From: Mobula birostris
Lineage: Eukaryota
Direction of reading: 5' to 3'
Assembly: GCF_030028105.1 (NCBI RefSeq)
Contig: NW_027278579.1
Span: 1-64,000, forward strand
Length of the DNA: 64,000 nt
Part shown: piece after piece, positions 1-64,000 of the stretch
Position numbering within the stretch: the first letter of the stretch is position 1
How the letters are laid out: each line of letters starts with the position of its first letter
Notes under the pieces: model-generated
The model's database searches: none
Told to the model about the DNA's origin: nothing
The model's input: the letters and a program-made list of their open reading frames with translations, nothing else
Position numbers and translations under genes: made by a program

Positions 1-152
1 GCTCCACTACAGCTCCGTTGATGTAGATGGGGACGTGAGTGTGGCTCCTGGCATGCCTGAAGTCCACAAAGATCTCCTTGGTCTTCTGGGTGTTAAGGAC
101 CAGGTTGTTGTCGGCACACCACACGGCCAGGTGCTGGACCTCGTCCCTGTAG
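1..152 (-). mobile_element. Rex1/Babar-like LINE RT fragment
   Basis: Reverse strand translates YRDEVQHLAVWCADNNLVLNTQKTKEIFVDFR, typical of the RT C-terminal part of this LINE group. Confidence 0.75.
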
Positions 153-839
153 GATAGTCCCTGAGCAATCAAGACCCCCGTCAAACTCTGCTTTAAATGC
201 ACCTTGGCCCCCGCAGCCGCCGCGGTGGCAACGAATTCTGCAGATTCACCGCTCCACCCCTGGCTAAAGAAATCCCTCCTCACCTCCATCCCTTTCATTC
301 TGGACTGTGCCTTCTGGCCCGAGACTTTCCCCACCAGTAGGAAACGTCCCTTCCGCTTCCGCTCTGTCTCGAGATCCAAGACGGTTCGACGTCATTTCCA
401 GTGCAGAAGTTTGAAGGGGAACAAAATAATTGTCGCTCTGGGTCTGACGCAGCACACAAAGTAAAATACAATAAGAAAAAAAAAAAATCACAATTATAAA
501 AAGACTGGATAACTTGTACACACAGATTGATTGTGACGTTAGGTGCAGGAGTGTCTGTACATAAGGTGACTCTGGCAGGAAATGATAAAGTCGTGGCAGT
601 GGGGGTGTTGACCAGCCTGACTCTTTTTGGGGGGGGAGGGAGAAAGTGACCATTTTTTAGTCTGACGGTCCTGGCATGGATGCTATGCAGCCCCCTCCCT
701 GCTGGGGAGCAGGTTGAACGGGTTTGAGTGGGAATCACCCCCGCCCCCTCACAGTTCTTCTGAACACCTCTGACAGTCTCCTGTAGACCCTCTCCAATGC
801 CAGCCCACCCTTTCTGAGATGGAGGGGTCCTATACTCCT

Positions 840-1120
840 CAGAATTCTACAGGGGCACAACTGAGAGCATCCTGACTGGCTGCATCACTGCCTGGTATGG
901 GAACTGTACTTCCCTTAATCACAGGAACCTGCAGAAAGTGGTGCGGACAGCCCAGCACATCTGTAGATGTGAACTTCCCACTATTCAGGACATTTACAGA
1001 GACAGGAGTGTGAAAAGGGCCCAAAGGATATTGGGGACCCAATTCACCACAACCACAAACTGTTCCAGCTGCTACCATCCCGGGAATCGGTACCGCAGCA
1101 TAAAAGCCGGGACCAACAGG
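840..1120 (+). mobile_element. Rex1-like LINE 3' ORF fragment
   Basis: Translates [15 protein letters not shown]...LQKVVRTAQHI...LPTIQDIY; the same motif recurs in other copies in the window. Confidence 0.7.
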
Positions 1121-1873
1121 TAGCAGGACATAACAATCACCGGGTTCGAATTTAAAAATTTATACTTGAAGTGAAGGTGTGAAGCAGAGGGGCTATGGCC
1201 CAGACTGAGCCCAGCAGATCTCCACCAGTTACCAGCCGGCATTCCCAGATGGAGGCCCTAACTCTCCCATCTCTCCCTCCGCTCTCCTCCTTCCCCATTC
1301 CTTCCATCCCCATCTCACTCTCCTCTGTCCCTACTCTTCCCCCTCTCTCTCTTCCATCTCCCCCTCCCCATCTCTGCACCCTCCCTGTCTCTTCCCCCTC
1401 TCTCTCTGTCACCCTATTTGCCCCCCATCTCCCCCACTTTCTCCTCTCCTTCCCCTCCCTTCTCTGCACATCTCCCTCCCTCCCACATCCCTCACCCCTC
1501 CCTGCTTCACCTCCTCTCTCCACCTTCTCCATTCCCTCCCTCCCTCTGTCCCCACTGTCCCCTCATCTCTCCCTTTGCCTCCCTCCTCTCTCCCCTCCTT
1601 CCCAATCTCTCTCCTTCCCCTCCCTCCCTCCCTCTCCCCTTCTCTCTCTCTCCCCCCATCTCTGCACCCTCCTTCTCTCCCCATCTGTTCCCCCCTTCCC
1701 TACTTTCTCCTCGCCCTCTCCCTCCTCCCCCTCCCTCCCTTCCTCCCTCATCTCCCCTTCCTCCCCAATCCCCCTCCAACTCTCCAACTCCACCTCTCCA
1801 CCTACCCCTCTCCTCCTGCACCTCACCCTCTCACCCCTCCCCCCCACCCTCCCCCTCTTGCGCCCCCCTGCAG

Positions 1874-2021
1874 TGCTGAGGGCGAGGGGGAGCGGGGCCG
1901 GAGGAGGCCGCGGGATCGCTCTGTGCAGAGGATGACCAACGCCGTCTGGGCCTTTGTCTTCACCAATCTGCTGCTGGTGGCGTTCGGGGTGACGTGCATG
2001 ATCAACCTGCTCCCCCTCCAG
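1874..2021 (+). CDS. slc43a1: slc43a1-like exon
   Basis: ctgcag| acceptor and CAG|gtaccc donor; [21 protein letters not shown]. Confidence 0.85.
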
Positions 2022-5000
2022 GTACCCCGCCAGGCATCGCGTGCCGGTCCCAGCCCGCGTGTACGCCGCGGCCCCACCGGTGACGGCAAGCGTGCCATGC
2101 GCCTTCTTCACCGTCCTGTCACCCCTGGGGGACCCGGCCCCCGAGATCCACGTGCACGGGCATTCTCTTTTTCCTTCTCCGTCCCACCTTTCTCCCTCTC
2201 CTTCTCCCCCCTCTCCCCCTTAACCCCTCTCTCCCTCCCTCCCCCTCTTGCCCCTTCTCCCCCCTCTCTCTCCTTCTCTCCCCTCACACTCTCTCTCCCC
2301 CTCCCTCCCCCTCTCCCCCTTTCTCCCTCCTTCCCCCTCTCTCCCCCTCCCCCCTTCTNNNNNNNNNNNNNNNNNNNNNNNNNNNNNNNNNNNNNNNNNN
2401 NNNNNNNNNNNNNNNNNNNNNNNNNNNNNNNNNNNNNNNNNNNNNNNNNNNNNNNNNNNNNNNNNNNNNNNNNNNNNNNNNNNNNNNNNNNNNNNNNNNN
2501 NNNNNNNNNNNNNNNNNNNNNNNNNNNNNNNNNNNNNNNNNNNNNNNNNNNNNCTCTCCTCTTCTTTCTCTCCCACCTTTCTCCCTCTCCCTCCCTCCCC
2601 CTCTTGCCCTTCTCCCCCCTCTCTCTCCTTCTCTCCCCTCACACTCTCTCTCCCTCCCCCTCTCCCCCTCCCTCCCCCTCTCTCCCTCCTTCCCCCTCTC
2701 TCCCCCTCCCCCTCACTCCTCCCCCCTCTCTCCTCTTCTTTCTCTCCCACCTTTCTCCCTCTCCCTTCCCTCTCTCCCTCCCTCCCCCTCCCCCCTCTTG
2801 CACTGCCTCCCTCCCCACTCTCTCTCCTTCTCTCCCCTCTCATCCCTCCCCCTCTCCCTGTCCCTCTCTCCTTCCCCTCTCTCCCCTTCTTTCTCTCTCC
2901 CACCTTTCTCCCTCTCTCTCCCTCCATCCCTCCCTCCCTCCCCCCTCTCCTTCCCTCCCTCCCCCTCTCTCTCCCCCCTCTCCCTTCCCCTCTCCCTTCC
3001 CTCTCTCTCTCAGACACACACTCTTGTGCCCATTCCCATGTGTATCCCGTCATGTGTACGCTCGTTCCCCCTCCCCCTGCGTTTCCCAGAGGGCTGGTTC
3101 GCACGGTGTTGGCCAGACACGGTGGTGGGGGGGGGGGGGGTTGCTGCACGCGCGTCCCCTGCCCGGACTCCGGTTGTGAGGGGTGGTGGGGTATGCGTGG
3201 GAAGATCTCACGAGCTCTCACCGGTCTCTCTCTCTCTCCCCCTCTCCCCTCCCTCTCCTGATCACCTGTCCCTCTCCCCCTGAAACAGTACCTCACCTTT
3301 GTCTTCCACACGGTGGTGCGAGGGTTCATCCATTCGGCCTGTGGAGGGCTCTACGCCTCTGTGTAAGTTGGGCGTGATGGGTGAGCGTGTGGGATGGCGG
3401 GCAATCCCCTTCTTCTACCAGTCTGCCATGTGTCTGTGAGTGGGCTGTTAATGGGTTAACTCCCCTCCGATTCGACAGTAACAGTCTCCCCCCTTCTCTG
3501 TCACCCTGTTTCTCTCTCTTTATCTCCCCATCTCTATCCCCCCTTCCATATCTTCCCCTCACACCTTCTCTCCCCCCTCCCGCTTTCTCTCCCTTCCTCT
3601 CTCTCTCTCTCATTCTCCCTCTCACGCTCTCCTGGTTTCCCTCTCCCTCACTCATCCTTTTGCTCTGCCTCTCCTCCTTTCTCCCTCTCCCTCTCCCTCT
3701 CTCTCTCCCCCACTCACCCTCTCCTCTCCCTCTCACTCACCCTCTCCTCTCTCTCTCTCTCTCCCCCTTTCTCCCTCTCCATCTCGCTCTCTCTCTCCTC
3801 CCCCACTCACCCTCTCCTCTCCCTCTCACTCACCCTCTCCTCTCTCTCTCCCCCCTTTCTCCCTCTCCCTCTCTCTCTCCCCCACTCACCCTCTCCTCTC
3901 CCTCTCACTCACCCTCTCCTCTCTCTCTCTCTCTCCCCCTTTCTCCCTCTCCCTCTCCCCCACTCACCCTCTCCTCTCCCTCTCACTCACCCTCTCCTCT
4001 CTCTCTCTCTCCCCCTTTCTCCCTCTCCATCTCGCTCTCTCTCTCCCCCACTCACCCTCTCCTCTCCCTCTCACTCACCCTCTCCNNNNNNNNNNNNNNN
4101 NNNNNNNNNNNNNNNNNNNNNNNNNNNNNNNNNNNNNNNNNNNNNNNNNNNNNNNNNNNNNNNNNNNNNNNNNNNNNNNNNNNNNNNNNNNNNNNNNNNN
4201 NNNNNNNNNNNNNNNNNNNNCCGCAGTTACCCTACCAATCACTTTGGTTCTCTGATCGGACTCCAGTCGCTGATCAGCGCCATAGTCGCTCTGTTACAGC
4301 AGCCTCTCTTCATCTTCATGCTGGGACCCCTTCACGGGAACCCCTTCTGGGTAGGTGACCTTCTGTGAACTCCCTGTCACCCCGTACATACCCCCCATCC
4401 CCGTCTCCATCACCCCCTCCATCCCCGTCTCCGTCACCCCTCCCTCCCCGTCACCATCACCCCTTTCCTCCCATCTCCGTCACTACCTCCCTCCCTGTCT
4501 CCCCTCCTTCCCCGCCTCCATCACCCCCTCCCTCTCCCGTCACTGTCACCCCCATCCTCCCGTCTCCGTCACCCCATACATCCCCTCCCTTCCCCGTCTC
4601 CGTCACCCCCTCCATCCGCTAAAACACTCCCTTCCCCGGCTCCCCTCCTTCCCCATCTCCATCACCCCTCCCTCCCCGTCTCCATCACCCCTTTCCTCCC
4701 ATCTCCGTCACCACCTCCCTCCCCATCACCCCTCCCTCCCCGTCACTGTCACCCCCATCCTCCCGTCTCCGTCACCCCTCCTTCCCCGTCACCCCGTACA
4801 TCCCCTCCCTTCCCCGTCTCCGTCACCCCCTCCATCCGCTAAAACACTCCTTCCCCGGCTCCCCTCCTTCCCCGTCTCCATCACCCCTCCCTCCCCGTCT
4901 CCATCACCCCTTTCCTCCCATCTCTGTCACCACCTCCCTCCCCGTCTCCCCTCCTTCTCTGTCTCCATCACCCCTCCCTCCTCGTCACTGTCACCCCCAT

Positions 5001-7543
5001 CCTCCTGACCTCCGTCACCCCCTTTCCCATCTCCCCTCCTTCCCCGTCTCCATCACCCCTCCTTCCCCATCACCCCATAAATCCCCTCCCTCCCTGTCTC
5101 CGTCACCCCCTCCATCCGCTAAAACACTCCCTCCCTGTCTCCCCTCCTTCCCCGTCTCCATCACCCCCTCCCTCCCCATCTTCCATCACCCCTTTCCTCC
5201 CATCTCCGTCACCACCTCCCTCCCCGTCTCCCCTCCTTCCCCGTCTCCATCACCCCTCCCTCCTCATCACTGTCACCCCCATCCTCCCGACTCCGTCACC
5301 CCTTTCCCATCTCCCCTCCTTCCCCGTCTCTGTCACCCCTCCTTCCCCATCACCCCATAAATCCCCTCCTTCCCTGTCTCCGTCACCCCTCCATCCGCTA
5401 AAACACTCCCTCCCCCGTCTCCCCTCCTTCCCTGTCTCCGTCACCCCTCCTTCCCCGTCACTCCGTACATCCCCTCCCTCCCCGTCTCCTTCACCCCCCT
5501 CCATCCACTAAAACACTCCCTCCCCGGCTCCATCACCCCTCCTTCCCCATCACCCCCCTTCCTCCCATCTCCGTCACCACCTCCATCCCCATCTCCGTCA
5601 CCCCCATCCTCCCATCTCCATCATCCCCCTCACTCACCTACACCCCCTCCCTCCGTGTCTGCGTCACCCCCTCCCTCCCCCTACACCCCTCCACGTCTCC
5701 ATCACCCACTCTCTCCCCTACACCCCTACCCGTCTCCATCACCCCTCCCTCCCCTACACCCCTCCCAGTCTCCATCACCCCTCCCTCCCCTACACCCATC
5801 CCCGTCTCCATCACCACCTCCCTCCCCTACACCCCTCCCCGTCTCCATCACCCCCTCCCTCCCCTACACCCCTCCACGTCTCCATCACCCACTCCCTCCC
5901 CTACACCCCTACCCGTCTCCATCACCCCCTCCCTCCCCTACACCCCTCCCAGTCTCCATCACCCCTCCTCCCCTACACCCATCCCCGTCTCCATCACCCC
6001 CTCCCTCCCCTACACCCCTCCCCGTCTCCATCACCCCCCTCCCTCCCCTACAACCCTCCCTGTCTCCATCACCCCTCCCTCCACTACACCCCTCCCCGTC
6101 TCCGTCACCCCCTCCCTCCCCTACACCCCTCCCCGTCTCCATCACCCCTCCCTCCCCTACAACCCCCTCCACGTCTCCGTCACCCTCCCCGTCTCCATCA
6201 CCCCCTCTCTCCCCTACACCCCTCCCCGTCTCCATCACCCCCTCCCTCCCCTCCACCCCTTACCGTCTCCGTCACCTCCTCTCTCCCCTACACCCCTCCC
6301 CATCTCCATCACCCCCTCCCTCCCCTACACCCCTCCCCATCTCCATTACCCTCCCTCCCCTACACCCCTCCCCGTCTCCGTCACCCCCTCCCTCCCCTAC
6401 ACCCCTCCACGTCTCCGTCACCCCCTCCCTCCCATACACCCCTCCCCATCTCCGTCACCCCTCCCTCCTCTACACCCCTCCCCGCTGTCAGCCTCCCTCC
6501 CCTACACCCCCTCCCCGTCTCTGTCACCCCCCTCCCTCCCCTACACCCCTCCCCGTCTCCGTCACCCTCCCTCCCCTACACCCCTCCCCGTCTCCATCAA
6601 CCCCTCCCTCCCCTACACCCCTCCCCATCTCCGTCACCCCTCCCTCCCCCTACGCCCCTCCACGTCTCCGTCACCCACTCCCTCCCCTACACCCCTCCAC
6701 GTCTCCATCAACCCCTCCCTCCCCTACACCCCTCCCCATCTCCGTCACCCCTCCCTCCCCTACGCCCCTCCACGTCTCCGTCACCCACTTCCCTCCCCTA
6801 CACTCCCTCCACGTCTCCATCACCCCTCCGTCCCCTACACCCCTCCACGTCTCCGTCACCCCCCTCCCTCCCCTACACCCCTCTACGTCTCCGTCACCCC
6901 TCCCTCCCCTACACCCCTCCCCGTCTCCATCAACCCCTCCCTCCCCTACACCCCTCCCCATCTCCGTCACCCCTCCCTCCCCTACGCCCCTCCACGTCTC
7001 CGTCACCCACTCCCTCCCCTACACCCCTCCACGTCTCCATCACCCCTCCCTCCCCTACACCCCTCCCCGTCTCCATCACCCCCTCCCTCCCCTACACCCC
7101 TCCCCGTCTCCATCACCCCTCCCTCCCCTACACCCCTCCCCGTCTCCATCACCCCCTCCTTCCCCCTACACCCCTCCCCGTCTCCATCACCCCTCCCTCC
7201 CCCTACACCCCTCCCCGTCTCCATCACCCCCTCCCTCCCCTACACCCCTCTACGTCTCCGTCACCCCCCTCCCTCCCCTATACCCCTCCCCCTCTGGGTG
7301 TCTGCCTCCCTTGGGCCCTCATTGACCGACTGCCCCCTCTGCTCCCTCGGCAGGTGAACCTCGGCCTGATGGCCCTCTCGTCGATTGGCTTCCTGCTGCC
7401 CGGCTACCTCTGGTACCACTGTCGGCAGCTCCTCCGGGGGATGGAGAGGGGGGGCCGGGGTCCCGTCCAGCCCCGGCAAGCCGGACCCCCAGGCCGACCC
7501 CTCCTGCAACGGCCTGCTGCCCGCGGATGAGTCGACGGCCTAG
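1874..7543 (+). CDS. slc43a1: SLC43A1 (LAT3)-like large neutral amino acid transporter, last four coding exons (1874-2021, 3289-3362, 4227-4350, 7354-7530/7543); 5' part is upstream of the window
   Basis: GT-AG exons join in frame as ...[119 protein letters not shown], matching the SLC43 C-terminal TM helices. HSACG, NHFG and PFWVNLGL favour SLC43A1 over SLC43A2. Confidence 0.88.
3289..3362 (+). CDS. slc43a1: slc43a1-like exon (74 bp)
   Basis: aaacag| acceptor and |gtaagt donor; [24 protein letters not shown]. Confidence 0.9.
4227..4350 (+). CDS. slc43a1: slc43a1-like exon (124 bp)
   Basis: ccgcag| acceptor and |gtaggt donor; [28 protein letters not shown]. Confidence 0.9.
4375..7290. repeat. 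C-rich intronic minisatellite; from ~5640 a ~35-bp unit (cccctccctcccctacacccctccccgtctccatca)
   Basis: Tandem degenerate units seen directly. Confidence 0.9.
7354..7543 (+). CDS. slc43a1: slc43a1-like terminal coding exon
   Basis: ggcag| acceptor; [21 protein letters not shown]. Stop is TGA ending at 7530 as assembled, or TAG ending at 7543 if the G-run at 7448-7454 is one base too long. Confidence 0.8.
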
Positions 7544-9109
7544 CGGCCGGAGCCCATCCCACGGATCCACCCCCTCCCCTACTCCCCGCCCTGCCTCATC
7601 CCCTCCCCCCCAACACCTCCATGGAGACGCAGAGAGAGGCCCAGCCTGAGCTGCTACCTCTTTCGTCACCATCGTTAACCTGAAGGGAGACGAGGCTCGG
7701 TCTGTCTCCATGGTGATGGGATAGGAGTTGGGGTCTCGCTGTGTCACCGTGGAGATCGGGTGCGAGGCGGGGCCTGCTGTTACCCGCGAGGAAGCAGGGA
7801 AGGGGGAAGCCTTGCTCTGTTGCCGCGGTGACGCGTGGACAGAGCCAGGGCCTGTCCTGTCGCCACGGTGAGTTACCAGGTGATGTGAATGCAACCGTGA
7901 ATTGGGAACAGGAGGCAGCCATTGTTCTGTTGCCGTGGTGATTCCAGGACGTCGTTTGGATCCCGGTCCCCCCCCCCCCGCCCACCCCCATCATGTGAGG
8001 ACGCGGAGGACCCTCGGGGACAGGGTTACCGGGTCCTCACAGCCATCACCGTGGAGACTGGCCGATGGTGACAGCCTTTGCTCCGTCGCCGTGGAGACTG
8101 GGGCCTAACCATAACAGGCTCTGGTTTCCTATTAATTTATCCAGTTCAATTTCTTTTTAACTCCGTTTCTCTTTTTTTTTTTTTTTTTTGGGAGGTTTTA
8201 ATAGGAAAAGAAGGGACAATGAGAGTTTATTATTAATATTTTTCTGCTGTGTCCGTCAATTTCTCAGCTTTGCTGCCTTCCGAGGATCGGGCGAGGCGGA
8301 CGCCTCGTTCCCTTCCTCCTTCGTTCATCCCACTGGTACTCATTATTGTAACGGATGTAAAATGAAACCGGTGGGCCAGATTTGAAGGGAAGGGTTAATC
8401 AGGGAGTCCAGGCCACAGCGGGTGGCCCACGGCCTTGCCCCTGGCCTCTTCTGGGGTATAAGGTCCCGGTTGCCAGGTCGACGGCGACAGGGCGGTTGCC
8501 CCGGCAACTGCGTCCAAGGCGGGCGGGTAACCAGGTGACGGTCACTCAGACGGTTCTCGACCAGAAGATCAGCACCGTTGCCTGGGCAACGACCGCGTGA
8601 CTGGTGAAGGCGGGCCATCTTGCCCAGGCAGGCGATTGTACCATTGCCCCGGCAATGGCCGTGGCCTTCAATAGGGAATTTTCAAGGCAACGTTAAAGTG
8701 AGCAACATTTCCTGAGCGTGCGTGTGTGCGTGCTGTGAGTGAGAGTGAGTGTGTGTGTTGTGTGCGTGTATCTGTAGGGAGTTTTATCTCAACTCGAACC
8801 AAATGGCACCCTTCTGAGAAGCCCTCGCTCAGAGGTTTGGTCCTGGGCGGAGGTTCGCAGTGGTGCTACTACCCGAACCCGCCCCGAGGCTGCCTCTATC
8901 GGTGAGAATCCGAACAAGGGGAAAAATCTGGCCGGCAAGCTTCGGAACCGTGGCCGCTTGAAAGGTCAAGTTTCTGAGGGGGAGAACACTATAAAAATGT
9001 CATTTATATATCCAGAATCTTGTGTTCAGAATGAGTTCATGGCCCACGAGGTCAGTGTGTGTGGAGCTAACTTCACCGCCAACACGTCTCTCCCCACTCC
9101 CCCCCCCCC

Positions 9110-11345
9110 CCCAGTGTGGACACCGAGCGCTCCGGGACACGGGTCAGACACGGTGTGGAACTCCCTCTACGTCACCCCCACAGAGTGTCCCCCCCACTTT
9201 ATCCCCAGTGTGGACACCGAGCGCTCCCGGGACACGGGTCAGACACTGTGTGGAGCTCCCTCTACGTCACCCCCCACAGAGTGTCCCCCCCACTTTATCC
9301 CCAGTGTGGACACCGAGCGCTCCCGGGACACGGGTCAGACACGGTGTGGAGCTCCCTCTACATCACCCCCACAGTGTGTCCACCCCACTTTATCCCCAGT
9401 GTGGGCACCAAGCGCTCCCGGGACACGGGTCAGACACGGTGTGGAGCTCCCTCTACATCACCCCCACAGTGTGTCCTCCCACTTTATCCCCAGTGTGGGC
9501 ACCGAGCGCTCCCGGGACACGGGTCAGACACGGTGTGGAGCTCCCTCTACATCACCCCCACAGTGTGTCCCCCCCCCCCACTTTATCCCCAGTGTGGACA
9601 CCGAGCGCTCCCAGGACATGGGTCAGACACAGTGTGGAGCTCCCTCTACATCACCCCCACAGTGTGTCCCCCCCACTTTATCCCCAGTGTGGGCACCGAG
9701 CGCTCCCGGGACACGGGTCAGACACGGTGTGGAGCTCCCTCTACACCACCACCCACAGTGTGTCTCCCCACTTTATCCCCAGTGTGGGCACCGAGCGCTC
9801 CCCAGGACACGGGTCAGACACGGTGTGGAGCTCCCTCTACATCACCCCCCACAGTGTGTCCCCCCCACTTTATCCCCAGTGTGGGCACCGAGCGCTCCCG
9901 GGACACGGGTCAGACACGGTGTGGAGCTCCCTCTACATCACCCCCACAGTGTGTCCCCCCCACTTTATCCCCAGTGTGGACACCGAGCGCTCCCGGGACA
10001 CGGGTCAGACACGGTGTGGAGCTCCCTCTACATCACCCCCCCACAGTGTGTCCCCCCACTTTATCCCCAGTGTGGGCACCGAGCGGTCCCGGGACACGGG
10101 TCAGACACGGTGTGGAGCTCCCTCTACATCACCCCCACAGTGTGTCCCCCCCCCCACTTTATCCCCAGTGTGGACACCGAGCGCTCCCGGGACACGGGTC
10201 AGACACAGTGTGGAGCTCCCTCTACATCACCCCCACAGTGTGTCCCCCCCACTTTATCCCCAGTGTGGGCACCGAGCGCTCCCGGGACACGGGTCAGACA
10301 CGGTGTGGAGCTCCCTCTACACCACCCCCACAGTGTGTCTCCCCACTTTATCCCCAGTGTGGGCACCGAGCGCTCCCAGGACACGGGTCAGACACGGTGT
10401 GGAGCTCCCTCTACATCACCCCCACAGTGTGTCCCCCCCACTTTATCCCCAGTGTGGGCACCGAGCGGGTCCCCGGGACACGGGTCAGACACGGTGTGGA
10501 GCTCCCTCTACATCACCCCCCACAGTGTGTCCCCCCCCCCCCACTTTATCCCCAGTGTGGACACCGAGCGCTCCCAGGACACGGGTCAGACACAGTGTGG
10601 AGCTCCCCTCTACATCACCCCCCACAGTGTGTCCCCCCACTTTATCCCCCAGTGTGGGCACCGAGCGCTCCCGGACACGGGTCAGACACGGTGTGGAGCT
10701 CCCTCTACACCACCCCCACAGTGTGTCTCCCTACAGGGCCCACTTTATCCCCAGTGTGGGCACCGAGCGCTCCCAGGACACGGGTCAGACACGGTGTGGA
10801 GCTCCCTCTACATCACCCCCACAGTGTGTCCCCCCCATTTTATCCCCAGTGTGGGCACCGAGCGGTCCCGGGACACGGGTCAGACACGGTGTGGAGCTCC
10901 CTCTACATCACCCCCACAGTGTGTTCCCCCCCCCCCCACTTTATCCCCAGTGTGGGCACCGAGCGCTCCCGGGACGCGGGTCAGACACGGTGTGGAGCTC
11001 CCTCTACCTCACCCCCACAGTGTGTCCCCCCACTTTATCCCCAGTGTGGACACCAAGCGCTCCCCGGGACGCGGGTCAGACACGGTGTGGAGCTCCCTCT
11101 ATATCACCCCCACAGTGTGTCCCCCCACTTTATCCCCAGTGTGGGCACCGAGCGGTCCCGGGACACGGGTCAGACACGGTGTGGAGCTCCCTCTACATCA
11201 CCCCCCCACAGTGTGTCCCCCCCCCCCACTTTATCCCCAGTGTGGACACCGAGCGCTCCCGGGACACGGGTCAGACACGGTGTGGAGCTCCCTCTACATC
11301 ACCCCGACAGTGTGTCCCCCCCACTTTATCCCCAGTGTGGGCACT
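9110..11345. repeat. ~94-bp tandem repeat, about 24 copies
   Basis: Unit ccccagtgtgggcaccgagcgctcccgggacacgggtcagacacggtgtggagctccctctacatcacccccacagtgtgtc(c)nactttat; variation mostly in C-run length. Confidence 0.95.
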
Positions 11346-11706
11346 GAGTGCTGCCTGATCACACACACAATTTAGTCATTTAGTTGGGATGGAGGAGACC
11401 GGTGGGTGGGGGGAATGCAGGGAGGAGGAAAGAGAGAGAGAGAATGAGAAAGAAAATGAATTGAGTGGTGTGGAGGGTGAGGGGAGGCGAGAAAAAGAGA
11501 GGCAAGGATTAACAGATAGAGGTGTGGGGGAAGAAGGGAGAGTGAAAGAACGACGGGGGAGGGAATGAGGGAAAGGTGAGGGAGGAGAAAGAGAGTGCTG
11601 AAGACAGAACAGGAGAGCGAGGGATGGGGCAAGGTGAGTGGGTGAGGGAGAGGTTGAACATTCACCCTTACCCGTCTGGGAGTGGATGAGCGGCCGGGAA
11701 ATGTCC

Positions 11707-11768
11707 AGGCCCCGGTGAGATTCGAACTCCTGACCCCTGGTATTAACGATCCCTGAGCTGTGGGAGCC
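11707..11768 (-). pseudogene. tRNA-Thr pseudogene with anticodon arm disrupted/deleted
   Basis: Matches the T-arm/acceptor and 5' end of the tRNA at 22079-22151, but the central part is replaced and shortened. Confidence 0.6.
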
Positions 11769-12329
11769 TCTTTGGACAGCCACCACGTTGTATAGCGCAG
11801 GGCCAGGCCACTCGGCCCGAATTGTCCGTGATAGCCCAGCTAGCCCCGCCTCTTCCTCTCTGCGTAACCGTCCAAGTATCTTTCACATATTGCTCATGTA
11901 TGGAAGTCAAGCATTTCCTCCGGCAGCTCGTTCTACCCCCGGGTGAAAGACCGGCCCCTTTTTAATCACTCCCTCCCCCCACCGCCACCACCTTCTCATC
12001 TGTGATCTCTAGATTTCCTTTCTCCCCGTCCCCCCCAAAAAAAAACCTCTCACTGGCAGTGGAGTACATGCTGCTCTCTGTGTGAACGACTTCCTACTTC
12101 GAGTCCCTTCCAAATTTCTTCCTCCACCCACCAAATCCGTCCTCTTGAGTTTTATTTCTGGGTGGGTGACGGGGCATAGCAGCTTCTTTTAGTCACCCCT
12201 ATTCACGTCCTCCGTGTTTATATTTTTCTCCCCCTGGGCTTAACTTTATTCGCCGCGGACGGTTCCGCGCGTTAGGAATTTTCCCGTGACCTGTTGGCAC
12301 GGCCGCAGGCAGCGCCGTCTCCTTGCGCT

Positions 12330-12650
12330 GTGTGAGGCCGCACCTCGAGTACCGTGTGCGCAATTTCGGTCCCCGTATTGTGCGAGGGAAGGGCGGCTGG
12401 ACTCCCCCGCCCCCGAGGTCTGCGGGGGGGGGTGAGCTATGAAGAAAGATGGGGGGGAAAATTAAATCTTTGTCACTGAAGTAGGCGTAGATTGAGAGGG
12501 GACGCGACAGAAAGTCGCGTACGGGTTCAAGGGAGTGGAGGCTAGTGTTACTTCAAATTTAATCCATCACCCAGGGCACGGGGACGGAGATGGAGACTTG
12601 GTTAAAGCGAGAGTTCAGACTAACGCGGGGAAGCATTTCTTTACTCAGCG
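12330..12650 (+). mobile_element. Degraded CR1/HER1-like LINE 3' fragment
   Basis: VRPHLEY-type motif and a ...KHFFTQR remnant. Confidence 0.55.
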
Positions 12651-12699
12651 AGCTACCTCATTGTACAGGCCTCAGAGAACTCCCGAATATGTTACTTCA

Positions 12700-12836
12700 A
12701 CGCAAACACGAGGAAATCTGCAGATGCTGGAAGTTCAAGCAACACACATCAAAGTTGCTGGTGAATGCAACGGGCCAGGCAGCATCTGTAGGAAGAGGTA
12801 CGGTCGACGTTTCAGGCCAAGACCCTTCATCAGGAC
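12700..12836 (-). mobile_element. Penelope-like element terminal fragment with hammerhead motif
   Basis: Reverse complement reads gtc-CTGATGA-agggtcttggcct-GAAAC-GTC-gac; same family as 17105-17570. Confidence 0.75.
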
Positions 12837-24494: not shown

Positions 24495-25780
24495 GAAGAT
24501 GACAAATGTCACTCCGCTCTTTAAGAAGGGAGGAAGACGAAAGAAAGGAAATTATCGGCCAGTTAGCCTAACCTGAGTGGTTGGGAAAGTGTTAGTCCAT
24601 TACTGAGGACGAGGTTTCAGGGTAATTGGAGGATGATAATAAAATACTCAAAATCACCATGGTTTCTGTAAAAAGAAATCTTGCCTGACAAATCTGTTAG
24701 AGTTCTTCAAGGAAGCAACACGCAGGGTGGACAAAGGAGAGGTGGTAGATGTCATTTACTGGGATTTTCCGAAGGCGTTTGATAAGGTGCTACACATGAG
24801 GCTGCTGAACAAGATAAAATCCTATGGCGATACAGGAAAGACACTGGCATGGATAGCAGAATGGCTGACAGGCAGGAGGCAGCGAGTGGGAATAAAGGGG
24901 ACCTTTTCAGGTTGGCTGCTAGTGACTAGTGATGTTCCTCAGGAGTCAGTATTGAAACAGCTACTTCTCACGTTGTTTGTCAGTGATTTAGATAATGGAG
25001 TTGATGATTTTCGGGCAAAGTTTGTGGATGATATGAAGATAGGTGGAGGGGTAGGTAGTGCTGAGGAAGCAATGTGATTGCAGCAGGACTCAGACATATT
25101 GGAAGAATGGGCAAAAAAGTGGCAAATGGAATACAGTGTTGGGAGATGATAATGCATTTTGGTAAAAGGGACAACAGTGCAGACCAGTATCTAAATGGGG
25201 AGAAGGTTCAAACATCAGAGGTGCAGAGGAACTCAGGGGTCCTCATGCAAGACCCCCAGAGGGTTAATTCACAGGTTGAGTCTGCGGTAAAGAATGCAAA
25301 TGCAATATTGGCATTTATTTCAATGGGAAGGGAATATAAAAGCAAGGAAATAATGCAACATGCACAACACGCTGGAGGAACTCAGCAGGTCGGGCAGCAT
25401 TTTTGGAAAAGAACAGTCAACGTTTTCGGCCGAGACCCTTCGTCAGGGTGGATGAGGAGAGGATGTTTCCTCCGGTGGGGGTATCCAGAACTAGAGGGCA
25501 CAGCCTCAAAGTTGAGGGGCCTTTTAGAACAGAGGTAAAGAGGAATTATTTGAGCCAGAGAGTCGTGAATCTGTGGAGTGCTCCGCCACAGACTGCGGTG
25601 GAGGCCAGGTCCCTGTGTATACTTAGGGCGGAAGTTGATAGTTTCCTGATCGGTCAGGGCATCAAAGGATATGGAGAGATATGGGGTTGAGTGGGATCCG
25701 GGATTGGCCATACTGGAATGATGGAGCAGACTCGATGGGCTGAATGGCCTAATGCTTCTCCGATGTCTTCTGGTCTAAGG
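24495..25780 (+). mobile_element. CR1/HER1-like LINE RT (decayed), interrupted by a Penelope fragment at ~25355-25450
   Basis: NVTPLFKKG..NYRPVSLT, HGFCKKKSCLTNLLEFF, DVIYWDFPKAFDKV, KFVDDMKIG. Confidence 0.88.
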
Positions 25781-26029
25781 ATTTCCGCCATCCAGGTCAC
25801 GCTCTCTTCTCACTGCTGCCGTCGGGAATAAAGTGCTGGCGCCTCAGGATTCACACCACCAGGTTCTGGAAAAGTTAATATTCCCCAAACTTCAGGCTCT
25901 TGAACCAAAGCTTACTTGTTCCATCATTGAAATATTCCCACAACCTGTGGACCCAGTTTCAAGGACAAATCGTCTCATGTTCTCGATATTTATTTCTTAT
26001 TTTTATTGTACAGTAACTGCCGGTCACTG

Positions 26030-26420
26030 GGGTTCGTCGGCGCTGGTTGGCCGCTGATCCCGTCAATCTACCTCTGTACCCGGTCTCTGACGGAACCGTG
26101 TGACGTGTCCCTGTCACTCACGGAGCCCCGCCCCCCCAGTCACCCGGGGAACAGCCGCTGGGACAGAAACCACGCGCCCCCTCTGACGTCAGCCACGCGC
26201 TGCCCGGTACGTGCGGCGACGCTTCAACGGACGAGCTGAGTCAACCGTTCAATGCTTGATCGTCGGCCGGCCGCGAGCTCTCACCGAGCCCCTGTTGGTG
26301 AAGATGGACGTCAATCAAACAGCTGTGACAAATGAGAGAGCGAGGCCGGGCTGCGAGTGGGCGGGGACTCCGCCGGGGATCGCAGCGCGCATGCTCGGCC
26401 GGCTGAAAGTGCAGGAGGGG
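26030..26420. promoter_or_regulatory. CpG island / candidate promoter (CRE TGACGTCA at 26184-26191, GC box, NRF1-like GCGCGCATGC)
   Basis: CpG-dense segment with clustered motifs. Confidence 0.5.
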
Positions 26421-29400
26421 CAGTGGAGGGACGAGGAGAGTTTGAGGGATGCGGAGGTTTTCAGGGAGTGAGAGAGTTTGAGGGAGAATTGGAGGGACAG
26501 GAAGGTTGGAAGGAGAGAGTTTGAGGGAGAGGTAGAGTTTGAGGAGGCAGGTTTTGAGGGGGAGGTAGAGTTTGAAGGAAAAGGAGGTTTTGAGTGGGTG
26601 AGAGTTTGAAGGGAGAGAAGATTTCAGGAGAGAGTGAGTGTGGGAGTGGAAGTTTTGATGGAATGAGAGATTTTGAGGGATGGGGCAGTTTTTGAGCAGT
26701 GGCAATTTGAGGGACCAGGAGGGTTTGGGGGACGAGGAGGGCTTGGGGGAGTGAGAAATTGTGGGATGAGGAGGGTTTGGGGGAGTGAGAGAGTTTGAGT
26801 TAGGGTAGGTTTTGAGGGAGAGGTAGAGTTTGAGGGACAAAAAAGTTTTGAGTGGGTGAGAGTTTGAAGGGCGAGAAGATTTCAGGAGAGAGAGAGTGTG
26901 GGAGTGGAAGTTTTGATGCAATGAGAGATTTTGAGGGATGGGGCAGTTTTTGGGCAGTGCAAATTTGAGGGACGAGGAGGGTTTGGGGGAGTGAGAGTTT
27001 GAGGGACAAGGAGGGTTTGGGGCAGTGAGAGTTTGGGGGACGAGGAGGGTTTGGGGGAGTGAGAAATTGAGGGACGAGGAGGGTTTGGGGGAGTGAGAAA
27101 TTGAGGGACGAGGAGGGTTTGGTGGAGTGAGAAATTGAGGGACGAGGAGAGTTTGGGGGAGTGAGAAATTGGACAAGGAGGGTTGGGGGAGTGAGAAATT
27201 GAGGGACGAGGAGGGTTTGGGGGAGTGAGTGATGGACAGAGAGCTTTTGGAGGAGTGCAAGACTGAAGAATGGGGAGGCTTTGACAGAGTTTAAGGGACA
27301 GGGAGGTTTTGGGGAGTGAGAGAGTTTGAGGGATGAGGTGGTTTTGGGGTAGTGTGAGAGTTTGAGGGACAGGGAGGTTTGAAGGAGTGAGTGTAGGTTT
27401 TGAGGTTGTGGCAGAGTGAAGGCAAGGAGGTTTTGAGTGGGTGAGAGTTTGAAGGGCAAGAAGATTTCAGGGGAGTGAGAGCGGAAGTTTTGAGGGAGAG
27501 AGCTTTTGAGGAATGGGGATATTTGGAGGGAGTGTGAGTCTTTGAGGGATGGGGAGGTTTTGGGAGAGTGAGAGAGTTTGAGGAAGCAGATATTGTGGCA
27601 GAGTGAGAGAGTTTGAGGGAGAATTGGAGGGACAGGGAGGTTGGAAGGAGTGAGTTTGAGGGAGGGCAGGTTTTGAGGGAGAGGTAGAGTTTGAGGAGGC
27701 AGGTTTTGAGGGGGAGGTAGAGTTTGAAGTAAAAGGAGGTTTTGAGTGGGTGAGAGTTTGAAGGGTGAGAAGATTTCAGGAGAGAGTGAGTGTGGGAGTG
27801 GAAGTTTTGATGGAATGAGAGATTTTGAGGGATGGGGCAGTTTTTGAGCAGTGGCAATTTGAGGGACCAGGAGGGTTTGGGGGACGAGGAGGGCTTGGGG
27901 GAGTGAGAAATTGTGGGATGAGGAGGGTTTGGGGGAGTGAGAGAGTTTGAGTTAGGGTAGGTTTTGAGGGAGAGGTAGAGTTTGAGGGACAAAAAAGTTT
28001 TGAGTGGGTGAGAGTTTGAAGGGCGAGAAGATTTCAGGAGAGAGAGAGTGTGGGAGTGGAAGTTTTGATGCAATGAGAGATTTTGAGGGATGGGGCAGTT
28101 TTTGGGCAGTGCAAATTTGAGGGACGAGGAGGGTTTGGGGGAGTGAGAGTTTGAGGGACAAGGAGGGTTTGGGGCAGTGAGAGTTTGGGGGACGAGGAGG
28201 GTTTGGGGGAGTGAGAAATTGGACAAGGAGGGTTGGGGGAGTGAGAAATTGAGGGACGAGGAGGGTTTGGGGGAGTGAGTGATGGACAGAGAGCTTTTGG
28301 AGGAGTGCAAGACTGAAGAATGGGGAGGCTTTGACAGAGTTTAAGGGACAAGGAGGTTTTGGGGAGTGAGAGAGTTTGAGGGATGAGGTGGTTTTGGGGT
28401 AGTGTGAGAGTTTGAGGGACAGGGAGGTTTGAAGGAGTGAGTGTAGGTTTTGAGGTTGTGGCAGAGTGAAGGCAAGGAGGTTTTGAGTGGGTGAGAGTTT
28501 GAAGGGCAAGAAGATTTCAGGGGAGTGAGAGCAGAAGTTTTGAGGGAGAGAGCTTTTGAGGAATGGGGATATTTGGAGGGAGTGTGAGTCTTTGAGGGAT
28601 GGGGAGGTTTTGGGAGAGTGAGAGAGTTTGAGGAAGCAGATATTGTGGCAGAGTGAGAGAGTTTGAGGGAGAATTGGAGGGACAGGGAGGTTGGAAGGAG
28701 TGAGTTTGAGGGAGGGCAGGTTTTGAGGGAGAGGTAGAGTTTGAGGAGGCAGGTTTTGAGGGGGAGGTAGAGTTTGAAGTAAAAGGAGGTTTTGAGTGGG
28801 TGAGAGTTTGAAGGGTGAGAAGATTTCAGGAGAGAGTGAGTGTGGGAGTGGAAGTTTTGATGGAATGAGAGATTTTGAGGGATGGGGCAGTTTTTGAGCA
28901 GTGGCAATTTGAGGGACCAGGAGGGTTTGGGGGACGAGGAGGGCTTGGGGGAGTGAGAAATTGTGGGATGAGGAGGGTTTGGGGGAGTGAGAGAGTTTGA
29001 GTTAGGGTAGGTTTTGAGGGAGAGGTAGAGTTTGAGGGACAAAAAAGTTTTGAGTGGGTGAGAGTTTGAAGGGCGAGAAGATTTCAGGAGAGAGAGAGTG
29101 TGGGAGTGGAAGTTTTGATGCAATGAGAGATTTTGAGGGATGGGGCAGTTTTTGGGCAGTGCAAATTTGAGGGACGAGGAGGGTTTGGGGGAGTGAGAGT
29201 TTGAGGGACAAGGAGGGTTTGGGGCAGTGAGAGTTTGGGGGACGAGGAGGGTTTGGGGGAGTGAGAAATTGAGGGACGAGGAGGGTTTGGGGGAGTGAGA
29301 AATTGAGGGACGAGGAGGGTTTGGTGGAGTGAGAAATTGAGGGACGAGGAGAGTTTGGGGGAGTGAGAAATTGGACAAGGAGGGTTGGGGGAGTGAGAAA

Positions 29401-30870
29401 TTGAGGGACGAGGAGGGTTTGGGGGAGTGAGTGATGGACAGAGAGCTTTTGGAGGAGTGCAAGACTGAAGAATGGGGAGGCTTTGACAGAGTTTAAGGGA
29501 CAGGGAGGTTTTGGGGAGTGAGAGAGTTTGAGGGATGAGGTGGTTTTGGGGTAGTGTGAGAGTTTGAGGGACAGGGAGGTTTGAAGGAGTGAGTGTAGGT
29601 TTTGAGGTTGTGGCAGAGTGAAGGCAAGGAGGTTTTGAGTGGGTGAGAGTTTGAAGGGCAAGAAGATTTCAGGGGAGTGAGAGTGGAAGTTTTGAGGGAG
29701 AGAGCTTTTGAGGAATGGGGATATTTGGAGGGAGTGTGAGTCTTTGAGGGATGGGGAGGTTTTGGGAGAGTGAGAGAGTTTGAGGGAAGCAGATATTGTG
29801 GCAGAGTGAGAGAGTTTGAGGGAGAATTGGAGGGACAGGGAGGTTGGAAGGAGTGAGAGTTTGAGGGAGGGCAGGTTTTGAGGGAAAGGTAGAGTTTGAG
29901 GAGGCAGGTTTTGAGGGGGAGGTAGAGTTTGAAGGAAAAGGAGGTTTTGAGTGGGTGAGAGTTTGAAGGGTGAGAAGATTTCAGGAGAGAGTGAGTGTGG
30001 GAGCGGAAGTTTTGATGGAATGAGAGATTTTGAGGGATGGGGCAGTTTTTGGGCAGTGTGAATTTGAGAGACGAGGAGTGTTTGGGGGAGTGAGAAGTTG
30101 AAGGACAAGGAGGGTTTGGGGGAGTGAGTGTTTGAGGGACAGGAAGCTTTTGGAGGAGTGCGAGACTGAGGAATGGGAGGTTTTGGCAGAGTTTAAAGGA
30201 CAGGGAGGTTTTTGGTAGTTTGAGGGACGGGAGGTTTGAAGGAGTGAGAGGGTTTGAGTGAGGGCAGGTTTTAAGGTTGCGGGAGAGTGAGGGGCAAGGA
30301 GGGGCAGTTTTTGGACAGTGTGAATTTGAGGGACAAAGAGGGTTTGGGGCAGTGAGAGTTTGGGGGATGAGGAGGGTTTGGGGGAGTGAGTAATGGACAG
30401 AGAGCTTTTGGAGGAGTGTGAGACTTTAAAGAATGGGGAGGTTTTGACAGAATTTGGGGGACAGAGGTTTTGGGAAGTGAGAAAGTTTGAGGGATGAGGC
30501 GGTTTTGGGGTAGTGTGAGAGTTTGAGGGACGGAGGTTTGAAGGAGTGAGTGTAGGTTTTGAGGTTGCGGCAGAGTGAGGGGTAAGGAGGTTTTGAGTGG
30601 GTGAGAGTTTGAGGGATGGGGAGGTTTTTGGGTAGTTTGAGGGACGGGAGGTTTGAAGGAGTGAGAGAGGTTGAGTGAGGGCAGGTTTTGAGGTTGCGGC
30701 AGAGTGAGAGGCAAGGAGGTTTTGAGTGGGTGAGAGTTTGAAGGGCAAGAGAATTTCAGGGGGGTGAGAGAGCGGAAGTTTTGAGGGAGAGATTTTGAGG
30801 AATGGGGATATTTGGAGGGAGTGTGAGTCTTTGAGGGATAGGGAGGTTTTCAGGGAGTGAGAGAGTTTGA
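26420..30870. repeat. G/A-rich complex satellite with ~1.05-1.15 kb higher-order period built from ~34-bp subunits; resumes at 31793-32030
   Basis: Identical minus-strand ORF starts at 27260, 28310 and 29462; subunit gagggacgaggagggtttgggggagtgagaaatt. Confidence 0.92.
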
Positions 30871-31792
30871 TGTGTGAGGGGACCCTGAAGTATCCCTATT
30901 ATCTGTGCTTTTGAAAAGAGAGAGAGTTACTTAACAGCTCGTTTGTAAAAGAGAGAGAGATGCAGAGTAACTTTAAGGCACTGGAAGTAACTTCTGGCTT
31001 TCCACTGAGTTTGAAGTTGGAGACAGCACCGAGCAGCTCGTCAGTTGCTGTGGTGACTGAAGGCAGGTTGTAGATATTTACTTCAAGGACAGTCTGCCTG
31101 CTTGTGCATTTCTTACACAGACAGAGGGAGGGGGGATTATTTGAATGACAGGTGGTACCCAGTACGGTGAGATAAATAGGAGGTCAGATGATACAGACCT
31201 CAGACACATGATCTGGACACTGAATGAGCATTGCTGTGCTCGTAGCAAAAGCAGGTTTTGGAGGATCAATCAGGCGGATCGATCCAATCGCTCTTGCAGT
31301 GAAAAGGAAAGGGGTTGACTGGTGGGGAGTTGTCCATGTGTCCACCCTCGCCTGGGGGACAGCTCCACCACAGAAAACTGGTCCCCCTGGTTAAACTCAC
31401 AGTTGGTGACTTGTGAAGGAGTTCGAAGGACAACGAGCAGATCGAATGCGTCAGCTCACCTGAAGACTCAAATCTCTGCCTCCCTCTCTCTCCCTCTCCA
31501 TCACTACTCAACTCAATACCACAAACTGAACTGAACTTTACTCATCAACGTAAGACTGTATCTTTTTATCCCTAGATGTAAAGAAGCTTGGTTTTTCACA
31601 CATATATATTTCCACACTTGCTGATATACTTACTTACATATATAAAATCATTGCTAACCTGTTTGATTTGTATACATTCATATTACTGTATTGCGTAGTT
31701 ACTAATAAATGTTAATAGTTTATAGTAATACTGGACTCCAAAGTGTTTTCCATCTCTGCTGGTTCTTTATTCCCGTCAAGGGGTACGTGACA
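30871..31792 (+). mobile_element. Solo LTR-like insertion inside the satellite
   Basis: Non-satellite block beginning TG and ending ...ggggtacgtgaCA, with aataaa near 31704; satellite resumes after it. Confidence 0.55.
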
Positions 31793-32029
31793 GAGGGATG
31801 GGGAGGGTTTGGGGGAGTGAGTGTTTGAGGGACTGGAAGGGTTTGGGGAGTGATTGAGGGATGAGAGGTGTTTGGGGAGTGTGAGTTTAAGGAATGGGGA
31901 GGTTTTGGGGCAGTGTGAGAACTTGAGGGACGGGAAGGTTTGGGGAGTAAGAGTTTGAGGGGCGGGGAGTGTTTGGGGCAGAGATTGAGGGATGGGGAGG
32001 TTTTGAGGGAGTGATTGAGGGATGGGGAC

Positions 32030-32375
32030 GTGTGTAGGATTATGAGTGTCATGGATAGAGTGGACAGTCAGATATCTTTTTCCCAGGGTGGCAATGGCCA
32101 ATATTTGAGGACATCTGTTGATGGTGAGTGGAGGAGAGTTTAGGGGAGATTTCAGTCTGGTTGTTTTACACAGAGACCACTGGGTGCCGGGACTGCACTG
32201 CCGGGGTGGTGGGAGAGGACGATATAATCGGGGCATTGAAGAGACTCTCAGATCGACACATGGATGGAAGAGAAATGGAGAGTTATGGGCCGTGTAGGAG
32301 GGAAGGTTCATATAGGTCAGCAGCACATTGTGGGCCGAATGGCCTGTAGCGTGCTGTACTGTTCGGTGTTCTCTG
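32030..32375 (+). mobile_element. CR1/HER1-like LINE 3' end
   Basis: IMSVMDRVDS..FPRVAMANI..; tail ggccgaatggcctgta..ctgtactgttc. Confidence 0.7.
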
Positions 32376-32514
32376 TAAGGCTTGGGTAGCTGTGACTGGT
32401 GTGATGCTGAGGGATCAGTGCCGGAGATCCCAGTTGTTCACTCTGTTTCCCTGTGGATTTCCAGCGATCCTCCTTTTGAATTAACCCTGAATCTTGTGCC
32501 TGGTTCCTCTCCCC

Positions 32515-33422
32515 ACAGACACTGTCCAGTCTGAGAGATTCCAGATCCCGATGTTATTATTTCAGACCTGAATCGTTCTCTCTGTTTCTCTGTTCACAGA
32601 CACTGTCCAGTCTGAGAGTTTCCAGATCCCGATGTTGTTATTTCAGACCTGAATCGTTCTCTCTGTTTCTCTGTTCACAGACAGTGTCCAGTCTGAGAGT
32701 TTCCAGATCCCGATGTTGTTATTTCAGACCTGAATCGTTCTCTCTGTTTCTTGCCCCACAGACACTGTCCAGTCGAGTTTCCAACACCCGATGTTGTTAT
32801 TTCAGACCTGAATCGTTCTCTCTGTTTCTCTGTTCACAGACACTGTCCAGTCTGAGAGTTTCCAGATCCCGATGTTGTTATTTCAGACCTGAATCGTTCT
32901 CTCTGTTCACAGACACTGTCCAGTCTGAGAGTTTCCAGCGCCCGATGTTGTTATCTCAGACCTGAATCGTTCTCTCTGTTTCTCTGTTTACAGACACTGT
33001 CCAGTCTGAGAGTTTCCAGTGCCAGATGTTGTTATTTCAGACCTGAATCGTTCTCTCTGTTTCTCTGTTCACAGACACTGTCCAGTCTGAGAGTTTCCAG
33101 TGCCAGATGTTATTTCAGACCTGAATCGTTCTCTCTGTTTCTCTGTTCACAGACACTGTCCAGTCTGTGAGTTTCCAGATCCCGATGTTGTTATTTCAGA
33201 CCTGAATCGTTCTCTCTGTTCACAGACACTGTCCAGTCTGAGAGTTTCCAGATCCTGAAGTTGTTATTTCAGACCTGAATCGTTCTCTCTGTTCACAGAC
33301 ACTGTCCAGTCTGAGAGTTTCCAGATCCCGATGTTGTTATTTCAGACCTGAATCGTTCTCTCTGTTCACAGACACTGTCCAGTCTGAGAGTTTCCAGGTC
33401 CTGATGTTGTTATTTCAGACCT
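32515..33422. repeat. 81/72-bp tandem repeat, about 12 copies
   Basis: Unit acagacactgtccagtctgagagtttccagatcccgatgttgttatttcagacctgaatcgttctctctgtttctctgttc. Confidence 0.93.
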
Positions 33423-34339
33423 CATACGGTCATGGGCAGAACCTGGAGACAGCACCTGATATCAGGATGGAACCAAGAGTGTGCAGCATCACTGGAGATG
33501 TTTCTATCTGAGGAATTGGTGTATCTCGGGATGGTATGAAGGAGCACGTGGTCACCAGTTAATTCCAGTGACCCCTGGAGATGTTCACTGGGCTGCAGGT
33601 GATCCCTCAGTAAGTCAGAGTTAGTTCAGCCGCCGCACCATCCCCCACCCGGGAAAATCGTTCACCAGCTTCCCTGTCAAGCGGATAATCTGGCCTGGTG
33701 GATCGGCCCAGTGTGGTGAAACCGGCTGATGATGGATCTGTCTGGGTGGTGTTGGGAATCTGATCCAGTGTGTCTGCTGTCCGGGACTGGTGAAGGTCAC
33801 GGGGACAGACAGAAGGAAACCATTTCCTCTTGTGGTCCAGACCAGAAGAAGGGAGAGTGAGACCTTCTATTGGAGACGGGTTGTACAGGGGTGAAGTCAG
33901 GAAACTGCTTCGCCCACTGAGCACTGGAGATCAGGATTGCTTTCACCGAAAAGCCCATCCTGTCACACCCAGTGCTGGTTTCAGCACAGCCGTACCTCAG
34001 CAATCCCTCACCTGTCACCTTGCAGGGTGATTGTCATCTCCACGTCCCCTGTTTTATTGCCGGGTTTATTTGAAAAGCACCGATCATAAATTAATATTTA
34101 GCCACTTTTCCCATAGCTGTTCTGAAACGTGTTTTATTTCTCAGTATCAGACTGACCCTGGCTCTGCATTCATGGTTCATTCCCTGTTCGTTCCTTATTT
34201 AATCCCTGCTCTTGGGGAAATTGTCTGCCGGAGACCCTTCCCACTCGCAGTACAGCAGCCGTGATTAATATCCCTTCCTAAGTGGAATTGCTGCATGTTC
34301 AGTGGGCAATCCCTGTACTGCAGAGTTCAGCAGCTCCTC

Positions 34340-34369
34340 GAAAGTGAAAGTAATTTGAACCAGGAAGTG
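34340..34369 (+). promoter_or_regulatory. IRF-E/ISRE-like GAAAGTGAAAGT plus ETS CAGGAAGTG immediately upstream of the TRIM ATG
   Basis: Motifs at 34340-34351 and 34361-34369. Confidence 0.55.
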
Positions 34370-34382
34370 TTGGTTGTATAAA

Positions 34383-34793
34383 ATGTCTTTCAGACAGCAA
34401 GCACAGAGTTTAGCCGAGGAGGCGGTTTGTCCCGTCTGCCTTGATTTCTTCACCAATCCAGTAGCACTGGACTGTGGACACAGCTTCTGTCTCTCCTGTA
34501 TCACACAGTGTTGGGAAAAGGAGGGGAGAAACTGCTGTCCGGAATGTAGAGAGGAGTTTGCTGACAGATCCCTCAGGGTCAATTGGGCCCTGGCAAGTCT
34601 GGCTGAGAAGGCTCAAAAACTAAACCTGAATCAGAAAGAGACGGAGATGAGATCTCAGTGTGAGAGACATCAGGAGGAACTGAAGCTGTTTTGTGACACG
34701 GACAAGCAGCTGATCTGTCTGATTTGTAGAGACGCGAGAGAACACAAGTCTCACAACTTCATGCCCATTGCAGAAGCTGTTGAGATTTACAAG
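34383..34793 (+). CDS. TRIM exon: C3HC4 RING plus B-box 2 (TRIM39/A33/NF7-like)
   Basis: [29 protein letters not shown]; [32 protein letters not shown]; |gtgaat donor. Confidence 0.95.
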
Positions 34794-37700
34794 GTGAATA
34801 CAAACAGATTTTGATCACCTGGAAATTTACAGTACTGTATTATTTTACTGACATTTTGTTCTTGAACCCAATCCCAGTGTCAAGTTAAATCATCCTTGGA
34901 ATCTCTGCTGGAGAAGAAATCTGCCAACCAGGAAGTGGAACAACGACAGAAAGAGAAGATTTCTGGAGTGAGGGTGAGATCTGCTTCCAGTTTAATGGGT
35001 CTGTGTGGTTTATCGAGGCACCCAATTCACGCTGAGCACCAACTCCGCCCCCCCCCCCCAGTTCAACACATGGATGAACAACACAGGCTACCACAGCGTA
35101 CTTCCGTTCTTTGCCCTGTACCTACCATCCACACCTCCACACATCACCTGCTATCCTCCCAATCTTCACCCCGCAGCCCCCACCTTCCACCAACTGTTCA
35201 GTCATCATGGACTCTCCTTCACTACTGAGCAGGTGAGAAGGGCTCTGGGAACTCAGACACGGCAACGCATTGGGACCAGGTGGTGTGAGCCCCAAGGTCC
35301 TGAAGGAGTGTGCTGAGCAGCTGTGTGGAATTCTCCAGCACATTTTCAATCTGAGTCTCAGCCTGGAAAGAGTCCTGACTGTGGAAAACATCATGTGTGG
35401 TCCCAAGTACCTAAGAAGGGCCAAGCAAAAGTCTTGAATGACTACTGTCCAGTGGCCGCGACCTCACACTTCGTGAAGGCTCTAGAGAGGCTGGTCCTGG
35501 CTCATCTCCGACTCCTGGTCAGATCAGCTCTCGATCTCTTGCAGTTTGCCTACCAGGAGCACCTTGGAGTCAACAAATGCTGTCATCTACCTGCTGAACA
35601 GAGCCTACTCCCTTTTGGATATGCAGGACAGCACCGTGAGATCATGTTTTTTGATTTTTCGAGGGCCTTCAATAGCATACAGCCCTCGTTGCTGGGGAAA
35701 AACTCCATTCAATGCAGGTTGGCACTTCCATTGTATCCAGGAGAATGGGCTACCTGACTGCAAGATCACAGATTGTTTGGCTTCAGAGCTGTGTGTCAGA
35801 CGTGGCCATAAGCAACACAGGGGCCCCACAGGGCACTGTAATGGCTCCCTTCCTGTTTACCCTGTCTACCCTGGACTTTACATACAACACTGAGTCATGT
35901 CATCTGCAGAAATTCTCTGATGACTCAGCAACAGTTGGGTGTATAAAGGGAGGATGGGAGGGTGGTGGATGAATACAGGGTCCTGGTGGAGGACTTTGTC
36001 AGGTGGTGCGGGCTGAATCATCTGCAGCTCAGCATCAGTTGGACAAAGGAGATGGTGATGGACTTTAGGAAGACTAATCCTGCACCGCTCCCTGTTACTA
36101 GTGATGGTGAGGAAATGAATGTGGGGAGGACCTACAAGGACGCAAGGGTTCACCTGGATGACAGACTTGAGTGAAGTACCAACACAAAGGCTGTGTATAA
36201 GAAGGGTCAGAGTTGCCTCTACCTCCTGAGGAGACTGAGGTCCTTTGGAGTGTGCAGGCCTCTCCTTCACATGTTCCACCAGTCTGTTGTCGCTGGTACA
36301 ATCTTCTATGCGGTGGTGTGCTGGGGCAATGGGTCAACACGGGTGCTGCCAACAGGCTCAATACACTGATTAGAGAGTCTGGCTCGGTTACTGAAGTCAA
36401 ACTGGACAGAACGGAGGCTGTGTGAAATCCCTGGCGGCTCTGGACAATGTTTCTCACCCTCTGGATGAACAGAGGAGCACTTTTAATAATAGACTGAGAC
36501 AACTGTGCTGCTCCAAAGAGCGCTATGCGACGTCATTCTTACCCCCGGCTATTAAGCTCTATAATGAGTCAACGTATAGCTAGAGGAGTGATGACCCCCT
36601 CCTGTTAGACTGTTTGAGATAATTCTTTTTTATTCTTTATTTCTCTTCTAATATTTGTATATCTGTGCTCTGGTGACACTGTAATTTCCTTTGGTATCAA
36701 TAAAGTATCTGTCTATCCATTTATCTGTCAATCTATATAGTCCTCGTTATTACAGGGTAATATCAACCATCATGTTTCATTTGACAGGAACAGTCACACA
36801 CTATGCAGGCCAACATCACATCTGAATTTGCTAAAATACACCAGGTTCTGGCTGAGAGAGAGCAGCGCTTACTGAGCGATCTCAGGGCAGAGGAGGAGAA
36901 GATTCTGAACGCCATGGAGAAAAATCTTCAGGAGATCGAAGAGAATTTAGCCTCCGTTGAGGAGAAACTCTCCAAGTTACAGGAACAGATGAATGAGGAA
37001 GACAGTGTGATGTTTCTGAAGGTGAGGGATTGTTGTTCAGTGAAAGCCCACAGTCTGTTCTGGAGCAGACCTGCTCTTGTCACCAGCTAATAGATCAAGG
37101 GTCTGTCTGGTCTTCCCCGGGATTGAGTTGCTGGGACCTGCATGCTGAGTTATTGATTACTTTGTGCAGCCGAAATGTAATATTCCCCTGAACCTCGCGT
37201 TACAATCCATTCGCCATCCCTCGCAGTGAGAACGTGGATGTTCAGTCCCAGTCAATTCAGATCTGTGTTTTATTTATTACAGGAGGAATTGTGTCAGGAC
37301 AGGAGGTAGGACAGACCCTTTACTGAAACTCTGCACCGTTTGGTAAATAATAATAAAAATAAATAATAGTTCCAGTGACTTTATAACCCACTGTTTGATT
37401 TTACAGGATTAGTGAGGAAACTCAGACATTGTCTGTAACAGAAGGTGTCATAACCATTGGAAAATTCAGGGACACAATATTGAGAGGAATGTTTGATGCC
37501 ATGAAGCAAGGTAGAGTTTGTATCAATTTCTGTGTTCTGGTTTATTGTAAAAGTGAAAACTGAAGTGGTAATTGTTAAAGCGATCCTGTAGGTAGTGGTA
37601 CTTGTGTGTATGACGATCAACTGGAGTGTGACTCAGACCCTATCTGATCTGATGAAGAATTCCACTAACCTGTGTTTATTTTAGACAAGCAACAACAACT

Positions 37701-40700
37701 CTGTGCTCCCCCCTCTTCCCTCCGTCACCCCTTCCACCCTCTCCCCTCTTCCCCCTCTCCCCTCTCAATAGATATGTTTAAAATCATTGAACTGTATAGA
37801 ATATACATCCTCAAATTCTTTCTCTTCGCAAACATCCACGAAAACAGAGAAATGCCCCAAAGAATGAATGATAGTTAAATGTTAGAACCCCCCCAACTCC
37901 CCCCAACGCATAAGCAGCAGAAAAGCAACGAACCCCTCTCCCCCGCCAGTAAAAAAGCATTGGCACCCCCTCCCCACTGAGCATTCAAGTATGCAGCAAA
38001 GTATCAATAAATTCGCAGACTTGCAGTACCCCAAAGTCTACTCATTCACCCTGTATTCGACATACCACAGGCTCTCTCTCTCACTAATAAGGGAAAAAGA
38101 GGTGTCCCCATTTCACAGCGTGAGGAGAAACTTAACAAAACAACTGGCTGATTCATGGTGGTAAAAATATATCGCATTGTTTTTTCTGAGCTCTGTGTCC
38201 AAAGGACTCGGGTCTCTGGGCACACAGCCAGCAGCCAGCTCACTGCTTACGACCTTCTGTCTCCGACGATGCATCAGGGCGGCAGCACCAGCCTTTGATC
38301 AGACTGTCTCCGGAGTCATGAAAATCTGGCACCCTGAAGGCGTGCTGGTCTTCCAGCCCGCGTCCTTAGCACATCGAGAAGTGGCTGGTCGTGCGGCTCA
38401 GAGAGCGAGTCCTATTTCCACGAACAACCGGAACTGTAACTCCAGGTGTCCTTCGCCCTCCCCCCTCCCCACACTCTCCCCTCGCCCTCACCCTCCCTTC
38501 CCTCTTGCCCTCTCCATCTCCTCCCCTCCCCATGCCCTCTCCTCCCCCTCGCGCTCTCTCTCCTTCTCCTCCCCCTCGCGCTCTCTCTCCTTCTCCCCCT
38601 CATGCTCTCCCTCTCCCTCTCCTCCCCCCTCTGTCACACTCTCCCTCCTTAGATGTTGTCTGACCTGGTGAGGCTTTCCAGCACCCTGTATCCTGGGAGA
38701 ACCCTATCCACATCCCCACACCTCAGGTGCCCCCTCCCCACAACCTCCCTCCAATCCTCAGGATCCGTCTAATTCTGTGCTTCTCCCTCCAGTCTGTGAG
38801 TCCCTGGATGTAGAATCGGCCAGTCCATGCCTCAAAGAGTCTGAGGATCTGAATCGTGTGAGAGGGACTGAGACCCAGATGAGTCTCCCTGACACAGGGG
38901 ACAGGTTAAGACCATAAGACATTGGATTATCAGTTTGTTTTCTGTTCTGGGATTGAAGGGATTCACATCAGGAAGACATCACTGGGAAGTGAAGGTGGTG
39001 GGGAATCTGGGCTGGAGGGTGGGAGTATCCACAGAACCTGCACCCTCTCTGTAGCATGGTACGGTGTCACGAGAGTTAGTGTTACTGCCTCTCAGCTCCG
39101 CAGACCAGAATTCAATAACGGCCTCTGTTGTCTGTGTGGAGTTTGCATGCTCCCCCTGTGACTGTGTGGGTTTCCCTGGGTGATCCAGTTTTCTCCCTCG
39201 TTCCAGGGACCTGCAGGTTGAGGGGGTAATTGGTGGCTGTCAGTTCCCATTGGTGTGTAGGTCAGTGGTAAAAAGAATGGGAGTGTGAGAGAGAATAAGT
39301 GTCAGGGGTACAGGGAAGTGGGGAGAGGGGATATTGGTCTGGTGGGATTGCTCCCCTGAGAGTAGATGTAAAGACCCAGATGGGAGTGTGAGACAGAAAA
39401 CGTTACAGAGAGAGAAATTACTTCAGGGCCACTTTGATAACGGTGTTGTTCACCCTGTGTTTAGTGAGGAGTGCAATGAACCTGGAGACGGGGGAATGAA
39501 ACTGTTGTCTGAGGCTCTGAGGAACCCGGAGTGTAAAATACAGAAACTGGGGTAAGTACAGTCTGTTGATCTTTGTGTGGGTAAAGTTCCATTTCCTGAT
39601 AAACCCCTGTATCACTGTTCAAACCATTGATGGTTACCTGTGGAGATTTACATTGAATCTGTTTGTTTCTCTCTTCTGTTTCCTCTCGGTTCATCAGGTT
39701 GACAGCTGATAGTTCCACATCTGATTTTGAGCACTTCATCTCCACTCTCAGCACAAACCACTCACTGAGAGAGGTGGAGCTAGACCTGAGTTACAATGAA
39801 CTGGGAGATTCAGGAGTGAAACTGTTGTCTGAGGCTCTGAGAAAGCTGAAGTGTAAAATACAGAGACTGATGTAAGTACCAGACTGTGGGGGAATGGGGA
39901 AGATCATCACTCCATCGATCTCCAATTGTTGATGCTGCTGCAGAGCCCCAATAACAAGCTCTCACCTCGGGTTCCATCTGGTCCACTCACTTCCACCTGT
40001 TTACAGTGCAGCTTGTTCACCTCAGGTCACTGTGTGTGTCTGAGGTGGAATCAGCTCTTGAAACACACTGCAGAGTCTATCTCTCTGAGATTAGAGTGGG
40101 GCTGTCTTTACCCATTCCCTGTGGGGACTCAGACACAACAGGAAATTACTGAGCAGTTGGGCACCATCAGTCCCATGGAGGAAGGTGTGACAGAACATGG
40201 ACCCAGACCACAAAGTGTTCAGGGTCAGATTGTGTGTCGAACATTTCTCACTGATGGATTTAAACTTGTTTCAGTGATTCGGTAGCTTTACTTTCCCAAC
40301 CTTTGACCTGGAGCTGGTTTAATATTATCGCTGAACTGTAAACCATTGCAAACCTCAGCTCTCAGTGTGGGGTTTGGAGAATATTCTTGCTGAGATGAAA
40401 CCAGTTTTCAGTGTGGGTGTTTCCCCGAGGCAGCATTGTGTTGGTGTGGTGACCAGGTTGGGATGTACAGTTAACGTAGATGGTGAGTGGAGTCCACCGA
40501 GTTTGGTTCTGTTGGCACAGAATGTCTGGACAGGCGGAGAGGGACTTGTGTCGTCACAGGATGATCTCTGGGATGAATGTGAGGACAACGAGGATATGCC
40601 GGGTTTTTCTGTGGAGACAGGACAAGGGGAGGGAAAGCTGGGGGTGTGGAAGGTTACACTGCCTCACTGTGATTCAATACAGAACACAAGGTCCAGAGTG

Positions 40701-43700
40701 GTGGTGTACTGTGGAGTGGGGCTGGGATGTAGAGGGTGAACACAAATATACAATGTCCCCTGGGTTCTGCCATTTGTTCTGGGGAGATTTGAGTGTTTCC
40801 AGTTCGGAAGGTGCGGTGATGTTTATACTGACTAGTGTCTGATGCTGGACATTGGTGTTATCAGTAATTGTGGGGTTAATAAACACTGAGCATTACTGTG
40901 GGTATTGGTGAAAGTGAGTTTAATAAACCCTGGGATTTAACTTCTCGCTTCTCTCTCTGATCCACAGTCTAGATTCTGTCAATATCACTGCTGCTGGTGT
41001 TGTGGATCTCGCCTCTGCTCTCAGTACAAACCGCTCACTGACAGTGCTAGACCTGGCTTATAATGAACTGGGAGATTCAGGGATGAAACTGGTGTTTGAG
41101 GCCCTGAGGAACCAGGAGTGTAAAATACAGAAACTTGAGTAAGTACCAGACTGAGAGACATTGGGACAGGCCATTTATCTCCACAGCCCGAACAACAGGC
41201 TCTCAGCTCACACTCCATCAGGTCCACTCACAAGTTCAGTGTTAAAGTTTATTGTTCTGGGCAAATCTAACCAGGGTGTAAAAGTTATGAAAATCAGCTT
41301 TTTGTAGCAACAGTACAGATCATTGTAAACATATCAGATATTAATTACACAAGCATAAATTAACATTAATTATACATAAATTACACAATAAAGAAAAAGA
41401 ATTTTAGCGATGTGAGTGAATCTAGTCTGAGATGGAATTAGGGTCTTTCAGATCAGTTCAAGAGAAATGATGGGAGTGGAAGAAGTTGTTGTTGAATCTT
41501 GGAATGTGGGTCTTCAGTCTCCTGTACTTCCTGTCTGATGCCAGCATCGAGAAGAGCGAATTGCCCAGATGGTGTGGGTTCTTGATGATGCATATCACCA
41601 TTTGAGACCTAGAGACAGGGAACAATACAGCACAGGAACAGGTTACTCAGCCCTCAGTGTAGCGCCGAACCAGGTAAAAAGCATATCAAAATCCCCCAAA
41701 GACTAATCCCTCCTTCTTACAAAATGTCCATATCCCTCCATCATCCTGACTTCCATGTGCCTATCCCAACGTTACTCAAAAGCCTCTAATTGTAAACGTC
41801 CATGAGGGTGGGGCAAATGTACCCGAGATACAACCTCTTGTGTTCCTGGGCATTGAAGTTTCACTCCAGGCTGTGAAGCAACTGGTCAGAGTGCTTTTCT
41901 ATGTACATCTGTGGAGGTTTGTCACAGTTTGTGATGACATACCAATCTCCTTAATCTTCAAAGAGAGGGTAGCATGTGTTCTTCATGATTGCCTCTATGT
42001 TCTGGGCCCGTGAGAGACATTGTCACCCAGGAATTTCCTGCTGCTCCCCCTTTCCACCACTGAACCTTCAGGGAGGACTGGTGTTAGTCTGCCTGACCTC
42101 CCCTTCCTAACGTCCACAGTCAGTCCTTAATCTTGTAGATGTTCACTGTGAGGTTGTTCTGATAACACCCCTCAACCAACTGAGCTATCTCACTCTTGTA
42201 CACCACTCCATTAGCATGTGTGAATCTGCCAACAACAGTTTTGTCATTGGTGAATCTGCAGACAGCTTCGGTGCTGTGCTCAGGTACAGAGCTGGTGGTG
42301 TAGAGAGAATAGAGCAGGGGATGAAGCACACAGTGCTCAGGTTTGCCGGTGTTGATGGGGAGTGAGGAGGATGAGGAAGTCAAGGATCCAGTGTGAGGGA
42401 CAGAGGCCCACGAATTGGTGATAGAAGAACAGGCTGACTTATATTTCCAGTTGTCTGGATCATCCAGAACAGGGACGAGAAGGTATCTGCTGTGGACCAG
42501 TTGGGGTGACAGGTAAGTTGAAGGAGGTCAGTTCCTCACCGAATCAGGAGTTGATTTAAAACTTCTCTGAAGGTCGGTGTGTTTTCATCGCAGCCTTTCT
42601 CCTCAGGTCACAGTGTGTGTCTGATACGGAATTGGCTCTTCTGACAGACTACGAGGGCTGTGTGTGTGTAAGGAGAGTGGGGGTGCCTTTATCCTTCTGA
42701 GAGAAACGGAGTCAATAGGACACTGTGATCTGCACTGCAAGGCTGAATATGTTGCAGACAGGAGAGCGTGATCTGTGGTAGACAGAGTATTCACAAATGA
42801 ACAATGTTTCCCACGTTTCTGCTGTTGGTTCCAATGTGAACTGAGTGTTTCTGGGGATCATGGTGTGGTAATGTCTGATGCTGGACATTGGTGTTATCAG
42901 TAATTGTGTTAACAAACACTGATCATTACTGAAAGTGGGATTAAATTACTCATCTCTGTCTGATCCACAGTCTGGAGTCTGTCGGTCTCACAGCTGCTGG
43001 TGTTGTGGATCTCACCTCCGTTCTCAGCACAAACCGCTCATTGACTGAGTTGGACCTGCGTGATAATAAACTGGGAGATTCAGGAGTGAAACTGGTATCT
43101 GAAGCTCTGAGAAACCCAAAGTGTAAATTACAGAAACTGTGGTAAGTACCAGACTCTGATGCATTGGGACAGATCATCATTCCATCAAAGTCCCCAGCCC
43201 GAATAACAGGCCCTCACCTCAGGCTCCATCGGATCCACTCACAAGTTCAGTGTTAAAGTTTATTGTCCAAGGTGTAAATGTTATGAAAGTTACTTTTTGC
43301 AGAAACAGTACAGAACATCACAAACATGTCAGACATCAATTACACAAATTTAAATTAACATTAATTTTACATAAATTACACAATAAAGAAAAACAAACAA
43401 AACCACATTTTGCAGGTTCAGAGAATCCAGTCTGGGATGGAACTAGGGACTTTCAGATCAGTTCAAGAATATGAGGCAGTGGGAAGAAGCTATTGTTGAA
43501 CCTTGGTACGTGGGTCTTCAGGCTCCTGTCCCTCCTGTCTGAGGGACTGGCCCAGATGTTGTGGGTTTCTGATGATACAACCAGTCAGAATGCTTTCCAG
43601 TGTCCATCTGTGGAACTTGCAATACTCTGTGATGACATGCCACTCATTTTCTAAGACATTGGCTCACTTCCTTCACGTTTGACTCTATGTTCTGGGCCCA

Positions 43701-46700
43701 GGAGAGATTCTCTGAGATGTTGTCACCCAGGAACTTGCTGCTGCTCACCCCTCGCTGAGGACTGGTGCTCGTTGGGGGGATAGGTGAATTGAAGGGGGTC
43801 CAGATCCTTCACCAATGCCTTTGAACGAAAAATAGGACGAAAGTTAATGGATTCAGTCCAGTACATCACAGATCAAGCCCTCAACTATTGAGTACATCTA
43901 TGTGAATTGCTGTCATAAGAAAGCAGCATCCATCATCAAAGATCCTCACTGCCCAGGCCGAGCTCTTTTCTCACTGCTGCCATCAGGTAGAAGGTACAAG
44001 AGCCTCAGGCCATGCACTACCAGGTTCAAGAACAGTTACTACCCCACAAACATCAGGCTCTTGAACAAAAAAGATTAACTACACTCATCTATTGAGATGT
44101 TCCCACAACCAATGATCTTCTTTTAAGGAATCTTTATCTTGTTATTTCATTCTCTCATTATCTATTGCTATTTATTTATAGTTGCATTTGAAAAGTTTGT
44201 TGTCTTCTATGCTCTATTTGATATTTCATTGATGCTGTTATAATTACCATTCAATAGATTAGCTGAGTATGCCTGCAGGAAAAAGAATTTCAAGGTTGAG
44301 AATTACAGCAGGACATTGATAGGATGCAAAATTGGGCTGAGAAGTGGCAGGTGAAGTTCAACCCAGATAAGTGTGTGGTCGTTTATTTTGGTAGGTCAGA
44401 TATGATGACAGAATATACCATTAGTGGCAAGACTCTTGGCAGTGTGGAGGATCAGAGGGATCTTGGGGTCTGAGTCCATAGGACACTCAAAATTCCTACG
44501 CAGGTTGACTCAGTGATTGAGAAGGTGAACGGTGCATTGGACTTCATCAATTGTGGGATTGAGTTTAAGAGCCAAGAGGTAATGTTGCAGGTATACAGGA
44601 TCCTGGTCAGACCCCACTGGGAGTACTGTGCTCAGTTCTGGTCGCCTCACTACAGGAAGGATGTGGAGGCCATAGAAAGGGTGCAGAGGAGATTTACCAG
44701 GATGTTGTCTGGATTCAGGATCATGCCTTCTGAGAATAGGTTGTGTGAACTCAGCCTTTCCTCCTTGGAACGACGGAGGATGAGAGGTGACCTGATAGAG
44801 GTGTGTAAGATGATGAGAGGCATTGATCGTGTGGATAGTCAGAGGCTTTTTCCCAGGGCTGAAATGGCTAACACGAGAGGGCATATTTTTAAGGCGCTTG
44901 GAAGTAGGTACAGAGGAGATGTCAGGGGTAAATTTTTTTACGCAGAGAGTGGTGAATGCGTGGAATGGGCTGCCGGCAGTGGTGGTGGAGGTGGAAACGA
45001 TAGGGTCTTTTAAGAGACCCCTGGATAGGTACATGGAGCTTAGAAAAATAGAGGGCTGTGGGTAATCCTAGGTAGTTCTAAGGTAGGGACATGTTCGGCA
45101 CAGCTTTGTGGGCTGAAGGGCGTGTATTGTGCTGTAGGTTTTCTATGTTTCTATGTTGTATGTGGTGACGTGTATGTACTCTGATAATAAAATTTACTTC
45201 GTACTTTGATTTGAGACCTGAAAAGCCCAGAGTGTTTTCAATGGAGCCTGTTCACCTCAGGCCAGATTGTCTGAGGCCTGGGCTTGAGGTGGAAACTACA
45301 CTGGCCGTGTGTGTTGGGAGAGTGGGTCTCCCTTCACCCACATTCCCTGTGGTGACGTGGAGACAATCGGACACTGTGATCTGTCCTATTCTCTCCATGT
45401 GACCACAGGGAATGTGGGAAAAGGGAGCCCCACTCTCCCGACACACACACGGCCAGTGTAGTTTGCACCTCAAGCCCATGCCTCAGACAAGTGGAGTGTG
45501 ATCTGTGATATACGGTGTACCTGCAAGAGTGCAATGTTCCCCAGGTTTCTGCTGTTTGTTCCTGTGTGAACTGAGTGTTTCCAGAGTTCAAGGTACAGTG
45601 ATGTTTATATTCACTGGTGTCAGATGCTGGATGTTGTTGTGGGGTTAGTAAACACTGAGCAATTCCCTGGGATTAAATTTCTCATCTCTCTCTGATCCAC
45701 AGTCTGGTGTCTATCGGTCTCACAGCTGCCGGTGTTGTGGATCTTGCGTCTGCTCTCAGTACAAACTGCTCACTGATGGACCTGGACCTGGGCGATAATG
45801 AACTGGGAGATTCGGGAGTGAAACTGTTGTCTGAGGCTCTGAGGAACCCGGAGTGTAAAATACAAAAACTGGTGTAAGTCCCAGACTGTGAGATGGTGTT
45901 TCTGGGCATTAACACTGTACACTGGGGCAGGTTTTCCATCAGGGCAACAGCAGTTCCGTCTCACTGTCCCGTGATCCTTTACACACGTCCAACAGCCTTA
46001 CTCTGTGTCTGGCTCACACTGACAGAACCTTCATCTGTTCTATAGACTGTGATGCCAATGGGCCCTGTGTCACCACAGTGAGGTGAACGTGGGTATCCAA
46101 AAGGGCAGTGTTCACTTCCTCAGACTCCCCAGTTCACAGGCTGGAAACCTGTGGCAGGGTAAAGCTGGCACAAGTCTGGTGATTCCTGTGGGATCTGTGG
46201 GCAGTGGCAGTGACTGGGGGAACAGTCAGTGACCCCTTTCACTGGAGTTCGTGCAGCCCTGTGGATCTCAATGTTTTCAGCTGTGAGGGTGGGAATGTAT
46301 TTTATTGTTCCCAGATCATGTCATTCCCAAGTTCTACTGAGTGTTTGAGAGACTGACATTCATAACAATTTAATTTCCCTGATAGTACGGTCTCACCTGC
46401 TGAGGAAACCCTTCTGTCAGTTCAGCCAGACACAGAGGATCAGACTGTTACCATAGCTGAACATCCAGGAGTGTCCTAGTGGAAAGTTGTGGAGGGAACA
46501 GTGTGGATCCACAGCAGATGATGGGGAATTTGTGGTCAGCAGGAGATCTGTCAGTGTGATAAACAAGCTCTGGGAATCCCCTGATTCCTCTTATTTCTCT
46601 CCTTTGCAGGCTCAGTTGGACTGGACTCACAGATTCTGGCATTGAGGATCTCGTCTCTGGTCTCATCACAAAACAATCACTGAGGGAATTGGAACTGGAT

Positions 46701-47257
46701 TCAAACTACCTGACAGACCAATCTGTCTCTGTTTTCCGCCACCTTATACTGACCCACCCATGTCTCGAGCAGATTAAGTGAGTGTTTGTGGTAACGTCTA
46801 GTGTGATTAAATATCGGTGAGCCCCTTGGGTGATATTTGTCTGGGAGTGTTGTTGAAATATAAATTTCTGTCCCCTGTTACTAACATTGCTGTGTAATCT
46901 CAAACAGATGAAAATTCTGGAAAACTAAAGCAACACAAAATGCTAAAGGAACTCAGCAAGTCTGGCTGCATTGATGGATAAGAGTAAACAGTTGAAGTTT
47001 CAGGCAAGATCCTTCTTCGAGGACTCCTGATGAAAGGTCTCAGTCCAAATCATTGACAGTTAATGCTTTTCCATAGATACTGCTTGACCTGCTGAGTTCT
47101 TACAGTATTCTGTGTGCGTTGGCATTGTGTAATCTGTGTGTTTCCTCTTTATTCCTCACTCTGTTTCAGACTGTGGGGGAATCTGTTCAGTTCGGATGGA
47201 GAAAACAAGCTGAAGTCACTGGAGGGAACCAGACGAGGACTGAGAGTGATTATCTGA
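34383..47257 (+). CDS. Putative chimeric TRIM-LRR gene copy 1 (RING, B-box 2, coiled coil, PRY stub, RI/NLR-type LRRs), 13 exons, 669 aa
   Basis: Exons 34383-34793, 34878-34973, 36788-37021, 37283-37305, 37407-37510, 38793-38904, 39465-39551, 39698-39871, 40968-41138, 42971-43141, 45703-45873, 46610-46777, 47170-47257 total 2010 nt, all GT-AG, no internal stop. The join depends on a weak AG|GTTAAG donor at 38904. Confidence 0.7.
34878..37510 (+). CDS. TRIM coiled-coil/linker exons (96, 234, 23, 104 bp)
   Basis: Exon-size series typical of RBCC-B30.2 TRIMs; [23 protein letters not shown]. Confidence 0.9.
35012..36738 (+). mobile_element. Rex1-like LINE insertion in TRIM intron 2, absent from copy 2
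   Basis: [47 protein letters not shown]; the flanks are contiguous in the paralogue near 54490. Confidence 0.88.
38793..39036 (+). pseudogene. Disrupted B30.2 (PRY/SPRY) exon; only the first 112 bp are potentially retained
   Basis: [24 protein letters not shown], then in-frame TAA at 38915-38917, then [29 protein letters not shown], truncated by a SINE. Confidence 0.85.
39050..39300 (+). mobile_element. HE1/V-SINE-like SINE at the SPRY truncation point (paralogous copy ~56245-56465)
   Basis: tgtctgtgtggagtttgcatgctccccctgtgactgtgtgggtttcc core. Confidence 0.75.
39465..47257 (+). CDS. Ribonuclease-inhibitor/NLRC3-like LRR exon array (87, 174, 171, 171, 171, 168 bp plus terminal exon)
   Basis: [39 protein letters not shown] repeats, phase 2-2 exons; ends [28 protein letters not shown]. 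Confidence 0.9.
44300..45160 (+). mobile_element. CR1/HER1-like LINE 3' part (Rex1-like fragment just upstream, ~43820-44290)
   Basis: ORF 44513-45013: [42 protein letters not shown]. Confidence 0.88.
45267..45490. repeat. 224-bp fold-back inverted repeat
   Basis: Arms 45267-45373 and 45382-45490 are about 90% complementary by eye, 8-nt loop. Confidence 0.88.
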
Positions 47258-47409
47258 ACATCCTTCTGTGTGTACGTCGCCAAGCCTGGATCAGAACATC
47301 TCTGTCTGATTTCCCACCCTTCCCTTTAATACCGAATGTCCCAACTGGATCCAAGCTAGTGTCCCCTCCCGTTGTGAAGTCAGATGCCTGGATACAGTGT
47401 TGTCATCGA

Positions 47410-48570
47410 TCAGAATCAGGTTTAATATCACTGGCATATGGCATCAGTAAAATGCAATACCTCATAAGAACTGTAAATTATAGCAATAAATATATATAAA
47501 AAAGTTAAATTGAGTAAGAATTGCAAAAAGAGAAATAAAAGCCGTGACCTAGTGTTAATGGGTTCAATGTCCATCAGAAATCTGATGGCAGAGGGGAAGA
47601 AACTGTTTCTGAATCGTTGAGTGTGTGCCTCACCCTAACCCTAACCACCTTCCTGATGAAAAGAGGGCATGACCTGAGTGATGGGGGTCCTTAATAATGG
47701 ATGCCACCTTTTTAGGCCATTGCTCCTTGTAGTTGTCCTTGAAATACCCATGATGGAGTTGACTGAGTTTACAATTTTCTGCAGCTTATTTCAATCCTGT
47801 GCAGTGGCCCCTCCCTCTCCATACCAGTCGATGATGCAACCAGTTAGAATGCTCTCCATGGTATATCTGTAGAAATTTGCAAATGTCTTTGAAAACATGC
47901 AAAATTTCCTCAGACTCCTCATGAAATATAGTGGCTGCTGTGCCTTCTTTGTAACTGCGTCAATATGTTGGGCTCAGGATAGATCCTCAGATGTTGACAG
48001 CCAGGAACTTGAAATTACTCACCCTCTCCACTTCTAGTCCCTCGAAGAGGATTAGTGTGTGTTCCCTTGTCTTACCCTTTCTGGAGTTCACTGTCAATTC
48101 TTTGGTCTTACTGGCATCGAGTGCAAGATTATTGCTGTGACAGCACTGAACTGGCTTGTCTATCTCACTCCTGTGCGCCCTCTTGTCTCTGCCTGAATTT
48201 CTGCCAACAATAGTTGTGTAGTCAGCAAATCTGTAGATAATATTTGAGCCATAGCTAGCTACACAGTCATGGGTGTAGCGAGAATCGAGCACTGGGCTGG
48301 GTGGACATCTCTGAGGTGTGCCGGTGTGGATCATCAGTGAGGTAGAGATGTTATTCCTGATCTGCACAGACTGCTGTCTTCCAGTAAGGAAGTCGAGGAT
48401 CCAGTTGCAGAGGGAGATACAGAGGCCCAGATTATTGATGAATGGCTGTGTTAAACACTAAGGTGTAGTCAATAAACAGCATCCTGACAGAGGTATTTGT
48501 ATTGTCCAAATGACCCAAGGCCACAGGTGAGATCACATCGACTGTAGACATATTGTGGTGATAGGCAAAT
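47410..48570 (-). mobile_element. Rex1-like LINE fragments
   Basis: [40 protein letters not shown]. Confidence 0.8.
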
Positions 48571-48574
48571 CGTT

Positions 48575-51560
48575 TGTGGAAATATATCTGTAATCCTGAA
48601 GTCTTTATGAATTAGTAACTTCTGAGCAATGTAATGTGACAAAATGGAACCCAGGAAATCCCAAGGTGTGTTGCTGGTTTGGATGGGAAGCTTACAAGTC
48701 TGTGTGTTTAATGATAGGAAGCTGTGTGTTCATTATTATGACAGGAGATTTGTTTTATGGCTGGGGGCATGTTTTGACAACGGGTAAACAGGGCAGAGCT
48801 TCTGAAGGTCAAATGTCAGAACTAATTACTGATGAAGATAACAGAGGAATGTTATGGAATGGAGCAACCTCATTGCTGTTCTCTGTAAAAAGCATAATAC
48901 TGCTTTGTTTGAGATTTAAGTTCGAAGTTGTTTTCCAGACAATACTTGGCTGGAAAATAGAACTTCCCTTGCAAGTAAAATAATAAATTATACCTATAAT
49001 CTGATCCACTCTGAATTTGTTATAGTTTGTTACATTATATTAAAAGACCGAGTTGAATGGTACACGACAGAATTTGAAAGTTCCACCAAGATTCACTTGT
49101 CTAGGTTCGACAGCGACATGGGAAATTGAGAGGACCGAAATGCCTCAGGGAATCTCCTCAGCATTTGCGGTTGCCAAAGGAAAAGTAAGTTTCTTTCGCT
49201 TCTGTGGATTTGTTACCCTTGGCAGCTGGATTTCAGTTTTATCTCGCTTTCACCCTCTTCACTGCGATCAATGCTATGGAGTTGCACGGGTCAGCTTCTG
49301 GTCATGATTCCGACGCATTCAGCGTGACGATAGAGACTTTGAGTAAGAAAAGAGGTGAAGCTTTAGGTCGACCCAGCATCTGGGACGTGTGAAAGAGATG
49401 TGCTCAAATGTACGGGATGGTTTCAGTGTTGTGGACACTTATACAGGAAATCAGCACATGGAAAGAAAAGTAACACTGGAAATCATACAATGTGTTTAAG
49501 GCAGACACAAAAGCTGCAGAGCCAGAGGAGTAACTGAATATTGTGGTGACGGTTTAACCCTTAGGAGCAAGAAATTTTCTGAAAAGATTTGCACTGTGAG
49601 TTCATTTGATGGAGAGAGACTGTGTGTGTCTGTGAGAGAGTTAAGAAACTGTGCCTTTGGGGTGTCAGAGACCCACCATTAGCTTTTCTCTCTTGCTTCT
49701 TTGAAAAATGTTTGTGAAAGCTTTTGACGGTGGGAATTAACTACCTATTTCAAGTTTTGCTGTTACTTGTAAGAAGAACAGTACAAGCATGGACTTTTTT
49801 TTTGTTTTGTCTTATTTCCTTTTTCTCATGGAATTGATATTAGAGAAACACAAATTTCTTACTGGCCAGGCATCATCTGGGTTGAGGTGAAAATTTGTGC
49901 ATCTCTATTCTGGATATGAGATGCCCACATTTCTGTGGGAAAAGGGCATTTGAATCAGAATCAGAATCCTTTATTATCGCCAAGTATGTGGACACATACA
50001 GGGAATTTGATGAGCTCTCGCTGTACAGAATCAAAAAGCAAACAAAACAATAGTGCAAATAATCGTGAACTATATACAATGAGGTACACCTGTGTATGTA
50101 CAGGTGGACTTGGTTTATAACAGACTAAAATTCAAGTGTTCATAAGACTGATGGCATATGGAAAGAAACTGTTCTTGTACCTATTTGTCCTGGCATACAG
50201 TGAGCTAAGGTGCCTACCAGAAGGAAGGAGTTGGAACAGATGATATCCAGGGTGTGATGGGTCTACAATGATGCTGCTTTCTCGGTCCCTGACTCTAGAT
50301 GCATATAGGTCCTGGATCGAGGGCAGCTTCACACTAATAATCCTTTCCGCAGCCCTGACGGTTCTTTGGAGTCTATTCTTGTCTTGTTTGGTAGCTGATC
50401 CAAACCAGACAGTGATGGATGAACAGAGAACAGACTGGATTATTCCTGAACAGAATTGGATCAGCAGCTCCTGAGTTAGGTTGTACTTCCTGAGTTGACG
50501 TAGGAAATACAACCTCTGCTGAGCCTTTTTGATAACAGTGTCCGCGTTGGGTGTCCACTTCAGGTCCTGGAAGATTGTGACACCCAGAAACCTGAAGGTT
50601 GGGGGGCTCCTCCTGAAGTCCACTGTCATCGCCACAGTCTTGAGCGTATTCAGCTCCAGATTGTTCTGACCACACCAGAGGGCCAGCCGTTCCACCACCC
50701 GTCTGTATGCAGACTCATCACTGTCTCGGATAAGGCCAATGACAGGGGAAATTACTCATTGGTCAATAATTATATTGGGAATGTGACATTAACAATTTTG
50801 GAAAGATTCAAATATTTTTGAGAGCAATTCTAAAAGTTGCTTCAGTAATAAGACTGTTTTCTTTTATAGAACGTAAAAGATGTTGTCCGAGACCTTTAAC
50901 ATATTGATTTTGAGTTTGAGATTCATTGGAAAATAGTTTTGATGCAATCAGTGCTTTGTCATGTAATTTCTTTCCCCACTGGGGACTCCACTCTAATACA
51001 GTACAAGGATGGCCTCCTGTTGACCTTTCCAAGCAAGAAAACTTGTGAGCAGGGCTCCCTCTACCATTATGAAACCTGTTTTTACTGGTGTCTCTGGAGA
51101 TGTGGCTCATTAGCCTTTCGCAAATGGCCACTGGACTCAGTGGTGAGAAAACCACCTTTTTCAAACTCTGTATGTCTAAGGTCAGTATGAATTGGATCCC
51201 ACCAAATCCCCCGCTGTCATTACATTAGACCTAGTGTGCAGGCCTAACTGGTCAGTGATCACGTCACTCACACGGTCTCAACCAATAACAGGCGTGGATC
51301 TGATTGGGTCAACCCAGTGAAACCCCCAGGTCCTGTCAGTCATTGCCCCACCCCGGTGGGAGGGGTAAAAGTGGGCAGAGCACCTGCCTAATACAGAATA
51401 TACAGAGCCTCGTATATTCAGGCAGGAAAACCCAATCCCCACCCCACACACTTGGAGCGAGCTGATGGCTGATTCAGCCGTGATCCGTCACTCACAGATG
51501 TGTCAACAAGGGCCAGTCATGGCATCTCTGCTCCGTGGCCAACTCGTCCATGAACCTAAC
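48575..51560 (+). mobile_element. LTR retroelement 5' LTR (~48575-49069), tRNA-Gln-type PBS (49075-49092) and decayed leader, interrupted by a Rex1-like LINE (49960-50745, minus)
   Basis: TG...CA block with aataaa, followed by TGAAAGTTCCACCAAGAT versus PBS-Gln TGGAGGTTCCACCGAGAT; the right-hand extent is uncertain. Confidence 0.55.
49960..50745 (-). mobile_element. Rex1-like LINE 3' part
   Basis: ORF 50132-50698: WCGQNNLELNTLKT..KKAQQRLYFLRQLRK..KNSFFPYAI. Confidence 0.85.
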
Positions 51561-52516
51561 AGAAATCAATCAGGCAATCAATAAATTGGCGATTATACTC
51601 CAGCTGCTGGTCAAATCTCAGAGGACAATGGGGACTATGGAGTGAGATAGATTGTCTGGTTGAGTGGTGCAGCGATATAACTCCACACTCAACATCAGCT
51701 AGACCGAAGAGTTGATAGTGGAGTTCAGGAAAACACATCGGCGTGGAGTCAGTGTTGGAAAGGGTGAGCAGCTTCATGTCAGCCCCTTGGAGGATCTATC
51801 CTGGGTCCAACACCTTGATGTAGTCATGAAGAAGGCACCCACCAGCAGCAATGCTTCATCAGAAGTTGTATCATCAAAGACTTGCAAATACTGGTGTACG
51901 GTGGAGAGCATTCTGACTGGTTATGTCACCACTGGGCGTGGACTGCAATGTACAGGATCTTAAGTGTCTGCAGAGGGATGTCGACTCAGCTAGTTCATTC
52001 ACGGGTACATGTCTCCTCAACAGCCAGTACATCTTCAAATGGCTGTGCTTCTTTAAGGCGGCATCCATCATTTAAGGGCCCTTCCAGGACAAGCCAGGGA
52101 GGAGGTATAGGAGACAATGGTATAATAACAGCTTAATCCCCTCAGCCAACAGATTTCTGAATGGTTTGTGAACCAACGAACAGTACTGGTGTAACTCTCT
52201 TGCAATTTTCATTTATTTTTGTAAGGTATAGTAATTTTGTGTCTTTGCCCTGCACGGCTGCTGCTGCACGCTAACAAATTTCCTGACAATACTTCCTATT
52301 CTGGCAAAGGGCTGCAGAGGAGGCTGGTTTGAAAGGTCAGAGACCTCACATAGCTGACAATTAGGCAAACTAGACCCCAATATTGCCTTGGTGATGGGAG
52401 GCAGAAGGTGCAGAGAAACTGAGGAGTGTGCTTTGCACTGATTTGATTAATTTCTGGTTGAATTGTAAGGCACAAACAATCTAGTTTGGGAATGCGAGGG
52501 TAGATTTAAAAAAAAG

Positions 52517-53457
52517 AGAAAATCTGCAGATGCTGGAACTCTGAGCAACACACACACAAGGTGCAGGAGGAACTCAGCAAGCCAGGATGCATCTGGGAAA
52601 AGAGGGCAGTTGATGTTTCAGGCCAAAATCCTTTGGCAGGACTGGAGAAAAAGCTAAAGAACAGATTTAAAACAACAGACATAAAAGTTGCTGGTGAACG
52701 CAGCAGGCTGGGCAGCATCTCCAGGAAGAGGTACAGTCGATGTTTCGGGCCGAGACCCTTCGTCAGGACTAACTGAAGGAAGAGCTAGTAAGAGATTTGA
52801 AAGTGGGAAGAGGAGGGGGAGATCCGAAATGATAGGAGAAGACAGGAGGGGGAGGGATGGGGCCAAGGGCTGGACAGGTGATCGGTAAAAGGGGTTACAA
52901 GAGGATCATGGGACAGGAGGCCTAGGGAGAAAGGAAAGGGGGAGTGGGGGAGAAACCCAGAGGATGGGCAAGGGGTATAGTGAGAGGGACAGAGGGAGAA
53001 AAAGGAGAGAGAGAGAAAGAATGCGTGTATATAAATAAATAACAGATGGGGTACGAGGGGGAGGAGGGGCATTAGCGGAAGCTAGAGAAGTCGATGTTCA
53101 TGCCATCAGGTTGGAGGCTACCCAGAAGGTGTTGTTCCTTTTCTGAGTTCCTTTTCATTCTCCCTGGGCCTCCTGTCCCATGATCCTCTCATATCCCTTT
53201 TGCCAATCACCTGTCCAGCTCTTGGCTCCATCCCTCCATTTCCTGTCTTCTCCTATCATTTTGGATCTCCACCTCCCCCTTCCCCTCCCACTTTCAAATC
53301 TCTTGATAACTCTTCCTTCAGTTAGTCCTGACGAAGGGTCTCGGCCCGAAACGTCGACTGTACCTCTTCCTGGAGATGCTGCCTGGCCTGCTGCGATCAC
53401 CAGCAACTTTTCTGTCTGTTGCTTGAAATTCCAGCATCTGCAGATTTCCTCGTGTTT
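52517..53457. mobile_element. Inverted pair of Penelope-like pseudo-LTR ends with hammerhead motifs (52734-52771 minus, 53323-53360 plus)
   Basis: 52670-53140 is the reverse complement of the 17105-17570 family; 53155-53457 is the same family in forward orientation. Confidence 0.82.
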
Positions 53458-53863
53458 CCGAACAGATTTAAAAGGTGGGGGAGAGAAACACAAGGTGAGG
53501 GGTGCAAGGAGATAAATCAGATTTCGCGCGCGGGAGAGAAGCCCGCTCCCATTGGTGAACAGAGATGTCAGTGAACCCACACTATCCAATCGCTTTGATT
53601 CCCTGCCCTTTCCCCCATTACCGGGCTGTTGCTGTCCCGAGCGATGTTTGCTTGTTTCATTCGGGTTTGTTTAAAGTTTTCTTGATCCCTTCTCTGTGGT
53701 GTGTTATTTGCCAGAGTCCCCTCCCCTTTGTAGTACAACAGTCGTGTTTAATATTCCTTTTTCCTGCGTGGAGTTGCCGTCTGTCCAGCCGACAATCCCT
53801 GCACTGCAGGCGTTCAGCGGCTCACGGAAAGTTAAAGAATTTTCAACTGAAAGAGTTGGAAAC

Positions 53864-56800
53864 ATGGCCTCTAGACAGTACGTACAGAGTTTAGCCGAGG
53901 AGGCAGTTGGTCCCATTTGCCTTGATTTCTTCACCACTCCGGTAACACTGGACTGTGGACACAACTTCTGCCTCTCCTGTATCACCCAGTGTTGGGAAAA
54001 GGAGGGGAGAAACTGCTGTCCGGAATGTAGAGCAAAGTTCGCAGACAGATACCTCAGGGTAAACTGGGCCCTGGCAAGTCCGGCTGAGAAGGCTCAACAA
54101 TTAAACCTGAATCAGAAAGAGACGGAGATGAGATCTCAGTGTGAGAGACATCAGGAGGAACTGAAGCTGTTTTGTGACACGGACAAGCAGCTGACCTGTC
54201 TGATTTGTAGAGACACGAGAGAACACAAGTCTCACAACTTCATGCCCATTGAAGAAGCTGTTGAGATTTACAAGGTGAGTACAAGCAGTCTTTATCACCT
54301 GAATATTTATGGTGTTCTTATTTTACTGATGTTTTCTTCTTGAACCCAATCCCAGTGTCAAGTAAAATCATCGTTCAAATCTCTGACAGAGAAGAAATCT
54401 GCCATCAAGAAGTTAGAACAGCGACAGAAACAGGAGATTTCTGGAGTGAGGGTGAGATCTGCTTCCAGTTTTCCGGGTCTGTGTGGTTTAATTCTCTTTA
54501 TTGCAGGGTAATATCAACCATCACGTTTCATTTGACAGGAACAGTCACACACTGTGCAGGCCAACATCACATCTGAATTTGCTAAAATACACCAGGTTCT
54601 GGCTGAGAGAGAGCAGCGCTTACTGAGCGATCTCAGGGCAGAGGAGGAGAAGATTCTGAACGCCATGGAGAAAAATCTTCAGGAGATTGAAGAGAATTTA
54701 GCCTCCGTTGAGGAGAAACTCTCCAAGTTACAGGAACAGATGAATGAGGAAGACAGTGTGATGTTTCTGAAGGTGAGGGATTGTTGTTCAGTGAAAGCCC
54801 ACAGTCTGTTCTGGAGCAGACCTGCTCTTGTCACCACACTAATAGATCAAGGGTCTGTCTGGTCTTCCCCGGGATTGAGCTGCTGGGACCTGCATGCTGA
54901 GTTATTGATTACTTTGTGCAGCCGAAATGTAATATTCCCCTGAACCTCGCGTTACAATCCATTCGCCATCCCTCGCAGTGAGAACGTGGATGTTCAGTCC
55001 CAGTCAATTCAGATCTGTGTTTTATTTATTACAGCAGGAATTGTGTCAGGACAGGAGGTAGGACAGACCCTTTACTGAAACTCTGCACCGTTTGGTAAAT
55101 AATAATAAAAATAAATAATAGTTCCAGTGACTTTATAACCCACTGTTTGATTTTACAGGGTTAGTGAGGAAACTCAGACATTGTCTGTAACAGAAGGTGT
55201 CATAACCATTGGAAAATTCAGGGACACAATATTGAGAGGGATGTTTGATGCCATGAAGCAAGGTAGAGTTTGTATCAATTCCTGTGTTCTGGTTTATTGT
55301 AAAAGTGAAATTACATGGACTGAAGTGGTAATTGTTAAAGGGATCCTGTAGGTAGTGGTATTGTGAATATGACAATCAACTGGAGTGTGACTCTATCTCT
55401 CTGTCTCGATCTCTTTCTTTGTCTCTACCCTCAATATCACTCTGTTTCAGTGTTTCTCTATCACTCTGACTCTCTCTCTTCATCCCTGTTATCTCTATCT
55501 GTCTCTGTCTTTCGCTGTTTCTCTGTGTCTATCTATGTCTATCTCAGTCTATGTCAATTTCTCTCTCTGTCTTTATCTGTTTTTCTATATCTTCCTGTCT
55601 CTGCCTCTGCATATCTCACTATTTTCATGTCTCTGTCTAACTCTCCCCTGTATCTCTCACTCTCTCTATCACCCTCTTCTTTCTCTCAATGTCACGCTGT
55701 CAGCCCCTCTACGCAGCCTCCCACTCCCCCCATCTCAGCCCGTTTCCCCCCCATCTCCCCTCTCCCTCTCAGAGGTAGATAGAGACACAGAGGTGGGGAG
55801 AGGGGAAGAGCGAGGTGAATTGTGTGTGTGTGTGTCTCTCCCTCCCTCACACACACTCACACTGTCTCTGTCTCAGATGTTGCCTGAACTGCTGAAGATT
55901 TCCAGCTCCTTTTGTTTTGGGACAGCTCTGTCCCTGTCCTCACACCCACCTCCCTCCTCCCCACAATCCTCAGGATCCCTCTAATTCTCTGCTTCTCCCC
56001 CCAGTCTATGAGACCCTGTGCATTGAGGTGTCTGAGGATCCGAGTCGTGTGAGAGGGACCGGGACCCAGATGAGTTTCTCCGACTCCGAGAACAGGTTAA
56101 GACTATAAGACATTGGTTTATCAGTTTGTTTTCTGTTCTGGGATCAAAGGGATTCACATCAGGAAGACATCACTGGTAAGTGAAGGTGGTGGGGAATCTG
56201 GGCTGGAGGGTGGGAGTATCCACAGAACCTGCAGCCTCTCTGTAGCATGGTACGGTGTCACGAGAGTTAGTGCTGCTGCCACTCAGCTCCACAGACCAGA
56301 ATTCAATAACGGCCTTTGGTGTCTCTGTGGAGTTTGCACGCTCCCCCCTGTGACTCTGTGAGTTTCCCCGGGTGATCCAGTTTTCTCCCTCATTCCAGAG
56401 ACCTGCAGGTCGAGCAGGTAATTGGAGGCTGTCAGTTCCCACTGGTGTGTAGGTCAGTGGTAAAAGGACCCAGATGGGAGTGTGAGAGAGAATAAGTGAC
56501 AGGGAAGTGGGGAGCTACAGCGGTGATGTGATCGAGACAGGATCCATTTACTCATCTAGTTATGAGCTATAAATCCCTGGTGAGAGGGAATAAACCAGCA
56601 GGAACAGAAATGGGAGAGGATGAAGTGTAAATTAATTGAAATTACAGTTGTCAGTACAATAATTTTACCAGCTTCTAAATTAATGTGTTCTCTTTAATAA
56701 ATACTGATGTTGGAGATGTAAATGTTGAAGCATTCTGGTTCTCCATGGGTTCAGCAGCAGCTGGGAACAGGGAACCCTGAGCTCCAGGATCCCCCGTCTC

Positions 56801-57382
56801 CCAAACACTGTTGTTTCAGTGTTGCTGTCACCCTGTGTCTCTCAGGTTGTTGTGGAAATGGCTCTGATGGAAGTGTGATCCCTGTTATGTCAGAGAGAGG
56901 GAAATTACTTCAGGGTCACTTTGGTAACAGTGTTTCTCGCTCTGTGTTTAGTGAGGAGGACAATGCCCCTGGAGATTGGGGAATGAAACTGTTGTCTGAG
57001 ACTCTGAGGGACCCGGAGTGTAAAATACAGAAACTGGGGTAAGTACCAGACTGTGGGTCTGTTGATCTTTGTGTGGGTAAAGTTCCAATAATGTCCCAGT
57101 TCTGTCCTGGTGAGCCCCTGCATCACTGTTCAAACCATTGATGGTTACCTGTGGAGGTTTACACTGAATCTGTTTGTTTCTCTCTTCTGTTTCCTCTCGG
57201 TCCATCAGGTTGACAGCTGATAGTTCCACATCTGATTTTGAGCACTTCCTCTCCACTCTCAGTACAAACCACTCACTGAGAGAGGTGGAGCTGTACCGGA
57301 GTTACAATGAACTGGGAGATTCAGGAGTGAAACTGTTGTCTGAGGCTCTGAGGAACCCAGAGTGTAAAATACACAAACTGGG
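53864..57382 (+). CDS. TRIM-LRR paralogue copy 2 (exons 53864-54274, 54356-54451, 54539-54772, 55035-55057, 55159-55262, 56005-56095, 56952-57038, 57209-57382); RING C16G; later LRR exons not in window
   Basis: Same exon series as copy 1, all open and GT-AG; followed immediately by ERV sequence. Confidence 0.75.
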
Positions 57383-57390
57383 GTAAATAC

Positions 57391-60300
57391 GGAAAAACAG
57401 GCTGCTATTGTTTAATGAAGTGTTGGGCCTTTTACATACTTTCTCATTCCCTCCTTTTGAAATGAAATGAGATATCTTTATTGTCATTCCATAGTACAAT
57501 TTGTCATGCACCAATACAGCGAAAATGAGTTTGCAACTCTCATACTCAATGCTATAAAACAATCAATAAAATCAAGTAACCAGCCAGTACAAGCCATGTC
57601 CAGCAGTACAAAAGCGAAACTCAGATGCATGACAGGTATAAAACCAGTATTAAAATAGCAATGTAACATATTTATGGATGATGCTTGATCGATTGGTTCA
57701 GAGCAATTATAGCTCTGGGGAAAAAGCTATTTTTCGGTCTGGAAGTGTGGGCATAGAAAATCTTATGCAGTCTGCCAGATGGAAGAAGATCAAGCAGATG
57801 ATTGCATGGGTGTGTATTGTCCTTGCAGATGCTTGTAGGTTTCCTTAGGCAGCCAGAGCTGTAGGTGTCCTGCAGGGCTGGGAGCTGTGTCCCGATGATC
57901 TTGTGTGCGCTAGAGACGGCCCGCTGAAGTGCTTTCCTGTCAGCTGCTGTACAGCTGAGATACCACACAGAGATGCAGTATGTTAAGATGCTCGCAATGG
58001 TGCAGCAGTAAAAGATCACCTGCATCTGTTCAGGTAGACCAGCTTTCTTCAGCGTCCTGAGGAAAAACAAGTGTTGCTGTGCTTTCTTAACTATTGTTGT
58101 GGTGTTAGTGGACCATGTAAGGTCTTCTGAGATCATTACATGATCAACAGAGCAGTAATCTCCAAATATCCGGACCTGCCTCTCGGTTTTTTCCCCACTA
58201 CCTTACTTTCCATTTTTCTATTGTCTATTTATGATTTATAATTTAAATTTTTAATATTTACTAGTGATTTGTAATCCAGGGAGCGGGAAGCTCAGAATCA
58301 AATATCGCTGTGATGATTGTAGATTCTAGTATCAATTGTTTGGTGACTATAAGGTATAATTACAGCAGAGCTGCTTTACAGAGAAAGTGACCGAGTACAG
58401 CATTGAGTTATCAGTGGGTAAAATCAGCATACAACATTAATTAATTATAACAATGATAAGTACAACTATCAGGCCATAATGCAATTTCATGCTCCACATA
58501 TAACCGTACAGACCTTTGAACGACCACCATTTAGACCCCATGGCGAACCTGTGTAAATCCTGCCCTACTTTCTTGATGCTGTCTCTCCTTGGCAATGTGC
58601 TCGGAGAGAGACGTAATGTCAGTAGACCCATCAGGGATGTAGCTGCCGCATTCTGTGCCAACGATAGCATAGGTTCACCCTTTCTCAGCTCGGATAAAGT
58701 GTAAAGCCATAGGATTCTGTAGGACTCTTTGTGGGATGGCTAACATTTCCATGGTCACCTCAGCCACCTGAGACTGGGTGCCGAATAGAGCACTGGCAGT
58801 TTCATTTGCCAATTTCTCCAGGGCAGCTGCCAACTTAATGATTTCTTGGGAGTTCCTTGCCGTGCCGTAAGATGGGAAGGGAATCGTCCAGAACCTCTCT
58901 GATACGGTGATTCCTTGTTTCTGCCTCTGCTAGTGGGGGTGATCCCACAGCTCGGGCACTACCCTTAGATTGGGGACTAGGGAAGCTAGATAACAGCACC
59001 CGCTCCATTTCTTAATCCCCACAAACCCAATAGGTGCTATTGAAAGGCCGAGGGAGAAGCCCGCCATTAACATTATAATTATAGATGATGCAAGTGCTGT
59101 TCCCCAGGAAAAGTTTCCCCTGGCGGCTGCAATGACAAGATGTATTTGCCACCCGGGTGCGGGACACACGAAGTGTGGCCAAGAGTCTTCAGGGGAGGAG
59201 GTCATATTCAACAGGGAACTGAGGTACCACCATTCAGAACACTGCCATTTGCAATCACTCAGGGTCCCCTTGCAATTCTGGACTTCACTTCCCCGGATGT
59301 TATTAGAGAATCCCAAAGCAGAGAGCTCCTTGCTGGAATTGAGGGGGACCACTGACAACTGTATCGCAGTCTTTCCATGCTTGTGCACATATCCAGCATT
59401 TCCCTGCTTCTTAGTGTTTGGCAAATTTGTGACAAAGGGACAGGGAAGTAATATGGGCAAAATCAGACAGTAGGGGATGTTTTGGCCGCGGCACTTGGGG
59501 AACTGCTCCCTGTGTGGGCCTTGGGGAAAAGATGGTTCTAACCTGTGGGGAGCTGCCACGTCTTCGGTGGCCACTGCTCCTGTCCTTATGTATGACTCTA
59601 GTTGACTGGAAGCTCACACAAAGAAGGCAAAAGACAACAGCCCAGTACATGGTGAAGACCGTGATAGGGTCCTTAGTTGGTAATTTGTTACAGTCTGTAC
59701 GATGTATCCACTGCGGTTGCCCTTCTGACTTGACTGCCGTGGGTGTGGTGAGTAGCACTTGGAATGGTTCCTTCCTCCGTTGTTCTAGTTTGCCACGGCT
59801 CCAGTTCTTAATGAGTACGTATCCTCGGGTTCAATGTTGAGGTAGTCGCCTTCTCTTGTCATATCGTCTTCGTCCTTGTCTGCCTGATGCACCTGTGAAT
59901 GTAAGGCTGAGAGAATCTTAGTTAGGTAGCCAGTTTCTGTCAGGAGTGAGAGGCCACGCAGGGGTCCTCAGGTTTTCCAAAGATGATTTCAGCTGGTGAC
60001 TATCCCATGTTTTCTCGGGGGGGCGGCCCTCATATGGAATAATGCTAAGGGCAATACCTTTAACCAATTAAGCCCAATTTCCTCTGTCAGTTTTGCCAAT
60101 TTGGGTTTTTAACATATCGATTCCCCTCTCCACTGTACCTGCAGCCTGGGGATGGTGAGAGCAATGGAATTGTTGTTTGATGGATAAGGCATTGCAGAGT
60201 TCCTCATTTACAGTTGCTACAAAGTGGGGACTGTTATCGGAACTCAATATTTCTGGTAGCCCATGCTGGGGAATTACTTCTCGCATCAGTATTTTAGCTG

Positions 60301-61218
60301 CTGTCAGGGCTTATTAGGAGCCTCATGAGATTTGGCATGTCAACAAATACACTCCAAAACTTCTATAGTTATACCGTGGAGAGCATTCTGACAGGCTGCA
60401 TCACTGTCTGGTATAGAGGGGCTACTGCACAGGACCGAGGCAACACTCACAGCACGCTGGAGGAACTCAGCAGGTCGGGCAGCATCTGTGGAAACGAGCG
60501 GTCAACGTTTCAGGCCGGAACCCTTCGTCAGGACTGAAGAGGGAAGGGGCAGAGGCCCTATAAAGAAGGTGGGGAGAGGGTGGGAAGGAGAAGGTTGGTA
60601 GATTCCAGGTGAAAAACCAGTAAGGGGAAAGATAAAGGGGTGGGGGGGTGATAGGCAGGAAAGGTGAAGAAGGAATGATGGAAAGCACAATGGGTTGTAG
60701 AAGGAGGCGGAATCATGAGGGAGGTAGTAGGCAGCTGGGGGAGGAGGCAGAGTATGGTTTTTATCCTTTCTGTTTTTAACCAGACAGGGTATCAGCTGTC
60801 AAATTTTCAAATAATTGTCCTACCTTATACCAGTCTCTCGGCAGATTGGATCTGGGTCCTGTAAAGGTCCTGTGCTGAGGTCTGGGCGAGGGGCAGAGAC
60901 TCACACCTGTATCGTAGGGAGTGACAAAGACAATTCGTCTTTGCAGGTCCAATCGGTCCCTGTAGATAGGATGTTTGGCCTGTCACTTACTCATCCCACC
61001 TCTGTGTCACAATCTCGATGTTGGTACCCTGCTCGCAGCGCCAAATGTGGAAGTCGAATCCGGATAAAGTCACTCAGAGACCCTATAAGGACAAACTCTT
61101 TATTCAAAGCAGCCGAGGCTTACTCAGTTAGTCGCTCAAACAGGAACAGTCTGTCTGTGACTGTTCCTACCTAATCCACCAACTAACTCACAATTCCCCT
61201 TACAGAATGGATATAGTC

Positions 61219-61283
<65 letters not shown>

Positions 61284-61548
61284 GCACAGCTGGAGTCACA
61301 GTACCGAGAGACAAATTACAGAATAAGCATAATAGCCTAATACACAAAACAAACTGGAGCTGTCCTATCTCTACGCATGACTGCACAAGCAGATAAGCAT
61401 CCTGAAACCCTAGCTGGCTACCTTCAAAAAGCAATACTGCTCAGCATTGAATAACAAAATTAGCACATCTGTTGGTCATCAGTGGTTTCTTTCAGAAAAC
61501 AGGCTGCTATTGTTTAACGAAGTGTTAAACCTTTTATATACTTTATCA
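57391..61548 (-). mobile_element. Internally deleted gamma/epsilon-like ERV: 5' LTR 61548-61046, PBS-Ser 61043-61026, integrase C-half, env remnant, PPT, truncated 3' LTR 57446-57391
   Basis: PBS TGGCGCTGCGAGCAGGGT; IN LSSDNSPHF..HHPQAAGTVER; env TM LQNPMALHFIRAEKG*TYAIVGTECGSYIPD; PPT AAAAGGAGGGAA before TGAGAAAG, whose sequence recurs at the LTR start at 61548. Confidence 0.8.
57465..58140 (-). mobile_element. Rex1-like LINE nested in the ERV
   Basis: ORF 57672-58136: ISEDLTWSTNT..KKAQQHLFFLR..KNSFFPRAI. Confidence 0.82.
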
Positions 61549-61811
61549 AAAGAAGTCCCCTCTAAAGTTGGTTCTCTGGGCACAGAATGTCTGGTCAGAC
61601 AGAGAGGGAGTTGCACTGTCGTGTGACAACCCATCCAGAGGATGAGCTCTGGGACTAACATGAGGAATACAGGGATCTGCTGGGGTTTGCTGTGGAGTCA
61701 GGACAAGGGGAGGGGAAGCTGGGAGTGTGAAAGCTTACACTGCCTCCCTGTGATTCAGTACAGAGAACAAGGTCCAGAGTGGGGAGGACCTTAGCTGCTG
61801 TCAGGGCTTAT

Positions 61812-62410
61812 TAGGAGATCGAAGAGATTCGGCATGTCAACAAATACACTCCAAAACTTCTATAGTTGTACCGTGGAGAGCATTCTGACAGGCTGCATCA
61901 CTGTCTGGAATGGAGGGGCTACTGCACAGGACCGAAAGAAGCTGCAGAGGGTTGTAAATCTAGTCAGCTCCATCTTGGGCACTAGCCTACAAAGTACCCA
62001 GGACACCTTCAGGGAGCGGTGTCTCAGAAAGGCAGCGTCCATTATTAAGGATCTCCAGCACCCAGGACATGTCCTTTTCTCACTGTTACCATCAGGTAGG
62101 AGGTACAGAAGCCTGAAGCCACACACTCAGCAATTCAGGAACAGCTTCTTCCCCTCGGCAATCTGATTCCTGAATGGACATTGAAGCTTTGGATACTACC
62201 TCACCTTTTTTAATGTACAGTATTTCCGTTTTTTCACAGTTTTAAAAATCTATTCAATATATGTAATTGATTTTACTTGTTTATTTACTGCTATGTTTTA
62301 TTTTATTTATTATTTTTTTTCTCTCTGCTAGATTCTGTATCGCATTGAACTGCTGCTACTAAGTTAACAAATTTCACGTCACATGCCGGTGATAATAAAC
62401 CTGATTCTGA
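61812..62410 (+). mobile_element. Rex1-like LINE 3' end inserted in the ERV integrase
   Basis: ORF 61834-62166; tail aataaacctgattctgatt. Confidence 0.85.
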
Positions 62411-64000
62411 TTAGTTGTGGTGAGGATTGCCTCGATCCATCTACTAAGCATATCTACGATCACTAAGCAATATTTGTAACAATGCACTCTAGGTAGTTCA
62501 ATGAAATCAATTTGTAAACAGGAAAAAGGGGGCCTCCAGGCAAGGGAGTGGTGCCCAACAAACAGGGTGTCCCTTTTCCCACACTATTCTTACGGCATAT
62601 TAAACATGCTTTTGCCCTCTTCACTGCTGCTGCTGCAATTTCGGATGCCACTATGTTTGCAGCAAACTGTTTGCCCTTCCCTCCTTTCCGAGGTGTGTAC
62701 AGGTATGTATATAATGAAGGAGAATTGGTAGAGATTGGGTAGGGACGCAGGGGTGTACCAGAGGCCCATCACGGAACCCTCCTTACAGCCCATCTGTGAC
62801 ATTCCCTCCTCAGGGGCGTCCCCCTGAAACGGACGTGTGACTTGCATGTCCGTCATACCCATGCTGTCTGAAAGGCACAAGGGGTTTTGGCGGGGCCCCA
62901 GCGGGACTATAATCTCGAGTGTCTGGGCTGCAGCTTTTGCAGCCTCATCAGCCAGGGCGTTACCGCTGGAGATTGTATCAGTCTGACAGGTATGAGCGGA
63001 GCATTTGATAATGGCCAGCGTTTTTTGGAAGTTGCGAGGCAATGAGGAGATTCTGTACAAACGTAGCATTGCTAATGGGATGTCCTGAGGAGGTGAGGAA
63101 ACCCCAGCATTCCCAAAGCGCACCGTAGTCATGAGCTACCCGGAAGGCGTATGGAGAATCAGTGTAGATGTTTGCACGTATGTTGGCATCGAGGGTGCAG
63201 GCAAGAGTGAGGGCAAATAACTCAGCTTTTTTGTGCTGACATGGCTGGTTGAAAGGCTGTCTGCTCAAGCACCGTGTCATCTGTGACCACAGCACAGCCG
63301 CGACATCGACATATGTTGGGATCCTGCAGCGGTTGGTCCGTGAGGTCCTCGCGGGCTGTAGCGAGGAGTTGATTTCGCAGCACGCAATCGTGTTCAGAAC
63401 CGTTTTGCAACCTGGGGTGGCGACGTTAGGAAAGTGGCGCAGTGATAAAACGTCAGCAACGTGTTGCTCAGTAAGGCTGTCTCATAGCGACTTTGTCGTG
63501 CCTGAGTGAGGTGCTGTGTCTGTCGGAGGTCAAAAGCTCCAACGAGTGGGAAGCGAGCACATTTACAGGGCTGATGTAGGGTATTATTAGAAGCCGCAGT
63601 TTCCAGAGTCTCGCCTATCTTCCCTGAAACTCCACCCATAGGGGTCATGTCCGTTGGTATGTTCGTTCAGATCCCTCGAACCGCGAGAGGTCAATGGTGG
63701 GTAAGGAAAGCAGGAATCCACGTTCCAACATTATCTCATGATCGAGGGTGGAAGTGGTTGCCCCTGTGTCAATCATAAGTGGAAGTTGAATTCCAGCAAG
63801 CTGAACGATTATGCTGGGTTCCTCTTGCGGGTCGCTACTTACAACGGGCAACATTTTCGAGGGTCAGTTAGCAAAAGGATTGTTCATGGAGAAAGGGGTG
63901 ACGGTCCAGTTTGAAACTGGGCATCTTTGCTGTCCACAGGGGCCCAGTTCTTCGCTCAGGGATAAAGTCATTGGGGTGGTCCCCTTATTGCCATCACCTG
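62411..64000 (-). mobile_element. ERV gag end, protease, RNase H and integrase N-terminus; RT core deleted
   Basis: PLMIDTGATTSTL (protease); AELFAL..NIYTDSPYAF..HDYGALW..GNALADEAAK (RNase H); CLICRK (IN zinc finger). Confidence 0.85.

What the first reader, a model, noticed from the sequence alone, without database searches (positions are those of the whole stretch)
34383..47257. Putative TRIM-LRR chimera: RING-B-box-coiled-coil whose B30.2 sensor is replaced by an NLR/RI-type LRR array with no NACHT
Seen: five standard TRIM exons, a broken B30.2 exon, then seven intact LRR exons of the NLRC3/ribonuclease-inhibitor type on the same strand. There is no NACHT exon and no separate start exon in the ~2 kb between them. 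All 13 exons join into a 2010-nt open frame (669 aa). Known: RBCC-B30.2 TRIMs are E3-ligase immune effectors whose C-terminal domain sets target specificity. Domain swaps such as TRIMCyp and teleost NLR-B30.2 exist, but I do not recognise RBCC-LRR as a described class. Inference: exon shuffling between clustered TRIM and NLR genes produced an E3 ligase that recognises ligands through LRRs, a candidate new innate-immune receptor.
Basis: partly seen in the sequence, partly recalled or inferred. Interest (0 to 1): 0.93.

Follow-up and report, generated by a model that had tools for sequence, protein, structure and literature searches.

The report
Ray TRIM ligase with LRR tail
This is a real, transcribed gene of a manta-type ray in which a TRIM ubiquitin-ligase front end is joined to the leucine-rich-repeat tail of an NLR immune receptor, a conserved but so far unnamed gene family of rays.

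Summary
Thirteen + strand exons (34383-47257) give RING, B-box and coiled coil, a 112-nt stub of a decayed B30.2 exon, then seven NLR-type LRR exons. There is no NACHT. Exon lengths sum to 2010 nt. I did not build or search the joined model; I worked exon by exon and with natural database proteins.

- **Already annotated:** all 12 exon peptides are 100% identical to residues 1-669 of RefSeq XP_072107054.1 (Mobula birostris, "uncharacterized protein").
- **Family:** the same architecture, stub included, occurs in Mobula hypostoma, Hypanus sabinus, Hemitrygon akajei and Pristis pectinata. All RING and B-box zinc ligands are invariant.
- **RNA:** spliced contigs show E1>E2>E3>E4>E5>stub. The critical stub>LRR1 joint (38904>39465) appears only in the two runs of a ~95%-identical relative. 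Unspliced read-through contigs also exist.
- **Origin:** ray RBCC halves form one clade (100/100). Callorhinchus has a separate RBCC-LRR family, and one shared clade is rejected.
- **Literature:** four searches found no paper naming this class.

Verdict: a genuine TRIM-NLR exon-shuffle family, a new variant of a known kind. It is present in databases under misleading automatic names. Function as an LRR-specified E3 ligase is inferred, not shown. The scan's three earlier notes are on this same window.

The parts
34383..34793 (+). Exon 1: start codon, RING finger and B-box 2
   Evidence: Pfam RING E 8e-12 and B-box E 6.5e-10. 100% identical to XP_072107054.1 residues 1-137. E1>E2 joint in 4 of 4 runs.
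34878..34973 (+). Exon 2 (96 nt), start of the coiled coil
   Evidence: AG/GT borders. E2>E3 joint in 3 of 4 runs. 100% identical to residues 138-169.
36788..37021 (+). Exon 3 (234 nt), coiled coil
   Evidence: Pfam TRIM_CC E 2e-5. AF2 helix 145-255 in the orthologue P0161.
37283..37305 (+). Exon 4 (23 nt), ends in phase 2
   Evidence: Borders read. E3>E4 and E4>E5 joints in 4 of 4 runs.
37407..37510 (+). Exon 5 (104 nt), linker, ends in phase 1
   Evidence: E5>stub joint 37510>38793 in X2, X5 and X6.
38793..38904 (+). PRY stub: the first 112 nt of the old B30.2 exon, ended by an internal GT donor. It shifts the phase from 1 to 2.
   Evidence: Pfam PRY positions 3-36, E 1e-4. The stub is 91 nt in copy B, also 1 mod 3. 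It is conserved at 64-97% in the full-length ray homologues.
38905..39464 (+). Intron in the spliced form. It holds the decayed rest of the B30.2 exon (TAA 38915-38917; SPRY motif in another frame at 38959-39051) and junction filler.
   Evidence: Unspliced contigs cover it in all 4 runs. The only other copy in the window is in copy B.
39465..39551 (+). L1: 87-nt half LRR exon, the breakpoint in the donor NLR
   Evidence: The 38904>L1 joint is in X5 and X6, where the exon start is 3 nt shorter, as in XP_062892767.1.
39698..39871 (+). L2: 174-nt LRR exon with a degenerate first half
   Evidence: Pfam LRR_6. L1>L2 joint in X6.
40968..41138 (+). L3: 171-nt LRR exon
42971..43141 (+). L4: 171-nt LRR exon
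45703..45873 (+). L5: 171-nt LRR exon
46610..46777 (+). L6: 168-nt penultimate LRR exon
47170..47257 (+). L7: last exon, the natural NLR-type C-terminus, with the stop codon
   Evidence: It aligns to the C-termini of NACHT-bearing ray NLRs.
53864..57382 (+). Copy B: tandem duplicate with the same junction (E1-E5, 91-nt stub, L1, L2). It carries RING C16G and L73P. Its further LRR exons lie outside the window.

Best explanation
The locus is a functional fusion gene of a ray; the window is inferred to be Mobula birostris.

**Origin (inferred).** An A33/NF7/TRIM39-like TRIM gene lost most of its B30.2 exon. It gained the last ~6 double-LRR exons and the natural 3' end of an NLRP3/12-like NLR gene. 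The break lies inside an LRR exon, which left the half exon L1.

**Splicing (shown).** A donor inside the B30.2 remnant leaves a 37-residue PRY stub. That stub shifts the reading phase from 1 to the phase 2 that NLR LRR exons need.

**History (shown).** The fusion arose once before sawfishes and stingrays/mantas split. It then multiplied into small families.

**Protein and mechanism (inferred).** The protein is RING, B-box and coiled coil, then a flexible linker, then an RI/NLRP-type LRR horseshoe. I take it to work as a TRIM-type dimeric RING E3 ligase whose target is chosen by the LRR concave face instead of by PRY-SPRY. Binding of a clustered or multivalent target would bring RINGs together and trigger ubiquitin transfer.
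For: - **Structure and frame:**
- **Domains:**
- **Spliced RNA contigs:** E1>E2 in 4/4 runs, E2>E3 in 3/4, E3>E4 in 4/4, E4>E5 in 4/4, E5>stub in 3/4, stub>L1 in 2/4, L1>L2 in 1/4.
- **RefSeq match:** XP_072107054.1 residues 1-669 are 100% identical to the 12 exon peptides.
- **Junction search:** 24 database proteins cover 99-100% of the E4-E5-stub-L1-L2 junction. All come from Hypanus, Hemitrygon, Mobula or Pristis. The next hits cover only about half and are NACHT NLRs.
- **Zinc ligands:** eight RING and eight B-box ligand positions are invariant in 10 of 10 aligned proteins.
- **Single ray origin:** the ray RBCC halves form one clade, 100/100, with Pristis basal.
- **NLR tail:** the LRR half aligns colinearly to the C-terminal ~340 residues of NACHT NLRs at 58-63% identity.
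- **Fold:** AF2 gives a confident horseshoe (pLDDT 85-97) and a low-confidence E4-E5-stub linker. Foldseek top hits are NLRP3 LRR (37-41% identity) and RNH1.
- **Variability:** variation among 44 unique LRR modules peaks at three positions beside the two strand motifs.
- **Recurrence:** a second, independent RBCC-LRR family exists in Callorhinchus.
Against: - **Own species:** the stub>L1 joint was shown only in the two runs of the related organism B. For the window's own species only E5>stub (X2) and unspliced contigs were listed, and 11 joints were not shown.
- **Read-through:** unspliced read-through contigs, which would end at TAA 38915, exist in all four runs.
- **Weak short-range constraint:** copy A versus copy B gives dN/dS of 0.35 on TRIM exons and 0.76 on L1+L2, from few sites. 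Exon and intron divergence to organism B are similar, about 1-5% against 2-4% (table 8).
- **Copy B:** it has lost a RING zinc ligand (C16G).
- **AF2 limits:** RING and B-box were not modelled with confidence from the 10-row alignment.
- **No function shown:** no ligand, E2 partner or activity is known. A paper whose listing and abstract start I saw reports TRIMs with RINGs that lack ligase activity (PMC11992055).
Confidence: 0.85

Rival explanations
1. Dead fusion. A TRIM pseudogene with a ruined B30.2 exon lies next to an orphaned NLR fragment. The open frame, the transcripts and the database models are by-products of noisy splicing and homology-driven gene prediction.
For: - The B30.2 exon is decayed.
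- The neighbourhood is rich in transposon fragments.
- Read-through contigs occur in 4 of 4 runs.
- Copy B has RING C16G.
- L1+L2 dN/dS is 0.76.
- The RefSeq model for this locus runs copy A into copy B, giving 927 aa.
Against: - Open frames of 613-783 residues with the same order of parts occur in five species of two ray orders.
- All 16 zinc ligands are invariant.
- The RBCC clade follows the species order.
- Exact GT..AG joints occur at the predicted places.
- An in-frame 3-nt difference at the L1 start appears in both RNA and the sister species' protein.
Confidence: 0.05
2. The gene is real, but the main products are not RBCC-LRR. Either a truncated RBCC-only protein is made by read-through to TAA 38915, or LRR-rich isoforms lacking RING and B-box are made. 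These would act as inhibitors or decoys rather than as an LRR-guided ligase.
For: - Unspliced contigs span 38633-39526 (X1) and 38791-39280 (X2), at depths comparable to exon contigs.
- RefSeq lists isoforms of 458-553 residues that begin inside exon 3 and carry only LRR Pfam domains (P0167, P0168, P0171, P0175).
Against: - Full-length models exist in each of the five species.
- RING and B-box ligands are invariant, which is not expected if the N-terminus were dispensable.
- Contigs cannot rank isoform levels, as the text itself states.
Confidence: 0.15
3. The LRR does not sense foreign ligands. It docks on endogenous NLRs or their partners, for example through LRR-LRR contacts like those in NLRP3 cages. 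The protein would then be a dedicated ubiquitin regulator of the parental NLR family.
For: - The LRR half is 58-63% identical to NACHT NLRs of the same species group.
- It superposes on NLRP3 LRRs taken from oligomeric cage structures.
- That TRIMs are known regulators of NLRs is seen only in titles and abstracts (PMC3400628 and others).
Against: - Nothing here tests binding.
- Variability concentrated at three strand-adjacent positions fits diversifying ligand contact at least as well.
Confidence: 0.25

Closest known systems
Class C-IV TRIMs (RBCC + PRY/SPRY), here the ray 'zinc-binding protein A33-like / nuclear factor 7-like / TRIM39-like' genes
   Same: They share the exon plan 411-96-234-23-~104 and the RING, B-box 2 and coiled coil. 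Their RBCC is the sister clade of the ray TRIM-LRR clade, with about 60% identity.
   Different: The PRY-SPRY sensor is reduced to a 37-residue stub and replaced by 11-12 NLR-type LRRs.
Teleost NLR-C / NLR-B30.2 and finTRIM
   Same: Both show exon shuffling of a recognition module between the TRIM and NLR families (PMC2657112, passages read).
   Different: The direction is reversed. There a B30.2 exon sits on an NLR. Here NLR LRR exons sit on a TRIM and the NACHT is absent.
TRIMCyp (TRIM5-cyclophilin A fusions of primates); recalled, no call
   Same: The B30.2 of an antiviral TRIM is replaced by a foreign binding domain, and this arose more than once.
   Different: Those fusions arose by retrotransposition of a cDNA and are a single gene. 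Here genomic exons with their introns were captured and a multigene family resulted.
LRSAM1
   Same: It is a RING E3 with coiled coils whose LRR domain binds cytosolic bacteria while the RING builds the ubiquitin coat (PMC8567218, passages read). This is the best functional analogue.
   Different: Its order is opposite (LRR N-terminal, RING C-terminal), it has a SAM domain and no B-box, and its LRR is unrelated to the NLR type. It is not homologous as an architecture.
NLRP3/NLRP12-like NLRs of cartilaginous fishes
   Same: The LRR half is colinear with their C-terminal LRRs and C-terminus at 58-63% identity. The fold match to NLRP3 LRR is 37-41% identical.
   Different: It has no NACHT, no NACHT-associated domains and no PYD/CARD. 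Its units read [10 protein letters not shown] where the NLR units read GLTDSGAEDL.
Ribonuclease inhibitor (RNH1), the name RefSeq gives most members
   Same: Both have the RI-type alpha/beta LRR horseshoe. Foldseek E-values are about 1e-23 to 1e-24.
   Different: RNH1 is LRR-only, and structural alignments are 30-36% identical. Nothing suggests RNase binding. The name is an automatic label.

Membership tests
TRIM / RBCC family | N-terminal RING finger with all zinc ligands | tested here: met
   Pfam zf-C3HC4_4 E 8e-12 on exon 1. C/H ligands are invariant in 10 of 10 homologues. Copy B fails this feature (C16G).
TRIM / RBCC family | B-box 2 after the RING | tested here: met
   Pfam zf-B_box E 6.5e-10, residues 92-129 of exon 1. 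Ligands are invariant.
TRIM / RBCC family | Coiled coil after the B-box | tested here: met
   TRIM_CC E 2e-5, 24.9 bits, below the gathering score of 30. AF2 gives a single helix 145-255 with pLDDT 68-90 in P0161.
TRIM / RBCC family | E3 ligase activity | not testable with these tools
   This needs an in vitro ubiquitination assay.
Class C-IV TRIM (PRY/SPRY C-terminus) | Intact B30.2 domain | tested here: not met
   Only PRY positions 3-36 remain in frame. The SPRY start lies in another frame behind a stop. P0161 and P0169 have no PRY or SPRY hit.
NLR family | NACHT nucleotide-binding domain | tested here: not met
   No NACHT-sized ORF in 64 kb on either strand. No PF05729 in P0161, P0169 or P0270, nor in the precomputed domains of the ray RBCC-LRR models.
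NLR family | C-terminal RI-type LRR array | tested here: met
   LRR_6 on L2-L5. Colinear with NLR C-termini. NLRP3 and RNH1 fold matches.
LRSAM1-type LRR-RING ligase | LRR N-terminal, SAM domain, RING C-terminal | tested here: not met
   The domain order is the opposite and there is no SAM hit. The LRSAM1 architecture is taken from PMC8567218.
Ribonuclease inhibitor | LRR-only protein that binds RNase A-family enzymes | tested here: inconclusive
   The fold is alike, but the protein carries an RBCC. RNase binding was not tested.

The most novel reading that the evidence does not exclude
RBCC-LRR proteins are a NACHT-free class of cytosolic pattern-recognition ubiquitin ligases. An NLR's LRR sensor would be wired directly to a TRIM E3 engine. 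Cartilaginous fishes invented this at least twice (rays and chimaeras), and it diversifies at concave-face residues under pathogen pressure.
Probability: 0.35. Interest if true: 0.8.

Novelty: new variant of a known kind. Interest (0 to 1): 0.62.

Why it matters
TRIMs and NLRs are two of the main intracellular innate-immune families of vertebrates. In teleosts they are known to have exchanged the B30.2 module. This locus shows the reverse exchange: an NLR's LRR sensor placed on a TRIM ligase with the NACHT switch discarded.

The fusion has been kept since before sawfishes and stingrays/mantas split, in several ray lineages, and it arose again independently in a chimaera. Recurrence and retention argue that LRR-guided ubiquitination is a useful design.

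It offers a natural test of whether NLR-type LRRs can act as stand-alone recognition modules, which is still debated for most NLRs. It also shows that the family is currently hidden under names such as 'ribonuclease inhibitor-like', 'TRIM26-like' and 'NLRP14-like'.

Tried and rejected
- **Upstream NACHT or alternative first exon.** I looked for one for the LRR array. No long ORF of that kind lies in the window. No other upstream partner appeared among the loose ends shown.
- **Misassembly at 39040-39460.** Rejected. Contig X1 record 7 spans 38633-39526 without a break. Copy B has the same junction. Five species' proteins have it.
- **SINE at about 39050-39390.** My first impression rests on recall only. 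There is no other copy in the window apart from copy B, no Rfam match and no raised depth there. I do not claim it.
- **Whale shark genome paper (PMC8455134, passages read).** Its 'TRIM' hits are read-trimming software. It says nothing on this family.
- **Cross-species dN/dS.** I used only copy A against copy B, exon by exon with sums.
- **A single ancient origin shared with Callorhinchus.** I considered this because both half exons begin alike. The RBCC tree and AU test rejected it. Caveats: concerted evolution of RBCC exons within a species could mimic this result, and I named the group after seeing the tree.
- **Supplementary files of papers.** They were closed and not requested. Gene lists there, for example of NLR or TRIM surveys, could mention such models.
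Full report
**What is in the sequence**

On the + strand, 34383-47257 holds thirteen exons with canonical AG..GT borders.
- Five exons follow the classic TRIM plan: 411, 96, 234, 23 and 104 nt.
- A 112-nt piece comes next, the start of a B30.2 exon.
- Seven LRR exons follow: 87, 174, 171, 171, 171, 168 and 88 nt, the last ending in TGA at 47255-47257.

The lengths add to 2010 nt. Exon 5 ends in phase 1, whereas the LRR exons need an incoming phase 2. The 112-nt stub supplies exactly that shift.

I checked phases by arithmetic and by the junction codons. All searches were exon by exon or used natural database proteins.

**Domains**

Pfam on single exons gives:
- RING (E 8e-12) and B-box (6.5e-10) on exon 1.
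- TRIM_CC (2e-5, under its gathering score) on exon 3.
- PRY positions 3-36 of 49 (1e-4) on the stub.
- LRR_6 on each of L2-L5.

Beyond the stub's internal donor the old B30.2 exon is dead. Read-through meets TAA at 38915-38917. The SPRY start motif sits in a different frame at 38959-39051 (Pfam SPRY positions 1-26, E 6e-4).

No NACHT-sized ORF exists anywhere in the 64 kb. The surroundings are satellites and retroelement fragments.

**A second copy**

A tandem duplicate lies at 53864-57382. It has the same exons and the same junction.
- Its stub is 91 nt, again 1 mod 3.
- Its RING has lost the first cysteine (C16G) and carries L73P.
- Only L1 and L2 of copy B lie inside the window.
- Copy A against copy B gives dN/dS of 0.35 over the TRIM exons and 0.76 over L1+L2. 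The second value rests on few sites.

**RNA**

One run search found eight runs of two coded organisms. I laid four of them on 34300-40299. All are Logan contigs labelled 'RNA?' as a guess. Their GT..AG intron skips show that they are RNA.

Joints seen:

| Joint | Runs |
|---|---|
| E1>E2 | 4 of 4 |
| E2>E3 | 3 of 4 |
| E3>E4 | 4 of 4 |
| E4>E5 | 4 of 4 |
| E5>stub (37510>38793) | 3 of 4 (X2, X5, X6) |
| stub>L1 | 2 of 4 (X5, X6) |
| L1>L2 | 1 of 4 (X6) |

The stub>L1 joint is reported as 38904>39474 with six letters between. That is the predicted acceptor with an exon start 3 nt shorter. The same in-frame difference is seen in the Mobula hypostoma protein XP_062892767.1.

Points against, or limiting:
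- X5 and X6 are organism B, about 95% identical in exon 1 (21 other letters in 405).
- For organism A, which has no differences in exon 1, the stub>L1 joint was not among the joints shown. Eleven joints were not shown.
- All four runs also hold unspliced contigs running past 38904, for example X1 at 38633-39526 and X2 at 38791-39280. These would end the protein at TAA 38915.
- Depth over the LRR exons is dominated by words shared with many paralogues. Contigs cannot give expression levels.

**Relatives**

A phmmer search of exon 1 against 1.84 billion representatives gave 12144 hits. Two of the best 150 also matched the LRR exon peptides. They are P0008 (Hypanus sabinus, 727 aa) and P0038 (Callorhinchus milii).

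A search with P0008 and exact look-ups found RefSeq models with the same order of parts:
- Hypanus sabinus, for example XP_059817732.1 (669 aa).
- Hemitrygon akajei, XP_072895012.1 (669 aa).
- Mobula hypostoma, XP_062892767.1 'tripartite motif-containing protein 26-like' (684 aa) and XP_062892829.1.
- Pristis pectinata, XP_051865755.1 'NLRP14-like isoform X6' (651 aa).
- Mobula birostris, XP_072107054.1 'uncharacterized protein' (927 aa).

The 12 exon peptides of the window (E4 not tested) are each 100% identical to residues 1-669 of the Mobula birostris model. I therefore infer that the window is Mobula birostris. That model then runs on into copy B's stub and LRRs, which looks like a merge of the two tandem genes.

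Against XP_062892767.1 the exon peptides are 91-100% identical.

**How specific is the junction**

I searched with only residues 264-430 of P0161, which cover E4, E5, stub, L1 and L2. Of 391 hits, 120 were listed. Twenty-four cover 99-100% of that stretch, and all are from those four genera. The next hits cover about half and are NACHT-bearing NLRs of sharks, rays, chimaera and other vertebrates. No skate, electric ray or shark protein with the junction appeared. This holds within the tool's length window (0.55-1.75 times the query) and word-based sensitivity.

**Conservation**

In an alignment of ten members, the eight RING and eight B-box zinc-ligand positions are invariant. The stub is conserved too. 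Pfam on P0161 and P0169 gives RING, B-box, TRIM_CC and LRR_6, with no NACHT and no PRY/SPRY.

**Origin of the two halves**

- **RBCC half.** An RBCC tree has 42 rows (one row, P0195, was dropped because no exon-3 match lay in range). A second tree has 39 rows. Both put all ray TRIM-LRRs in one clade (100/99 and 100/100), with Pristis basal. The clade is sister to ray A33/NF7/TRIM39-like TRIM-SPRY genes.
- **LRR half.** It aligns colinearly, to the very C-terminus, with the last ~340 residues of NACHT NLRs of rays at 58-63% identity.

The simplest history is one deletion or recombination between a TRIM and a downstream NLR in a common ancestor of sawfishes and stingrays/mantas. The date of that split is not from any call.

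**A second invention**

Callorhinchus milii has its own small family of RING-B-box-coiled coil-exon 4 joined directly to two or three LRR units, with no exon 5 and no stub. XP_042202442.1 (393 aa) is an example. Forty-one of the 42 hits to its junction are from Callorhinchus.

Their RBCC halves lie inside a Callorhinchus-only clade with that species' TRIM-SPRY genes (100/100). An AU test rejects one common TRIM-LRR clade (lnL difference 122, p 2e-77).

Caveats: I named the group after seeing the first tree, and concerted evolution of RBCC exons within a genome could mimic this result.

**Shape**

AlphaFold2 on P0161 with the 10-row alignment gave mean pLDDT 67.
- The LRR part (about 350-684) is a confident alpha/beta horseshoe (pLDDT 85-97).
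- The coiled coil is one long helix.
- Residues 256-351 (exon 4, exon 5 and the stub) are below 50, so they are probably a flexible linker.
- RING and B-box were not modelled well.

Foldseek's best matches are NLRP3 LRRs (37-41% identity), ribonuclease inhibitors and NLRP14.

Among 54 LRR modules (44 unique) from 15 ray proteins, variability peaks at module positions 2, 30 and 31, at 2.0-2.4 bits. These lie beside the two strand motifs. That these positions face the concave side is recalled from RI-type LRR structures, not tested here.

**How it most likely works**

Shown:
- The gene structure.
- The splicing, at least in the sister organism.
- The conserved architecture and metal ligands.
- The NLR origin of the tail.

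Inferred: a TRIM-type dimeric E3 ligase whose specificity comes from the LRR horseshoe. This is functionally like LRSAM1, whose LRR binds cytosolic bacteria and whose RING ubiquitylates them (PMC8567218, passages read). It is the mirror image of the teleost finTRIM/NLR B30.2 exchange (PMC2657112, passages read).

Rivals are decoy or truncated isoforms, and regulation of host NLRs through LRR contacts.

**Novelty**

Searches for TRIM-LRR, RBCC-LRR and related wordings, and for TRIM classifications mentioning LRR, found no paper describing such a class. One search gave only general TRIM/NLR papers. These searches cover open-access full text only, and supplements were closed.

The proteins are public but carry unrelated automatic names. 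I rate this a new variant of a known kind, well supported as a gene family, with its function open.

Noticed in passing
window 34383-47257 and 56005 onward: RefSeq XP_072107054.1 (927 aa) continues from copy A's last exon, just before its stop, into copy B's PRY stub and LRR exons. This looks like two tandem genes merged in one model.
   Followed up: partly
window 53864-54274: Copy B's exon 1 has C16G (first RING zinc ligand) and L73P, yet the frame stays open through L2. It could be a young pseudogene or a RING-dead partner.
   Followed up: partly
window 34383-34793: Exon 1 is the most diverged exon between the window and the organism-B contigs (21 of 405 letters, against 1 of 97 to 5 of 233 in other TRIM exons). 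It shows 12 amino-acid changes against XP_062892767.1. The window has GHSFC where 10 of 10 aligned relatives have GHNFC.
   Followed up: no
window 37283-37305 to 39465: Exon 5 plus the stub total 216 nt. Skipping both (exon 4 to L1) would therefore stay in frame. This is the arrangement found in the Callorhinchus family.
   Followed up: no
window 1155-11400 and 26244-32440: There are long CT-rich low-complexity arrays and a satellite with units of roughly 1 kb, which give long spurious ORFs on the - strand. Two N runs lie at 2359-2553 and 4086-4220.
   Followed up: no
window 14462-16158 (- strand): A run of ORFs looks like a transposase-derived gene, but Pfam found no family at E 0.001 or better.
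   Followed up: partly
window 24643-25074, 35300-36600, 44474-45010, 50135-50755, 57675-58202, 62593-63481: Retroelement fragments sit in and around the gene. Pfam gives RVT_1 at 24.6 kb, RNase_H at 63 kb, and the ALKBH8_N-type motif at 50.1 and 57.7 kb. The 35.0-36.7 kb piece is an insertion in intron 2 that copy B lacks.
   Followed up: partly
window 39500-39899: Contig depth over L1/L2 is hundreds of times that of the TRIM exons, and many loose ends lead into other LRR exons. The LRR words are shared with a large expressed NLR family.
   Followed up: no

Follow-up and report, generated by a model that had tools for sequence, protein, structure and literature searches.

A fragment of a PRY exon bridges TRIM and NLR-type LRR exons in frame in predicted genes of rays

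The RBCC part of TRIM proteins is a dimeric E3 ligase whose target is chosen by the C-terminal domain (PMC3137616, in the sections drawn on here). Replacement of the B30.2 domain has been described for TRIMCyp of owl monkey and macaques and for zebrafish ftr52 and ftr06; the macaque TRIMCyp fusion transcript is made through a splice-site change, and ftr52 gained a multi-exon C-terminus (PMC2703620, PMC3137616, in the sections drawn on here). The ray locus analysed here resembles these systems, as they are portrayed in those sections, in that the RBCC front is kept and an unrelated domain takes the place of PRY/SPRY. It differs from TRIMCyp and ftr52, on the same sources, in that the new domain is an NLR-type LRR solenoid and in that a piece of the PRY exon survives and bridges the frames via an internal latent donor. 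The ray fusion is moreover conserved in two orders, where it has multiplied into paralogues; ftr52, as described in those sections, carries a premature stop.

Three further groups of proteins are related to the locus. Class IV RBCC-PRY/SPRY TRIMs of rays (A33-like and TRIM39-like by RefSeq name) are the source of exons 1-5 and the PRY stub; unlike in these proteins, the PRY of the fusion is cut at an Arg-Phe pair and the SPRY is dead. The NLR-type LRR exons, including an 87-nt first unit and the terminal exon, are shared with elasmobranch NLRP3-like NACHT-LRR receptors, but the fusion is without NACHT, winged helix and HD2 and therefore lacks a nucleotide switch. A TRIM-type zinc finger and LRRs also occur together in one chain in RING- or B-box-FISNA-NACHT-LRR proteins of ray-finned fish, found in 3 of 137 new representatives; unlike the ray fusion these proteins keep NACHT and have neither a full RBCC nor a PRY stub. 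No description of a TRIM-LRR architecture was found in the literature searched, which covered few subscription journals, and the whole word TRIM was absent from the passages searched of the whale shark genome paper (PMC8455134). TRIM-LRR appears to be an unrecognised ray-specific family and a variant of TRIM domain swapping.

The window, a stretch of 64,000 nt from Mobula birostris, contains two tandem copies of one TRIM-LRR gene. Joining 13 exons with GT-AG ends in copy 1 gives an open frame of 669 aa with the order RING, B-box, coiled coil, stub and LRR, which equals residues 1-669 of the M. birostris RefSeq model P0230 at 100% identity. Beyond this part P0230 passes from copy 1 to copy 2 through a non-GT join that is implausible; in copy 2 it also uses the stub donor, and it continues into further LRRs. 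The exons of copy 1 are listed with the evidence that places them.

34383-34793, + strand: exon 1, RING and B-box; 100% identity to P0230 residues 1-137
34878-34973, + strand: exon 2, 96 nt, coiled coil; exon join and open frame
36788-37021, + strand: exon 3, 234 nt, coiled coil; exon join and open frame
37283-37305, + strand: exon 4, 23 nt, phase 0 to 2; exon join and sequencing-run contigs
37407-37510, + strand: exon 5, 104 nt, ending in phase 1; exon join
38793-38904, + strand: exon with the PRY stub, 112 nt, entered in phase 1 and left in phase 2; predicted to be a disordered linker
39465-39551, + strand: LRR exon L1, 87 nt or 29 codons; counterpart of the initial LRR unit that follows the NACHT region in ray NLRs
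39698-39871, + strand: LRR exon L2, 174 nt; exon join and sequencing-run contigs
40968-41138, + strand: LRR exon L3, 171 nt; exon join and sequencing-run contigs
42971-43141, + strand: LRR exon L4, 171 nt; exon join
45703-45873, + strand: LRR exon L5, 171 nt; exon join
46610-46777, + strand: LRR exon L6, 168 nt; exon join
47170-47257, + strand: terminal LRR exon L7, coding portion up to the stop; exon join

Domain searches agreed with this order. The RING of P0230 matched Pfam zf-C3HC4_4 above the cut-off and the B-box of the fusion matched zf-B_box with E=1e-8. The coiled coil following the B-box gave a TRIM_CC match below the curated cut-off and forms a continuous helix over residues 145-266 in a structure model of P0034. 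The LRR exons are of the NLRP type and in phase 2. A Pfam match to PRY/SPRY was absent in all three fusion proteins scanned and present in the control P0056, and the fusion proteins scanned gave no Pfam match to NACHT, winged helix or HD2. The fusion is a TRIM that belongs neither to class IV, having no PRY/SPRY, nor to the NLRs, having no NACHT.

Among the matches listed, 47 of 388 collected proteins combined LRRs with a TRIM part, and 44 of these carried the stub. The 44 proteins came from Mobula birostris, M. hypostoma, Hypanus sabinus, Hemitrygon akajei and Pristis pectinata, that is from two orders, Myliobatiformes and Rhinopristiformes, and in every one of them the switch from PRY to LRR occurred at the same place; they are RefSeq predicted models and as such not mutually independent, those of Pristis bearing the accessions XP_051865749-57. 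The remaining three were the ray-finned fish RING- or B-box-FISNA-NACHT-LRR proteins. Among the matches listed for the 388 proteins no stub plus LRR protein was found in skates, electric rays or sharks, though their TRIMs and NLRs were found. RefSeq files the ray fusion proteins under names like 'ribonuclease inhibitor-like'.

A B-box/coiled-coil tree with 51 rows put all 18 fusion rows into a single group with 100/100 support, with Pristis branching first and the group adjoining batoid TRIMs; 3 of 54 intended rows had been dropped for missing motifs and the 248-aa model P0038 was also omitted. The common junction in Pristis, Hypanus, Hemitrygon and two Mobula species, together with the single clade, means that the fusion predates the duplication, in agreement with the sequence-only reading. 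Myliobatiformes and Rhinopristiformes split more than 100 million years ago. The fusion join likely arose once.

The sequence-only reading had further proposed that the stub serves as a phase adapter, and this is borne out by the exon phases. Exon 5 ends in phase 1 at 37510, L1 and all later LRR exons are in phase 2, and the stub (38793-38904) leads from phase 1 to 2, ends at CAG/GTTAAG (the slash marks the splice site) and leaves the joined frame open over 669 aa. If the stub is skipped and exon 5 is joined directly to L1, the frame shifts and a stop appears 11 codons into L1. Frame conservation, also claimed earlier, extends to the orthologues at the protein level: of 16 distinct sequences covering the stub to L1, 13 have one length and the others differ by -1, -2 and +1 aa, which are whole-residue variants only, frameshifted copies being invisible in protein data. 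The junction of one Hypanus paralogue group is shorter by 2 aa. Between the two copies in the window the stub showed a pN of 0.19 and a pS of 0.25 (29 codons), with 0.055 and 0.151 for exon 1. Between orthologous types in Myliobatiformes 30-36 of 37 aa are conserved, on par with neighbouring sequence, and the stub is therefore not decaying fast. From what is known of the family, the stub would be a flexible linker selected for frame rather than for sequence. Cutting at a latent donor inside an exon can thus fuse exons of unlike phase, without matching intron phases.

The sequences that make up the donor, and the element with which the intron start was compared, are as follows.

38902-38907, + strand: donor core CAG/GTT, host-derived; PRY Arg codon plus the first two bases of the Phe codon
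38908-38927, - strand: antisense CR1-like tail insert, 20 nt, edges +/- ~4 nt, occupying donor position +4 onward; brings the + strand TAA at 38915-38917
56099-56118, - strand: CR1-like tail insert of copy 2, with a GGTT direct repeat on both flanks (possible target-site duplication)
24643-25777, + strand: CR1-like element, an RT remnant outside the gene; the insert matches its 3' end, and it serves as the reference

When 38908-38927 (in copy 2, 56099-56118) is removed, the PRY/SPRY frame returns: Arg-Phe falls precisely on the donor, and the GFTSG motif comes next. Of 87 intact PRY domains matched among 120 proteins, 85 have Arg-Phe at the position where the stub ends. Since the Arg codon AGG and the TT of the Phe codon make up AG/GTT, the donor core is host sequence. 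The earlier statement that donor and stop sit in an insert therefore holds for the stop and for the intron from +4 onward, but not for positions -3 to +3. The insert itself does resemble an antisense CR1 tail, as had been noticed: it matches the 3' end of the CR1-like element at 16 of 18 positions (25759-25776, - strand), and its pattern occurs three times in the window against 0.01 expected by chance. The upstream part of that element matched RVT_1 with E=1e-4, below the curated cut-off; we take this RT-bearing element to be a CR1.

These data bear on the idea that the retroelement created the donor and thereby enabled the fusion. Consistent with it, the insert starts 3 nt into the intron and matches the CR1-like 3' end, and the possible GGTT target duplication of copy 2 overlaps the donor. 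The flanks read GGTT in copy 2 and GGAT in copy 1, of which GGA is likewise compatible with the LINE end. By its nature, however, a target-site duplication consists of host sequence, so the GGTT repeat, if it is one, would also be host-derived; the matching LINE end has no GT in register, and AG/GTT is collinear with the PRY Arg-Phe codon pair. The view that a TE supplied a cryptic donor is thus contradicted, and we consider it very improbable that the element made the splice site.

To compare donor strengths we used the U1 duplex energy predicted by RNAduplex, which is a crude score. The stub donor scored -7.2 kcal/mol with the insert and -5.6 kcal/mol without it; the 12 other donors scored in the gene ranged from -6.4 to -11.7 kcal/mol. 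The donor had been called weak, which is partly correct, its score still lying inside the range of the others. Among the in-frame, stop-free GTs of the stub it alone pairs appreciably with U1 (-7.2 versus -3.1 and -2.5). CAG/GTTAAG was predicted by RNAduplex to pair with U1 via one bulged U, in the +2/+3 register. Such a register has been described for human donors, where bulged +2/+3 sites are rare, 68 being predicted in a table of the source (PMC4856993, in the part drawn on here). The one-bulge pairing is what the ray donor, by prediction, has in common with the human bulged-register 5' splice sites; in the ray gene the bases that enable the register are predicted to derive from the retroelement tail. 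The insert would thus let U1 pair in the bulged +2/+3 register, and may at most have strengthened a latent host donor by a predicted 1.6 kcal/mol of U1 pairing. This offers a small testable case of transposon scrap altering U1 pairing.

The insert is common to three stub lineages, namely copy 1, copy 2 and the P0250 type. The Hypanus model P0250 (251 aa) reads through the donor and ends in RLRPSDIHLSV, in the same shifted frame as RLRP*DIGLSV in the window (the asterisk is the stop). As P0250 reads through the same insert, the insert is older than the split between Mobula and Hypanus; of the TE insertions that were to be dated, the CR1-like one has in this way been placed by a Hypanus read-through model.

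The insert could also be a neutral passenger, with the host Arg-Phe donor already adequate at the time of the fusion and the CR1-like scrap landing later with splicing unchanged. This would fit a donor core of host sequence, the same junction position in Pristis, and a predicted gain that is just 1.6 kcal/mol and requires a bulge of a kind rare in human donors (PMC4856993, in the part drawn on here); the junction of 2 aa less in Hypanus means that other in-frame solutions exist. Without the insert, on the other hand, the site would fall below all 12 other donors scored, and the insert has been retained in three stub lineages. We judge a neutral insert to be a serious possibility, though not the probable one.

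Copy 2 has the same arrangement as copy 1 as far as the window reaches.

53864-54274, 54356-54451, 54539-54772, 55035-55057 and 55159-55262, + strand: copy 2 exons 1-5; the first RING Cys in exon 1 is replaced by Gly
56005-56095, + strand: copy 2 PRY stub exon, 91 nt, with a 21-nt in-frame deletion; donor as in copy 1, used in P0230
56952-57038 and 57209-57382, + strand: copy 2 LRR exons L1 and L2; later exons lie beyond the window, and P0230 has further LRRs

Its frame is open through L2, giving 406 aa within the window. The stub aligns to that of copy 1 with a single 21-nt gap (copy-1 38807-38827) and keeps CAG/GTTAAG, as the sequence-only reading had stated. A single in-frame deletion has a chance of 1 in 3 and is weak evidence if taken alone. 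The resulting loss of 7 aa is not present in the Mobula hypostoma counterpart. RefSeq model P0038 corresponds to copy 2 exons 1-3, skips exon 4 and ends at 248 aa. Damage to the RING recurs among paralogues, being found in copy 2, P0233, P0127, P0128 and P0134.

Identity between the copies is uneven: 98-99% in exons 3-5, 80% in the stub and 96% in the dead SPRY. The difference between stub and dead SPRY (73/18 versus 145/6) had a Fisher p of 1e-4. Coiled-coil sequences group by genus, while stub types cut across genera. Judged from these patterns, gene conversion would be the simplest reading of the mosaic; alternatively, constraint on the G-rich intron start may play a role. In a conversion mosaic, inserts common to both copies give no date by themselves.

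Evidence from transcripts was sought in eight candidate sequencing runs, none recorded as RNA and their RNA nature thus guessed, and contigs of four of them were aligned to the window. At the 85% likeness used, unrelated NLR contigs crowded the joint table, and the statements below refer to the 15 best of 79 joints and to 32 of 3838 pieces. A GT..AG joint between exons 3 and 4 was present in all four runs, and spliced L1-L2-L3 pieces in X3, X5 and X6. The stub-L1 joint 38904-39465 was absent among the best 15 of 79 joints from the four guessed-RNA runs.

Contig ends gave further information. With a contig word size of presumably 31 letters, the unspliced arm at intron 6 is expected to start at 38875 and to end at 39492. 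Run X3 yielded a contig of 38875-39492 and another ending at 38904, which match the computed donor and acceptor branch edges; contigs started at 38875 in X6 and, with 3 unaligned letters, at 38878 in X5. Contigs therefore break at the stub donor in three of the four probable RNA runs (X3, X5, X6). The same calculation predicts edges seen at canonical sites (36993, 37434 and 37481), and merging of paralogues would put the start near 38901, unlike the observed 38875. In X1 an unbroken contig (38633-39526) runs across the stub acceptor, the stub, the donor and the L1 acceptor, and neither X1 nor X3 shows a contig break at 38820, the expected mark of the join between exon 5 and the stub. On balance, these contigs suggest use of the donor in some runs and frequent retention of introns 5 and 6.

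Read-through of the donor gives a product of 330 aa that ends at the TAA at 38915-38917. The suggestion that an RBCC-only isoform may also be made is compatible with this frame, with P0250, an annotated RBCC-only model of Hypanus that reads through the donor, and with the intron-holding contigs. Short RBCC-only relatives numbered 2 proteins among 4 candidates, one of them informative. Use of a cryptic intron 5 acceptor, at 37772, would yield an RBCC-only product of 324 aa, and this site had no support among the best 15 of 79 joints. Incomplete splicing of introns 5 and 6 would, we infer, give an RBCC-only product in addition to the long one.

It could be argued that the locus in this species makes mostly unspliced or RBCC-only RNA, the long fusion being minor or carried-over annotation and the LRR exons the decaying tail of an NLR. 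The unbroken contig of X1 and the missing exon 5-stub break in X1 and X3 point that way, as do the end of P0250 soon after the donor and the state of copy 2, with its lost RING cysteine, 7-aa deletion and RefSeq model stopping at 248 aa. However, each of the 13 exons of copy 1 has an open frame and GT-AG ends, L3-L7 are 88-97% identical to their counterparts in Mobula hypostoma and dasyatids, the L1-L2-L3 pieces are spliced in three runs, and the architecture persists in two orders, in many paralogues and isoform models. We therefore regard a mainly RBCC-only locus as unlikely.

Intron 6 retains traces of how the TRIM and LRR parts came together.

38928-39036, + strand: frameshifted PRY/SPRY remnant, now in intron 6; 61-71% identical over 31 aa with intact TRIMs of rays by tblastn
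39056-39275, edges approximate, + strand: SINE-like repeat where TRIM homology ends; many divergent contigs align here

The SPRY is cut off in both copies, as the sequence-only reading had it: with five query proteins homology stops at ~39036, ~20 nt before the SINE-like element, and never resumes. The repeat at 39056-39275, to our eye, presumably resembles V-SINE/HE1. Its alignment score with the tRNA-Thr of the window was equalled by 84 of 500 shuffles, an Rfam search gave a single chance lncRNA match (E=0.8) and no match for the element, and the window holds no further copy besides that of the paralogue. Intron 6, at 560 nt, is too short to hold NACHT. The first LRR unit after the NACHT region is 29 aa long in 74 of 75 ray and shark NLR proteins, equal to L1, and the first residues of L1 have lost the LRR pattern. 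The history was likely one DNA rearrangement in which a TRIM front replaced the N-terminal and NACHT exons of an NLR, with the breakpoint at or just after the SINE-like repeat. A deletion or an ectopic recombination near that repeat would bring the TRIM front into this place. The SINE-like element may itself have destroyed SPRY, or it may just mark where the rearrangement broke.

A structure model of P0034, which is 95% identical, has an extended helix, is of low confidence across the stub and predicts with confidence an LRR solenoid that folds like NLRP3 and ribonuclease inhibitor. Block pLDDT over the stub was 23-37. As the RING and B-box were also modelled poorly (mean pLDDT 67, pTM 0.50), the low confidence over the stub is only suggestive of disorder. 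By analogy with other TRIMs, the protein likely acts as a dimeric ubiquitin ligase whose recognition domain has been exchanged, so that the LRRs choose the target; knowledge of the family implies that it would ubiquitinate whatever its LRRs bind.

Taken together, the gene models of five species make it probable that the stub represents the opening 112 nt of a PRY/SPRY exon from a TRIM and that its latent Arg-Phe donor joins the RBCC exons in frame to LRR exons of a ray NLR, likely following a single DNA rearrangement, with the CR1-like insert likely having only strengthened the donor and the product likely being a dimeric, LRR-guided ubiquitin ligase. A bolder proposal is that ray TRIM ligases with NLR LRRs are sensor-and-destroy receptors with variable LRR number, and that a 20-nt retroelement scrap sets, by tuning the bulged donor, the balance of the full ligase and a dominant-negative form made of RBCC alone; this we put forward as speculation that is rather unlikely to hold in full. 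At this locus nature has exchanged the recognition domain of a TRIM for the LRR solenoid of an NLR and has kept the exchange for long. Should the protein prove active as a ligase, cartilaginous fish would have a novel type of innate immune effector that parallels TRIMCyp.

Copy 1 (36788-37630) and copy 2 (54539-55395) of the tandem TRIM-LRR fusion gene share 96-100% identity over exons 3-5 and the introns 3-4 between them, and just 80-83% in exon 2 and in the PRY stub exon. As judged from the sequence comparison, the segment of exons 3-5 with introns 3-4 is likely a gene-conversion tract. The dead SPRY, a frameshifted and now intronic PRY/SPRY remnant 3' of the stub, is 96% identical between the copies (38905-39055 versus 56096-56246), which exceeds the 80% of the coding stub. 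This high identity can be read either as gene conversion or as splice-regulatory constraint. The remnant contains 6-7 G-runs.

The intron 5 segment that is found in copy 1 only carries a pyrimidine tract with an AG at 37771 (37745-37780), a candidate cryptic acceptor whose use would terminate the protein at 324 aa. Deep contigs from 37776 onward were present in one sequencing run. The dead SPRY of copy 2 harbors a strong out-of-frame donor, CTG|GTAAGT (56173-56183), located 3' of the stop brought by the CR1-like insert. This site has no counterpart in copy 1 and is a possible competitor of the stub donor. The acceptor of copy 2 exon 4 is a tandem CAGCAG (55035-55057). This 23-nt exon is left out by RefSeq model P0038, which as a result ends at 248 aa. 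RefSeq model P0230 joins the last exon of copy 1 (47170-47257) to the copy 2 stub (56005) without a GT donor, a join that is probably an annotation artefact. The skate TRIM model P0380 (Rhinoraja longicauda) likewise exits its PRY exon near the same motif and stops a few residues further on, which suggests that latent donors arise readily at the PRY end.

Mobile-element remnants, a tRNA gene and repeat arrays occur elsewhere in the window:

4300-7300 and 9100-11350, long C-rich arrays
22078-22151, minus strand, tRNA-Thr(TGT) gene (ARAGORN)
26200-30900, G-rich tandem array of about 4.7 kb, repeat roughly 1 kb
about 58400-64000, minus strand, disrupted retrovirus-like element with integrase and RNase H remnants (Pfam)

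Near 24.3 kb (about 24000-24400) there is another tRNA-like stretch, for which ARAGORN made no call. The retrovirus-like element sits in the intron 3' of copy 2 exon L2, and the LRR exons of copy 2 after L2 lie beyond the window.

In exon 1 of copy 2 (53864-54274) the first RING cysteine is replaced by glycine. The RING is also damaged or deleted in the fusion paralogues P0233 (M. hypostoma), P0127 (Hypanus), and P0128 and P0134 (Hemitrygon). A decoy role is possible for such RING-damaged or RING-deleted fusion paralogues.
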